Position numbers and translations under genes: made by a program. A stretch of DNA of 63,998 nucleotides, the filler included, from Chrysochromulina tobinii (lineage: Eukaryota), in the NCBI GenBank assembly GCA_001275005.1. It is 12 parts of 12 records of this genome, joined end to end, with 100 filler letters (N's around TTAATTAATTAA, not from the genome) between each part and the next. Parts side by side here need not be neighbours in the genome. Positions count along the whole stretch, not along the records: positions 13,970 to 20,224 come from JWZX01000670.1; 11 more parts are not named here. The stretch is one strand, 5' to 3'. Position 1 is the first letter of the stretch. Every line of letters starts with the position of its first letter. Below the pieces are notes generated by a model, which saw only the letters and a list, made by a program, of their open reading frames with translations, made no database searches and was not told the DNA's origin. This document shows, in pieces, positions 1 through 63,998 of this stretch.

Positions 1-44
1 GGTTCTCGGGTCCGCTCCCTCAATCGCAGACAGATGTCATGCAG

Positions 45-236
45 GCGGTTCTCGGGTCCGCTCCCAACGGGCTGCCATATGAGGCGCCAAAACCGGCGAC
101 GGTACTGCGACCGAGGCCGGCGCCGGCCGGGGCACGAGGCCCACAGCAAGACTTGGAACCGGCGTGGGAACACTGCCCATGGCCGGCCGCGCCCCCCCCG
201 ATGAGAGAGGCGCGTATATGGGCATGGCGGGCTTGA
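45..236 (+). CDS. Probable last exon of a gene truncated by the window start
   Basis: CAG|GCGGTT acceptor preceded by an intron remnant that duplicates the exon start (1-19 = 47-65); ORF ends at TGA 236. Confidence 0.4.
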   Translation, partial: AVLGSAPNGLPYEAPKPATVLRPRPAPAGARGPQQDLEPAWEHCPWPAAPPPMREARIWAWRA

Positions 237-842
237 CCCGACGGCACGTCCCCCGACTGCGCTTGAGCCAGCGCTGCCAATGACATGCCTTCCATGTGAC
301 GGCCGCGCGTGCCTCGCGCGTGCCCCTTGAGTGCTTGAGACCGTCGCCGCGATGTGCGCGACGGCAGCGGCGAGGCAGAAATGCCACGCCGAAGATCAGA
401 AAAAGACAAGGAGTGTGAAGTGGCGGTGTGGTTACACCGTCCCCACGATGTTCGTTGTGTGTCTCGTGAAGGGTGTGAAGACTTCTCGAAAGAAACCGGT
501 GCCGCACTAACGTGCTTACCGCCATAATATGGAGCACACAAAGAAATGAAATCTGCCCCCAAAAATCAGCGAAACTTAGAACTTTGCGATAATCAACCAA
601 GTCTCGGTGGTTTCGTCTCAATGATGGTTCGCGAAAAGGATCGCGAATATGCGTTTGTATGCCAACTCAAAAGGGTCTAGCAACAGCTAGAATGCCCCGC
701 GCACATGCGAACATCTACACATCACGCAATCGCCAAACAAAAACGCGTAGTTGACCGCGCCACATTTCATCATCTCGCGGGCTCGCTGCTACGTTTTACT
801 GGTCCGCCGTGCCGCGTACGCGACGGCGTCGCCATCCGCGTC

Positions 843-3800
843 CTACTGCGGCGGTTTGATCTCCATGTGGTCGACAAGCTTGAGCCAGCCCGCCTCCCAT
901 CGACGCGCCTCGGTGAGCGCAGTGTCGCACGCGGTACGAATCTCGCGTACGCGCCCGGCGTAATACAACCGATAGCTCTCGTACACGCGATCGCGCGCGG
1001 TGATGACGGAGCGCTGCGCACGCGTCTGGTTCGCCTGCAGCTCGAGCGAGCGTGGGATCGCCTCCTTGGACTCAGGGGGTGCGTCCGCGCCGACAGCACG
1101 CGTCTCGCACGTGTCTGGCGTGAGCTCGCCCAGCGGCAGCCCCGGCCACGTGTATGTATAGAAGGGGCGCCCCGCCTGCGGCTGACCCGGGTGAGGGAAC
1201 ATCTCACGCGTCTCCATGCGAAGCTTCTTCTTGATACCGTGGTGGATGTCCGGCGGCGGGTCGTCGTTAGCGATCAGGTCGTCCTCTGTAAGCTGCGCAT
1301 CGAGGAGCTTGAGAATCGAGCCCGAGAGGAAGACTAGCCGGCGCTCGAGTACCTGGGCCTGCTCGGTCTCAACCGCGAGCAGCGCGTCCCGCAGCTCTGT
1401 GGCTGCGCTCACCTCCGCCGCCGACCGGTCCGCCTCGGCCATCGCGAGCGCTCGCAGCTCGGCCTGCGCCCCCGCATTGCGCATCGTCGGCTTGAGGGAG
1501 GCCTCATGCAGCTGCCGCTTGGCCGCACGGTCCTTGGCCAGGGGCGCGTACGCCTTGTGCAGCGTGCGGCACCCATTGTACGCGGCCTTCCGGCACGCGC
1601 GGCTCAGATCGTCGAAGACGCTTGGCCCGACCGAGTTGAGCACGCGCCAGATGACGAGCAGCTGCTTGCGCAGCGTCTTGCCCGCATGGTACCAGTCGTC
1701 GTGCGCCTTGTGGACCATCTGATCGAGCCGCGCGCGCACTTTGTCCGCCTCGAGCTCAGCGTTCTCGGGGATGAGCGACGGGCGCGTGATTGGCCGCTCG
1801 CCGCGCTCCTGGTGGTACTTGGCGCACATGGCGATCATCAGGCCCTCGTGCTTCGCGCGCGCGGCCGTCACGAGCTGCTTGAGCGGCACGGGCGGCTTCG
1901 CTTCCTCGCCCATCTCGGGCTCATTCGGATCGGGCGCGGGCGGCGGCGGCGGCGGCTCCGCCCCCTTTTTGGCCTTCGGGTCCGGCGGCGGCGGCGGCGG
2001 CGGCGGCGGCCTCGTCGACGGATCCGGCGGGTCCAGGCTCACCTTGGGCGCCGTCTTGGGCATGCCCTCCGACGCGAGCATATCGAGAAAGAGGGCGCGG
2101 TGAAGCAGCTTCGCACGCATGTCTTCGGACGACTCGAGGATGGCTCGCGCCAGCTTCGCCTGCGCCGCCGCGCGCGCCGCGTCCGTGTCGAACTCGGCAT
2201 TGTCGGCCTCGGACTCGCCCGGGCGCGTGACCGACTTGACGAGCCGCGAGAGCTCCTCGGTTTGCGCATCGAGCGCCGCCTCTTGCGCGGCCGACTCGGC
2301 GAGCACGATGCGCACGTCAGCCGTGCACTTGCCCGACTGCATCTTGAGCTGCTCGATGTGCACGATGTCCTCCTTGTTGACCGCGAACGAGGCGCGGAAG
2401 CCCTCCTGACCCTCGTGCGCGCGCTGCAGCTGCGCCTCGCGCAGGGCAGCGAGCCGCTCCGCCTGGGCCACCGCCTCGGCCTTGGCATCCTCGTCCACCT
2501 TGGCGAGCCGCTCAATGAAGCGAGCCTGCTCGATCGGGTTGAAGATGCCGCCCTCCGAGAAGAGCGTCCACGAGTCGCGGAACTTGGTGTTCACACCGAG
2601 CACCTCCTTGAGTTGAGCCTTGCTCGCGGCCTCGAGCTCGTCGAACATCTCGCGCGTCACCCTGGTGTAGGCCGCATGCAGCGCCTCCGCCTCGCGACTC
2701 AGCCGATTCAGCGTCGCCGAGTGGTTATTTTTCTCCGAGCCGAGCGCCCGCTGCAGTGCGCCCAGCTTGTCCTTGTGCTGCTTCTCGGCCTTGATGACGG
2801 TCTCCAGCTTGGTCTCCAGAGCCGCCGAGAGCATTCCGCGTCGTGAGGTGACCGACTTGACGTGGCGCACGAAGCGCTCGCGATGGGCAAGCAGCTCCTG
2901 ATCACGCTCGGCCGCCATGTCGGTCTCGACGGCGCCCGCGCGCGGCTGGTGGGACATGAGCCGCTCGTCGAGCTCCCTCGTGAGCTGCTTCACGAGCACG
3001 CCGCACTCGTGCCGGGCGCGCTTGCCCATCGCGACCGCGTGGGCGTCGTGGTAGTTGAGGCACTCGCACGCGAGCTTGACGCGCAGCTCGATGTCCTGCG
3101 GCAGTGACGACCACGAGGTCAACGGCATGAGCACCGGTGTGCCGTCGTACGATGCCGGGATGAGCTGCGAGATCTTCTCGGCCGCGCTCAAGGTAGGCAG
3201 CTCGGGCGGCGGTTCGGCCTCCTCCGCCGCGGGCGGCTGCGGCGCGGCCTCGGGCGGCGCTGGTGGCGGGGCTCCTCCCTTCTTGCCCTTTGGATCCGCG
3301 GCCGCCGCGGCCGCGGCCGCCTCCGCCTCGGCCGCCGCCGCGGCCGCGGCCGCCGCCTCCGCCTCGGCCGCCGCCTTCGCCCTCACCACGGCCATCGCCG
3401 CCTCCGCCACCTCCAAGTCCGTCCTCATTCGGTACTTGGCCCCTTCGCGCGTCTCGAGCAGATAGGGGTCGGGTGGCGGGTCGTTTCGGTTGGCGGCGTC
3501 GAGGCCCGCCTGCTCGTCCTCAAGGGCGAGCTGAGCCTCCATCTTCTCGTCGAATTGGAAGCCGAAGGTCGCCCACAGGTTCTGCTCCCCGTCGTCAAGT
3601 ACCTTAGTACCACTCAGGTCCTGGTCCTCGTTCATCAGTGGCGGTGGCGCGCCGTCGGGGGCACCAGGAGGCGCGCCGTCGGGCGCGGCGACGGACGCTG
3701 CGGCGGGCTCGGCGTCCTCCTCGCCCTCGCCCTCCTCCTCCTCCCCCTCCTGCTCGTTGCTCACGAGCTGGTGGTACTCGATGAGCTGCGTGTGCACGCT

Positions 3801-5516
3801 CGTCAGCTCCGCACGCATCAAGTTCGGATGCTGCTCGGCTATGTCGAGCGAGGCTCGGTGGAAGTTGCGGTAGCCCATCTGAATCTGCGCGAGCAGCTCC
3901 ATGGCCTCCTCCTGCTTGAGCATCAGCTCGTTCTTGTCCGCCGCACGCCGCATGTCTGTCAGCACTTTCTCCAGCTGCATCTCATTCGCCTTGTCGGCCT
4001 CCTCATGCTCCTCGCGGCAGGTGTGGAGCTCGTCACGTAACGTCTCGTACAGCTCGGACGTGCGCCGCACATGCTCATCGAAGAGGCGGCCCGCCATCTC
4101 GAAGCGCTTGACCAGCTGCAGCGCATCCTCGTGCAGCCGCAGCCGCTGCGTCGCTTCGGCCGCCTCCACCCGCTCGAGCAAGTCCTGCGCCTGCTCCGCG
4201 CGCAAGTCAACGAGCGGTACGACCTGCGCCGCAATCACCGATTCGAGTGCCCGAGGCTCCAGGTGAGCAAAGTGGTAGAGGCGCGCGCGCAGGTACTTGC
4301 ACGCCTCGGCCACCTCGGCCGCCACCGCCGCCTCGGCCTGCTGCAGCGCGTCGTGCGAGGCGCGCGCTGACGCCTCCTCATCAGCATCGAGCTGCTCGAG
4401 CTCCTCACGAGATCGGTTGGCAGCGGCCTCGGACAGCTCCGGCGGGCGCAGCTTGCCCAGCTGCACGAGGACCGAGAAGCGGCGCTCATTGAATGCCTGC
4501 TGCTTGCTCGCCAGCTCGCTCAGCAGCAGCCGCTGCGACTGCGGCGCGAGCACCTCGGGCGAGTGCAGGTAGCTCTTGAGGGTCTGCAGCGCATTCTCGT
4601 GGCGCAGCCGACGCCACTCAAGCTTTCGTGCCTCCCATTCCCTCAGCGAGCTCTTGTGACGCTTGACGTCCTCGACGCGCAGCTTTGCGAGCAGCTCCGC
4701 GTGCACCTCGCGGTTCGCCAGGATGAGCAGGTTGACGCTGTGTGTCTCCGTCTCGACGAAGCGCTCGAGCGCCGGTGGCAGCAGGTGCGCCGTCGCCACG
4801 AGCAGCTCAAGCAGCGTCGTGAGCTCGGCCTCGACCATCTCGCGCCGCTCGTTCTCCACCTTGGTCAGGTCGCGCTCAAATTGGTCCACCCAGCCGCGCC
4901 GGCGCGTCAGCTCCTCGTCGATGCGAACCCACGCGGAGTCTACCTCGTCCATCTCCATCTGCAGCAGAAAGTCGTCGGCGAGCTCATCGAACATGCTCTT
5001 GAGCTCGGCGTCGTTGAGCACCATCAGCGCCTTGAAGGAGCGCGCGACCGCTCCCGTGCGCGCCTCGAGCTCCACCTCCATGGAGCCCATCCGCTTCTTG
5101 AACGCTTCGATCGCGTTCTCGTGCCGCGCCTTGCGGGCGATGAGCATCTCCTTCATGCCCGCGTGGTTGGTGGAGGAGACGGCCGGCATCATCTTGCCGT
5201 GATTTTGCAGCGTTTGGGACTCGCCAATCGCCACCTCCTGCTCCGTGAGCGGCGGCACGGACTGCCGCTTGCGGCCGGGCATGTCCTTGACCTTGGGTGG
5301 CGCCGGCAGGGAGGCGCCATCCTTGGCATGCGAGATCTTGGGCGCGACGAGCTTGGTCAAGAGGCCGAGCTCCGCAGTGAACGGGTTGCTCGCCATCTGC
5401 CCAGCCATCCGCGGCTCGGCCGCCGGCTCCTTCAGCGCCGCCGGCATGTTGCTGTGAGGCCCCTCAGCGCGGCGTCGCAGTCCCCAGCCAGCAAAGGACC
5501 CTGCGCTGAAAGTCAA
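843..5516 (-). CDS. CCDC180: Coiled-coil domain-containing protein 180 (DUF4455/DUF4456, flagellar-associated); true start probably ~5448 or downstream
   Basis: 1557-aa intronless coiled-coil ORF; N-terminal 'ARKARHENAIEAF', 'LFSEGGIFNPIE' and C-terminal 'TRAQRSVITARDRVYESY' resemble CCDC180. Confidence 0.8.
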   Translation of the reverse strand: MTFSAGSFAGWGLRRRAEGPHSNMPAALKEPAAEPRMAGQMASNPFTAELGLLTKLVAPKISHAKDGASLPAPPKVKDMPGRKRQSVPPLTEQEVAIGESQTLQNHGKMMPAVSSTNHAGMKEMLIARKARHENAIEAFKKRMGSMEVELEARTGAVARSFKALMVLNDAELKSMFDELADDFLLQMEMDEVDSAWVRIDEELTRRRGWVDQFERDLTKVENERREMVEAELTTLLELLVATAHLLPPALERFVETETHSVNLLILANREVHAELLAKLRVEDVKRHKSSLREWEARKLEWRRLRHENALQTLKSYLHSPEVLAPQSQRLLLSELASKQQAFNERRFSVLVQLGKLRPPELSEAAANRSREELEQLDADEEASARASHDALQQAEAAVAAEVAEACKYLRARLYHFAHLEPRALESVIAAQVVPLVDLRAEQAQDLLERVEAAEATQRLRLHEDALQLVKRFEMAGRLFDEHVRRTSELYETLRDELHTCREEHEEADKANEMQLEKVLTDMRRAADKNELMLKQEEAMELLAQIQMGYRNFHRASLDIAEQHPNLMRAELTSVHTQLIEYHQLVSNEQEGEEEEGEGEEDAEPAAASVAAPDGAPPGAPDGAPPPLMNEDQDLSGTKVLDDGEQNLWATFGFQFDEKMEAQLALEDEQAGLDAANRNDPPPDPYLLETREGAKYRMRTDLEVAEAAMAVVRAKAAAEAEAAAAAAAAAEAEAAAAAAAADPKGKKGGAPPPAPPEAAPQPPAAEEAEPPPELPTLSAAEKISQLIPASYDGTPVLMPLTSWSSLPQDIELRVKLACECLNYHDAHAVAMGKRARHECGVLVKQLTRELDERLMSHQPRAGAVETDMAAERDQELLAHRERFVRHVKSVTSRRGMLSAALETKLETVIKAEKQHKDKLGALQRALGSEKNNHSATLNRLSREAEALHAAYTRVTREMFDELEAASKAQLKEVLGVNTKFRDSWTLFSEGGIFNPIEQARFIERLAKVDEDAKAEAVAQAERLAALREAQLQRAHEGQEGFRASFAVNKEDIVHIEQLKMQSGKCTADVRIVLAESAAQEAALDAQTEELSRLVKSVTRPGESEADNAEFDTDAARAAAQAKLARAILESSEDMRAKLLHRALFLDMLASEGMPKTAPKVSLDPPDPSTRPPPPPPPPPDPKAKKGAEPPPPPPAPDPNEPEMGEEAKPPVPLKQLVTAARAKHEGLMIAMCAKYHQERGERPITRPSLIPENAELEADKVRARLDQMVHKAHDDWYHAGKTLRKQLLVIWRVLNSVGPSVFDDLSRACRKAAYNGCRTLHKAYAPLAKDRAAKRQLHEASLKPTMRNAGAQAELRALAMAEADRSAAEVSAATELRDALLAVETEQAQVLERRLVFLSGSILKLLDAQLTEDDLIANDDPPPDIHHGIKKKLRMETREMFPHPGQPQAGRPFYTYTWPGLPLGELTPDTCETRAVGADAPPESKEAIPRSLELQANQTRAQRSVITARDRVYESYRLYYAGRVREIRTACDTALTEARRWEAGWLKLVDHMEIKPPQ

Positions 5517-5877
5517 CCGATCTCGCCACGACGGCGCTTCGAACGCCGTGTTGTGCAGCCAGAAAAAACGTCATGCACGCTGTGCTTTAGCACGGTGTTT
5601 TGGCACGGTGCAGGGCATTTTACACGGCCAACGAATGTACGTTAACAAACAGCTTAGGACGCAAATATCGGGTTCGAAAGTCGCACAATGTGCGCGCGGT
5701 CGCGTTGAGCAGCATCAGCAGCCCTAACATCTATCCACGCTCTCATGACAACACCCCTATTTGTGCTCCTGACATTCAATTCCCAAACAGGTGTAGGGTC
5801 CCGGCCCTTACAAACATGAAAAATAGTGACCACTCCTCCTTGGGTCATGAAGTGAACCTTGTTCAGTTGTTCTACTC

Positions 5878-6864
5878 TCATCTCACCAGCGGCGTCGCCA
5901 GCCCTAGTGGTTGCAGCATGGCACGCACATGGCGGTTTGGGGTAAGGTAGCCCAGGCTATAAGCATTGCACAGCGCGCAGAAGAGCACACCCACAAAAAG
6001 AAGAAGCGTGCTCGCACTGCTGTCGCCCGCGAGTAGCTGCTCGGCGGCGGATCGCGGGTCGGGGCACCCTGAGGCAGGATCGTTCAGGTGCAAGTGCATT
6101 TGGAAGTCGCGTGCGGGGCTGCTTGCGTTCAAGCCAGGATAGAGCGCTGTGTAGCGCACTATACCGACGTGCTGCGCCCACGAGACAGCATCAGCGCAGG
6201 CCGGGTTGATGACAGCATCAGTGGCGGCAGCGGAGACGCCGCCGATGGAGGTGCCATTGTCCATGCCGCCGCCGCGACCAGCGCCGCGCTGGCGCGGTGG
6301 TGGTGGCGGTGGGGCGGACAGGCCTGCTGCCAAGCGCAGCTTCGCCGAGGACTCCTGACAGAGCCCGAGCTGTTTCTCAACGACCTGCAACCGAGCCTCG
6401 GCTGCGCGTAGTGCGCCCCTGACGCGTGCGAGTTCCTGGACATCGGACAGCGAGGTCGCCGAGCTGGTGCTCATCGCCTTGATCTTCGTGCTGTTGCTGT
6501 TACTCGACTTTGCATTGGTGCTCGTCTTGGTCGTATCGTGTGGCGTGGCGCCCACCGCCTTGATTTGTGTGCTGTTGCCAGCCGACTTTGCACCCTTCGT
6601 CTTGATGGTATCGTGCGGTTTCGCCAGTGTCGTCGGCGCGAGTGTGGTCGACTTGCAAAACGAGCAGGTCTGGCATTTGCACCACGAGCAGTGCTGCTGC
6701 GCGTGCTGGGTGTTGCAAAACGAGCCGCACAATTTGTAGCTGGAATCACCCGAGCGGCTGGACTTGCAGACCTCCTTGGTGCTGCTTCCCACCATGAGCT
6801 TCGCGATTTCGGCGGGCGCCGCCCGCCTCGGTGAAAACTCGACGCGGCGGGCGTGAACTCTCAC
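5878..6864 (-). CDS. Hypothetical membrane-anchored protein with Cys-rich modules
   Basis: CGSFC...HCSWCKCQTCSFC module, coiled coil, 'CADAVSWAQHVGI...YPGLNASS...FQMHLH...CPDP' module, C-terminal TM helix. Confidence 0.65.
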   Translation of the reverse strand: MRVHARRVEFSPRRAAPAEIAKLMVGSSTKEVCKSSRSGDSSYKLCGSFCNTQHAQQHCSWCKCQTCSFCKSTTLAPTTLAKPHDTIKTKGAKSAGNSTQIKAVGATPHDTTKTSTNAKSSNSNSTKIKAMSTSSATSLSDVQELARVRGALRAAEARLQVVEKQLGLCQESSAKLRLAAGLSAPPPPPPRQRGAGRGGGMDNGTSIGGVSAAATDAVINPACADAVSWAQHVGIVRYTALYPGLNASSPARDFQMHLHLNDPASGCPDPRSAAEQLLAGDSSASTLLLFVGVLFCALCNAYSLGYLTPNRHVRAMLQPLGLATPLVR

Positions 6865-7208
6865 GAAGTTACGTCACCTCGAAGTGGGAGGTGCCGAACT
6901 TGTGTCTGTTACATGTATGCATGTCTGTTTCATGTTGCACGGCATATTTCAAGCACCGCTTTTCCCCGTAAAACGAAAGCATGCGGTCCCGTGCGGCCCC
7001 TCGAAAATGAAATTTGGTAAGACCAGTATGAAAGCCTACCAACATGCCTACCAAGGAGGAAACATCGTGAGCGGAGAATTGCGTGACGGTGACTGTGGAG
7101 CGACGCCCAAGCGTGTGGTGGTGTGAACGATTGCGCGCAAAGACGCACGAACGGAATGGCAACGGGATGACTCATCAGTATAAACTCAGCAGTACATGTC
7201 ACAAGACC

Positions 7209-9743
7209 CTAAAGGCCTTCGAGGTGCTTGAAGGCGTTGCGCTTCCTGAAGGCAGTTACGTCAGGGAAGGTCAGCCGCAGCTCGCTCCGAGCTACAAGAG
7301 TACTTGTCCTAGATGGACCGCTCATCTGGCGGACCATCCACGTGAGAAGATGCTCGAGCGCGCGGTGGGCCGGCTGCCGCGCGAGGCCACCCCACAACGG
7401 GCCAGCATCTTCGTCCATCATGAGGCGGAAGCTGCTGCACAAGGTTAAGTCGACGCGGCTGAAGAATGCAGAGTAGCCCTGGGTCTGCAGCATGATCATG
7501 AACTCGCCGCCGTCAACCACGTTCGCATTCTCGCACTCGGCATCTGTGGGGAGTGCCTTGCTTGCGGCAACGCGCACGAGCGCCTCGAGCCAGTCTTCGT
7601 AGCTGAGTTGGAGCATCTTGATGCGTCCCTTGAGCTCTGCCTCGACGCACACGCGTAGGCGCGAGAATACGAAGCACAGGCTGGCGAGCCTTTCGCCGAA
7701 CTGTGCGTCGAGCCATCCCAGATCTTCGAGGAGCTCAAACCACTCATCCATCCCGAGCAGCTTGCGGTCGTGCAGCTTGTCGCCCACGCCTTCGTTGGCG
7801 CCGCACGCGTAGCTCTGGTAGATGATCCTGAGCGCGGGCGTGAACTGCGAGATCACGTCGTGCGTGTCTTCAGTGTAGCATGCCAAATCACGGAAGTGGT
7901 CGGGGGGGGCGAGCCCCGGATTGAGCGCCCGCACCCGCGGCAGGAGGTCGTGGACCAAGAGCTGTTCGATGGCTTCGGGGACGTCCGAGAGTGTCCCGAA
8001 TTGAATGTGGCGCATGATGGCCGCACGCACGATAAAGGAGACGAACTCTTGCCTGTTGAGCCCCTTCATGTGGTTGTACTGGTCGTCTGCTGCCTTGACT
8101 GTCTCTACAGCGTTGATCGCAACAAACAGGCCATCCCAAACGCCCGCATTCAGCTCCTCGGCGCCCTTTTCGATCCACTCGACGTCAACCAGCAGCTGCT
8201 TATAGAAGTTCTGCTGGATGTGGGTGAAGTCGCCGCCACCTTGGGCCGCGTAGATGTCGAACGTCACGTAGATCATCTCATGGTGCGTCCACAGCGCGGC
8301 GAAGACCTGCTGAATCAGGCTGTCCACCAAGGCCGCGGGCGCGCCGCCCTTGCCTGCCTTCTGAGCAGCCTCGTAGGTGGGCAGATGGTGGCGGCACATG
8401 AGCCGATCGAGGCCACCGCCAGTCCTCGCCATCGTCAGGTCCGCCTCTAGCGCCCGCCGCATGCTCGGCTCCGAGTCCCAAAAGGTCCCCGAGTCAGCCC
8501 ATCGACGGCGCTCGCTCCAGACCGACGTCTCAAGCTTCCACACGCGCTTCGCCACCGGCATCTCTGGGTCGACATCACGTGCCTCCGGCTCCACGCGCGA
8601 GAGAGGGCGCCAAGGGCCGCCGAGCTGCTCGCCTGCGAGGGCGTAGGTCTCTGAAAAGTGGCGCTGCGCAAAGCGAGTCGGAGAGAGCAGCACGCCCATC
8701 CGAAGCGGCTGCACGGTGATACGGTTCGCCTGCATGCCGTCAAGGGTCCGCGCCAGCTGGCGCTGGTCCGCATGTTCGCTGAACCGTGCTACCTCGTTTG
8801 ATGTTCGGAGCTTCTGATGGAGCGAAGCTGCCTCAACTGAGAGCGCCGCCTGCCGCGCATCGAAGCGGGCAGCGAGCTCGAGGGTTCGCACGCGCCTCGG
8901 CCCTTGCCATGCATTCGGCACCTGTGATGAGGGAGGCAATCGGGGTGTGGCGATGAGGGAGGCAATCAAGGCACCTTGCCATGCATTCGGCACCTGATCT
9001 GCGAGTCGAAAAGTCCGCTCGAGGCGCTCTGCCTCCCGGCGTACTGCTTCGGCACAGAGCTCGGCCTCGAGCCGATCCCGCTCGAGGCGCTCAGCGCGCT
9101 CCATATGCTCCAGCCGTGCTGCTGCTTCAGCCGCAGTCGCCTCGGATGCAAGCCGCCCCCGCTCGAGCCGCACCGCCTGCAGGCTGCAGAGGCCGCGAAG
9201 CTTACTGCGTAGCGGCATCGTGCTCCGTACAATTTCGAGGGCGGACAACAACCCGGCGGACTCGGGCGGAGCCGGCGACCGCAGTGCGGGGGGCACCAGT
9301 GCAGAGGGCGTACGAACTCGTCGTCCCAACAGTGTTGCTGCATCGTCTGCATATCCATGATTCCAGAGTGGTAGTGCTGCAAGTTGTGCCGCTGCTGGCT
9401 CGAGGGTCACCAATCTTGGACTAGTCTTTGGTTGTCGCGGACTTGCATCGTCGGCCGATCGCTGCTGCTCTTGCTCGCTCGCCATGCGCTCGCGAACCCA
9501 TGCGATTGTGGCTGCAACGATCTCGGGAGTCAACTCCGCGGACGTGTCAGGTCGGTCTGTGGCAACACGCGTTCGGCGGGCAGTTGCCGCCGGCGCTACT
9601 GGCTGGCCGCGCTGCCGGCGTGATGTTGAAGGCGCAACGTAATGGTGGCGGTCCCGTGATGCCTCGTAGAGCACAGTGCGCACGCGGTGGCCTCCTGGAT
9701 ACTCCTCTGCATACTCGCGCCCGGGCGAGACGGTGTGCAGCAT
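7209..9743 (-). CDS. Hypothetical protein with degenerate EF-hand-like C-terminal region; contains an in-frame 72-nt intron (8922-8993)
   Basis: 844-aa ORF; 'GLNRQEFVSFIVRAA' and 'LSYEDWLEALVRVA' motifs; the duplicated peptide QVPNAWQG marks the intron. Confidence 0.65.
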   Translation of the reverse strand: MLHTVSPGREYAEEYPGGHRVRTVLYEASRDRHHYVAPSTSRRQRGQPVAPAATARRTRVATDRPDTSAELTPEIVAATIAWVRERMASEQEQQRSADDASPRQPKTSPRLVTLEPAAAQLAALPLWNHGYADDAATLLGRRVRTPSALVPPALRSPAPPESAGLLSALEIVRSTMPLRSKLRGLCSLQAVRLERGRLASEATAAEAAARLEHMERAERLERDRLEAELCAEAVRREAERLERTFRLADQVPNAWQGALIASLIATPRLPPSSQVPNAWQGPRRVRTLELAARFDARQAALSVEAASLHQKLRTSNEVARFSEHADQRQLARTLDGMQANRITVQPLRMGVLLSPTRFAQRHFSETYALAGEQLGGPWRPLSRVEPEARDVDPEMPVAKRVWKLETSVWSERRRWADSGTFWDSEPSMRRALEADLTMARTGGGLDRLMCRHHLPTYEAAQKAGKGGAPAALVDSLIQQVFAALWTHHEMIYVTFDIYAAQGGGDFTHIQQNFYKQLLVDVEWIEKGAEELNAGVWDGLFVAINAVETVKAADDQYNHMKGLNRQEFVSFIVRAAIMRHIQFGTLSDVPEAIEQLLVHDLLPRVRALNPGLAPPDHFRDLACYTEDTHDVISQFTPALRIIYQSYACGANEGVGDKLHDRKLLGMDEWFELLEDLGWLDAQFGERLASLCFVFSRLRVCVEAELKGRIKMLQLSYEDWLEALVRVAASKALPTDAECENANVVDGGEFMIMLQTQGYSAFFSRVDLTLCSSFRLMMDEDAGPLWGGLARQPAHRALEHLLTWMVRQMSGPSRTSTLVARSELRLTFPDVTAFRKRNAFKHLEGL

Positions 9744-10030
9744 GAGTGTGGTATGCGTGCGGCCCTCTGTGCTGTGGAAAGAGAGAGGATGAGGAGAGCC
9801 GCGGGATCAGCTATCGTAGGCGCAATCGCGCCAGCGCGGCTTGAGCGTTCCTATGTCTCCTATGTGGTTGTTGCGTGATGCGCGGCGAAACACTTCTAAT
9901 TGATCAGAATAGAAACTGAAATGCATGCTCGGTCGCCGTGCAGAAGCATTCAGCCCACGTTCCGAAAGTGAAAGTCTGAAGATCCGTTCACGGTCTGACG
10001 TTCACACACCTCTTCCACGGGTCCCATGAA

Positions 10031-11155
10031 ATGAGACCTCTTGGCACTCTCTTCCGCCAGCCTGCCTTCTGGGACGAGCGTAATGTGCTCAGCGACGCGT
10101 GCCTGCCACTCTCCGCGTTGTACGCGGCGGTGACACGGCTGCATGAATTGAGCGCCGCGGCATCTTACCGTGCTCCAGTTCCGGTCGTTTGTGTGGGCTC
10201 TGCGCTCGTCGGCGGCACTGGAAAGACGCCAGTCACGCTCGCGATTGCAGAACGCCTTCGCGCTCGTCGCCCGGGTCTCTCGGTGCATGCATTGTCGCGA
10301 GGATATGGCGGTGCCAGCAACGCTGCTGCGCTGCGAGTGAATCCGCGTGAGCACACTTCCGAGTACGTCGGCGATGAGCCGCTTCTGCTGGCCGAGCTTT
10401 CACCTACGTGGATCGGTGCGCGAAGGTGTGATACGGCGAAAGCTGCGTGCGCTCAAGGCGCCGATTTGCTGCTGATGGACGATGGGCTGCAGCACACGAC
10501 GCTGCATCGCGACATCAGCTTGCTATGCCTCGACGCCCGCTACCTGATCGGCAACGGGCGAGTGGTGCCGTCGGGCCCGCTGCGCGAGCCGATCGCACGG
10601 ACGGCCGCGCGCTCGGATGCGGTGCTGCTTGTCGAGCCTGCCGCTGTGGCCGCCGGCGGCCGCAAATCCACCGCCGATGAGGTCGAGGACGATTCCAGTG
10701 GCGTTGCGGCAGAGGCTGATGAGAGGCTTCGCGAAACGCTGGCACTGCCTGCGTCGATGGTCATCTTGCGCTCGGCACTCGAGCCGTCACCGACGGTTGC
10801 TGCCGCACTCGCCGGCCGGCGTGTCCTCGCCTTCAGCGGCACGGCACGCCCGCAGCGCTTCTTCGACACTCTCCGAGCGCTAGGCTGTGAATTCCCGTCG
10901 CACCCTCTGTCGCTCGCGGACCACGCTCCGCTCTCGGCGGCCTTGCTCGAGAAGCTGCGCGAGCAGGCTGCATCGCATGGCGCCCAGCTCGTGACTACGA
11001 GCAAGGATGCAGCGCGTCTCGCTCCCTCGCAGCTCGAGGGCGTCAGTGTACTCCCGGTGGCCCTGCGTCTGCGTGCAGGCAGCGCGGAGTGGCTCGACCG
11101 CGCCATTGACGAAGCGTTGATCGCGTGCCAGTCTCGCAAGAATGAGCAATTCTAG
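10031..11155 (+). CDS. lpxK: Tetraacyldisaccharide 4'-kinase (lipid A 4'-kinase)
   Basis: PVPVVCVGS-x-x-GGTGKTP P-loop, LSRGYGG, VGDEPLLL, MDDGLQH, P-x-GPLREP, VTTSKDAARL. Confidence 0.93.
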   Translation: MRPLGTLFRQPAFWDERNVLSDACLPLSALYAAVTRLHELSAAASYRAPVPVVCVGSALVGGTGKTPVTLAIAERLRARRPGLSVHALSRGYGGASNAAALRVNPREHTSEYVGDEPLLLAELSPTWIGARRCDTAKAACAQGADLLLMDDGLQHTTLHRDISLLCLDARYLIGNGRVVPSGPLREPIARTAARSDAVLLVEPAAVAAGGRKSTADEVEDDSSGVAAEADERLRETLALPASMVILRSALEPSPTVAAALAGRRVLAFSGTARPQRFFDTLRALGCEFPSHPLSLADHAPLSAALLEKLREQAASHGAQLVTTSKDAARLAPSQLEGVSVLPVALRLRAGSAEWLDRAIDEALIACQSRKNEQF

Positions 11156-12138
11156 CAGGCCGCTCAAAGACGTGTTGACCCAAAGGGGAGTGGTCTTCTA
11201 TTTTTCCTGTTTGTTTCTTACAGAGGGCTTACAAAGGCACACAGGGCTTCCCTCCGCCGCTCCCCACCTATGTTTGGTTTGTGGGAAACGAATGGGCCGC
11301 CCTAGCTTGATTTCAGTGTCGTCACTGTCTGTGGTTCTACAGTACCGTTGTCCATTTTTTTCTTGCCCCACCACGCCGGAGGTCCGCCGATATATCTCAT
11401 ATGGCCCTTGGTTCTGCATGGTGGATACGCGACAAGGAGCGAATTTCCCTCTGTGGGGAAACGACTCTGCGCGCGAAACGGCGCGCTGCGCGCGCCTATC
11501 GGCACCAGCTCCGGTCATGCCCCATGCCCCCCCCCCCCCCCCTTGAGTGTGGGCGCTCCCCACCGTATCTTCGGCTGGTGACGGGGGTACGCCTGGTGCA
11601 CCCTGGTTCCTCGCTCGCAGAAGCTACCTTCGCCCCGGCCCAACCGCCCTTCATTGTTACCGAACTCCTCGGCGAGAAGACAAATCTGACACAGAAGAAA
11701 CCTTATCGCTTATGTATGTCCGCGCTGCCAGGGCCGCTGCCCCTCGCCTCAGGAAGCCGCAAGACCCGACCTCTCAGTCCATGTCTCAGTCTCAGACCTT
11801 TCAGAGTATACATCTTACATGTAAAAGTGTGCCTTCCCGGAACTTACACAACGCACTGGCGCTTTGACCAGGCAGCACGCGCTCGCCGCTGCTCAACACG
11901 TTGGCGCTCGCGCTCGCAGGAGAGGGAGTGACGGTGACAGCACTAGGACCAGCCATGAGCTCGTGTGCCTGCCGCTCCTCCATTTGCTGCGTGCCTGCGT
12001 GGAGCAGCTCCAGCGCCGAGCGCAGCCGCAGCTGGTGTCCCACCAGAGGATCCCCACGCCATGAATCTCCGCATGCCTCCGGTCCCGAGGAGACGCGCTT
12101 AGGAGGGCGCAGACTTCCGATATTATTTCACATAAAGA

Positions 12139-13301
12139 TCATCGCATCTTGTACGATGGTGACATCTTGGCCTCGTCGCCCTGGTCGCCGTGGAAGAAGC
12201 GCACCCGTTGGCGCACCACATATGGAAGCCGCATGTAGACTGGCCGGAAGCCCTGTATGTTGTGGATCAATCGGATGCGGCGCCACTCGCTCAGGTTCAT
12301 CGCGAGGCCCGTGTGCGCGTGGTAGCGCAGCGGCAGCTCATACAGCGGCCGGTAGAAGCTCCTCCAAAGCTCCTGATCCCCTCCGTCATAGCACGAAATC
12401 GACCGTCCACCTTCCTTATTTGGAGGGTTGAGCTGGTAGAGGTGCGCGAGCACACGCGCAAATTCGCGTGCGGAGGGTGAGAGCACGATGAGGCCGCTCG
12501 TCGGCGCGCAGCGCTCCTTTTGCGGCCGCACCGTCGCCGTGTGGAAGACCTGCGGCAATCAGTGGCCATCAGTGGCCATCAGTGGCCATCAGAGGCCATC
12601 AGTGGCACTCAGTGGCATTCAGTGGCTTACTCAGTGGCACTCAGTGGCACTCAGAGGTACTCAGTCTCGAGCGCCATGTGAACACAGACCATCGCTGGCG
12701 TCTCCGCCGCCGCCAGCTCGTCGATGTTGCGTATGAGGGTCACGTCGTTGTCGAGCACGATGACCTTGGCGAACTGCGTGAGCGCGAGGGCCGAGAGTTT
12801 GCTGAACGAGTGCATGTGGAACGCCGAAGTCCAACGGGGTGGGACGACGGCCGGGCTCTCGATCGTCGACGCGGCGCCGAGCTGCGAAAAGGTCTTCTCG
12901 AGCGTGGCGTTGCGCTCGCTGCCGCGTGCTACGACGATGTGGATGGGCAGCGTCGTGTTCACCGCGCGCGCCGAGCGGAGCAGCCACGTGATGCGATTGA
13001 TCTCACGGGTGTACGCCATCCAAGGCACATTCGCGTACTTGTGTCGCACCCAGCTTCGGTTGAAGTGGAAGAAGAGGAGCATCGCGACGTCGCTGCTCGT
13101 ACTGGCGCGGCTGCCACTGCTGCTGCTGCAAAAGGCCGACGCAGAGCATTCGAATGTGGAATGGCATCCATTCGAGCACATGCAAGCATCGGCACGGAGC
13201 TCGCAAGGGCCGAGCTGGTCTGCTGGCGGCGACGGTGGCATCGTGTGCAGCTTGCTGCATTGGTACACCACAGTGCTGCCGTTAAGTTGCGCGCCTGCCA
13301 T
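12139..13301 (-). CDS. Glycosyltransferase family 8 (glycogenin-like); 2 exons (12690-13301, 12139-12549)
   Basis: FSKL...LTQFAKVIVLDNDVTLIRNIDEL (DxD), SGLIVLSPS, YDGGDQE, LPLRY; GT..CAG intron 12550-12689 joins the frames. Confidence 0.85.
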
Positions 13302-13869
13302 GGGTTGTCACTGTGCTGATACGTTGTAGATAACAGTCGGCTCCGCACCGTACACACCTCCTAGTACGGCCGCTTGCTTGGCGGTGTGGTGAGGAAGACT
13401 GCTGAACAAAAACTCTCGTTAGTTCCGTAAATCGGCCGCCTCGTAAATCGCGCGAAATAGGTCGTTTCAACGATACGTACCGGTAAAAAGACACCGGGGT
13501 GCCGGTACCCCGGTAAAAAGACACCGGGGGGAGCCGGGACACACACGGGACACGCGGACACCACACAGACGAACCTCACAACCATCCAAACCCACGAACA
13601 ACACACATCCCGCACTCTACAAGTACAGCGCGACGACCGTCAGATAGAGTTTCAGAGTACAATAGTTAGAACGCCTGCCTGAGGCAACCGGTGCATTTGT
13701 TGGGGGGGTAGGTTCGGGGTTTCCTCTTGTGCATCTCCCCATTCCCATAAACCATTCACACCGCGGCGAGCGGTCACGGTGCTGCTGCGTGACGCCCAAA
13801 GTTACGCAGCTGTGAACTCAACGTGAAGGGCCAGGTCACAGGGACGGTCCCCATCATGGAACCAGATCG

Positions 13870-13969
13870 NNNNNNNNNNNNNNNNNNNNNNNNNNNNNNN
13901 NNNNNNNNNNNNNTTAATTAATTAANNNNNNNNNNNNNNNNNNNNNNNNNNNNNNNNNNNNNNNNNNNN
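13870..13969. other. Artificial scaffold linker (N-run/TTAATTAATTAA/N-run); the same linker recurs at ~20225, 27804, 31784, 34472, 39411, 49372, 54051, 57281, 60453, 62286
   Basis: Identical 100-nt spacer with stops in all six frames; flanking sequences are unrelated. Confidence 0.98.
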
Positions 13970-16900
13970 TGCTGGGCAAGTTGATACTGTGCCATAGACG
14001 TCGGTGGGGGTCATTGGCCAGGAGCAGACGGTGCCTCCAAAGACACAGACATTGGGCCCCTGGGTGGAGAATAGGGGACGCGTGGTCACAAAGGAGGACA
14101 CAAAAGCAAGACATCCCATTAGGGTACGGGAACTTAGCGCGCGCACATTTGAAGCTGTGTTCCCACTGATGTTGCTCGATGAGATGGCCACTGTGCCGGC
14201 ATTGACGGCGACACCGCCGCCCTGGGCAAACAACCAGCAAAAGGTGAGTCTAAAGGCGATGGGAACGTATGAGCGTGAGCGCGCACATTGCTAGCTATGT
14301 TTTCATTGATGGTGCACGATGAGAAGGTCACCGTGCCACGCTCGACAAAGACACCGCCGCCCTGTAAACAACGAGCAAACGTGAGTCTGCCATGTGAGGA
14401 GGAAATCTACTCTGAGGCACGTACATCATGCTGTAGTTGACCAGAGCATCGGCCGCAATTGTGCAAACGAGAATCGAGGTAAGAAATGTCAGCCATTTCC
14501 CCATCAGGGCGATGGGAACTTCTGAACATGAGAGCGCACATTTTGAGCTCTATTCCCACTGATCGAGGAAGACGTAATCGTGACTGTGCCATAAAGGGTA
14601 TTGACACCGCCTCCCTGCAAACAACGAGCAAAACGTGAGTCTCACATTGGGGCGATGGGAAATGATAAATATAAGCACGCACTCCTTTCGCTGCGTTCCC
14701 GTAGATCGAGGAAGACGTTATCGTGACCGTGCCAGAAAAGACGTAGACACCGCCTCCCTGCAAACAACAAGCAACACGTGAGTCTCCCATGGGGATGGGG
14801 CATCTTCCCATCGGGGCGATGGGAAGTGTTCAAGGTCTCTGCGGCACGTACTCCCTGTAGTGGACCGGAGCGTCAGCCGCAGTTGTGCGAGCGAGAGTCG
14901 AGGCAAGCACGTCAGCAACTTTCCCATCGGGGCGATGGGATAATTTCAAGGTCACTGTGGCACGTACATACTGTAGTTGACCAAAGCATCGTTTGCAGTT
15001 GTGCAAGCGTGAGTCAAGGCAAGAACGTCAGCAACTTTCACATCGGGGTGATGGGAAACTTTGAACATGAGCACGCACATAGGAAGCTGTATTCCCGTAG
15101 ATCGAGGAAGACGTTATCGTGACCGTGCCGTAAGAGACGTAGACACCGCCTCCCTGCAAACAACAAGCAACACGTGAGTCTCCCATGCGGGCGATGGGAA
15201 ATTTTCAAGGTCTCTGAGTCAAGGCAAGAACGTCAGCAACTTTCACATCGGGGCGATGGGAAACTTTGAACATGAGCACGCACATAGGAAGCTGTATTCC
15301 CGTAGATCGAGGAAGACGTTATCGTGACCGTGCTGTAAGAGGCGTAGACACCGCCTCCCTGCAAACAACAAGCAACACGTGAGTCTCCCATGCGGGCGAT
15401 GGGAAATTTTCAAGGTCTCTGCGGCACGTACCTCCTGTAGTTGACCAAAGCATCGTTTGCAGTTGTGCAAGCGTGAGTCAAGGCAAGAACGTCAGCAACT
15501 TTCACATCGGGGCGATGGGGAATTTCGAAATCAGCGCGCACAGAGTTAGCTGTGTTGGAGTAGATCTGGGAGTTCACGATTGACACTGTGCCACCACTGA
15601 ATTGGACACCACCGCCCTGCAAACAACGAGCAAAACGTGAGTCTCCCGCAAACAACGAGCGAGATGTGATCTCCCATCGTGACAATGGGATCTTTTGAAC
15701 ATGAGCACGGACATAATTAAAAGCTGTATTCCCGTGGATCGAGGAAGACGTTATCGTGACCGTGCCGGAATTGCTGACGTAGACACCGCCGCCCTGCAAA
15801 CATCGAGCGGTACAAGCGAGAGTCAAGGCAAGAACGTCAGCAACTTTCACATCGGGATGATGGGAACTTTTGAACATGAGCACGCACATAGCGAGCTGTA
15901 TTCGCGTAGATCGAGGAGGACGTTATCGTGACCGTGCCGGAACCGACGTAGACACCGCCTCCCTGCAAACAACAAGCAAAACGTGAGTCTCCCATGGGGG
16001 CGATGGGAAATGTTCAAGGTCTCCTGCAGCAGGTACATAAGGCTATAGTTGACCAGAGCGTCGGCAGCAGTTGTGCGAAAGAGAGTCGAGGCAAGCACGT
16101 CAGTAATTTTCCAATAGGGGCGCTGGGAAATTTCAGGTCTCTCAGGCACGTACCGACTGTATAGTTGACCAGAGCGTGGGCCGCAGTTATGCAAGCGTGA
16201 GTCGAGGCAAGCACATAAGCAATCTTCCCATGGTCGTGATGGGAAGACCTCTCTGCGGCACGTACCCCCTGGAGTTGACCGGAGCGTCACAGCCGCGACG
16301 CAGTTGTGCAAGCGTGAGTCGAGGCACGCGCGTCAGCAATTTTCCCATCGGGGCGATGGGAAATATTCAAGGTTGCTGCGGCACGTGCATTCTGTAGTTG
16401 CCCGAAGCGTCGGCCGCAGTTGTGCAAAAGTGAGTCGAGGCAAGCTCGTCAGGAGTTTTCCCATCAGGGCGATGGGAACTCTTGAATAAGAGCACGCACA
16501 TTTGTAGCAGCTGTGTTCCCACTGATGGCGCATGATGAGATGGCCACTGTGCCACCCTGGACATTGACACCCCCACCCTGCAAACAACGAGCAAAACTTG
16601 AGTCTCCCATGAGAGCGATGGGAACTATGAGAGTTTCAGGCGCATATGGCACGTACGTCCAACTGGTAGATTGAGGCAGCACCCATCATCAACGACGGGA
16701 GTCGAATGGGGCGTGTCAGCAAGGCATCCCATTAGGGCAATGGGGAATATACAGGTCTCTGCGGCAGCCACGTACCCCCTGTACGTACCCCCTGGTGATG
16801 TTGAGCCCGATCAGTTGCACGACGCCCAACGAGCCCGGGTTGATGTACAGCACACGGCGCCGACTCGAGGAGCTTGCTTGTGCATCCAGCACGACCGAGC

Positions 16901-19655
16901 CTGCCACCTCCGCCTCGATGACAACGCTCCTGGTGACGGTGAGCTCGGCGTTGAGGAAGTAGGTGCCGGGGGCAAGGACAATGCGGCCGACGGCTGTGTT
17001 GGCGAGTGCACTGGTCAGGCCCGCGCTGGTGCTCACCGCAGTCTGCAGCTCACGGCGGTGGTTGGGCATTAGGGGTGTCTGCGGAGACCTCCAAACGGGT
17101 GGAATCGACGGTTGTGGAATGGGCAGGTACGGCGACGGTTGTGGAATGGGCAGGTACGGCGACGGTTGTGGAATGGGCAGGTACGGCGACGAGGATTGAG
17201 GTGGCGTCGGCCCAGAGTCCAGAGGGTACAGGGACGGCGTGGGTGGGGGCATCAGTCGGGGAGGCGAGGGCGGCCAGGGTGGCAAGGGCGGAGGCCGTGA
17301 CCGTGGGGTCCGCGACGCGGATGAGGGCGGCAAAGGAGTTTGCGGGAACGAAGGGGCTGTCACGAGGCTGCTGCCTGCAGAGGTGCTGGATGTGCTGGTC
17401 AGGCTGGGGACGACGCCGGCCTGGTCCTGCTGCGCACGACGGTGACTGGGCGCATGCTGGACTGCGTGCATCCCGGCAACAGGGTGGACGCTGGTTTCGG
17501 CGTTGGCCAAGACTGTCATGCCAGAGGGGTCAGGCGGGGGAGGCGGACACGTCCCGCACGCGACCGGGCAAGTGGTGCGTGCAATGGAATAGGAAGCGCA
17601 AACAGAGGGCTGTGCTAAGAAGTAGGAGCACGGCATGGAGGCGCCGCTTAAGTCAAAGGCGCCGCTGTTCACATCATCGGCGCATGGAGTGGGCGGAGGC
17701 GGCCGCGATGGCGGCATCTGCGCCGACTCTGCCCGATGCGCACCAGTCCCATCGCCATCGGGTGGTGCCGTTGTCACCACGGCACTCGACCGCGGGACGA
17801 CGACGAAAACGAGCAAGGCCAATGCGAAGCGCTGGTTACGGTGCTTCTGATTCGCAAATCGCCCGTTTGGACCGGAACGTCTCCGCGACGCGCAAATCGC
17901 CCAGACGAACGACGCAAGCCTGAGCAATACGAATGCGAGGTCAAAGCACTCCACCAACTCCCAAGGCACACCGTCCAAGTCCGCCGCAGCCTTGATGGGG
18001 TCCCCCGCAGTATCCTCGCTCGCGTTCGTCTGGTCGTACGGGAACGAGTACTTGACGTCGGCGTCCCAGATTGTGCTCGTAATGAAGAGCTCCTCGAGAG
18101 CTATCGTGAAGACCTCGCCCTTGCGCAGCCCGTAGTCGGCCGTCATCGAGTCACGCTCGGCGCGAGTGCACGCAGCGTAGCGGCAGATGGCGCACGAATC
18201 GAGGGTGGACTCACCAGACAGGTTGCAGAAGAGGCCAGTGCCGCCGACTGCGGTGGACAGGAACGGGCCCGACGCCGTGTTCGGGCGCGAGCCGTCGGTG
18301 CCACATAGCGGACCTTGCTTGATGATGTGCGCCACGAGGCGGCTTGCCATCGGCGTGGCCGCATGGAGCATCTCACGGCCAGCAGAAGGCAAGTCGGTGG
18401 GCCAGATGAAGACGAGGGACTCGGAGCAATCGTTGAGATAGCAGGTGAGTTTCGTACCCACCGCCATCGACGCATCAGGGCTCTGCGAGGCGGGGGTGTT
18501 TGCCAATGGCTCTGCCAACATGTTGCGCTCGCTGTCGACCGGGTCCAACGAGGAGGCGCGCGTCGCAAACGTGGGCGCGATGAAGAAGGCCACAAGCCGC
18601 TCGAGCACCGGCACAACATTGCTGCTGACCACCTCGAAGAAGAAGTCGTTTTGGATCTTGTCCGTGAAGGCGTTCGAGCCGCCACCCACCGAGGTGAGGA
18701 AGGTCTCGTACTCGCCCTCCTTGGGGCACGTGGCATTTGAGGGGAACAGCATGTCCTGCGCGATCGCCGGGTACTCCTTCAGCTCCGAGTAGCTGCCCGT
18801 CGGCACCTTGACTGAGGCGGAGAAGCTCGTGTTCGTGGTGGCGCTCAGTTTGTAGCCAAACAGCTTCTTCATGCCGTTGTAAAGCTCGAGGTACCAGTAC
18901 GAGCGCTTTTCCGTGTGGGCGAGCGAGAAGTTGCCCCGGTGACGCCTCGTCACGGTGGGGTTGTAGGGCATGTAGGGCGAGTCGGGCTCGGTCGCCATGA
19001 GCTTCGGCTCCGGCGACATGTAAGGGTTCAACGCATCCAGCTCCGGGCTCGGCGGCGAGGCGGAAGTGTTCGCCACGGGCTCCGCGAACAAATTGCGCTT
19101 GCACACCACCTGGTCCGACGAGGCGCGCGTCGCAAACGTAGGCGCGGTGGACAAGGCGTCAAATATGAAGAGGGCGCGATGAAGATCACACTCGCAGCCG
19201 GGGGCGCCATTGTCGCGAGCAGCGTTGGAGGTGTAGAAACATGCATTCGAGCAGATGCTAGGCGCCGTGTCAGTGCTTGGCGACACAATGCTGAAGCCGG
19301 CGGTGGGGCTCTCGATGATGTTCTTCGACGTGAAGAACAGGTACGTGTTGAGCGACATCGTCGGGAGCGCGGACGGGGTGTCGGTGCTGCTTTGAGTGCA
19401 AGTTTCGATGCGGATGCCGGGGTGCGTCGAGATGTTGGCGAGGATCATGTTGCCGAACTTGCGGCCCGTGTCCTCGCGCATGCGCATCATCGCATCGCCC
19501 ACGCGCGTCGAGAGGCCGCCGGCGCCCACGAGGGTCATGCTGTAGAAGGCAGGGAGCGAGCGGCAGCGCGGCGTGCTCACGAATCTCAAAATGCCCACGG
19601 CGCCGAGCATCGCAAACAGGAACAGGCCCTTGCCTCGCATTGTTTCGAAGGGCAA
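13970..19655 (-). CDS. Multi-exon surface protein with pectin-lyase/Pmp-like beta-helix repeats. Large exon 16776-19655, then repeat exons 16500-16577, 15888-15962, 15713-15793, 15542-15616, 15284-15358, 15079-15153, 14683-14757, 14540-14614, 14287-14361, 14147-14221, then 13970-14059 (truncated), plus candidate microexons
   Basis: RRELQ...IVLAPGTY...VVLDA...RRVLYI...GLNITRG cap; ten exons of type GGGVxVxxGTVTI(S/T)SxxIxGNTAxx, each bounded by CAG| and |GT, all phase 0. Confidence 0.85.
14060..16775 (-). repeat. Tandem array of homologous intron modules with hairpin TTCCCATCG-CCC-CGATGGGAA
   Basis: Recurrent GTGCGTGCTCATGTTCAAA.., TTCCCATCGCCCCGATGGGA, GGTCAACTACAG-(3/6 nt)-GTACGTGCCGCAGAGACC, ACTCACGTTTTGCTCGTTGTTTGCAG. 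Confidence 0.9.
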
Positions 19656-20324
19656 GTAGATGAGAGCTCTGGTGGTCGGTCCGATGCGCGCGCGCGGTCG
19701 ACGAGTCGTGGCCCTCGTCTCGATCGGCTATGAAGAGGCCGCGCTCCCAACCGTCCCACTCGCACCGCGAACTTACCGTTCATGAACGAAACTTACTTTC
19801 CTTGGAAGATTGTGTCGGCGACACGCACGACGTCCGTCCTCGGCGAGTAAACCTGGTCGCGCGTTGAAACTGTGAATTGCAGATCATCAACGCTACACAA
19901 GCAGCCTGGTGAGCGCGATAAACCCCGGTCCCTGCTAAAGCTAGACCAGGCTTACATCGCGGTCAAGGGTAGTCGACGGGGGTGTAACGGCGACGGGGGT
20001 GCTCTCGCGTCAGCGGGGCAACTTGATTACCATCGTTAGTACGCGTTAGTAGCGAGACTATGCACAACTATGCAGGGTGCCAATCGACAGATCTCGGAGC
20101 GTAGACCCCCGAACCGCGGAAATTCGGCTTGCATCGTTTAAGGTAGTCCGCTCGCACTCATTAGGGTAATTTTGGAAATCAGCCCTACATAAATCAATGA
20201 GTCCCAAGGCCCCCGGGGCGGGGGNNNNNNNNNNNNNNNNNNNNNNNNNNNNNNNNNNNNNNNNNNNNTTAATTAATTAANNNNNNNNNNNNNNNNNNNN
20301 NNNNNNNNNNNNNNNNNNNNNNNN

Positions 20325-21367
20325 GAGGGTGGCGGTGGCGAGGGTGGCGGAGAGGGTGGCGAAGGTGGCGGAGAAGGTGGCGGAGGCGACGGCGACGGCG
20401 GCATGGGCGGCGGCGGATGGGGCGGTGACGAGGGCGGTGGCAAGGGCGGTGGCAAGGGCGGTGGCGAGGGTGGCGGCGAGGGCGATGGTGGCGAGGGCGG
20501 AACCGGTGGCTGTCGCGGCGGCTCCGCAGGAGGCCTCGGAGGCATAGGCGGTGCTGGTGGCGGCAGCGGCGGCGGCAGAGGATAAAATAAACAGTCGGCG
20601 CGCAAATAGACCTCAAAGAAGGACTCGCAGGTGTCTGCATTGTTGTCCGTGCCGCAGTAGCCGTTGCCCTCGCACAGCGCTGTAGCCGTGGCCGGCACCC
20701 ACGACGGAGCACATTTGGGTAGTGCGTGGGCGATGCTGGCATTTGGACAGCCCGTCGCGTTCGTAAGCAGCCTCAGGCAGTGGCCGCACGCGCCGCCATT
20801 GTCGCACGCTGCACACGACGGCGACGGCGGAGGTGGTGGCGAGGGCGGCGAGGGCGGCGAGGGCGGCAGCAACGGAGGCCCTGGATTGAGCGGAGGCGGC
20901 GAGGGCGGCGGTGGCGAGGGCGGCGGTGGTACAGGCGGTGCGAAAGGAGGAGACGGCGGCTGCGGCGGAGGGCTTGGCGGCGGAGGGCGTGGTGGAAGGC
21001 GCGGCGATGGTGGAGGACGCGGTGGAAGTGGTGGACGCGGTGGATTAGGTGGACACGGTGGAACAGGCGGCGGAAAAGGCGGAGGCGGAGAGGGCGCGGG
21101 AGGCGGAGGCGGAGAGGGCGGAGGAGGATGAGGCGAGGGCGGCGAGGGTGGCGGTGGCGAGGGTGGCGGAGAGGGTGGCGGAGGCGACGGCGACGGCGGC
21201 ATGGGCGGCGGCGGATGGGGCGGTGACGAGGGCGCGGGAGGCGGAGGCGGAGAGGGCGGAGGAGGATGTTGCAGAGGCGGGAAGTTCGGACTCGGTGGAG
21301 GTGACGGTGACGGTGATGGCGATGGTGGGAGGAGCGGTGGCGATCGCGGTGGCAACGCTCCTTCCAT
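20325..21367 (-). CDS. Proline-rich (PPSPPP) extracellular protein with Cys-rich module, partial
   Basis: Extensin-like repeats flanking 'CAACDNGGACGHC...LCEGNGYCGTDNNADTC...VYLRADC'. Confidence 0.6.
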
Positions 21368-21641
21368 TCATAAATGGAAGTTGAATTGAAAGCTCCCCCA
21401 AAGCAGCTCCGGTGTGAAACGGCTGTGAGCCGGAGCTTCGTTGTGAGCCAGAGCTTGCGGACCGAAACGGCACCACATCAAAGTTGAAAAGGTCGTGCCT
21501 GAATGAAAAGAGGAGTTCAAATTAGAGCGCGCCGAGCGTCCGACCACGACCGATATGATACGCGTCCGATACGAATTCTTCAAGGCGCCCAAGGTTACTT
21601 TCTACATTCTAGCCCCACGCGCCGCCGCGCACAGCTTAGCC

Positions 21642-24600
21642 TCACATCCCCCCCGCCTCTGCGCCAACTGCCGCCGCCGCTGCCTGCACCGTGACGCATA
21701 TGCCGCGGCTCATGAGCACGTGGCGTTGCTTCATCAGGATGACTGCGTCGGCCTCGGCCGCCTTGACGGCACCCAGGAGCAGCTGCTCCTGTGCCACCGC
21801 CTGCTCGTAGAAGATGACGAGGGCCATCAGTGTTCATCCATCGCACTCAATGGCCATCAAGGGCCATCTCAGGGCCATCAATGGCCATCCCAGGGCCATC
21901 CCAGGGCCAGTCCATCTGGCAATCAGTCGCAATCAGTCGCAATCAGTCGCAATCAGTCGCAATCAGCCGCAATCAGTCGCAATCAGTCCATCTGGCAATC
22001 AGTCGCAATCTGTGGCCATCCATGGCCATCAAATGGCGGTCCCATGTCCAATCCATCTGGCAGAATGAGATGGCACTGAGATCGAGATCACCATCTCGCA
22101 CGCACCTGCTGCACGAGGGCGGTGAGCCGTTGGGGTAGCTTGTCGATCCTCACGCCCTCAGGCAGACCGCGTACCAGCCGTTGGGTGTCGAGCCCGAGGC
22201 CGAGCGGCTCTGCGGCCACGAGCTCGAGGAGTGCTTCGCGCGCGTGCTCCCGCCCCGCATGCATGCAGTGGTCGATGAGCGCCTACCATATTAGGCAACC
22301 ACGAGAGATCAAGCGAATGCTCATCAGAGGCAATCAAGCGAATGCTCATCAGAGGCAATCAAGCGAATGCTCATCAGAGGCAATCAAGCGAATGCTCATC
22401 AGAGGCAATCAAGCGAATGCTCATCAGAGGCAATCAAGCGAATGCTCATCAGCGAAAGACAAGTTCGGCACCCACCTGCCACAGCTCCACCTCCTGTGGC
22501 CGCTGGCGCACAAAGTCCAGCGCCGCGCGCAAGTCCCCCTGTGAAGACTCGAGCATGAGACGGAGCGCCTCCGCGTGAGCGCCCAGCCGGCCGAGCACGA
22601 ACACCTGCCCTTCGATCAGCTGGTGACGCCGACACACGTCTAACGCGACCTCGAGTGGGTAGTGAGGCGAGCCCTTGGATGCAAGGGGAGTCGAGCGCGC
22701 TGTGATGAGCACTTGCATGCAAGGCCGGTGCTCAGGTGGCAATCAACGTACCTTGAGAAAGGGGAGCAGCAGCGTAGGCTGATGGCGAGCGTAGAGGACG
22801 AGCTGACGGCCATGGAAGGGGGCGCCCAGGTGGACGTCGTAGAGGAAGAGGGCGTGGAGATACTCGAACAGACGACCCTCGGCCACGCCGCTGGGCGAGG
22901 GTGGCGCGCCGTCCGGAGCGCCCGACGCGGCGCTCGCTTGCTCCATGGCGGCGGCGGCGTCGAGCTGCGTAACCACCGCCTCGGGCGGCACGGCTTCCAC
23001 ATAGCGCAGCAGCAAGGCGAGGGTCTTCTCCCATGAGTGGCTCGCGAGCTGGCTCACCTGATGAGGGAGGCAATCACATGCAATCATGGATCATCAGCGG
23101 TTCCCATGAATGGCTCGCGAGCTGGCTCACCTGATGAGGGAGGCAATCACATGCACGCATGCAACCATGGCTCATCACCTTGTCACGGCAGATGAGGGAG
23201 GCAATCACATGCACGCATGCAATCATGGCTCATCACCTTGTCACGGCAGTAGCCATGGACCGAGTGCAGCTCAATGAAGTGGAAGACATCGACCTCATGC
23301 GGCGGCAGTTGAAGCAAGAGCCGCAGGGCTGCCTCATGCTGCTTCGCATGGCAATGGAGCAGCGCCATCGACTCCATGAGGCGAGGCTGCGCCAATAAAC
23401 CGCCGGGCAGCCGACGCGCTATATCGAGCACTGCGCGTTGCACCACCGCCGGCCGGCAGTCAGAGGCAATCAGAGGCAATCAGAGGCCATCAGAGGCCAT
23501 CAGAGGCGAGTCTTCACCTGCGCGTTGCACCACCGCCGGCCGGTAGACGCTCGAAGGCCAGCGCCGCAGCAACAGCAGCAAGTGCGCACCTGGGTCGTTG
23601 GGCATGCCCGCGACGGCGCTTGCGCCGTGTCGAGCGCCTGCGCCTGCGCCGCCGCCCGTACCGGCCGCGATCGCGGCCGGCGGCGTGATCGCGGCGGCAA
23701 GCGCCTGCTCATAGAGCGACGAGTCTCGTCAATTAGAGGCAATTAGAGGCAATCCGAGGCAATCCGAGGCAATCCGAGGCAGTCAGAGGCGAGTCTTCAC
23801 CTGCTCGTAGGTCTCTTGAGGTAGCTGCGGGTTGCTGAGCGGCACATGAGGCGCAAGCTGCGGCAGAGCTCCCGCCGCACCGAAGGCGCGAATCCAGCGT
23901 TGCCAAAGCTCGGGCCGCCTGCCTAAATAGGAAGCACAGAGAGTGGCCGCTCGTTCCAACTGCCCGGCGCGCAGCGTGCCGCCGATGTGCACCTCGGCAA
24001 TGTCGAGCACCTGATGAGGGAGGCCAATCAACATGCAATCAGACTCAATCAGTCTGATGGGATCCTCGGCAATGTCGAGCACCTGATGAGGGAGGCCATT
24101 CACATGAACTCAGAGGCAATCAGCATGCCGCCGAGTTGCGCCTCGGCTGAGGGAGGTCATCCACGGCAATCGAGCGTCATCAGTGGCAATCAAGCGTCAT
24201 CAGTGGCCATCAATCTCGAGTACCTTGTGCGCCTTGAGCTCAGCCTCGTGGCGTGTCGCGACAGACAGTGCAGCCTCGACCTTGCCGCGCTCGAGCAGCC
24301 ATCCGACGCGGTCGTCCCAATCGCGCGAACGGGCCACGATGATGTCCCGAGGTGAGACGATGTACGCGGTGGTCTCGGGGAGCAGAGACTCGTCGCCGTC
24401 GATGCCAAAGCGAGAAGGCTCGCCGCCAGTGCCGCCGCCGCCGCCGCCTCCACTGCCGCCGCCTCCCCCCCACCCACCACCTCCTCCTCCTCCTCCTCCT
24501 CCGCCGCCGCCGCCGCCGCTACCCACTTCCTCCGCGACGCCACCGAAGCCTTGCGCCGTCTCGTCCGCGACCAGGAACGAGTGCCAGGCGGCCGTGCGCG

Positions 24601-25785
24601 GCGGCAGCGCGAGCCCATACGAGCCGCACCGAAGGTCTCCGAAGCCCTCGACGGAGAGCGCATCCGTCAAGAATTCGTCATTTTGGCGCGAGATCAAGCG
24701 GAGCTCAGGCCGCTGCGCGGACGCGGGCGCCGCGCCTCCCGGTCCGTATTTATCCTCATCGGCGGGCTCGCACACGTACGCGAGCACCAGAAGATCCGAC
24801 TGCAGGCCGCGTCCGTGCTCGTATCGAATGGTCACGCCAGCGAGACCACAGATGTAAAAGTCCGTCTGGATCAGGGCGATGATCTCCATGTACGTGGCGA
24901 CCGAGGCGGCCGAGCCCGCGCCCACGCCGCCCAGCGGCGCGCCGCCTGCTGCACCCGCGCAGCTGCTGCCACCCAGCTGCAATACTCGCTCACGCACCCG
25001 CCCAATCTTGATGGTGTCGGCCCACCTGCATGCAATGCGGGTGCCCATCAGAGCCAGTCAGTGCCAATCAGAACCAATCAGAGCCCATCAGAGCCCATCA
25101 GAGCCCATCAGAGCCAATCTGTGAATCAGAGCCAGTCAGAGCCAATCAGTGCCCACCCGATGATGAGCTCGATGCGACTCTCCCAACGTAGATGGCACCG
25201 AAAGGAGGCGGGCGGCGGAGCGCCGGGCGTGCGCTCGATGTACGAGACGCGCTTCGCGTGCTGCGCGTCGTACACCTTGACGCCCTGGTCGTTGGCCCAG
25301 GCGAGCATGGGCCCACTCATCGCGATCGCCTGCACGGGCCCCTCGCCCGCATGCACCACGTTATCCTTGGAGCCGAACCAGCCGCGCGAGTTGATGATGA
25401 GCTGGCCTTCGAGGCCGCCGGTCGCGAAGACGCGCCGCGCCGCGTACTCACTGTCCAGTGCGATCGCGCGCACCGGCCGGTGGTACCAGTGCGTCGAGGC
25501 CTCGCCGCCGAAGAGCGACGAGACCACGACGGTCCCGTCGGTCGAGCACGAGCCGACAAACTCGCCAGTCACGTCGACGCAGATGTCTGTGACCGCGGCC
25601 GAGTGCGGCGAGAAGCGCCGGATCTCGTTGCCGCCCAGGTCGAGCACGTGCACCGCGCCGCCTTCGGTGCCGAGCGCGAGGAACTTCACGTGCGCCGTGA
25701 GGCACGTGGCCGCGTCCGCCGCGAGGATCTTGGCCACCGAGCCGCCAAGGCGCTGGTACTTGAAGGTGGGCTCCTGCTCGGCCAT
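21642..25785 (-). CDS. VPS41: Vacuolar protein sorting 41 (HOPS subunit); 9 exons, introns at 25026-25156, 24011-24223, 23705-23800, 23431-23517, 23058-23236, 22674-22751, 22283-22475, 21801-22105
   Basis: EPTFKYQRLG, FLALGT, SRGWFGSKDNVVHAGEGPV, AWANDQGVKVYD, IIGWADTIKI, YIVSPRDIIVAR..DDRVGWLLE, LLPFLK-GSPHYPLEVALDVC, VFVLGRLG; splicing restores a continuous frame. Confidence 0.93.
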
Positions 25786-26038
25786 TGGTGCGCGAGGATG
25801 TTCTCCAGCGTTGCGGCGCTGGAAGAAAAGAAAAGCTCGAGTTGCATCCCCCGCGTGATCGCGCAAAAAGGAGTCGAAGATGCGCGTCGCGAAGTGTGAA
25901 CTCGTCGTGCGAAGCGTTTCCAGTGCGCGGCACTGATCTGTGATTTGATGTTACATTACAGATTGTCGACCGACTCACACTCCATCACGCAAACCCGAGC
26001 TCCGAAACCGAGCGCGTGTGTCTTGAGGAGAAAGTCGC

Positions 26039-27556
26039 ATGTGGATCTTGATCGCGACTCAGCTGCTCATCGTCGGAGTGGACGCTTCACGCTTCTGGTG
26101 CCACAAGTTTGAAGATGGCCAGTGCATAGCGCCGGGCGATGCCGGTCTCACGCTCACCACCGAAGACAAGGCGAAGATGAGCGCCTTTGTGAAGGCTGTC
26201 CTCTCCTCGTCCTGGCAGCGTCCGCAAGTGGTGAACTCGTCGACGATTCGGAATAAGGTGCTGGCCGGATACCAGGGATGGGCTGGCGCACGCGGGACCT
26301 GGGATCATTGGACAAACGACGGCCAGATGGCGCCCTCTGCCACCGATCCCGATGTGAATCATTGGGAGCACTTTGAGATGATCCCGCAGATGGGCGAGTA
26401 CCCACTTGGAGCACTGCAGGCGACGGGCTTCAAGTACCATGGGAATGGCAGCGTCGTGAATGTGTACGCAAATGCCGCCGAGGGCGTCGTTGATTTGCAT
26501 TTCCAGTGGATGAAGGACTACGGCATGGATGGCGTGCTCCTCCAACGCTTCATCAGCGATGTCATCAACCCGGGCAAAGGACTGGATCATTTCAACACGA
26601 TCCTGGCGCAAGCGGACGCGGCAGCGGCCAAGCACGGGCGCACCTACGCCATCATGTACGACATGAGCGGCGCCGCGAGCACATGGGATACGGACATCGA
26701 CGCGGACTTTGTGAGCCATGTGAAGAACTACACGTCCTCCGAGCGCTACCTCAAGGAGAAGGGGCGGCCTGTCGTATGCATCTTCGGCCTTGGGCTCGTG
26801 GACCACGCGCAGGCTACAGTCGACTCGTCGCTGCGCTTCATCCGCTCAATGCAGGCCAACGGCTTCTACGTGATCGGCTCAGGTCCTTACTATTGGCGAG
26901 AGGGTACGCATGACGCTCTCCCCGGGTACAGTGGCGTCTTTACGGCCTTCGACGCGATCATGCCATGGTCGGTGGGCCGGTACAGCAGTGCGCTCGACTT
27001 CAGTCGTCTGGGGCCCCTCGTCGAGGCGGACGCGGCGCTCACCCAAAGCCGCGGCCAGGGGTACGCGCCGATCGCGTTCCCGGGTTACTCCTACTGGGGT
27101 ACCAACAAAATCAACTTCATCAAACGCTATGCTGGGCAATTCTTCCGCGCGCAGATTGATGCGTACCTGAACACCTCGGGCGTGAGCTTCAACTACATTG
27201 CCATGTTCGACGAGGTACACGCAGATTGCACCCTTCTGGATCTTGATCTCGAGTGGATCTCGATTGCACCCCTTGGGATACACCCTATGATGGATCCTGA
27301 TGGTCCCCCCAAAATGCGCGACCCAATGCAGGTGCAGGAGGGCACCGCCATCTACAAGTTTGCCGCGAATGACGCCGAGTCCGCAGAGCCTGGCACGAGT
27401 CCGCAGGGCCCGCGGCCCTTTGTGACAGCGTCCATCGATGGCGTGGAAGCCCCCGGAGATTTGTACCTCACCATCGCTGGCGGGATCGCTGGCCAATTCG
27501 CAGCCGCCGCCAGAGGAGGTCCGCCGCTGCCGCCGATGCCGCCCATACAGATTTGA
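26039..27556 (+). CDS. Secreted glycoside hydrolase, GH71/GH99-like; in-frame 117-nt intron 27215-27331
   Basis: Signal peptide; KVLAGYQGW, VDLHFQWMKDYGMDGVLLQRF, YAIMYDMSG, IMPWSVGRY, FPGYSY, YIAMFDE|VQEGTAIYK. Confidence 0.85.
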   Translation: MWILIATQLLIVGVDASRFWCHKFEDGQCIAPGDAGLTLTTEDKAKMSAFVKAVLSSSWQRPQVVNSSTIRNKVLAGYQGWAGARGTWDHWTNDGQMAPSATDPDVNHWEHFEMIPQMGEYPLGALQATGFKYHGNGSVVNVYANAAEGVVDLHFQWMKDYGMDGVLLQRFISDVINPGKGLDHFNTILAQADAAAAKHGRTYAIMYDMSGAASTWDTDIDADFVSHVKNYTSSERYLKEKGRPVVCIFGLGLVDHAQATVDSSLRFIRSMQANGFYVIGSGPYYWREGTHDALPGYSGVFTAFDAIMPWSVGRYSSALDFSRLGPLVEADAALTQSRGQGYAPIAFPGYSYWGTNKINFIKRYAGQFFRAQIDAYLNTSGVSFNYIAMFDEVHADCTLLDLDLEWISIAPLGIHPMMDPDGPPKMRDPMQVQEGTAIYKFAANDAESAEPGTSPQGPRPFVTASIDGVEAPGDLYLTIAGGIAGQFAAAARGGPPLPPMPPIQI

Positions 27557-28169
27557 GTTTTCTTGTCGGAGTTGCGTCGGTGTCGCCGATGAAGTTGACC
27601 GGCGCGGCGGCGGCATCGGCGCGGGCGTCGGCGCTTTTAAGTTTCTTCTTGGTGCAGTTGGGCCGAAAAAAAACAACTTCGGGACCGCATCAGAGGGGCA
27701 CCGCGTGGAACCCGACACCCCACCCTCGAAAGGACCATGTCGGACGCGGTACGGCCTCCTTCTCGCGCCCGTGCGATGCATCACCATCAGCGCTCCATGC
27801 GCGNNNNNNNNNNNNNNNNNNNNNNNNNNNNNNNNNNNNNNNNNNNNTTAATTAATTAANNNNNNNNNNNNNNNNNNNNNNNNNNNNNNNNNNNNNNNNN
27901 NNNTCTTCACCTCTCCTGAAGCATCACGATCGCTGACCGCCGAGCACAGTCAGCGCAATCGGTGCCCAGGTCGCAGTTTCCACGGCCTCGTGCGCCGTCG
28001 CTCGCGCTGCCCTCGATGTTCGCGCGGTGGCGGCCGGGCGATCTGCACTTGCGTCGGAACGTCCTTTCTCGGCCCCTTTCTCGGCCCCTTCCTATCTTCT
28101 TAACTCTTCAGTATAGTCACGCGAAGGCGGCACAGACTTTGCTTCTGTAAAACAAGGCCACTCAACGCT

Positions 28170-29205
28170 AATACTCAACGCAGCGGAGCGTCGTGCTGTA
28201 CACATCTAGGCGTGTAGCGGTAGTGATAGCCGCACGAAGCGGCGGCTTCGATGTGCATCGTCGCGTCGTCGAGCATGCAGACGCGTCGAAGTCGCACCAA
28301 CACCCGTCTGTGTATATAGCTGCACGACCACTCAACGCAGCGGTCACATCATGGCGTGGGGCAGTGAGCGCAGGACGCGGCGTCCTTGATGTGCACGTGC
28401 TATGCACGTGAATCGCGCGGCGTCGTCGAGCAGGTCCACTTCCTCACAAGACCAAGCATGAGCATTGTGCTCGTCGCCACCTTGGACTCAAGTGCACCGT
28501 CGACGACGCAATGCATGTGCAGATTGATCAGGCAGCTTCCTGCGGTCACTGCTACACGCGTAGATGCATACAGCACAGGCTCTGTGCCTGCGTATAGCTG
28601 CTGAATGTCAGAGTCCGACGTGAAGTACGCAAGGTAAGCGCTATCGCAAGCATGAGCGCGAGTGCGATCTTTGACAAGATTGGTCAGGGGAAGCGCCGTA
28701 CTCGGGATCGGCCGGGCTTTGTTCACACCGAGCAGCTATACATAGACGCAGCGCTCGTGCTAGACGCATCTACGCGAGTAGCAACAGCCGCAAGAAGCGG
28801 CCTCATCGATCTGCACTTTGCATTCGTCGTCGACCATGCGATGGGTCGCATCAACGTGCTCATGTTGGGTCTTGCTAAAAAGCTGACCTTGCGAGCCTCA
28901 CGTGGATCTGTGACGCTGAGCAGCTATACATAGACGCAGCGCTCGTGCTAGACGCATCTACGCGAGTAGCAACAGCCGCAAGAAGCGGCCTCATCGATCT
29001 GCACTTTGCATTCGTCGTCGACCATGCAGATGGGTCGCATCAGCAACGTGCTCATGTTGGGTCTTGCTAAGAAGCTGACCTTGCGAGCCTCACGTGGATC
29101 TGTGACGCTGAGCACCTGTATATAGATGCAGCGCTCGTGCTAGACGCATCTACGCGAGTAGCAGCAGCCGCAAGAAGCGGCCTCATCGATCCGCGCTTTG
29201 CACCG
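28170..29205. repeat. ~190-bp repeat family: about three tandem copies (28610-29205) plus degenerate direct and inverted copies upstream
   Basis: 'ATAGACGCAGCGCTCGTGCTAGACGCATCTACGCGAGTAGCAACAGCCGCAAGAAGCGGCCTCATCGATC' recurs; 28420-28605 matches its reverse complement. Confidence 0.8.
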
Positions 29206-29342
29206 CCGCCGCGGTCGTCGATTTATCGCATTTCTCCGTCGGCTTTTTTGTCGGCCCTACACGTGTAATGTAAAATATGCTAATGCTTAATTTAAATACA
29301 CCTTTTGTGCATGTGTATGCATCGAGATCTGCTCACCTCCAG

Positions 29343-30190
29343 TCACATACGCTTACCATGGAAGCTCTCCTGAGAGGTCACCTCGCGCCCTGTCGGCCGC
29401 CCCAGGCCGTCCTTACTCTCATGCGGCGGCGGCGAGGGCGACCGTGGTGGCGAGGGCGACGGTGGTGGCGAGGACGACGGTGGTAACGAGGGCGACGGTG
29501 GCAGCGGCGACGGCGACGGCGGCGGCAGGAAGAGCGACGGCGGCGGCGGCGAGGGCGAGGGCGACAGCGGCGGCGAGGGCGAGGGCGGCGAGGGCGACGG
29601 TGGTGGCGGCGAGGGCGACGGTGGTGGCGGCGAGGGCGGCGGTGGCGAGGGCGAGGGAGGCAGCAGCGACGGCGACGGCGGTGGCGGCGACGGCGGCGGC
29701 AGCAGCGATGGCGATGGCGGCGGCGACGAGGGCGGCGGCTGCGAGGGCGACGGCGACAATGGCGAGAGCAACGATGGCGACGGCGATGGCAGCGAGGGCG
29801 AGGGCGAGGGCGGCAGCAGCGGCGACGGCGGCAGCAGCGATGGCGATGACGGCGGCGACGAGGGCGGCTGCGAGGGCGACGGCGACGGTGGCGAGACCGA
29901 CGATGGCGACGGCGATGGCAGCGAGGGCGAGGGCGAGGGCGGCGGCAGCGGCGACGGCGACAGCAGCGAGGGCGACAGCGGCGGAGGCGAGGTCTCGGGC
30001 GAGGGTGAGGGTGGCGGCGGCGACGGCGGTGTACCGGGCCGGTGACGACCTCGGGCGCGGCCTAGGCAGCGTTGTCCGGATCTGAGTACACAGACGCGCC
30101 CGATGGCGCGCCCCCATCAGGGAACGCAAAGATGCACTCGCCACCGTCGCTGTAGACGATGGTGACGAGCGACACGCTGCATGAGAATAC
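29343..30190 (-). CDS. PPSPPP low-complexity protein fragment, possibly a pseudogene
   Basis: Long Pro/Ser codon repeats; upstream frame interrupted by a stop. Confidence 0.4.
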
Positions 30191-31111
30191 ACTCGAATAC
30201 ACTCGACGACGACGGTCTCCTAGACTACACCTAAAGGATGCACGCCTTTTGCGTGCGTTGAACGCGAACTTCTCTCGGCGGCGCATTGTGCGGCGGGCGC
30301 AGCAGAAGCCTCCGCGCCCTGGCCTTCCGCACTCCGCACTCATCGCGCCTACCTCTCGGCCGTTGTCGACCTCTCCAACATCAGCGTTGATCTCCTACAT
30401 CAGAGCCTGCGGCATCGCGGCGAGATTCGGCTGCATGGGTGGGTCAGGAATCGGCCGCAGGAGACCATTATCGCGCGCAGGGCCTGAGCTGCGAGGACTG
30501 CGGCAGCTCTAGCCATGCGGAAGCTGGGCCATGAGCTATTTTCCCGAGCCCTCATGACGGCCACGGAAAAAACAAAAGCGACAAACAAAAATGGACACCG
30601 AATGGACTCATTCACAGTCACTCCGTTCATCATCAAAGCCGCACCAGGTGCAGTACGATGCGATCGCGCACAGAGTACGTTGCGTTGTGATTTCGTGCTG
30701 TGTACCGTGTGATCTCGTCGGATAGTGTGAATAACTGTATTGTGCTCGAAACCGCAGTGCGTGTGTGAAGCTGGGAACGGGTGCTGTACTGTCAATATCA
30801 CCAACGGAAAGGCCGATCACTACCAACGTTAGTAGTTCACTACCAACGTCAGGGGTTGGTAGTGAGGTTAGTAGTTCGTTACCAACCCCAGACCTAGTAA
30901 CAAACTTGGTTACGAATCAAGTTTTGTTGTTGTGTAGGGGATCGGTTCAGCTTCCCACACGATTTTTCCCCTCAACCTCACACAAGCGACGGTCGAAGCC
31001 CTCATCGAACATCGTGGGCGCCATCGCAGCCCGGGAAATTCTACCACACCCACCTTTGGGCTCAGCCTGGGAATTCTGCCCGGGATTTCTGCCACACCCA
31101 TCTCTGACGGC

Positions 31112-31441
31112 TCACGAATGCGCAGATTGGAAGTTTTCTGCCCTCACGGATTCCAGCATTGCTTGCTTCATGTGATACCTCTGCTCAGCTTGGGTCTTTG
31201 AAGTTACGCCCTTGTATGCTTCTCTTGCGACATTGTAGAGCTTCTTGGCCAACACGGCGGAGATTACAACGCCACCGCACGGGGGGCATATGGCCGTAAT
31301 GGCGCCAATCGCCACACTCTCCTCAGCGTGACTCAGAATAGCGCCTGCCACTTTGTCAAAACCAACCTCAAGATCCGGGCAAGTTCTCACGTTGTGGTTC
31401 GGTGCTCCGCTCGCGCCCTTGCAGAAGGAGCATACCATTGA
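31112..31441 (-). CDS. Small protein with N-terminal zinc knuckle and hydrophobic helices
   Basis: MVCSFCK...NHNVRTCP (CxxC..HNxRTC) followed by Gly/Ala-rich helices. Confidence 0.55.
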   Translation of the reverse strand, partial: SMVCSFCKGASGAPNHNVRTCPDLEVGFDKVAGAILSHAEESVAIGAITAICPPCGGVVISAVLAKKLYNVAREAYKGVTSKTQAEQRYHMKQAMLESVRAENFQSAHS

Positions 31442-31883
31442 AACCGATCTAACCATCTTCCACAATCGGAAGGTCATGAACTTAAGTACTTCTGAGCCGA
31501 AAAAACGAAAAACTCACACTCCGAACGCTGGCTCGGCGACTCTCTCGCGAACATCCTTGCCCCCCTCGTCCTTTTGCCGCTTTTGCTTCCGGCCTCTTCA
31601 CCTGGGCGCGGCGGCTACCCAAGCGAGCGAGAGGTGCGCGGCTAGTGCGCGGCCGAGGACGCCACGTCGCCTGTGTCGAGCTCTCACAACCGCGACGCCC
31701 GGCCCAACCGCTTTGCCCTTCAGCAGAATCCCCGTGCGCAGGTCGCCAATCCTGCTCGGATGCCTCACCCTCGCCACCTCGCTNNNNNNNNNNNNNNNNN
31801 NNNNNNNNNNNNNNNNNNNNNNNNNNNTTAATTAATTAANNNNNNNNNNNNNNNNNNNNNNNNNNNNNNNNNNNNNNNNNNNN

Positions 31884-33933
31884 ACGATGCCATGAAGGCG
31901 GCAATCGCCGCGGTGGGCACCATCGAGCCGCTCGCGGCGCTTGTGCGGCCGTCTGCGTTGGCGTCCATATCCAGGCTTCCCTCCTCGCGCCTCCGCTTCC
32001 CCGTGCCCTTGCCGCCCCCCGCCCCGCCAGAAGTGCCGGCCTCGTCTGCTGTGAGCAGCTGTGTTTGGCCGACCCTAGCCTCAGCCGTCCTTCTGTTATC
32101 GCCGCCGTTCGCCAGCTTCGCCAGCTTCGCCAAGGCTAACGCTGCGTTCGCCTTGCCTTGAGCGTCGCCGTCGCGCACGAGCGCCTCGAGCGGCTCGATG
32201 GCGCCCGCCACGGCGATGACCGCCTTGATGGCATCGTCGCCGGCCGCCAGATTCGCCAAGGCGCCAGCCGCGTTCGCCTTGCCTTGGGCGTCGCCGTCGC
32301 GCACGAGCGTCGCAAGCGGCTCGATGGCTCCCGCAAATGAGATTGCTGCCTTTGTGGCATCGACGCCGGCCGCTAGCTTCTGTAAGGCGAAGGCTGCGTT
32401 CGCCTTGCCGTGAGCGTCGCCGTCGCGCACGAGCGCCGCGAGCGGCCCGATGGCGCCCGCCGCGGCGATGGCCGCACCGATGTTTTCGTCGCCGGCCGCC
32501 AGATTCGCCAAGGCGCCGGCTGCGCAGGCCTTGCCTCGCGCGTCGCCGTCGCGCACGAGCGCCACAAGCGGCCCCATGGCGTCCGCCGCGGTGATTGCTG
32601 CCTTGGTGGCATCGACGCCGGCCGCTAGCTTCTGTAAGGCGAAGGCTGCGTTTGCCTTGCCTAGAGCGTCGCCGTCGCGCACGAGCGCCGTGAGCGGCCC
32701 GATGGCGCCCGCCGCGGCGATGGCTGTCGTATTTGCAGCGTTGTCGAACGCCAGATTCGCCAAGGCGCCGGCTGCATAGGCCTTGCCTTGAGCGTCGCCG
32801 TCGCGTACGAGCGCCGCAAGCGGCTCGATCGCGCCCGCCGCGGCGATGGCCGATACGAAGGTATCGTCGCCGCCCGCCAGATTAGCCAATGTTAAGGCTG
32901 CGTCCGCCTTGCCTAGAGCGTCGCCGTCGCGCACGAGCGCCGTGAGCGGCCCGATGGCGCCCGCCGCGGCGATGGCTGCCGTGTTTGCAGCGTCGCCGAC
33001 TGCCAGAGCCGCCAAGACGCTGGCTGCATCCGCCTTGCCACGAGCGTCGCCGTCGCGCACGAGCGCCGCGAGCGGCTCGATGGCGCCCGCCGCGGCGATT
33101 ACCGCGGCGATGTTTTCGTCGCCGGCCGCCAGATTCGCCAAGGCGCCGGCTGCGCAGGCCTTGCCTCGCGCGTCGCCGTCGCGCACGAGCGCCGCAAGCG
33201 GCCCCATGGCGTCCGCCGCGGAGATGGCCGCCTTGATGGCATCGTCGCCATGCGCCAGCTTCGCCAAGGCGAAGGCTGCGTGGGCCTTGCCTAGAGCGTC
33301 GCCGTCGCGCACGAGCGCCGTGAGCGGCTCGATGGCGCCCGCCACGGCGATTGTCGCCTTGATGGCATCGTCGCCGAACGCGAGATTCGCCAAGGCGTGG
33401 GCTGCATCTGCCTTGCCGTGAGCGTCGCCGTCGCGCACGAGCGCCGCGAGCGACACGATGGCGCCCGCCCCTGCGATGGCCGCACCGATGTTTTCGTCGC
33501 CGACCGCCAGATTCGCCAAGGCTCCGGCTGCGCGGGCCTTGCCTTGAGCGTCGCCGTCGCGCACGAGCGCCGCGAGCGGCTCGATGGCGTCCGCCGCGGC
33601 GATGGCCGCTGTATTTCGAGCGTTGCCGTTCGACAGATTCGCCAAGGCGCCGGCTGCGCAGGCCTTGCCTCGCGCGTCGCCGTCGCGCACGAGCGCCACG
33701 AGCGGCTCGATGGCGTCCGCCGCGGAGATGGCCGCCTTGATGGCATCGTCGCCATGCGCCAGCTTCGCCAAGGCGAAGGCTGCATTGGCCTTGCCTCGAG
33801 CGTCGCCGTTGCGCACGAGCACCGCAAGATGCTCGATGGCGTCCGCCGCGGCATTTGCCTCTGTATTTGCATCGTGTTCCGCCATGAGCCTTTTTACCGA
33901 GAAGATTTCATCAAATTCAGGCATTCCTATCAT
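31884..33933 (-). CDS. Armadillo-repeat protein (about 14 x 41-aa near-identical repeats), 3' truncated
   Basis: AIAAAGAIEPLAALVRDGDAxGKAxAAxALAxLA repeats, 123-bp tandem units. Confidence 0.9.
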
Positions 33934-35071
33934 GCTGTGGATTCAATTCCAACATAGCGACAGTGGCCCTCGTGCTTGGTCCGGATCGTGTACGCGCGCG
34001 GCGCCGTTGTGTTTCACAGCAGCAGCAGCACACTACCAAATTTTAGAAGCCATGTACGCCATGCCCGACCTGGATGAGGATTCAACCCTGCGCGTGGCTC
34101 GGCCATGGCGCAAAAAGCTCTTTCGCGCCCATGCTTGCGCCTTCTGACTCAACATGCAATGCGTGGTCTGTCGCCTCGTCGCTGCCGCGGCTGGCGATCG
34201 CGCGTGGGCACGAAATCCGCGTGCTGCACGTGCGTTGCAATCGGTCGACTCGCTGTGGTGGGCGCCGACAGATCGCACCATCCTGCTGGCCGTGGATGGC
34301 CTGGGAAGCATATCGATACTCGTGCAGCTGAGCAATCGTCACCATGATTGTGGCGTCTCTCGACTCCGCTCAGACGTCCACGTCGGCGCTCCAAGGCAAC
34401 GCGGCCCAGCTCTCCACGTGCCTCGACGTGACCATCACCTCCGTCAGCGGCGTGGGTACGACATCGCAAGTNNNNNNNNNNNNNNNNNNNNNNNNNNNNN
34501 NNNNNNNNNNNNNNNTTAATTAATTAANNNNNNNNNNNNNNNNNNNNNNNNNNNNNNNNNNNNNNNNNNNNGTCATGGAATTTCGAGGGGGCTAGGATTA
34601 CAATTCCGAAATTCCAGGATTTCAATTCCAAGTCCGCGCCTGCACTGTCACCTCACCGCTCCGCGAGGCAGACGAGCAAAATGGATAAGGTGGAAATCGG
34701 ACGGTGACGGCCTCTTTTCTCTCAAACCGGTAGGCTGTTGAATCCAAATTTGGGACGACAGACTGGCCGACACACACACAGACACACACGCCAAAAAATG
34801 GGTCCGCCGGTCCGGCCAAAATCGCGCGCGCGCTATTTTCACGCGGGCGGTTAATCTCTGAGGCTTCCCTCCCGGTGTTCCAACGGGGGTGGGGAAGAAC
34901 ATATTCGAGAAAGCTTCGAGAACGCTCTCGCTCTCGTACGCTCTGTCATGTTGTTGTTGTTGTGTCCCACCCTTGGGGGGACGTCGTGTTCGTTAACACT
35001 AAACATCCCTTCCGAGCCCAACGAACTGTGTCGCTGAGCACCCCGATCATCCTCGTCGATCACCTGCCCAC

Positions 35072-36456
<1,385 letters not shown>

Positions 36457-38039
36457 TCCTCGTTGGACCCCGCGAGATGCAAAAAGCACCTGCTTCATTG
36501 TATCTGCATGCATCCTCCCTCCTGCATGATTGCGACAACGAGGACAGCAGAGCGTCGCTGCATCAGAGCCCACGCGGATAGATCAACGCTGCATCGCGAA
36601 AGACGACATTGGCCTCTACCACAGCACGCGGTCTTTGAATGCTCATGGGTTCCAAACGTTTGCGCTCGACGTGCCACCTGGATGTGAGTGGCGGCATCGT
36701 GTTCGTCGTGAGCAGGTCACAAGCGTGGAGCTCGAGGAAGTCACGCCGGCCTCGCAGAGCGAGAAGCTGCCGCCGGGCGAACAACAGGCGATGTGGCATG
36801 GATTGTTTGGCGCTTCGTATGGCGAGGCGACCTCTGCAACGAAGAAGGGCCCCTGGAACGAGCTTGAAACCGGCACTCAGTGCTGTACACTGGGTGCCGC
36901 GAACAAGAAGAACCGAGTGCCTTGCTGCATGTACCTCGGGGTCGTAGCTCTGGAAACGTTCCTACAAGCTACGTACTGTACCACAGTGGGTTCTGGTTGC
37001 ATATCCTCTCGATGCCCACGCTGGCACCGCCGCCGCCGCTGCTTCTAACACTACCTCGAAGCCCATTTCACGGTTCATATTGGGCATGGCGACGCGTGCG
37101 CGAGCGCTGGCGGCGTGCGGACGGCGACGCTCGCTAGCCGGCCCTTGAGAGAGGGCCGCGCGTCAGCCGTGAGGGTCCGCCGTGGGCGTTTGGGACCGGT
37201 CAAACGAGTAGACGTGTTGCACGCCGGCGTGAAACGAGATCCGACAAACTTTTCGACTCGAGCAATGCGGGACCCCACTTGACTTTTTCTCGCGGCCGCG
37301 CCGCGTTCAGATGCGTGAGTCATATTGAAGGTGAGCGTCCCGGACCTTGGGTTGTGTGACACACGACAAACCGCGCCCTTGCATTTCCCACCCCCTTGCC
37401 AGAACCCGCGTTGACCTTTTTTTCGAATAGGCGTTCGGTCGAATCTTTTTTTGCATCAACCGGGGGTTTCCAAAATCCACTAGGAAAAAGGCTTTCCAAA
37501 AGCAGCCTACCGGTTTGAGAGAAAAGAGGCCTTCACCGGCCGCCTCCTCCTTATCCATTTTGCTCGACAGCCTCGCGGAGCCTCGCGCGCCCAGATCTCG
37601 ATAAAGTAGACTCATGGTCGAGGCGCAGCTCATAGAAGATGTGTTCGTATGTTGCACCCGCTTCCTAAGAATGTATTTTCATTGCGTCTCGTCCCGACAT
37701 TGGCCATCACCACTCAAGCGCAAAAATGCCCCGACGAGCAAGCGACACGCAGTTGCGCCGCTCGAAATGGTCGCTCCACCACTCGAGATCGCGCCAGAAG
37801 CCATCGCCGACGCGCATCTCGCTCCACGCGCCGCCCGCGCCCGTCCTCCGCACGGCGCCTCGGCGCCAGTCCACCTCCAGGCCCGCGAACGACGACAGCA
37901 TCGACTGCATGGGGCATGCTGCCGATCGACGCCATCCATCGACGACCCCCGCTCCTGGGTGTGGCGCCGCTCCGAGCCGATCCACTCGGTGAACGGCCCG
38001 AAGCGCTCGGTCAACTCGCCGTACGCCGCCACGCTGAGA

Positions 38040-38763
38040 AGCTCGAGGAGGGAGTAAGCTGTGGGCGAACATGCTTGTACAGTACGCGGACGAGTATGCG
38101 CTGGTGCTGCGCCTTGTTGTCATTTCACTGCTCATCCCCGCTGACACGTCGGAGTGCGAGCGCATCTTCTCGCTCATGAACGACCTCAAGACTGCCGAGC
38201 GGAACTTGATGGGCCAGCAGAACCTCAAGAACCTGATGCTGTGGCACATAATGGGCTACAAGACGGACGCGGAGGGCAAAAAGATCAAGATGCCGTGCTG
38301 TGACGTGCCAGTGATGGCCATCCTCAAGGAGTTCCGCTCCATGGCATTCGAGAATGGCGGCACGCTCGGCCGCAAGGCCCACCGGGCAGCGCCGCGGTGC
38401 CAAAGTACGAGTACGAGAATCACCGGGCACCAGTGAAGGCGGCCACCTCGGCCGCCTCTGCCGCAGAAGAATGAGGAATGAGGCGCTGGCATAGGAACGT
38501 GTCATGGAGAGAGCGGGCGGGAATGACATGGAGTGAGCGGGCGGGCGCGTCGCGAGTGAGGCAGAGCGGTCCGAGCGGTCCGGCTGTCTCGCTGAGCCCA
38601 GTGCGTGTTTTAGAAGAGGTGTTGAGACGGGCTGTAGAGGTGTTAAGACAGGCTGTCTCAACAGCTCCTGAAACAGGTGTTAAGACAGGCTAACACTTCC
38701 TTAGCTTAAGTGTTAAGACAGGCTGTCTCAACAGCGTCTCACGACGTTAAACCAACATCCCTG
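38040..38763 (+). mobile_element. hAT DNA transposon 3' remnant (dimerisation domain, subterminal repeats, probable TIR)
   Basis: LLIPADTSECERIFSLMNDLKTAERNLM...NLKNLMLW; repeated TGTTAAGACAGGCT(GTCTCAACA); end reads CAGGGATG on the minus strand like Ac-type TIRs. Confidence 0.8.
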
Positions 38764-39510
38764 GAGTCGCCGTCGGTGCGATTCGCTCTTGCCGTGGTCG
38801 GCATCGACCACGGGCGTCGCCTCGAAGCCCGAACGGGCCGACCCGAGCGCTTCTGAAGCCGCCAGGGAGCCCGGCAGCGTCGCTCCGGGCCCGCCCCTTA
38901 GAGAAAAAAAGGGTCGCTAGAACTCTACGAGACCTGATCAGAATTTTCACAAGGCGTGGTCTGAGCGTATGATATAGGAGCTGAGCAGCGAGTTGATGGC
39001 GTCTCGGAGTGTTAAAATTAGATTCACTCATTTTGACACATGACCTGATCACGGGAAAAGGCGTGCGCGCGCAACGGAGGGGACGCAGCCCACCTAAGAC
39101 ACAGATCGTCCGCATCATGAGCGGCACAGTGGCAGCAGCTGCGAGGTAGGTACGTTCCCTGCGAGGGCGGGACCTTCTGTGCCCGTCACGTCCTCGACGC
39201 AGCACGGGCACATGAGCGGCGCGATGTCCTCGAAGCCCATCACGCGCGGACCTGGGTCGACGTGGTTGAGGAGCGAGTTCAGCACTGCGGTGCGGCGAAC
39301 GGCAGCGTCGCAAGCCTCCTTCACCTTCCACAAGCACCGCATGCATACACCATCCTGGTTGATGCGCGTGTCCAAACCGCAGGCTGCGTGGCCTCGCGCC
39401 TGCACGCGGTNNNNNNNNNNNNNNNNNNNNNNNNNNNNNNNNNNNNNNNNNNNNTTAATTAATTAANNNNNNNNNNNNNNNNNNNNNNNNNNNNNNNNNN
39501 NNNNNNNNNN

Positions 39511-42292
39511 GTGGCCGAGGGGTTGTAGTTGAGCGCCTGTGGGGTCGTGCAGCCGCTGATGAGGTACGTGCACAACGAGGCGACGTTGACGTTGGCCGCG
39601 GGCATGTAGTTGCTGGCGGCAGTGTTCATGCAGCCCCGGACGCGGTACGTGCACGAGGACGGGCTGTTGACGTTGGCGTTGCTGTTGTAGTTGAGCGCCG
39701 CGGTCGCCATGCAGCCGGTGACACGGGCGATGCACGACGAGGTGGCCGTTGGGTTGCCCGGCGTGGCCGACGCCATGTAATTGAATGCATTGACGTTCTT
39801 GCAGCCCCGGACGTGGTACGTGCAAGCGGACTGAAGGTGGGACGTGGCCGAGGCCGAATAGGTCGATGCCGCCGGGTCCATGCAGCCCGACGTCTGCAGC
39901 CGGCGGCCAGGAGCGTCCTCTGACGAAACCTTGGACGAAATCTCTGATGACGAAACTTCTGATGACGAAACTTCTGATGACGAAGCCTCTGACGAAACTT
40001 CGGTCGAGGCCTCCTCCACGAGGCGGCGGCCCGAGCCCGCGCACGAGCCCGGGATGGCGAAGGTGTTCCGCGCATTGTAGTTGGGATCGCCCACGGTCAT
40101 GCAGCCGCCGTAGGAGCAAGAGCCAGCCTGCTGCACATTGTAGGCCGGGTTGAAGTTGGCCGCAACAGGATCGGTGCAGCCTGGGGCGTCTGGGCATGAT
40201 CCGTCGCTAATCGTGGCCTGCGCATTGTAATTGGAAGCCAGCGAGTTCATGCAGCCGTAGAAGATGCACGAGCCGGGGAGCAGCGTGTTGTAGAGCGCGT
40301 TGTAGTTGGCTGCCGCCGAGTTCGTGCAGCCCTGGACGCTGGGAACGCACGGATGGGCGTTCGCGTTGCTGTACGTGGCGGACGGGTTGTAGTTGAGGGC
40401 GTCCGAGCTCATGCAGCCAGCCACGGCGAAGACGCAGCAGTTGCCCGTGGGGCAGTAGGTGGCGCTCGCCTGATGAGGGAGACCATCAGAGGCCATCAGA
40501 GGTCATCAGAGGCCATCAGAGGCCATCAGGGCGCTCGCGTTGCGCTCGCCTGGTAGTTGACGGCCGCCGTGTTCGTGCAGCCCGGCACAGGCGGCGCGCA
40601 GCCGCCGTTGTCGTACGAGGCCGACGGGTTGTACTGGGGGAAGCGCGAGTCGGTGCATCCGCCGAGGAAGCACGAGCCGTCGTCGACGACGGCAAAGGGG
40701 CGGTAGTTGTACGCGGCGGTGTTCGTGCAGCCGGCCGGCGGCGGCGAGGGAGGCGGCGGCGGCGACGGCGAGGGGAAGGGCGAGGGCGGCGGCGAGGGCA
40801 AGTCTGCAGGCGGATCCGAGGGCGAAGGCAAAGGCGGGCCGCCGGGAGGCGGTGCTGGCGGGTAGAGGAGCCGTGCCTGGTGACTCACGGCACTCGAGGG
40901 CACGCCAAGGGTAGAGGCGGCCGCGGAGGTGACGAAACCCTCGAGGGCACTCATGCTGCCGGTCGAGGCGCCGGCGGAGGTCGCGTCCGGTGTGGCCGTG
41001 CTGATGGTGCATTCGACGGTGTGGAGGGCCTCGATGACGTCGACGATGGAAGACGTTGCGACGCCGGCGGCCGTCGCGAGCGCCGTCGCGAGCGCGCTCG
41101 GCATCCCCGGAAGGAGAGGGAGTCCGATGACTGCCTCCGGCGACAGCACGCGACGAAGCCGCAGCTTCGTCAGGCGGGCGAGAGATTGGAGCTCGCGCGA
41201 GCTCGACGCTCGGGACGGCGCTGTCTCGTCGGGGAGTGCTCGGTACGGCGCGGTTTCGTCGGTGAGTGCTCGGGACGGCGCGTTTTCGTCGGCGAGTGCT
41301 CGGTACGGCGCGGTTTCGTCGGTGAGTGCTCGGGACGGCGCGTTTTCGTCGGCGAGTGCTCGGGACGGCGCGGTTTCGTCGGCGAGTGCTCGGCGCGAGC
41401 TGCCCGAGGTGATGTCGAGTGTCACCCCGCACGTGTCGGAGCCCGTCGCGCTGCCACACATGAGTTGGGTGGCTGCGCTCACCATCGCCGCACTGCTGAG
41501 GGCGGTCGAGTGCGTCACGTTGACGTTTGAGCTCTGCGTGACGATCAATGCGGTGAGCGCCGTGCCGCTCGCGCCCGAGACAGCGCTAGCGATGGAGGCG
41601 GAGAGTGCGGCCACGGTTGGGCGCGCCGAGGAGGACGCCACGTCGATGGTCAACGTCGTGTGCGTGCCGTATGCGCGGGGGGCGTACGGCGGCGGCGGGT
41701 ACGGCGGAGGTGGAGACGTCGATGATGCTTCAAAGTGGAAGCTCGGCGAGAGGAGCCCGAAGGACAAGCCCACCGCCACGGCAACGATGGCGACGATAGT
41801 AGCGACCGCGAAGGCCATCCAACAGCGCACTTTCGTCCCACGCTTTTCCAACCAAATATCTGCGGGCTTGGGTCTGCTCGAATCGTCAGGTGCAGGGCCG
41901 GTGCGAGCGCGTGCTATGCGATTCGAGCGGTGCAATGGATTGCTGTCCATCTCGTAACGACGTGACGAAGCGTGGGCGGTCTTGGGGTCTTTGGCGGGGG
42001 CCGCTGGCGTCAACGACGTGAACTCAATGCCAAGGGTAAGCTTTGGATCCTGCATGCTCGATGGAGACGGGCTGGGCAGGGGCGAGGGCGGTCGTTCGCC
42101 TCTGCGAGATGCTTTTGCAGCAGCAGCAGCGGTAGCGGTGGCCTCGTTTTCATCGCGTCTCCCAGAGAAGGATTCGATGAAGTCCTTCATGGAGTCCACG
42201 GGGCTGGACCATCCCGTGTTAAAGCCCGCCATGCTCTGCTGCCTCGCGCCGAGGGAATGTAAGGACAGGGCTGCAGGAATTGGCCTCTGCAA
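39511..42292 (-). CDS. Type II membrane/surface protein with GCT/GCM-x-x-x-A-x-NYN Cys-rich repeats; GC-AG intron 40470-40549; 3' truncated
   Basis: TM helix WMAFAVATIVAIVAVAVGLSFGLL, Ser/Thr-rich domain, more than 12 repeats like GCTDPVAANFNPAYN...GSC. Confidence 0.8.
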
Positions 42293-42739
42293 CTGGGCCT
42301 GCGCTACAGGAGCCGCGTAGTTCTTCGGTAAGAAAGTAAGATTCCTATTGCGGAATCTTTACTTTCAAGCGAGAGACCAATCGATGTGGTGAAGGGTGAA
42401 GGATTGAACGAGATTGGATGGGCATGATGGATGAGATGAGAGATGATGAGAAGACAGGACGCCTGACTGGGGGTCGTCACTCGCGGGCGTCGTGCTTATG
42501 TGCTGTGCGTTGGCGGTTTGGGATGGTTGTGAGGTTCTTCTGTGATCTGTGTGATCCGTGTGCCCGTCTGCCCGTGTGTCCCAAATTTGTCACATTGACT
42601 TCACACCGCACACGACGGCTCCCCCGCGGTGCACGAAATGCATCGCATCAAAGAGTCCAATGAAAGTGTCAACATTCATGTGGTGGTTAATGGCAGGAAA
42701 TTCTCTGGGAGAAAAGTCTCTTACAGGAAATACTTAGGT

Positions 42740-42975
42740 TCAAAGTTACCAATTTGGAATTTCATCCATGGACGCGAGTTGCAGCGTCGTGGCGGCCAAC
42801 GCGATGGTCGATCCGCGCTCCGTCGCGGCGACGAGAATATTCGAGGCCAAGGCCGTGGGCTTCATCAACAGCGTCAAAGGAGCGGTCCACCTCGGCCTTT
42901 GCCTGCTTGGTGCATGTGAGACTGGTCACCCTACGTGCACGAAGCTGCTGCTCGCCGCCCATGCCGCCTCGACGA
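42740..42975 (+). pseudogene. Degenerate partial copy of the 5' end of the ankyrin-kinase gene (another copy at ~46590-46770)
   Basis: Near identity to 46960-47180 (AAGTTACCA..GGAATTCATCCATGGACGCGAG...). Confidence 0.75.
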
Positions 42976-43144
42976 CGATCGGTGGCGCCGCGATGGCCCA
43001 CGGGGCGAGGCGGAGGCGTCGCAGCTCGTGTCCGCGGTGAAGACGGCGATCGAGGCGCTCGAGGGCGCCTCATCACGTTGAGTATCTCGTGGATGTGCGA
43101 GCATCGTAGTAAAAAATAGAAATGAGTCCGAACCGGGACCGGAT

Positions 43145-45895
43145 GTGTGGGGAAATCGTAGGAACTGCGGAATTGTGATGTCTTCCTATCGGCTCGTGTC
43201 GGGCATGCGGGTGCTCGTCGGCGCGTGTGACGGCCGAAGCAGTGTACCCCTTAAAACAGTCGTCCCGCCGGGAGAGGAAGCTCTGCGTGCAGCCTTTGCG
43301 AGTCTCGACGCGGACGGCAACGGGCGGCTCGATGCGGTCGAGATCCAGCAGGCGCTCTCTAAGCTCGGCATGGCCGCCATGCCGTCGGAGGCATTCGCCG
43401 TCCTCCAAAAGTACGACACCGACCGCTCGGGCGGCATCGAGCTGGCCGAGTTTGCGAGGTTCGTCCACGAACTTCCTTGCCTTTTTCAGACGTCGGACGG
43501 CGTGGACAGCGGCGAGGTGGTCGCCATCCTCGACGAGACGCCCAAATTCGACCACATCCTCGTCGCCCGCCAGGACGGCGTGCGAGGCTACATCCGTGTG
43601 CGAAACCTGCACGTGCAAGCGTGGCCGTTAAGACAACGGCAACTGTCGCTTTCAGCCACGCTGACGAGCCACAGGTTTGTTTGGTCGGGCGAGTTACAGC
43701 AGCGCGGCGCTTTCAGCATCGATGGACAATACCTTACCTTTACCCACGGCTCGTCGCGCCACAGGGTGACGGTGCTCGGCTCGCACGCCTTCAGCGTCGA
43801 AGGGTGGGACGGCTACCTCTTTCTCCTTGACGCCGCGCGCACAGAAATCGTCCTCTGGGACGGCGCGGCCGTCATCCACATCGCACGCGCCGAGGGTGTG
43901 GCCGCGGCGACGGGGGCCGCGCCGGCGCTCGCGCCGGGCTGGCAGGGTGTGTTTACATGGGCCAAGCACGAGCGAACCGAAAGAATGGGGTGTCAGTTCA
44001 GCGTGAGTGACGCCGGCCGCACGTTCACGCGCCGGGGCAGCGAAGCACCCGACCCGATCGTATTGATCACCCCACACGCGTGGCACCACGGCGACGGCAC
44101 TCGCGTGTACCTGCTGGATGATTCTAGCGACGGCCGTTCGATGCAGCGCGCCATCACGGTCTGGACACCCTCCGTCGTCGCCTCGTGCATTGCATTCCCC
44201 ACGACCTGCGCCGGGCAGCACGGCGCACCGGCGGATGCGTGGCGACTTGCGCCTGGTGGGAGCGTGATTGCGGGCAACGTCATGCATGCTGGCGGTGGCA
44301 CGCTGCTGCGCCGCCGGCCGGACCTCTCGCTCGATGCCGCCAACCGCACGGACGTGCAGATCTTCGATGGCGATGTATGCACTGTGCTCGAGGTTGCCGA
44401 TGGTCTCGGCGAGGGTCTCGGTACCTGCGCCTGGGTACGCGTCTGCAAGGCCGGCGTTGGCGACGGCTGGCTGAGCACCAACAACGTCCACATCCAAGGC
44501 CACGGCTACGCCCCCGCCGCGGGCGCGCCGGCGCCGCCCGTGCCGGGCATCAACCCTCTCGGCCGACCGCTTCCCCCGGAGTGGCAGCAGCCGCAGGCTG
44601 AAAATCTGCATCTCGCGGCTGTCGAGCCGGGTTCAGCCGACTGGGCACGGCTTGAGTCGCGGCTGCTGGCGACGGTACCATCGGCGACCCTGAGGCGTGT
44701 GGAACGGATCCAAAATGTGCGCCTCTATGCCTCCTTCGACGTCCAAATGACCATGCTCCAGAACGACCTGGGCGGCGAGCGGCCGACGGTGCAGGAGCTC
44801 TTCCATGGCACCGGCAGGACGCCGCCGCACATGATCTACAACGGGCAAGAGGGCTTCGACATGCGATTCTGTGACCAAGGCATGTGGGGCATTGCCTCTT
44901 ACTTTGCCGTTGAGGCTGCCTACTCGAATACGGACAGGTACTGCTACAAGAACGAGCGCGGCGAGCGGGAGCTGCTGGTTGCCGATGTCATCACCGGCCG
45001 CACCATCGAGCTGCCACCGGACGCGTCGCTGCGTATGCCGCCAGAGATGCCGTCGATGACGTGGGCTCGCCCGACGCCCGGCATCGAATCGGGCGCCGCT
45101 GCTTCGATGCCGTCTGGCACCCGATACGATTCGGTCACTGGCGTGGGTGGCGGCGGCGGCCGCTCCCGAGTCTACATGATCTACCGGCACGACCGCGCGT
45201 ACCCCAAGTTTCGTCTGACGTACGTTACGGATCAGGACAGGCGTCTCTCGATGCATGCGCCGTCCACCCAGGCAAGGCCACCGCGGTTTCCGATACCGAT
45301 GCCCTTGCCCTTCTCCTCCGCGGCGGCAGTCGACACGTTTGCCCTCTATCTGCGGCCACACTTGGCGCTCGGTTCGGCGCGTTGGGCGGTGGGCTGGCAA
45401 GCAGCGGATCACCTGCAGCAGAATTGGGGCGGACTGCATGTCACTCTATGCAGCTTCGCTCCCAAGCTTTCGTCCGGAATCCATGGTCACCACGGCGGAG
45501 GCCTCAAGGAAACGTTGCGTCAAGTCCAGGCGTGCCTGTCAGCTCGCTGGCAGCTCGCCGCGCGCCATGGTCCGATCTGGTATCGGCGCAACCACATCCT
45601 GATGATCCAACTGCAGACGGCCGCGCCTTCTAAAAACCTGTCTGGCATATGCCGCGTCGTGCAGAGCGCTGGCATGGTGAATCCGCGCTCGGCGGCAGAC
45701 CTACATCTCACCTTGGGCGACACGCGCCGCTTGCCGCCGCTGCCTGGAGGCGCTGCCTTCCCCGCCGAAGGTGCCAATGAGCCTCTGCCGCCTGAGCTCG
45801 CCGCCGATCTGTACGAAGCGCACTGGGCCCTGAGCGTCGCCAAGCTCCCCGGGGGGAGCTGCCCCGCTACGGACAACGAGGTGGTGCCCATATGA
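43145..45895 (+). CDS. Multidomain protein: EF-hand pair, SH3-like segments, PARP/ART catalytic domain, C-terminal 2H phosphoesterase-like domain
   Basis: DADGNGRLDAVE and DTDRSGGIELAE EF loops; VERIQN..LY, LFHGT, GFDMRF, GMWGIASYFA..AAYS, RYDSVTG, YMIY..DRAYP; two HxT motifs (GGLHVTL, DLHLTL). Confidence 0.85.
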   Translation: MWGNRRNCGIVMSSYRLVSGMRVLVGACDGRSSVPLKTVVPPGEEALRAAFASLDADGNGRLDAVEIQQALSKLGMAAMPSEAFAVLQKYDTDRSGGIELAEFARFVHELPCLFQTSDGVDSGEVVAILDETPKFDHILVARQDGVRGYIRVRNLHVQAWPLRQRQLSLSATLTSHRFVWSGELQQRGAFSIDGQYLTFTHGSSRHRVTVLGSHAFSVEGWDGYLFLLDAARTEIVLWDGAAVIHIARAEGVAAATGAAPALAPGWQGVFTWAKHERTERMGCQFSVSDAGRTFTRRGSEAPDPIVLITPHAWHHGDGTRVYLLDDSSDGRSMQRAITVWTPSVVASCIAFPTTCAGQHGAPADAWRLAPGGSVIAGNVMHAGGGTLLRRRPDLSLDAANRTDVQIFDGDVCTVLEVADGLGEGLGTCAWVRVCKAGVGDGWLSTNNVHIQGHGYAPAAGAPAPPVPGINPLGRPLPPEWQQPQAENLHLAAVEPGSADWARLESRLLATVPSATLRRVERIQNVRLYASFDVQMTMLQNDLGGERPTVQELFHGTGRTPPHMIYNGQEGFDMRFCDQGMWGIASYFAVEAAYSNTDRYCYKNERGERELLVADVITGRTIELPPDASLRMPPEMPSMTWARPTPGIESGAAASMPSGTRYDSVTGVGGGGGRSRVYMIYRHDRAYPKFRLTYVTDQDRRLSMHAPSTQARPPRFPIPMPLPFSSAAAVDTFALYLRPHLALGSARWAVGWQAADHLQQNWGGLHVTLCSFAPKLSSGIHGHHGGGLKETLRQVQACLSARWQLAARHGPIWYRRNHILMIQLQTAAPSKNLSGICRVVQSAGMVNPRSAADLHLTLGDTRRLPPLPGGAAFPAEGANEPLPPELAADLYEAHWALSVAKLPGGSCPATDNEVVPI

Positions 45896-46214
45896 CAGAA
45901 TAGACCACATTTGTTGCGGCGTGGGTGCTGTCCGGGAGGCGAGCATGAGTGTGTGGTGCGTGGGTTCTGTCCGAGCATGTCAAATTTAGCTTTGTACATG
46001 ACATGTTGGTTGGCACGAAACGTGCCAGTGAGAGGACAAACGAAATCGGCACGCGCGTGGTCGTCACCGACGCCTTGGCTTAGGCCTTAGCAAATACGCC
46101 ATAACCCCCGGCGAAACGGGAGGTGCAGGTGGTCGTGGTTCGCGTACCATCGGCTTCGGGTTCACGGGTTCACGGGTGGTACAGCGTACACGTTCCGTTT
46201 TTCGGCAGGTCTCG

Positions 46215-46330
46215 GGTTTGGGCTCCGGCTTCGGGTTAGCGTTCGGGTTAGGGTTAGGGTCAGGTTCGGTCAGGGTAATTTCTTCTCTCACTCTCATCAA
46301 GACCCCCAACCCTAACGTTAACCCTAACGT
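46215..46330. repeat. Interstitial degenerate telomere-like repeats (TTAGGG/CCCTAA) in both orientations
   Basis: GGGTTAGCGTTCGGGTTAGGGTTAGGGTCAGG and CCCAACCCTAACGTTAACCCTAAC. Confidence 0.6.
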
Positions 46331-46986
46331 CCTCTCCCGTGAGCATCTATGCTTCATTACTTCCGTAAGGAACACGGGAGAGGCTAGCAGGGAGCTAGCC
46401 GAAGACCCACCCTCAACCCCTCCGTACATGCCTACGTAGCCACTGGTTCTGAGACCTGAAAATGCAACCCTGATGGGTCGAAAAGAGCTGTTTTGAGCGA
46501 CAGTTGACCATGGTTGCCAGAACCCAGGGTGGTGCCCCCTGGTACCTTCATCTGGTGCCGACTGGCGACCATTTTCGTCCATATACCTATGTTACCATTT
46601 TCGGAATCATCCATGGACGCGAGAGACAGCTTCGTGGCGGCCAACACGATGGTCGACGCGCTCCGTCGCGGCGACGAGGCCAAGGCCGTGGGCCTCGTCG
46701 ACAGGGTGACATGAGCGGCCCACCTCAGCCTTTGCCTGCTTTGTGCATGTGAGACAGGTCACCCTACAATGTAAGTTGCGCTGCGCGAGGTTGCTGCTCA
46801 GGTTTCCGTTCTGCACAGTTAACGGCTTGTGTTCACACGAGTTCTTTGTGTTGGCACGGGCTGTGTCGGCCACACCTCCGTCCATAGTGATAGTGGCTCT
46901 CGTGCTTGGGGGTCCGGAGAGTGTGCGCGTTGTGTTGAGCAGCAGCAGCAGCTGCACAGGAAAGTTACCATTTTGGGAATTCATCC

Positions 46987-49371
46987 ATGGACGCGAGTGG
47001 TGGTAGCTTCGTGGCGGCCAATGCGATGGTCGACGCGCTCCGTCGCGGCGACGAGGCCAAGGCCGAGGGCCTCATCGACAGGGTGACAGGAGCGGCCCAC
47101 CTCGGCCTTTGCCTGCTTCGTGCATGTGAGACTGGTCACCCTAAGTGCACGAAGCTGCTGCTCGCCGCCCACGCCGCCGTCGACCATGCAGACAGCGACG
47201 GCGTCACGCCTCTGTTCGCCGCCTGCGTCAAAGGGCGCGGCGACTGCGTGCAGCTACTGCTCGCCGCCCACGCCACCGTCGACCAGGCAGACAGCGACGG
47301 CAACACGCCTCTGATCGCCGCCTGCGACAGAGGCCACGGCGTCTGCGTGCAGCAGCTGCTCACCGCCCACGCCGTCGTCGACGAGGCAGACAGCAACGGC
47401 TTCACGCCTCTGATCGCCGCCTGCGACAAAGGGTACGGCGACTGCGTGCAGCTGCTGCACGCCGCCCACGCCGCCGTCGACCAGGCAGACAGCGACGGCA
47501 ACACGCCTCTGTTCGCCGCCTGCGGCAAAGGCAACGGCGACTGCGTGCAGCTGCTGCTCGCCGCCCACGCCGTCGTCGACCAGGCAAACCGCAATGGCTT
47601 CACGCCTCTAATCGCCGCCTGCACCAAAGGCGACGGCGGCTGCGTGCGGCTGCTGCTCGCCGCCCACGCCGCCGTCGACCAGGCAGACAGCAACGGCAAC
47701 ACGCCTCTGATCATGGCTTGCGACAAAGGGCGCGGCGACTGCGTGCGGCTGCTGCTCGCCGCCCACGCCGCCGTCGACCAGGCAAACACCGACGGCATCA
47801 CGCCTCTGCTCATCGCCTGCGACAGAGGCCACGGCGGCTGCGTGCAGCTGCTGCTCGCCGCCCACGCCGTCGTCGACCAGGCAGACAGCAGCGGTACCAC
47901 GCCTCTGTTCGCCGCCTGCGTCAAAGGGCGCGGCGACTGCGTGCAGCTGCTGCTCGCCGCCCACGCCGTCGTCGACCAGGCAGACAGCAACAGCCGCACG
48001 CCACTGTACGCCGCCTGCATCAAAGGCAGCGGTGACTGCGCGCGGCTGCTGCTCGCCGCCCACGCCGTCGTCGACCAGGCAGACAGCAGCGGTACCACGC
48101 CTCTGTACGCTGCCTGCGACAAAGGGTACGGCGGCTGCGTGCAGCTGCTGCTCGCCGCCCACGCCGCCGTCGACCAGGCAGACAGCGACGGTACCACGCC
48201 TCTGTACGCCGCCTGCGACGAAGGCCACGGCAAGTGTGTGCAGCTGCTGCTCGCCGCCCACGCCGCCGTCGACCAGGCACACAGCGACGGCGTCACGCCT
48301 CTGATTGCCGCCTGCGATGAAGGCCACGGCGGCTGCGTGCGGCTGCTGCTCGCCGCCCACGCCGCCGTCAACCAGGCAGCCTGTGACGGCGTCACGCCTC
48401 TGTACGCCGCCTGCTTCAAAGGCCACGGCAAATGCGCGCAAATGCTGCTCGCCGCCCACGCCGCCGTCAACCAGGCAGCCAGCAACGGCGTCACGGCTCT
48501 GATCGCCGCCTGCAACGAAGGCCACGGCGACATAGTCAAGGTGCTCGTGCATGCTGGCGCACGCACCGACATGCGATGCGGTGCGGCCACAGCCCTCAAT
48601 CTCGCAGAGGCCCACGGCCATACCGCCATCGCAACATTCCTGCGCAGCCGGCGCCGCGCACCTGCGACGATCGCTGCGGTCGCTCCGGTGTCGAGTGCGG
48701 AGCGTGCGGCAGCCGAGCGGGCAGCCGAGCTTGCCGCTGCGGCTCTGCTGGCTGAGGAGGAGGCGGAGGCTGCGCACAAGCAGCAGGCGCACACGAAGAA
48801 AGCGAGCAAGAAAGCCAAAGCCAAGCAGGCAGGGGCGAGCGAGGCGAGAGCGTCGGCAGCGAGTGCGTCAGCGGCCGCGAGTGGCAGCGCCGAGGCGGAC
48901 AGCGCTGTGTTGGCGGCGGCTGGCGACGAGGACGTTGTTGGTCCTCCTGCTCCTTCTGCCGCCGCCGACGAGGCGCTGCGTGTGGCCATGGCGGCCGCGC
49001 AGTACGAGGGCCTGGTCGGTGCGATCGAGGAGCACCACGCACTCGCAAGCGAGGATGTGTTGGCGGAGGCGAGGGCGATGCGCGAGCGCTTGCACAAGAA
49101 GCGCAAGCAGGAGAGCCAGAAGCTGCGTCGCAAGCACGCGGCGGAGATGAAGATGCAAGCCAGCCTGTCGAAGCTGTCGCTGCACGAGGTCACACAGTCG
49201 CCGCCTGCCACAGGCTCAGCATCCGCAGAAGCGGCGCGGGCATCGGAGGCCCCGGAGGCACCCTCGGTGCCGCCTGCAGCTGTCGCCCTCACGCTCGCCG
49301 AGCTTGCGGCGGCGACGGACGGCTTTGGAGAGCAGCGGCTCATCGGCAGCGGCGGCTACGGCAACGTTTTC
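46987..49371 (+). CDS. Ankyrin-repeat protein (about 15 repeats) followed by the start of a Pelle/IRAK/RLK-like kinase, 3' truncated
   Basis: 99-bp tandem ANK units (DQADSxGxTPLxAACxxGxGxCVxLLLAAHA); ends LTLAELAAATDGFGEQRLIGSGGYGNVF. Confidence 0.88.
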
Positions 49372-50549
49372 NNNNNNNNNNNNNNNNNNNNNNNNNNNNN
49401 NNNNNNNNNNNNNNNTTAATTAATTAANNNNNNNNNNNNNNNNNNNNNNNNNNNNNNNNNNNNNNNNNNNNGTAGTACGAAAGAAAAATCCCGAGGTCCG
49501 CCGCCCGCCCGGCGGCCGTCGTTCCCTGACCCGTTCGGCTTCGCCTCCCCGACCGCGCGTCGCGCCCGCCCGCCCGCCGACCGTCCGCCCGCCCGCGCGC
49601 CGCCCGTCGCGGGCGCGGCGTCCGGGGCGTCGCAGCACGACAAATGGAGATCGGACATCACCCGGCGGCGGCGCGAACCGTCGGGTCAGGACCTCACTCC
49701 TGTCCGCCTCGACATGGGCGCACCCGTATGGGGCCATCCCCGCCCCGGCGCCACCGCTGGGGTTTATCCTATTTGGATCGATCCGACCACTCGTTCCTCG
49801 TCGAGGGCTCCACGCTTGCGTAGCATGGCCGTCGATCGGAACACCTCGAGACTTCCGCGACGGCGTGCGGGCCGAAGCGCCCGAACCGCCATCCGGCGTG
49901 CGCTCTCGGTCGCGAAGCCGCCGCAAAACCAGACCGAGTGGAAAGGCACGCGTGCCTTGCCGGTGCGAGAACTCGTATCGCGCGGTCTGGGACATACATA
50001 AAAGACTTTCGCACGGAGCCGAGGACCTGCGGGCAACCACTGCCAAGCACGCAGGGGTGCTCGGTCCTGATGTGCTGCTGCTGCCGCACCGACAGTGGCC
50101 GCCTTCCTGCTCGTGCTGCTCGCCTGCCGCCGCCTTGGCCGCCGCCTTGACCGCGTCGCCTCCGCCTCACGCGCGCCCCCCATCCGCGCGCCGCTCCATC
50201 GCTGGCTCGTCCCCTGGCTGCATGCGCACCTTCTTGAGATGCACCTGGAGCAATCTCGCCTCTTCACGAGCTCGATCGAGATTGGAACATTCCTCGTCCT
50301 TGAGGCGGCCCTCAAGCACCTCGATGCGTGCGCGCGCGTGGCGGCGGCTCGATTGGAGGATCGCGGCTCCATCACACTCTCTTCTTCAGCGCCACCGCCT
50401 CAGCCACTGCGACGAGCAGCGAGGTGGCGAGGGTGAGGCATCCGAGCAGGATTGGCGACCTGCGCACGGGGATTCTGCTGAAGGGCAAAGCGGTTGGGCC
50501 GGGCGGCCTCGGCAGCGAAGTGGCGTCCTCGGCCGCGCACTAGCTGCGT

Positions 50550-51330
50550 ACCACTCGCTCGCTTGGGGGCCTTTTGGAGGCATGCATGCACGAGCTGCAG
50601 CTCGTCGAGCGGCACTCGCTCCTGCACATCAGGGTATTCACTAGGCACGGGGCCCTCGACGATCGTCTTGACAAGCTCAAAGTAGCTCCTGCAGGGCGGG
50701 AAGGGGTAGGTGCCGAGCGCCGCCTCGAGCGCGATTAGGCCGACGGACCACACGTCGGAAGCGAAGCCGTAGGGGTCGCCACGCAGAGGCGCTCGGTTGA
50801 CATGTACGCGACAGTGCCCACCTACGTGCTCGCCTGCGCATGCATGCAGGAGCCGAGCTGCTTGGCGATCCCAAAGTGAGAGAGCTTCACACAGCCAGCC
50901 GAGTCGAGGAGTACGTTGGCAGGCTTCAGGCCGCGATGCACAGCCTTCTGCTCATGGTGAAGATACGTGAGGCCCTGCAAGATTTGGAAGAGCACCGATG
51001 CGCTCACGCCCTCGGGCACCAGCTGCGCCGGCGTGCTCTTCGCCGCGCGTAGCAGCCCCTCGAGTGAGCCGCAGTCCATGTACTCGAGCGCAAGGTAGAT
51101 GGAGCCATCGTGGAAGAAAGCGTCATACAAGGAGATGAGGTGGTCGGATAGGGCGTTGAATACGATCTTGATCTCGTTGAGTATCATGCGCCGCGATTCC
51201 CGCGAGGCCTCGAGCTCTGCTCGCAGCACCTTGACGGCGATTGCCTTCCCGGTGGGGCTGTCCGCGGCTCTGTACACACGCGACGTGGCGCCGCGGCCGC
51301 GCACCTTTCGCTCGCTTGGGTAGCCGCCGC
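50550..51330 (-). pseudogene. MAP kinase kinase (STE7) pseudogene fragment
   Basis: IAVKV, YDAFFHDGSIYLALEYMDCGSL, but HRGLKP and LSHFG lack the catalytic Asps; in-frame TAG before VGTVAYMS; frameshift before SDVWSVG. Confidence 0.85.
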
Positions 51331-51489
51331 GCCCAGGAGACGAATCCAAAGGCAAAAGCCGGAGGACGAGGGGGGCAAAAGGAGGACGAGGAGACTCGCC
51401 GAGCCAGCGTTCGGAGTGTGTGCAGGAAGTTTTGAAACAGGCAAAGTTTTGATCGACATCTTCAGGTTTTTTCAGACGTAAGTTGTATT

Positions 51490-51738
51490 ATGCAAATGGC
51501 TGATCCTGCGAGTGTTGCTGTATGTGCAGTTTTGCTTGGCATGCTTAGCCAAGCAAGGGACCATGCAGATCCTAGGATCAAGAAACTCAAGGCTACAATT
51601 GAAAGTGGCGCAAGCGTCAGAGATGCGAAGGCACTTCAGGCAAAGATAGACAAGTTCAAGAAGGAAAATCACACCGCCGAACGTGCGTTCAACTTCGGCG
51701 CCGATGTGGATGAATTTATGGCTTATTTTGTGAAATGA
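51490..51738 (+). CDS. Small hypothetical protein (82 aa)
   Basis: Clean ORF in a lower-GC segment; hydrophobic N-terminus plus helical Lys-rich body. Confidence 0.4.
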   Translation: MQMADPASVAVCAVLLGMLSQARDHADPRIKKLKATIESGASVRDAKALQAKIDKFKKENHTAERAFNFGADVDEFMAYFVK

Positions 51739-53204
51739 TGTTGGGGTTTGTGGTGACACAACCGTGTTCATGTGTGAATCGTGGTGGGTGTCTGTGAATA
51801 GTGGTGGGTGTCTGTAACCGATCATCGTATGGTCGAGGCTGTCCAGTTTGCCTTGGGCCACTCCCTGTCTGGTCCGTGTTGACTGGACGACAGTTTACGA
51901 TGGACACAGATACCTGACACACAGGATACATTCATGATATAGTAGGGATACAACATGTACATTCGAGGATACGTAGTCTGGTCTCATACCGCTCGGCCAT
52001 CGCCGCGTAAAGACGCGCGTGGTCGGGATTGCTTGTCCGTCGAACGGGAGGTTGCTCTGCAGGTTGACCATCCTCGTGTACAGTATGTACATGTACAGCT
52101 TGCGTCATAAAAGCCTCAAATTCTTAAGTTTTCTTCAGTGGAATCGTACGCTTGTTCTTCGTGCCGATCTTGGTCAGGTCGAGCGGTTTTGAGGTTAGGT
52201 CTAGCACCCACCACTGTGCGAAAGACACCCCTTGTTTGCCTTTGCCGAGCGTATCGCCCCGACCATGTGCATATACGGACTGCCGTAGTTAAAGCCTTCC
52301 ACCTCCTCCGGGCCCACGGCGCGGCCGAGTGCGAGTGCGAGTTCGAAGGCGCCTAACTCACTGAGCGTAGTCATCGATTGCGCTGCCAGGTCAGCCGCCC
52401 GATCTCCTTCGTGATGACCACCAGCTTCTGCGAGGCATCAAGAGTAACCACACCCTGGTAAAGAGCACGGAACCACGCAGCAAAGCGCAGCTTCTCCGAC
52501 GAGAGCACCGTCGATGCCTGCGACTTGCAAACGTCATCAATCACGGCATTCCAGATGAGGAGGCGGGCCTTGATACCTTGATGTCGTCTTCGGTGAGCAC
52601 GGCATCCGAGTCAGGAACATCGGCTTCTGCGAACATGTCATCGCCGAAGGCCGTGCCTACGAGCTCGCACGAGTTCGAGGAGAAGGGCGTGACGCCGTCC
52701 CGGGCTCCGGCGCCGTCGTGGGCACCCCCCCCCCAAACGCCTCGTCGGCCGTACCGATCGCCTCGCCCGCAGCTACAGAAGACGCCGCCGACGTCACTGT
52801 CTCGGCTGCTTCCGAATCATCCGCGCCCACTGGCGCGGAACAGTCACTCCCTTGTGACTCTCGATGCTCAACTTGTGGGGGCGCATGGTTGGGGGAAAAC
52901 GGTCTCGCCGCCGACGCCCTCTCCGCCGCCGTCCTCGCCCTCGCTGTCGCCGCCCTCGCTGCTGCCGCTGCCTCCCTTGCCACCGCCGCCACCATCACCA
53001 CCCGACAGCCGTTGCTGCTGCTGCTGCCGTTGCTATCGCCGCTCCTTCCACCACTGCAGCCGCCATCGCCACCATCGATAGCATCGCCTCCGCCGCCGAT
53101 AGCACCGCTGCCGCAGCCCATGTGCATTCTTAAGCATCATGAAGCAAGTAAGATCGCGCCCCGGCGCTCATCGAAATCGGGTGTTAAATCCTCCTAAGTG
53201 CACC

Positions 53205-54050
53205 GGAATTCATAATAATGCATCTGAATGCATCACAGGTAGAATGCAGCACATTCAAAATGCACCAAGCTGAGAATGTATTGGAATGCGTTAAGATGCG
53301 GCACGTATAGAATGCAACATACAAAGAATGCACATGAATGCATCTTGTACAATGAATGCACGAGAATGCAACAAGCTAAGAAAATGCAACCAAAATAGGA
53401 TGCATTCAAATGCACATGAATGTTCACCTCCATCACATTCAGCTGTACCCTCCTGATCCCATTACTATCTAAGATGGTGACATGCGTTTCGGATTTCCCT
53501 ACTACCTTCCCCCTACAGTATCTCGCGCAGCACGCACCCCACTTCCTCCTCGCCGCCTTGCTCACAAGGTTCGCTGGAGCATCCTTGACGTACCTGTACA
53601 CAACTGGCATGCCAAACTCGAGAGACTCGAAGAGCGCACGACCACGCAGAGGCAGGGTTGCTTGATCGTCCGCATCTAGAGGACCGTCTCCTGGAACGAG
53701 AGGAGGTCGTAGATATGCACGATCATGCATCACACCACAAAACATTGCCTTGCGCTGCAGCACGCCCATGGCGTTCGCGGGTAAGGAGCAGAACAGGGAC
53801 AGGAGCCTATCACCATCAGCCACATCAGGAACAGCTGTGCAGTGTGGCTGAACACGTCCGTCCCACGATATCCAGCAACCGTGACATAGCTCGATCGAGG
53901 GTGGAGTGTTGTTTTTTCCCGAAAGTGGTGTTGTTTTTTCCCATACGCATTCATGTGCATTTGTATGCATGCGTGTGCATTCATATGCATTTAATTGGAT
54001 TTTGCATGCATTCAGACGCGCTGCATTCTACAAATCGGTTGCATTCGAAC
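53205..54050. repeat. GAATGCA-rich subrepeat blocks in inverted orientation flanking a ~500-bp core
   Basis: GAATGCA repeats at 53205-53420; TGCATTC repeats at 53940-54050. Confidence 0.55.
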
Positions 54051-54150
54051 NNNNNNNNNNNNNNNNNNNNNNNNNNNNNNNNNNNNNNNNNNNNTTAATT
54101 AATTAANNNNNNNNNNNNNNNNNNNNNNNNNNNNNNNNNNNNNNNNNNNN

Positions 54151-55783
54151 TGAGGCGGGCGCCATGCCCCGGCTCGCCAAGGCTGCGAGTGAGGACGCGT
54201 TCCTTGCGCCACGAAGGCTGTCGCAGCTCGCGGTGGAGATGCTCGCGTCCCTCCTCCAGCAGCGCCCGACGAGCAACGAGCTGACGCCCAGCATCACGCG
54301 GCTCCTCGTGCGCTCCGCGGACGGCGCCACAACGCCGCATGCCGCACGAGCGGCCCTTTTCGAGGATGCATTGCCCGCGTTGAGCAAGGAGGTTCGTCAG
54401 AACATGGCGGAGGCGTGCATTGGCGTGCTGGGGCTGCGGAATGCGCCCAACGAGCTGCAGGACGCGGCGGCACGGCGGCTCCTCGACGAGCCCGATCGCG
54501 CGCTGCGTGCCGACATGCTGCCTCGCTGGTGTGCGGCGTTGCAGACGGACGAGGCCGACGCTTCGAGCCGCACCGCGCGCGTGCTCGCGCGCGTTCGGGC
54601 CGCTGAGTTGGACGCCGTGCCGAGCGCGCTCCGATGCGTGATTACGGCGCTCGCCGAGGCCGCCCCAGCCATAGCGAGCGACCTCGCATCCGTCGTGCAT
54701 GTGATCGCGGGAGCTCGATCGCAAGCAGGCTACAGCCTGCTGCTCGATGGCGGCGCAGTGCAGGCCCTCCTCGGGCAGCTGCCGCACGAGGACTCGTCCG
54801 TCATGGTCGCCGAGGCGCTCGCCAAGCTCGCGCAAACCGACGACGGCCAAGACGAGCTGATCAGGGCTAAGGCAGCTCCACAGCTGCTGGCGGTTGCGCT
54901 CGAGGCTGCCGAGGATGCGGCCGCCGCCGACGCGGTCCGTGCGCTCGCCCGCCTTGCGGTGCACGCCGACGGGCGCGCGCAGCTGTCAAAGCTCGCAGAG
55001 CTTGCGCTCAAGGGGGAGCGCGCCCTGCGGCTCCTCGCCATTGCGATCGCGACGTCGAGCGTGTGCGCACGTGCCGTGGCGGAGCCGGCGATGCGGATCA
55101 TCGAGGCGGCGCTCGCGTCGCGTCGGCCTCCGTCGACGGCCATGCTGAAATTGCTCCACGCGGTCGTTGCCTCTGGCGAGCTCAAGCAGCGCGAACAGAT
55201 TGCAAACGACGCCGCATTGGAGGCCATCGCATCCGCCGTCGAGGGGGAGGATCCGTACGGGATCGCCTTGCGCTCCTTGGTGGACCTCATCGACAAGGTT
55301 GACGAGGCCCGCTCGAAGGTGCTGCAACTCAACCTGCCGGAGCGCATCCTGCTGCGAACCCTGGACACCGACTCTCGACCTCAACGTTACCAAGCAATCA
55401 ACTTGGTCATGGTCTTGAGCCGCTCCGAAGACGGCGCCGCCGCTGTGGTGCGCGTCGACGGCGTCGTGGCAGGGCTCGCCCGCCTCGCCACAGATCAGCG
55501 CGATTCGCAGCTAGCGTCCCATGCCGACGCGCAGCTGGCCACGCTGCTCAGCAAGCTCGCCGATGCGGCGACGGAACAGGCCGCGCGCAACATGGCGGCA
55601 GACGAGCGCTTCGAGCCGCTGCTCCGCCTCCAGCCCGAGAGCAAGGCACTCAAGGCGCTGGTGCGCAGCGACAAGGGCCGTGCTCGAGCCCGCCGGGCGC
55701 TCGCGCACGTGCTCGCAACCAACGTGGGCCGCGAAGAGATAGGTTCTTATAAAATCCGGAACGCGGCGCCACAGGCGCCGTAA
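54151..55783 (+). CDS. ARM/HEAT-like alpha-solenoid protein, 5' truncated
   Basis: 539+ aa Ala/Leu-rich helical ORF, e.g. LLDGGAVQALLGQL...AEALAKLAQTDDGQDELIRAKAAPQLL. Confidence 0.6.
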
Positions 55784-56519
55784 CCAGCACCGAGCGCGCG
55801 AAGCGCAGCGAGGTTTGATTAACTACCTACGCACCACTGGCGCCAGCGTATCCTCGAACCACAGGTGGAGCGCGGTATCACGAACCACTGGCACTTAGGT
55901 ACGCTTGCACAGGCCCAGCATGTGTTTTGGGATGGGGTTAGTAAATGCTACGCTTCACTGGCCCAGCATAACGACGCCTTACAGGTGGAGCGGTATGACG
56001 AACCACTGGCACTTAGGGTAACGAACCACAGGGAGATACGTGTTTAGTCCGTCTAACCCTTAGTAAATCCCCTCGGAACCACTGGTATCAGTTAAACGGC
56101 TACGGCCTACGCCGCACGGAGCGCGCGAAGCGCAAGCGGAGTTTGCTTCACTGAATATGGGCTGCTGGATACGCACAAATATATACCCCATTGACCCCCT
56201 CATGCACAGGCAGAGTTTCTTTTGGCGCGACCCCATTGACCCCCTCATGCACAGGCAGAGTTTCTTTTGGCGAAGCTACGGTGCAGCTGCCTTGCGCTTG
56301 CGGCCCAGCCCCTTCTCGCGTGCAAACACATCGCGCCAGCGGCCGCCAACCCGCGTGCGATGTGCGGAGAGGAGTTCCGGGGACCAGGTCCTGCGATCCG
56401 AGAGAGGCCTGCCGTGCCGACTCCTGAATCCGCTCGTTGGCCGCGTGAAGCCGCAGCAACGTCGAGCTTGCCACGACGTACTTTCATTACCATGTGAGCG
56501 CCCGGCACGGCGTTTATTG

Positions 56520-57280
56520 AGAGGTCCGAGGGTCCCGGGAGGGTCCCGAGGGGTCCCGAGGGTCCCGGGGGGTCCCGAGGGTCCCAGAGGGTCCAGAGGG
56601 TCTTGGTCATCTGCTGTGAATTCACAGTAGGTAAGTGTGAATTCACAGCTTGAAGTGTGAATTCACAGCAGAGGGTCCCGAGGGTCCCGAGGGGTCCCGG
56701 GGGTCCCGAGGGTCCCGGAGGGTCCCGTGGGTTTGACCCTCTTGGTCTTCTGCTGTGAATTCACAGTAGGTAAGTGTGAATTCACAGCTTGAAGTGTGAA
56801 TTCACAGCAGAGGGTCCCGGAGGGTCCCGAGGGGTCCCGGGGGTCCCGAGGGTCCCGGAGGGTCCCGTGGGTTTGACCCTCTTGGTCATCTGCTGTGAAT
56901 TCACAGTATGTAAGTGTGAATTCACAGCTTGAAGTGTGAATTCACAGCAGAGGGTCCCGGAGGGTCCAGAGGGGTCTGACCCTCTTGGTCACTGCTATGA
57001 ATTCACAGTAGTTAAGTGTGAATTCACAGAATTCACAGCAGAGGGTCCCGAGGGTCCCGAGGGTCCCGGGGGTCCCGAGGGTCCCGAGAGCGGAAACCGG
57101 ACAGGGCCGAGGGTCCCGAGGGTCCCGAGGGTCCCGAGGGTCCCGAGGGTCCCGAGGGTCCCGAGGTCCCGAGGGAAGGTCCAGAGGGTCCCGAGGGTCC
57201 CGAGGGTCCCGAGGGTCCAGGAGGGTCCAGAGGGGACACTGTCCGGGACCCCATCTTCGGAGGGTCCCGGAGGGTCCCGA
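56520..57280. repeat. Composite satellite: (GAGGGTCCC)n plus triplets of the palindrome TGTGAATTCACA, ~140-bp higher-order unit
   Basis: Direct reading; TCTTGGTC anchor at ~56601, 56740, 56880, 56983. Confidence 0.9.
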
Positions 57281-57380
57281 NNNNNNNNNNNNNNNNNNNN
57301 NNNNNNNNNNNNNNNNNNNNNNNNTTAATTAATTAANNNNNNNNNNNNNNNNNNNNNNNNNNNNNNNNNNNNNNNNNNNN

Positions 57381-60300
57381 CTTTGAGGGGGTGCCAATCA
57401 ACATCGTGTACGAGTCGCATCACTTCAATGCACTGACCGACGTACAGTCCGCAGATGTGGAATGGCCGGCCCTCGGTAACATGGCGCCCGAGAAACCTAA
57501 GGACCCTGTCAGCAAGCTCCACGAGCAGCTGCTCCGCCTCAAGCAGATCGAGATGCCCGACGCAACCAAGATGCCTAAAATGCCCGAAGCAGCTAAGACG
57601 TACGAAGTACAGCCCGATGTCAGCAAGCACATGGTACCCGAGTGCAAGGCTAAACAGTACGTCGAAGGGAATAACTGGGACGAAGACCGCGAGAAAAGGG
57701 CGACGCTACAGGCGATCAAGGACGTCGAAGAGTTCGAGATGCACAATCAGCCGCAGACTCTGGTGTTCGAACTCGTTACAGGTAAGGCACGCAAGTCGAG
57801 AACCCACGACCACCCGAAGACCGAGACGGTGACTGTGCTCAAGCGGCCTGAGACCAAGAAGACGAAGGGCCAAGACGAGACACCGATGCCGACCGCCACC
57901 AAGGCAGGCACGCGCAAGTCAACCGCCACCGAACATAACGACGAGAAGACAGCCTCCATTGTCGCCGCCGCCGTCATCGCCGCCGCCATCGCCGCCGCCA
58001 AGGTCGACACGAACTTCAACTACCGCATCATGGCACCTGCACGGCGCAAGGTCGCAGCCAAGCATGCAAGTACCCTGAACTCCGCACTGTGCCTGTTACC
58101 GCCATGTCTGCGCTCGCGCCTGCGCCTTCAGTACGCCAACGCACCCTACCTTCGTGGGTCAGCCCCGACGATCATCGGAGTCGACGATGGCGGAACGAAC
58201 CACGCCAAGCCACGGTACGCGAAGGCCAGCGTAACAACGAACTCGCAATCAAGAAAGAGCTCGAGATCGCAGAAGCGCGGAGAACAGCTGGCGCCACAAG
58301 AGGATGTTCTCCATCACACGAAGATGCGACCAAGGCGATGTGCCCGCAGCACTACATCGCGCAAGGAGTGCCACCATGCACTCCCGCCTTTGCAGGCGCG
58401 ACGTCGTGCGCACCGTGCAAACCGTCGACTCATACGCGCATCTGTACGCGCGCTGCCATCGTGCCGCAAGTACACATGCGCCCGACCGCGCCCAGTGCCG
58501 CCTGCACACGGAACGCCCGCGCCCGCCCTTGTACAAAAGCCTGCAACGACCCACGCAGTCAACGATCCGCAGCTACGTCGCTGCGCTCTCGCCGTATCCA
58601 TCACCTTCTCGGAGAGGCTGCATCTGGAACTCAAACCCCATGCTATGCTCACAGCTATGGAAGCCAGCCACGCGCCAGCAGCCTGCGTCGCCCCATCGCC
58701 ACAAATCAACAGAAGGATCGACGACCTCCCCGTATGCATGCAGATCTTTGTGAGGAAATTTGATGGTGCCGCGATCACTCTCGATGTTACGCCGCTCACC
58801 CCTATCGCGGATGTCAAAGCAGGAATCAGTGATAAGACAGGTATACCTGATCATCATCAACGCCTTATCTTCGAAGGTCGACAGCTCGAGGACGAGCGTA
58901 CCGTCGGACACTATGGTATCCGCGCGAAAAGTACCCTGCATGCATTGGGGGTACTCAATGGAGCTGGACGCCGCCACAGTAAGCGCGTGCGCGCATCGTC
59001 AGCGTCAGCAACCCCACCACCGCCGCCGCCTTCGCTGCCGCCCGCGATACATCCCCTCCCTATCGACAATGACATCACCTTCATTGCATCCGACAAATGG
59101 CGAGGAGCACGTCCGAGCATGGCTTTCAAGAATGGGCCACACGGCATCGGCTACTATAGAGATGAAGGCCTCATCAACAATGACGGCGTGTTCGCATCCC
59201 TATCCACGATGCTGTCGAGTACAACACAACGCACGGAGAGCAAGCGCGCGACGGTCGAACACTGGGACGACCCACTGCACGATTTCGGGCTCGACGAAAT
59301 CACCAAGCCCCTTGGAATGTACGTCGAGACGCGACACGAAGAGGCTACCATTAGGCCAAGGCCCAGGGACCTACGACCGGGGGACTTCATCTCCAGCCTC
59401 TCAACATCCATCAGAATCGTATCCACCTGCGACTGGGACACCATCTACTACCGTCTCGTCCACGCAAACATCAAAGGAGGCACCTCAGAATCGATCGAGT
59501 TCATGAAGAAGGCGCCACTCGAAACCAACCCTCAAGTAATCAGGATCATGGAAGCGCTCGACGTGGGCGGGGTCCACAACTTCCCAAATCGCCATAAGAC
59601 GCCAGTATATCCTAACCGCACCCTCAACGGCGCAGACCCCGACGACAGTATCGAGACCACGATCTTAAGCTGCTGGACACAAAACGACGTCTACTTGAGG
59701 CAGTGCGGACCTGAAGGGCACCTGCGATCGGGCAGCACAGTACTCGAGGTCGACGCGTCCCTCGGATTCTCAATACCCACCGAATCTGGAGCTAACCTTC
59801 ATCGTGGGCCTTGGCCGCACGCCGATGACGACACACGCCTCCGCAACATGTGCGCGAGCATAACCCGAGCACAAGCCGCCTCAACAGCAGTTGAGAAGCT
59901 CCTACTGCTGCACATACTCCACACGGGCTACGCACACGCAGAGCTACCTATTTTCTGCCAAGTTCACGACGACTTCCTGAACCACAATGATAAGTTCCGT
60001 CGTGTGCTCTGTATCACGCACCCATCCGGAGACGAACCGAGGACGTGGCTCGATCGCGTTGAGCTACTTGCGCAAGCTTTCAAGATCCGCTTCACATTTG
60101 CCCCCGCTCACCACAGCAAGACGACGGTCAGCTTCGGATGCAAGGGCACTCTCCTCCACCTTCACCAGGACGCTGTACGCCCATACAACCTCCACGAATA
60201 CGAAGATTATATGCGAGGACCGCATGCTTCAATTATGGAGCCGCAAGGTGGATGGTGCCTGCAAGGCTACGGACCCACTTACCGAACCCGCTTAGAACAC

Positions 60301-63998: not shown

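What the first reader, a model, noticed from the sequence alone, without database searches (positions are those of the whole stretch)
14400..16700. Array of hypervariable single-codon (3-nt) and two-codon (6-nt) microexon cassettes inside a beta-helix surface-protein gene
SEEN (minus strand): a conserved module GGTCAACTACAG-[x]-GTACGTGCCGCAGAGACC occurs nine times between the repeat exons. The flanks are a canonical acceptor (YAG) and donor (GTACGT, once GTACCT, once GCACGT). The insert x differs in every copy yet is always 3 or 6 nt and never a stop: TTGGAC (16657-16662), AAT (16389-16391), GGG (16266-16268), TCG (16154-16156), CCTTAT (16037-16042), GAG (15432-15434), TAT (14968-14970), GGA (14852-14854), CATGAT (14425-14430). 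Four lie in a row between two repeat exons, two in another interval, and some intervals have none. All flanking exons are phase 0, so any subset keeps the frame. The codons fall between 'GNTAxx' and 'GGGV', the variable turn of Pmp/pectin-lyase-like coils. KNOWN: microexon genes (schistosome MEGs) and exon-shuffled repeat receptors (Ectocarpus ROCO LRRs) diversify surface or recognition proteins. INFERENCE: a diversification system in which one-codon exons are duplicated, mutated, lost or alternatively spliced to vary an exposed loop, e.g. against viruses or grazers or for prey recognition. Gene predictors would miss these exons. I am not aware of a description in haptophytes but cannot search the literature.
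Basis: partly seen in the sequence, partly recalled or inferred. Interest (0 to 1): 0.93.

Follow-up and report, generated by a model that had tools for sequence, protein, structure and literature searches.

The report
One-codon exons build beta-helix loops
In a single-celled alga (Chrysochromulina), a large family of coiled, likely cell-surface proteins builds its loops from exons only one or two codons long, which are spliced into the message and differ strongly between gene copies, likely to vary a recognition surface.

Summary
All nine 3- or 6-nt inserts lie at the stated places between splice signals. They are real exons: RNA contigs of two runs join two coil exons through exactly TAT+GGA, and two records equal related genes minus GT-AG introns, joining microexons base-exactly. 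Among 143 related loci, 97 of 101 distinct inserts are multiples of three; 185 one-codon cassettes hold no stop against about 16 expected. The codon diverges 2- to 5-fold faster than its flanks, and close gene copies gain and lose whole cassettes. The protein is a predicted right-handed beta-helix with these residues in one loop. No skipping was seen in the few spliced records available, so alternative splicing is unproven; diversification shown here is at DNA level. Function (recognition) is inferred. Ten literature searches found no haptophyte or beta-helix case. Verdict: new variant of a rare known kind, with direct splice evidence.

The parts
16776..19727 (-). Long first open frame (true start unknown); last ~97 codons are the beta-helix cap domain after an RRELQ motif; upstream part is a mosaic with an M16 peptidase fragment and a proline-rich stretch
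   Evidence: RNA contigs cover 16795-17135 and 17162-17400
16657..16662 (-). microexon TTGGAC (LD), variant acceptor
   Evidence: same cassette in L049; homologous LG/NG cassettes read through in P0013 and spliced in P0010/P0012
16500..16577 (-). coil exon 1 (78 nt)
16389..16391 (-). microexon AAT (N), GC donor
   Evidence: no spliced record of this one seen
16266..16268 (-). microexon GGG (G)
   Evidence: no spliced record of this one seen
16154..16156 (-). microexon TCG (S)
   Evidence: no spliced record of this one seen
16037..16042 (-). microexon CCTTAT (PY); GATCAT (DH) in the close copy L049
15888..15962 (-). coil exon 2 (75 nt)
15713..15793 (-). coil exon 3 (81 nt)
15542..15616 (-). coil exon 4 (75 nt)
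15432..15434 (-). microexon GAG (E); TAT (Y) at the same place in L063
15284..15358 (-). coil exon 5 (75 nt)
15154..15283 (-). intron that is a copy of 15541-15359 lacking 54 nt, exactly acceptor + codon + donor: a lost cassette
15079..15153 (-). coil exon 6 (75 nt)
14968..14970 (-). microexon TAT (Y), spliced in
   Evidence: table 5c, runs X12 and X13
14852..14854 (-). microexon GGA (G), spliced in
   Evidence: table 5c, runs X12 and X13
14683..14757 (-). coil exon 7 (75 nt)
14540..14614 (-). coil exon 8 (75 nt)
14425..14430 (-). microexon CATGAT (HD); the close copy has CAAGAT (QD), which is spliced in
   Evidence: table 5c run X14
14287..14361 (-). coil exon 9 (75 nt)
14147..14221 (-). coil exon 10 (75 nt)
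13973..14059 (-). closing exon (GPNV...STCP), cut by the contig end at 13970

Best explanation
The one- and two-codon inserts are true exons that are spliced into the message, and whole intron-plus-codon cassettes are gained, lost and changed between gene copies, likely by recombination between near-identical introns, which would vary one loop of a predicted cell-surface beta-helix that likely binds a variable ligand. Shown: splicing of microexons to each other and to coil exons; 3n length and lack of stops; a strict intron grammar (donor type set by the exon before, acceptor type by the exon after, one shared core in nearly all introns); cassette gain and loss between copies; faster change of the codon than of its flanks. 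Predicted: each 75-nt exon is one coil and the microexon residues extend the loop between the third strand and the next GGGV. Inferred: each codon sits in its own recombinable unit, so loop length and content can change one residue at a time without frameshift; introns around microexons are removed one at a time and slowly; all cassettes are normally included; the ligand is a glycan or protein of prey, bacteria or viruses.
For: Splicing: TAT+GGA between exons 6 and 7 in runs X12 and X13, CAAGAT in X14, direct join where the intron has no cassette; L038 = L001 minus three GT-AG introns, 0 mismatches in 1101 nt, GAT joined to TAT with both outer introns kept; L115 = L027 minus introns, AAC joined to TCTTAT, and GCTTCT to TGG to the coil exon; P0110 carries G,G and D,Y of the L001 gene; P0010, P0012 and P0330 keep different introns yet share the same loops. 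Coding constraint: 97 of 101 distinct inserts 3n; 0 stops in 185 one-codon cassettes, 15.7 expected after collapsing to 175. Grammar: 248 distinct introns in four classes, median 68, 108, 112 and 73 nt, core in 238. Turnover: L049 is 98.8% identical upstream over 2835 columns yet has 7 coils and 3 cassettes against 10 and 9. Rate: 0.44 differences per codon site against 0.092 in held-out flank columns and 0.238 in the most variable ones. 69% of single codons encode Y, W, G, S, D or N, like antibody binding loops (recalled). Fold: mean pLDDT 87, Z 25.3 to a right-handed beta-helix. Relatives end in a proline-rich stalk and a hydrophobic, membrane-like segment (P0037, P0047, P0063, P0085). Invariant coil positions are G, V, N, A, with no conserved charged residue.
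Against: No ligand, location or phenotype was tested; the window's own C-terminus is not assembled and its start is unknown. The spliced records are assembled contigs, which drop minor isoforms, and 44 joints and 52 insert rows were not displayed, so constant inclusion rests on few junctions. The run of four (N, G, S, PY) was not seen spliced. The two most variable flank columns are as diverse overall (0.66, 0.65) as the codon positions (0.67, 0.70, 0.57), and pN/pS at variable coil positions is only 1.29, on positions picked after looking: positive selection is not proven. Intron-free family members lie on long contigs of 15-75 kb, so an intron-free protein alone does not show RNA origin. Many loci are repeated assemblies of similar material, and cassettes share ancestry, so counts are not independent.
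Confidence: 0.65

Rival explanations
1. Combinatorial alternative splicing is the main source of diversity, as reported for truffle nank genes: each cell makes many loop variants by skipping subsets of cassettes.
For: All exons are phase 0 and any subset keeps the frame; up to six cassettes in a row (L027); many non-consensus donors, including GC; introns are removed in differing orders and often retained; precedent in Tuber.
Against: No skipped cassette in any displayed joint or in L038, L115, P0110, P0010, P0012, P0330; strong DNA-level turnover already explains the diversity.
Confidence: 0.2
2. Neutral by-product: tandem duplication of an intron-plus-codon unit is tolerated in a flexible loop; only stops and frameshifts are purged, and codon diversity reflects weak constraint next to constrained splice signals.
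For: Flanks carry splice signals, which inflates the contrast; excess over the most variable flank columns is under twofold; intron-free copies exist; orphan cassettes lie outside intact genes.
Against: 17 of 18 changed codons in nearest pairs change the amino acid, several by 2-3 bases with flanks 1-4% apart; variation in coil exons is confined to the positions next to the same loop and face; aromatic-rich codon use; at least 32 distinct first exons.
Confidence: 0.12
3. The repeats are inserted mobile introns (Introner-like), recursive splice points or a plain satellite, and the 3-nt spacing is not coding.
For: Introns are near-identical and carry a palindromic core.
Against: The codons appear in spliced records; no zero-length insert among 213 well-scoring cassettes; all 18 core matches in the window lie in this gene, and in long loci with both ends found the cores lie between first and closing exon; intron ends depend on the neighbouring exon type.
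Confidence: 0.03

Closest known systems
[quoted passage not shown] 2012, PMID 22289772; not held, seen only as cited in passages of PMC4986451, PMC10197012, PMC13449251, PMC3689799)
   Same: Expanded repeat-protein family with many 3-nt exons, read as a diversification device
   Different: Fungal NLR-type proteins with ankyrin repeats and reported alternative splicing of tens of exons; here a haptophyte beta-helix with likely surface location, 3 to at least 14 cassettes per gene spread over several loops, one coil per exon, and turnover shown at DNA level with no skipping seen
Brown algal ROCO LRR and NB-ARC-TPR exon shuffling (PMC3341825 passages; PMC11378527 abstract)
   Same: One repeat per phase-0 exon (72 nt there, 75 nt here), copy-number change and recombination between paralogs
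   Different: No codon-sized exons in the passages seen; LRR/TPR with ROC-COR or NB-ARC domains, none found here
Schistosoma micro-exon genes, MEGs (review PMC4015677, passages)
   Same: Symmetric small exons in secreted or membrane proteins
   Different: Microexons make up to 75% of MEG coding sequence with documented skipping; here 36 nt against 759 nt of coil exons, inserted into a folded repeat
Plant microexons of 1-15 nt (PMC8831610, passages)
   Same: Missed by annotation; flanking introns retained and removed consecutively
   Different: Conserved across land plants and about half 3n; here fast-changing, repeated and all 3n within the family
Chlamydial Pmp repeats / right-handed parallel beta-helix (PF02415, PF13229)
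   Same: Coil consensus and fold
   Different: No autotransporter barrel found in complete relatives; eukaryotic, intron-split gene

Membership tests
Tuber nank codon-sized exon genes | multiple 3-nt exons present in the mRNA | tested here: met
Tuber nank codon-sized exon genes | alternative splicing of the mini-exons | tested here: inconclusive
   no skipping in the few contig-level records; tables cut
Tuber nank codon-sized exon genes | NACHT plus ankyrin architecture | tested here: not met
   Pfam gives Beta_helix and Chlam_PMP, no NACHT or ankyrin; fold is a beta-helix
Brown algal ROCO/TPR exon-shuffled receptors | one repeat per phase-0 exon, varying in number between paralogs | tested here: met
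   158 of 164 distinct coil exons 3n as parsed; 10 against 7 coils in window and L049
Brown algal ROCO/TPR exon-shuffled receptors | LRR with ROC-COR, or NB-ARC with TPR | tested here: not met
Brown algal ROCO/TPR exon-shuffled receptors | spare repeat exons on the non-coding strand | not tested
   not searched for
Schistosoma MEG | microexons form most of the coding sequence | tested here: not met
   36 nt of microexon against 759 nt of coil exon
Schistosoma MEG | symmetric (3n, phase 0) microexons | tested here: met
Chlamydial Pmp | Pmp repeat (GGAI/FxxN motifs, recalled; PF02415) | tested here: inconclusive
   variant GGGV and IxGN; PF02415 passes its cut-off in P0037 and P0047, not in P0012 or P0135
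Chlamydial Pmp | C-terminal autotransporter barrel (recalled) | tested here: not met
   complete relatives P0037 and P0047 end in a proline stalk and hydrophobic segment, no such Pfam hit; the window's own end is missing
Right-handed parallel beta-helix proteins | three-strand coils; PF13229 | tested here: met
   P0135 PF13229 32.9 bits over cut-off 25.9; model of relative P0012 Z 25.3, rmsd 2.3, 237 aligned to 6kfn
Introner-type mobile introns | same intron dispersed over unrelated genes, ends independent of host exon (recalled) | tested here: not met
   only the window and fetched loci were examined, not a whole genome

The most novel reading that the evidence does not exclude
Haptophytes carry an unrecognised variable-receptor repertoire with two tiers: whole beta-helix coils shuffle as 75-nt exons, and the binding loops are written codon by codon from recombinable one-codon exons rich in Tyr, Trp, Gly, Ser, Asp and Asn, with exon skipping adding variants in each cell and reverse transcription fixing some versions as intron-free genes; it would serve recognition of viruses, bacteria or prey and would be convergent with truffle nank genes.
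Probability: 0.3. Interest if true: 0.9.

Novelty: new variant of a known kind. Interest (0 to 1): 0.74.

Why it matters
It gives base-exact splice evidence for adjacent 3-nt exons in a protist, a layout I found in print only for truffle NLR-type genes. It points to a large, misannotated family (public models are named insulin-degrading enzyme or acetyl-CoA carboxylase, or omit the codons) that may be a variable recognition system in a culturable alga. It makes two questions testable: how a spliceosome handles chains of one-codon exons, and how single-celled algae diversify surface receptors.

Tried and rejected
No whole genome was held, so no genome-wide count. Viral contigs: no cassette match and no protein relative; best viral fold match is a generic beta-helix, so no sign of a viral origin. 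Palindromic intron core as a functional RNA hairpin: 53-91% paired per position in 350 cores but almost no compensatory change in a fixed-register count; not supported. Single-sequence fold was poor (pLDDT 59); the alignment fold was used (the 40 rows include one probably bacterial protein, P0129). Treating intron-free proteins as transcripts: rejected, because several lie on 15-75 kb contigs. Cluster members of ten proteins (120 records listed) showed no clean skip of a single cassette; loop differences came with other changes. Other YAG-NNN-GT sites in the window lack the family flanks. Runs X15 and X16 and all DNA runs were never laid, so no habitat claim and no DNA-run control for the joined form. 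L049 could be a paralog or another strain's allele; undecided (C. tobin is described as haploid, PMC4580454 passages). Earlier-findings searches by sequence and by family words found nothing.

Full report
Observation. The minus strand of 13970-17100 holds ten repeat exons of 75, 78 or 81 nt, each reading GGGV...N-x-A-x-x, all phase 0. Nine short inserts lie at the coordinates given, each between AG and GT or GC. The acceptor motif occurs 12 times in the window against 2.71 expected, 0 of 100 shuffles reaching 12; 8 are in this gene. The ninth insert (TTGGAC) has a variant acceptor. With all cassettes included the frame is open from the long first exon to the contig end. No genome was held.

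Organism and family. A search with the last 97 codons of the first exon found 262 proteins among 1145 candidates; the named ones in the 120 listed are Chrysochromulina tobinii or parva models, and the nearest atlas clusters are haptophyte. Model P0135, whose three coil exons are identical to the window's, joins coil 1 to coil 2 without N, G, S, PY, so a predictor did miss them. The fetched loci hold 32 distinct first exons; 16 representative loci carry at least 3 to 14 cassettes and 1 to 10 coil exons each.

Are the inserts coding? By eye those four, the 30-mer and one 9-mer lack the family's flanks and are chance hits. A looser search that placed the donor freely found 218 distinct cassettes, 213 scoring well: 185 of 3 nt, 26 longer multiples of three, one of 13 (the chance locus L002) and one of 4 (a misplaced donor). 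No one-codon cassette is a stop; after collapsing near-duplicates to 175, 15.7 stops are expected from position-wise base use (P 7e-8; 2e-4 under uniform codons). The cassettes share ancestry, so these P values are too small, but the direction is clear.

Are they spliced in? Contigs of four RNA runs were laid on the gene. In X12 and X13 exon 6 joins exon 7 with six extra letters that read TAT GGA, the two cassettes in order. In X14 the join to exon 9 carries CAAGAT, the cassette of the close copy L019/L049. The interval without a cassette joins directly. 44 joints and 52 insert rows were not displayed, and the run of four was not seen. Independent records: L038 equals L001 minus three GT-AG introns with 0 mismatches in 1101 nt, and the first missing intron is the one between two 3-nt exons, both outer introns being kept; L115 equals L027 with AAC joined to TCTTAT and GCTTCT joined to TGG and to the coil exon. 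That these two records are RNA is inferred from the precise loss of introns. Protein P0110 carries G, G and D, Y of the L001 gene around one retained GC-AG intron. P0013 reads through three cassettes (LG, NG, Y) that appear joined in P0010, P0012 and P0330, which retain different introns. No record skips a cassette, but assembled contigs hide minor forms. Against over-reading: fully intron-free members lie on contigs of 15-75 kb, likely copies made through RNA.

Anatomy and turnover. 248 distinct introns fall into four classes: coil-coil (46, median 68 nt), coil-micro (62, 108), micro-micro (81, 112), micro-coil (59, 73). The donor type follows the preceding exon (106 of 108 after coils, 125 of 140 after microexons), the acceptor type the next exon, and 238 share a central core. 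A crossover in that core would yield any class in frame (inference). The window shows the products: intron 15283-15154 is a copy of 15541-15359 lacking 54 nt, just acceptor, codon and donor. L049, 98.8% identical over 2835 upstream columns, lacks N, G and S through a gap with ends in homologous intron sequence, has DH for PY and QD for HD, and 7 coils; L063 has TAT for GAG within almost identical flanks. The core is confined to this gene in the window (18 of 18) and lies between first and closing exon in long loci where both were found; a few orphan cassettes occur outside intact genes.

Rate of change. In 25 mutual nearest pairs the flanks differ by 2.9% and the codons at 27 of 75 sites; 17 of 18 changed codons change the residue. 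Because pairs were chosen on flanks, I repeated it with held-out columns: 0.44 for the codon, 0.092 for flanks, 0.238 for the most variable flank columns, the codon higher in 199 of 200 splits. The excess is thus 2- to 5-fold, and flanks are themselves constrained. In 111 coil exons of 75 nt, diversity peaks at positions 5, 7, 24 and 25; pN/pS is 1.29 at seven positions picked after looking and 0.49 elsewhere. This suggests but does not prove positive selection.

Protein. The spliced relative P0012 folds with mean pLDDT 87 into a right-handed parallel beta-helix (Z 25.3, rmsd 2.3, 237 residues to 6kfn; many lyases, tailspikes and adhesins at Z 19-24). Its microexon-encoded residues fall in non-strand stretches before each GGG, where confidence dips. 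By the usual nomenclature (recalled) this is turn T3, which with the next strand and turn forms the ligand groove of such proteins; the variable coil positions lie there too. No charged residue is conserved, which argues against an enzyme. Relatives end in a proline stalk and a hydrophobic segment. A shared fold shows no function; recognition is inferred.

Comparison. Ten searches of the held library found no haptophyte microexon or beta-helix case; subscription papers are not covered and no supplements were read. They did reveal the closest precedent: tens of alternatively spliced codon-sized exons in Tuber melanosporum NACHT-ankyrin genes (Iotti 2012, not held; passages of four citing papers). 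Brown algal ROCO genes share the one-repeat-per-exon shuffling (passages; abstract), schistosome MEGs the symmetric microexons (passages), and plant microexons the retained flanking introns (passages). The gene works like a blend of the first two but belongs to neither family. Unchecked notes of this scan list similar arrays in other protists and fungi, mostly without RNA support.

Verdict. Real and spliced; DNA-level diversification shown; alternative splicing and function open. New variant of a known kind, interest 0.74.

Noticed in passing
window 16776-19727 (-); P0004-P0006, P0008, P0017, P0059, P0066, P0079: The frames upstream of the beta-helix are mosaics with fragments of unrelated enzymes (M16 peptidase here, residues 298-391; acetyl-CoA carboxylase domains in other members), which drives wrong names in public models.
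   Followed up: partly
window 17541-17684 (-): Cysteine-rich stretch with a weak ShK-like match (E 0.19, below cut-off), preceded by a hydrophobic signal-like segment near 17830-17780.
   Followed up: partly
P0237, P0244, P0254, P0265, P0269, P0311: Intron-free coil regions on contigs of 11-75 kb, some followed by an intron-bearing unit: likely copies or conversions made through RNA; 6- and 9-nt cassettes such as PY, SY, AY, GY may be fused single codons.
   Followed up: partly
L014 2700-2850; L033 1-170; L054 400-570; L039/L051/L070 near 3900-4050: Orphan cassettes or truncated family genes embedded in unrelated sequence.
   Followed up: partly
L040, L046; P0001-P0003, P0126: Some members repeat the whole cap-plus-coils unit in tandem, joined by a proline-rich linker.
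   Followed up: no
window 56520-57280 (+): Satellite of GAGGGTCCC units interrupted by four blocks with the palindrome TGTGAATTCACA and YAG-NNN-GTAAGT-like sites.
   Followed up: no
window 13870-13969 and ten further places: The window is a chain of contigs joined by N44 - stop linker - N44 spacers, so neighbours across gaps need not be adjacent in the genome.
   Followed up: yes
L005, L031, L037, L045, L075: Longer cassettes of 12-24 nt are bounded by cysteines (CQGC, CFGNC, CASNPC, CLAGQGC, CLGCSCAC), which would form small disulfide loops.
   Followed up: no

What the first reader, a model, noticed from the sequence alone, without database searches (positions are those of the whole stretch)
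21801..25156. Intron family made of decamer repeats flanked by a variable-length exon duplication that donates a splice site (candidate intron-gain mechanism)
SEEN: all 8 Vps41 introns contain (C)TGAT(T/G)GC-type units, usually as tandem decamers. Type A has a fixed 5' end GTGAAGACTCGCCTCTGA (introns 23431-23517 and 23705-23800) and its 3' end copies the upstream exon end. One such duplication is a perfect 26 bp (23431-23456 = 23518-23543), another is CTA(C/T)GAGCAG, so the AG is borrowed from the exon. Type B begins with a copy of the downstream exon start (GTGGGC; GTACTCGAGATTG vs GTGCTCGACATTG) and usually ends in the fixed CCTCCCTCATCAG. The decamer contains a CTRAY branch-like CTGAT. KNOWN: Introner DNA transposons co-opt short fixed-length TSDs and often have TIRs; variable long TSDs are typical of staggered-break repair or TPRT. 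INFERENCE: staggered breaks are filled by iterative, telomerase-like or slippage synthesis from a short template, creating immediately spliceable introns. Duplications range from perfect to decayed, implying ongoing activity.
Basis: partly seen in the sequence, partly recalled or inferred. Interest (0 to 1): 0.82.

Follow-up and report, generated by a model that had tools for sequence, protein, structure and literature searches.

The report
New introns patched from neighbouring introns
In a freshwater alga, many introns are a 12-50 base copy of the gene's own sequence wrapped around pieces of other introns, and two in this gene are absent from the reading frames of near-identical relatives, which likely means new introns are being made now, probably by DNA-break repair rather than by a transposon.

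Summary
The Vps41 gene (Chrysochromulina, - strand) has 8 introns; RNA contigs join across 4. The 26-bp duplication at intron 4 is exact. In 133 metagenome loci, 118 of 130 introns ending in the shared acceptor are followed by GT/GC, and 48 of 130 carry a copy of at least 10 nt of the exon start (1.4% by permutation). Duplications run 12-50 nt (median 25), with microhomology at both joints, no terminal inverted repeats and no poly(A). Among 31 called ORFs of near-identical relatives, 15 lack introns 3 and 4, and more distant relatives lack most or all eight, so these gains are recent. Corrections: the 'type A fixed 5' end' is shared only by two neighbouring introns; the commonest form needs no fixed end; a second, non-decamer acceptor cassette behaves the same; the units are too varied (177 variants in 803) for one telomerase-like template. 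Most likely mechanism (inferred): staggered breaks are filled by microhomology-primed copying from existing, often nearby, introns. An RNA template is not excluded. My searches found no description of this system.

The parts
21642..25785 (-). Vps41 gene, 9 exons (25785-25157, 25025-24224, 24010-23801, 23704-23518, 23430-23237, 23057-22752, 22673-22476, 22282-22106, 21800-21642), 953 aa
   Evidence: 100% identical over 203 aa to a Chrysochromulina entry P0103
25026..25156 (-). Intron 1, 131 nt, decamer array; starts with a 6-nt copy of the exon 2 start (7 with the shared G)
   Evidence: RNA contigs end at 25151; copy marginal, 2 of 60 controls as good
24011..24223 (-). Intron 2, 213 nt; starts with an 11/13 copy of the exon 3 start; holds a second acceptor (24095-24083) plus a 19-nt exon copy; ends in the shared acceptor cassette
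   Evidence: RNA contig joins 24222 to 24008; 0 of 60 controls; present in relatives that lack introns 3 and 4
23705..23800 (-). Intron 3, 96 nt; first 18 nt shared with intron 4; ends in a copy of the exon 3 end that supplies the AG
   Evidence: ORFs of relatives: present in 8, absent in 16
23431..23517 (-). Intron 4, 87 nt; five decamers; last 26 nt are an exact copy of the exon 4 end and supply the AG
   Evidence: ORFs of relatives: present in 3, absent in 20
23431..23456 (-). Intronic copy of the 26-bp duplication
23518..23543 (-). Exonic copy of the 26-bp duplication
23058..23236 (-). Intron 5, 179 nt, layered: 58-bp tandem holding 12 nt of the exon 5 end, an inner acceptor (23143-23131), a 28/29 copy of the exon 6 start (23130-23102), then the acceptor cassette
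   Evidence: in relatives the intron begins directly with the exon 6 copy or is a different sequence
22674..22751 (-). Intron 6, 78 nt; one decamer unit, a motif like the second (type C) cassette, decayed copy of the exon 6 end
   Evidence: RNA join; 0 of 60 controls; the 76%-identical relative P0001 also reads into an intron at this position
22283..22475 (-). Intron 7, 193 nt, 5.8 copies of a 25-mer that contains the unit; no clear duplication
21801..22105 (-). Intron 8, 305 nt, decamer and 11-mer arrays; weak copy of the exon end

Best explanation
These are spliceosomal introns built from a variable-length duplication of the gene's own sequence plus a filler of branch-point-like repeats, and they likely arise when a staggered DNA break is repaired by microhomology-primed copying from an existing, often nearby, intron. 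Shown: the duplication-plus-filler anatomy, splicing at GY-AG sites inside the duplications, microhomology at both joints, gene-sense orientation, a local bias in filler sequence, and presence/absence among close relatives (from called ORFs). Inferred steps: (1) two nicks 12-50 nt apart open a break; (2) a 3' end anneals by 2-7 nt to another intron and copies a piece of it: the branch-point array, a 3' cassette up to its AG, or a 5' end from its GT; (3) it returns by microhomology to the far side, duplicating the target; (4) the product survives if it splices, using AG|GT inside the duplication, or a copied acceptor with the duplication's GT/GC, or the duplication's AG with a copied or chance donor; (5) slippage and further rounds at the same junction lengthen and layer the intron. 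Each new intron is then a template for the next, so introns would spread contagiously without any encoded mobile element. The enzyme (polymerase theta-like end joining is the textbook candidate, from general knowledge) and whether the template is DNA or the nascent RNA were not determined.
For: Duplications: 48 of 130 at 10 nt or more vs 1.4% permuted; second cassette 24 of 62 vs 1.6%; 107 clean events, 12-50 nt, median 25, 64 with identical copies. Microhomology of 3 nt or more: 22 of 54 left joints vs 15%, 38 of 63 right joints vs 8% (events whose filler end was not in the repeat library were left out). No inverted ends (105 of 107 at most 2 nt), no A6/T6 run in 107 fillers, filler ends diverse. 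Local source: the 5' end shared by introns 3 and 4 and a 43-nt 3' end shared by two introns of L006 occur nowhere else in 517 kb; unit similarity 0.134 at 100-400 bp vs 0.040 between loci; filler matches its own 2-kb flank better than repeat-matched windows elsewhere, 18.5 vs 12.8 nt, 9 of 25 in the top tenth, p = 0.022. Orientation 62 same to 1 opposite within 1 kb. Splicing: 9 listed RNA joints in L006 all GY-AG. Recency.
Against: The local bias is partial: 16 of 25 fillers were not in the top tenth, only 6 of 28 neighbouring type B acceptors share 25 nt or more, and similarity was low at 1-3 kb (0.032) but high again at 3-10 kb (0.122, 43 pairs), which a simple distance rule does not predict. 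The two acceptor cassettes are shared genome-wide and end exactly at the AG, as a mobile family or an intron RNA would. Microhomology can also be left by later slippage, and selection for AG inflates the right-hand count. 17 of 56 isolated events fitted none of my simple splice classes. Many events duplicate an existing junction and found no new intron. Absence in relatives is read from protein ORFs, not from DNA. The loci were chosen by one motif from 3 of 64 parts of the collection.
Confidence: 0.5

Rival explanations
1. Same outcome, RNA template: pieces of spliced-out or nascent intron RNA are reverse-transcribed into a nick (target-primed reverse transcription by a LINE enzyme, or RNA-templated repair in cis), giving a variable target duplication.
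For: Type B and C fillers end exactly at the intron's AG and vary at the 5' side; strict gene-sense orientation; variable duplications with junction microhomology are also typical of LINE insertion (recalled); a nascent transcript would give a local bias too.
Against: Intron 3/4-type fillers keep a precise 5' end and many fillers are internal repeat pieces with neither end; no poly(A); no longer shared body or reverse transcriptase was seen, though none was searched genome-wide because no genome is held.
Confidence: 0.25
2. A non-autonomous transposon family (Introner) with unusually long, sloppy target duplications.
For: Two acceptor cassettes recur in many loci; Introners co-opt splice sites from their duplications, and one with a 4-bp duplication is reported in a marine Chrysochromulina MAG; an earlier AI note on this genome read it so (e1-2577349, unchecked).
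Against: Published classes have fixed 3-8 nt duplications; here 12-50 nt, continuous; no inverted ends, no end-to-end element, filler termini diverse; local sharing.
Confidence: 0.1
3. The introns are older; repeats and junction duplications only remodel them, and relatives without them lost them.
For: Nested duplications of existing junctions are common (introns 2 and 5); position 6 is shared with P0001 and position 5 with P0127; intron 5 differs in sequence among haplotypes.
Against: P0002, P0003, P0004 and P0009 read through all eight positions and P0001 through 1-5; intron 4 keeps an exact 26-bp copy while 20 close ORFs lack it; loss would be needed many times over.
Confidence: 0.1
4. A telomerase-like enzyme adds the decamer from one short RNA template at staggered breaks.
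For: Pure decamer fillers in register with 2-7 nt of microhomology and one strand orientation.
Against: 177 unit variants in 803 units, the commonest only 91; arrays are uniform within (65%) and differ between introns; a non-repeat cassette gives the same duplications; the only telomere-like repeat in the window is TTAGGG-type; no Rfam family over the gene.
Confidence: 0.05

Closest known systems
Intron gain by repair of staggered double-strand breaks in Daphnia pulex (PMC4202315, passages read)
   Same: Recent, polymorphic introns; a direct repeat of the adjacent exon end at the far end of the intron; repeated rounds of staggered events inside young introns.
   Different: Daphnia repeats are 4-12 bp (33 cases); here 12-50 nt in my census, the filler is a shared branch-point repeat or acceptor cassette traceable to other introns, and the scale is at least hundreds of loci.
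Tandem genomic duplication of exonic AGGT (review PMC3443670, passages read)
   Same: Both splice sites come from a duplicated AG|GT in 26 of 56 isolated events (22% in control windows).
   Different: The duplication is too short to be an intron alone and gains a 25-145 nt filler with branch-point-like motifs; where AG or GT is missing the filler supplies it.
Introners (10.1101/2022.06.06.494994 passages and part 3 read; 10.1101/2020.10.14.339549 parts 1-2 read; PMC12130899 passages read)
   Same: Genome-scale creation of similar introns; splice sites co-opted from a target duplication; G[T/C] after the acceptor; reported in a Chrysochromulina MAG with a 4-bp duplication.
   Different: Fixed 3-8 nt duplications and end-to-end similar elements there; variable long duplications, microhomology, no inverted ends, mixed and locally copied fillers here. 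The 2022 pipeline required similarity at both intron ends and removed low-complexity families, so it would likely have dropped these.
Patch-mediated break repair with nearby filler in rice and synthesis-dependent microhomology-mediated end joining (as summarised in review PMC7407515, passages read; primary paper not held)
   Same: Tandem duplications with insertions copied from DNA within about 200 bp of a break; templated insertions bounded by microhomology.
   Different: The passages read describe genome scars, not the making of introns.

Membership tests
Introner (transposon-derived intron family) | Many introns alike from end to end | tested here: not met
   Filler first and last 8-mers are diverse; only the 3' cassette recurs; the intron 3/4 5' end is local
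Introner (transposon-derived intron family) | Fixed short target-site duplication per family (or none) | tested here: not met
   12-50 nt, continuous, median 25 (search floor 12 nt); 9-40 nt for the single acceptor cassette
Introner (transposon-derived intron family) | Terminal inverted repeats (many, not all, families) | tested here: not met
   At most 2 nt in 105 of 107 fillers
Introner (transposon-derived intron family) | Splice site co-opted from the duplication | tested here: met
Introner (transposon-derived intron family) | Lineage-specific presence/absence | tested here: met
   (protein ORFs only)
Introner (transposon-derived intron family) | Autonomous partner element in the genome | not testable with these tools
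   No genome held
Break-repair intron gain (Daphnia type) | Direct repeat of adjacent exon at the opposite intron end, variable length | tested here: met
Break-repair intron gain (Daphnia type) | Polymorphic in natural populations, empty allele ancestral | tested here: inconclusive
   Empty and filled ORFs coexist and outgroups are empty; no DNA tree was built
Break-repair intron gain (Daphnia type) | Dependence on an end-joining pathway | not testable with these tools
   Needs genetics
Non-LTR retroposition (TPRT) | Variable target duplication with precise 3' end and variable 5' end | tested here: inconclusive
   Met by the two acceptor cassettes, not by intron 3/4-type or pure-repeat fillers
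Non-LTR retroposition (TPRT) | Poly(A) or A-rich tail | tested here: not met
   0 of 107; some LINE clades end in tandem repeats instead (recalled)
Telomerase-type repeat addition | One template giving one repeat unit genome-wide | tested here: not met
   177 variants in 803 units

The most novel reading that the evidence does not exclude
Introns in this alga reproduce without a transposon: breaks in a transcribed gene are patched with the branch point, acceptor or donor of a neighbouring intron, read from DNA or from the gene's own nascent RNA, so that each intron seeds the next. A once intron-free gene has filled with eight introns this way, two of them still segregating in lakes.
Probability: 0.45. 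Interest if true: 0.9.

Novelty: new variant of a known kind. Interest (0 to 1): 0.76.

Why it matters
Where new spliceosomal introns come from is an open question, and recent surveys conclude that ongoing gain is mainly due to transposons (PMC12130899, abstract passage). This looks like a genome-scale, still active route that transposon-centred pipelines filter out. It joins two proposed mechanisms, exon duplication and break repair, and adds a source for the branch point that they lack. Young events keep readable scars (exact duplications, microhomology, a nearby template), empty and filled alleles coexist, and the genus is in culture, so the mechanism can be tested directly.

Tried and rejected
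No whole genome is held, so the census rests on 133 metagenome loci (517 kb) picked by one 19-nt motif. The acceptor motif and a tandem decamer were not found in viral contigs; 5 single matches in bacterial genomes were not examined and are taken as chance. Rfam gave one weak hit below threshold; a hammerhead reading of the CTGATGAG motif (recalled consensus) was dropped because the second conserved motif is not in place on that strand. A search for empty sites among the fetched loci found only one shared site, filled in both. The flank comparison was contaminated by repeats and was replaced. The joint table was dominated by repeat matches and was not used. A fixed family-wide type A 5' end was rejected. 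Of 156 events, 49 were dropped before counting (repeat inside the duplication, filler under 20 nt or duplication over 50 nt). Literature: nine searches found no description of these introns; the passages on 'intron' and 'repeat' shown from the C. tobin genome paper (PMC4580454; 12 of 14 places) do not mention them. Supplements and the public Introner family files of the 2022 and 2025 surveys were not seen and may list a related Chrysochromulina family; most subscription papers are outside the library.

Full report
Gene and splicing. The stretch is a minus-strand Vps41 gene. Removing eight GT-AG introns gives an open 953-aa frame with the Vps41 propeller in exon 1 and the Vps41 TPR region in the matching entry P0103. 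The middle 203 aa are identical to P0103, which a source names Chrysochromulina; that this accession is C. tobinii is my recall. RNA contigs join exactly across introns 2, 6, 7 and 8 and stop at or beside the boundaries of the other four (the table was cut). One DNA run laid 3303 contigs on the 4.5-kb stretch, with the depth piled on the intron repeats, so the repeats are genome-wide.

The 26-bp duplication at intron 4 is exact. End copies at introns 2, 3, 4 and 6 score above all 60 exon controls; those at 1, 5, 7 and 8 are marginal. Period-10 arrays are clear in four introns. The 18-nt 5' end shared by introns 3 and 4 was not found in 517 kb of other loci, so it marks a neighbour relation, not a family.

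Census. A scan for the 19-nt acceptor motif returned 140 stretches as 133 loci, from 3 of 64 parts of the collection, about 2700 stretches estimated in all. Of 130 distinct terminal acceptors, 98 are followed by GT and 20 by GC (background 4% and 14%); 48 have a copy of 10 nt or more of the exon start upstream, against 1.4% for permuted exons and 9 of 130 for a shifted control. The result holds in two subsets of loci, 33 of 103 and 15 of 27. Of 156 events, 107 passed as clean: 12-50 nt, median 25, 64 with identical copies. A second acceptor cassette without decamers shows the same duplications, 24 of 62 against 1.6%. In a second gene (L006) a poly(A) run of another strain gave nine listed joints, all GY-AG, with donors inside exon copies of 25 and 15 nt. 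Of 443 tandem-repeat rows of period 9-12, 275 carry YTRAY against 50 in shuffles, so the unit is branch-point-like; actual branch use was not tested.

Recency. ORFs called on metagenome contigs show where relatives have introns, because the caller reads into them. P0002, P0003, P0004 and P0009 (45-62% identical in the central region, on contigs of 4.9-21 kb) run through all eight positions; P0001 (76%) runs through 1-5 and reads into an intron at 6. Among 31 distinct ORFs of near-identical relatives (P0091 96%, P0094 95%), 15 run through positions 3 and 4 (12 of them start inside intron 2 and 14 end inside intron 5, so they are genomic), 8 read into intron 3, 2 start in intron 4, one (P0112) has 4 without 3, and 5 lack 4 with 3 undecided (one cluster listed 15 of 23 members). 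So introns 3 and 4 segregate, and which was the template for the other is open. Intron 5 starts with the exon 6 copy in many of these ORFs and is a different sequence in P0119 and P0123. I saw proteins only, not the DNA.

Mechanism. Both joints overlap the repeat: 3 nt or more in 22 of 54 left and 38 of 63 right joints against 15% and 8%. Fillers (25-145 nt) have no inverted ends and no A-runs, and their ends vary. They are gene-sense, 62 to 1 within 1 kb, falling to 15 to 19 at 3.5-5 kb. Units are diverse overall (177 in 803) but more alike between close neighbours (0.134 vs 0.040; permutation maximum 0.087 vs observed 0.090 for 148 non-independent pairs); fillers match their own flank better than matched windows elsewhere (p = 0.022, n = 25); two introns of L006 share a 43-nt end seen nowhere else. 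Against this, most fillers have no evident local source, the 3-10 kb bin was also high, and two cassettes recur genome-wide. I read this as microhomology-primed copying from existing introns at staggered breaks, followed by selection for splicing and by slippage (0.5). An RNA template (0.25), a sloppy Introner (0.1), remodelling with loss (0.1) and a telomerase-like template (0.05) are the rivals. Many events re-duplicate an existing junction, so the same process also rebuilds old introns.

Known systems. It works like break-repair intron gain in Daphnia (4-12 bp repeats) combined with tandem duplication of AGGT, with fillers like those of patch-mediated repair (review). It spreads like an Introner but fails the tests for fixed duplication length and end-to-end similarity; the 2022 survey removed low-complexity families. 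Nine paper searches found no account of it; survey supplements were not seen. An earlier AI note on this genome (e1-2577349) saw the same footprint at another gene and read it as a mobile family; it is not independent support.

Verdict. A real, genome-wide and recently active way of making introns; new variant of known kinds; interest 0.76.

Noticed in passing
window 12550-12689 (-): Predicted 140-nt decamer intron in a mannosyltransferase-like gene (PF11051) whose start is a decayed copy of the next exon start; no RNA test.
   Followed up: partly
window 40470-40549 (-): Predicted 80-nt intron with a GC donor inside an 11-nt duplication and the shared acceptor cassette; no RNA test.
   Followed up: partly
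window 846-5570, 16719-19727, 43082-45892, 57382-60450: Long uninterrupted ORFs of 937-1575 aa (DUF4455/4456, peptidase M16, PARP plus EF-hand, ubiquitin-like): introns are clumped in some genes and absent from others, as contagious spread would give.
   Followed up: no
window, 11 places from 13870 to 62385: Paired 44-N spacers around 12 bases: the window looks like joined contigs, so genes across a spacer need not be neighbours.
   Followed up: no
window 23705-23735 (-): The exon copy at the end of intron 3 looks like 17 nt interrupted by 8 nt that begin with a fold-back of the preceding bases (6-bp inverted repeat). RNA run X18 leaves exon 3 at 23811, as if its exon matched the intronic copy (inference).
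   Followed up: partly
Vps41 position 5 in P0091, P0111, P0119, P0123: At least four different intron starts at one position among close relatives; P0123's translates like the cassette of the window's intron 6: parallel gains or fast replacement.
   Followed up: partly
L011, L016, L022: Head-to-tail arrays of short units each ending in acceptor plus GT/G (38-, 21- and 44-nt periods): possible recursive splice sites.
   Followed up: no
window 46233-46330: Short TTAGGG-type repeats on both strands inside the window.
   Followed up: no
window 9980-11152 (+): ORF with a full LpxK (lipid A 4'-kinase) domain, E 3e-81.
   Followed up: no
P0090, P0099, P0112, P0127: Gene callers translate these intron repeats into spurious peptide tails, which sit in public protein collections.
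   Followed up: no
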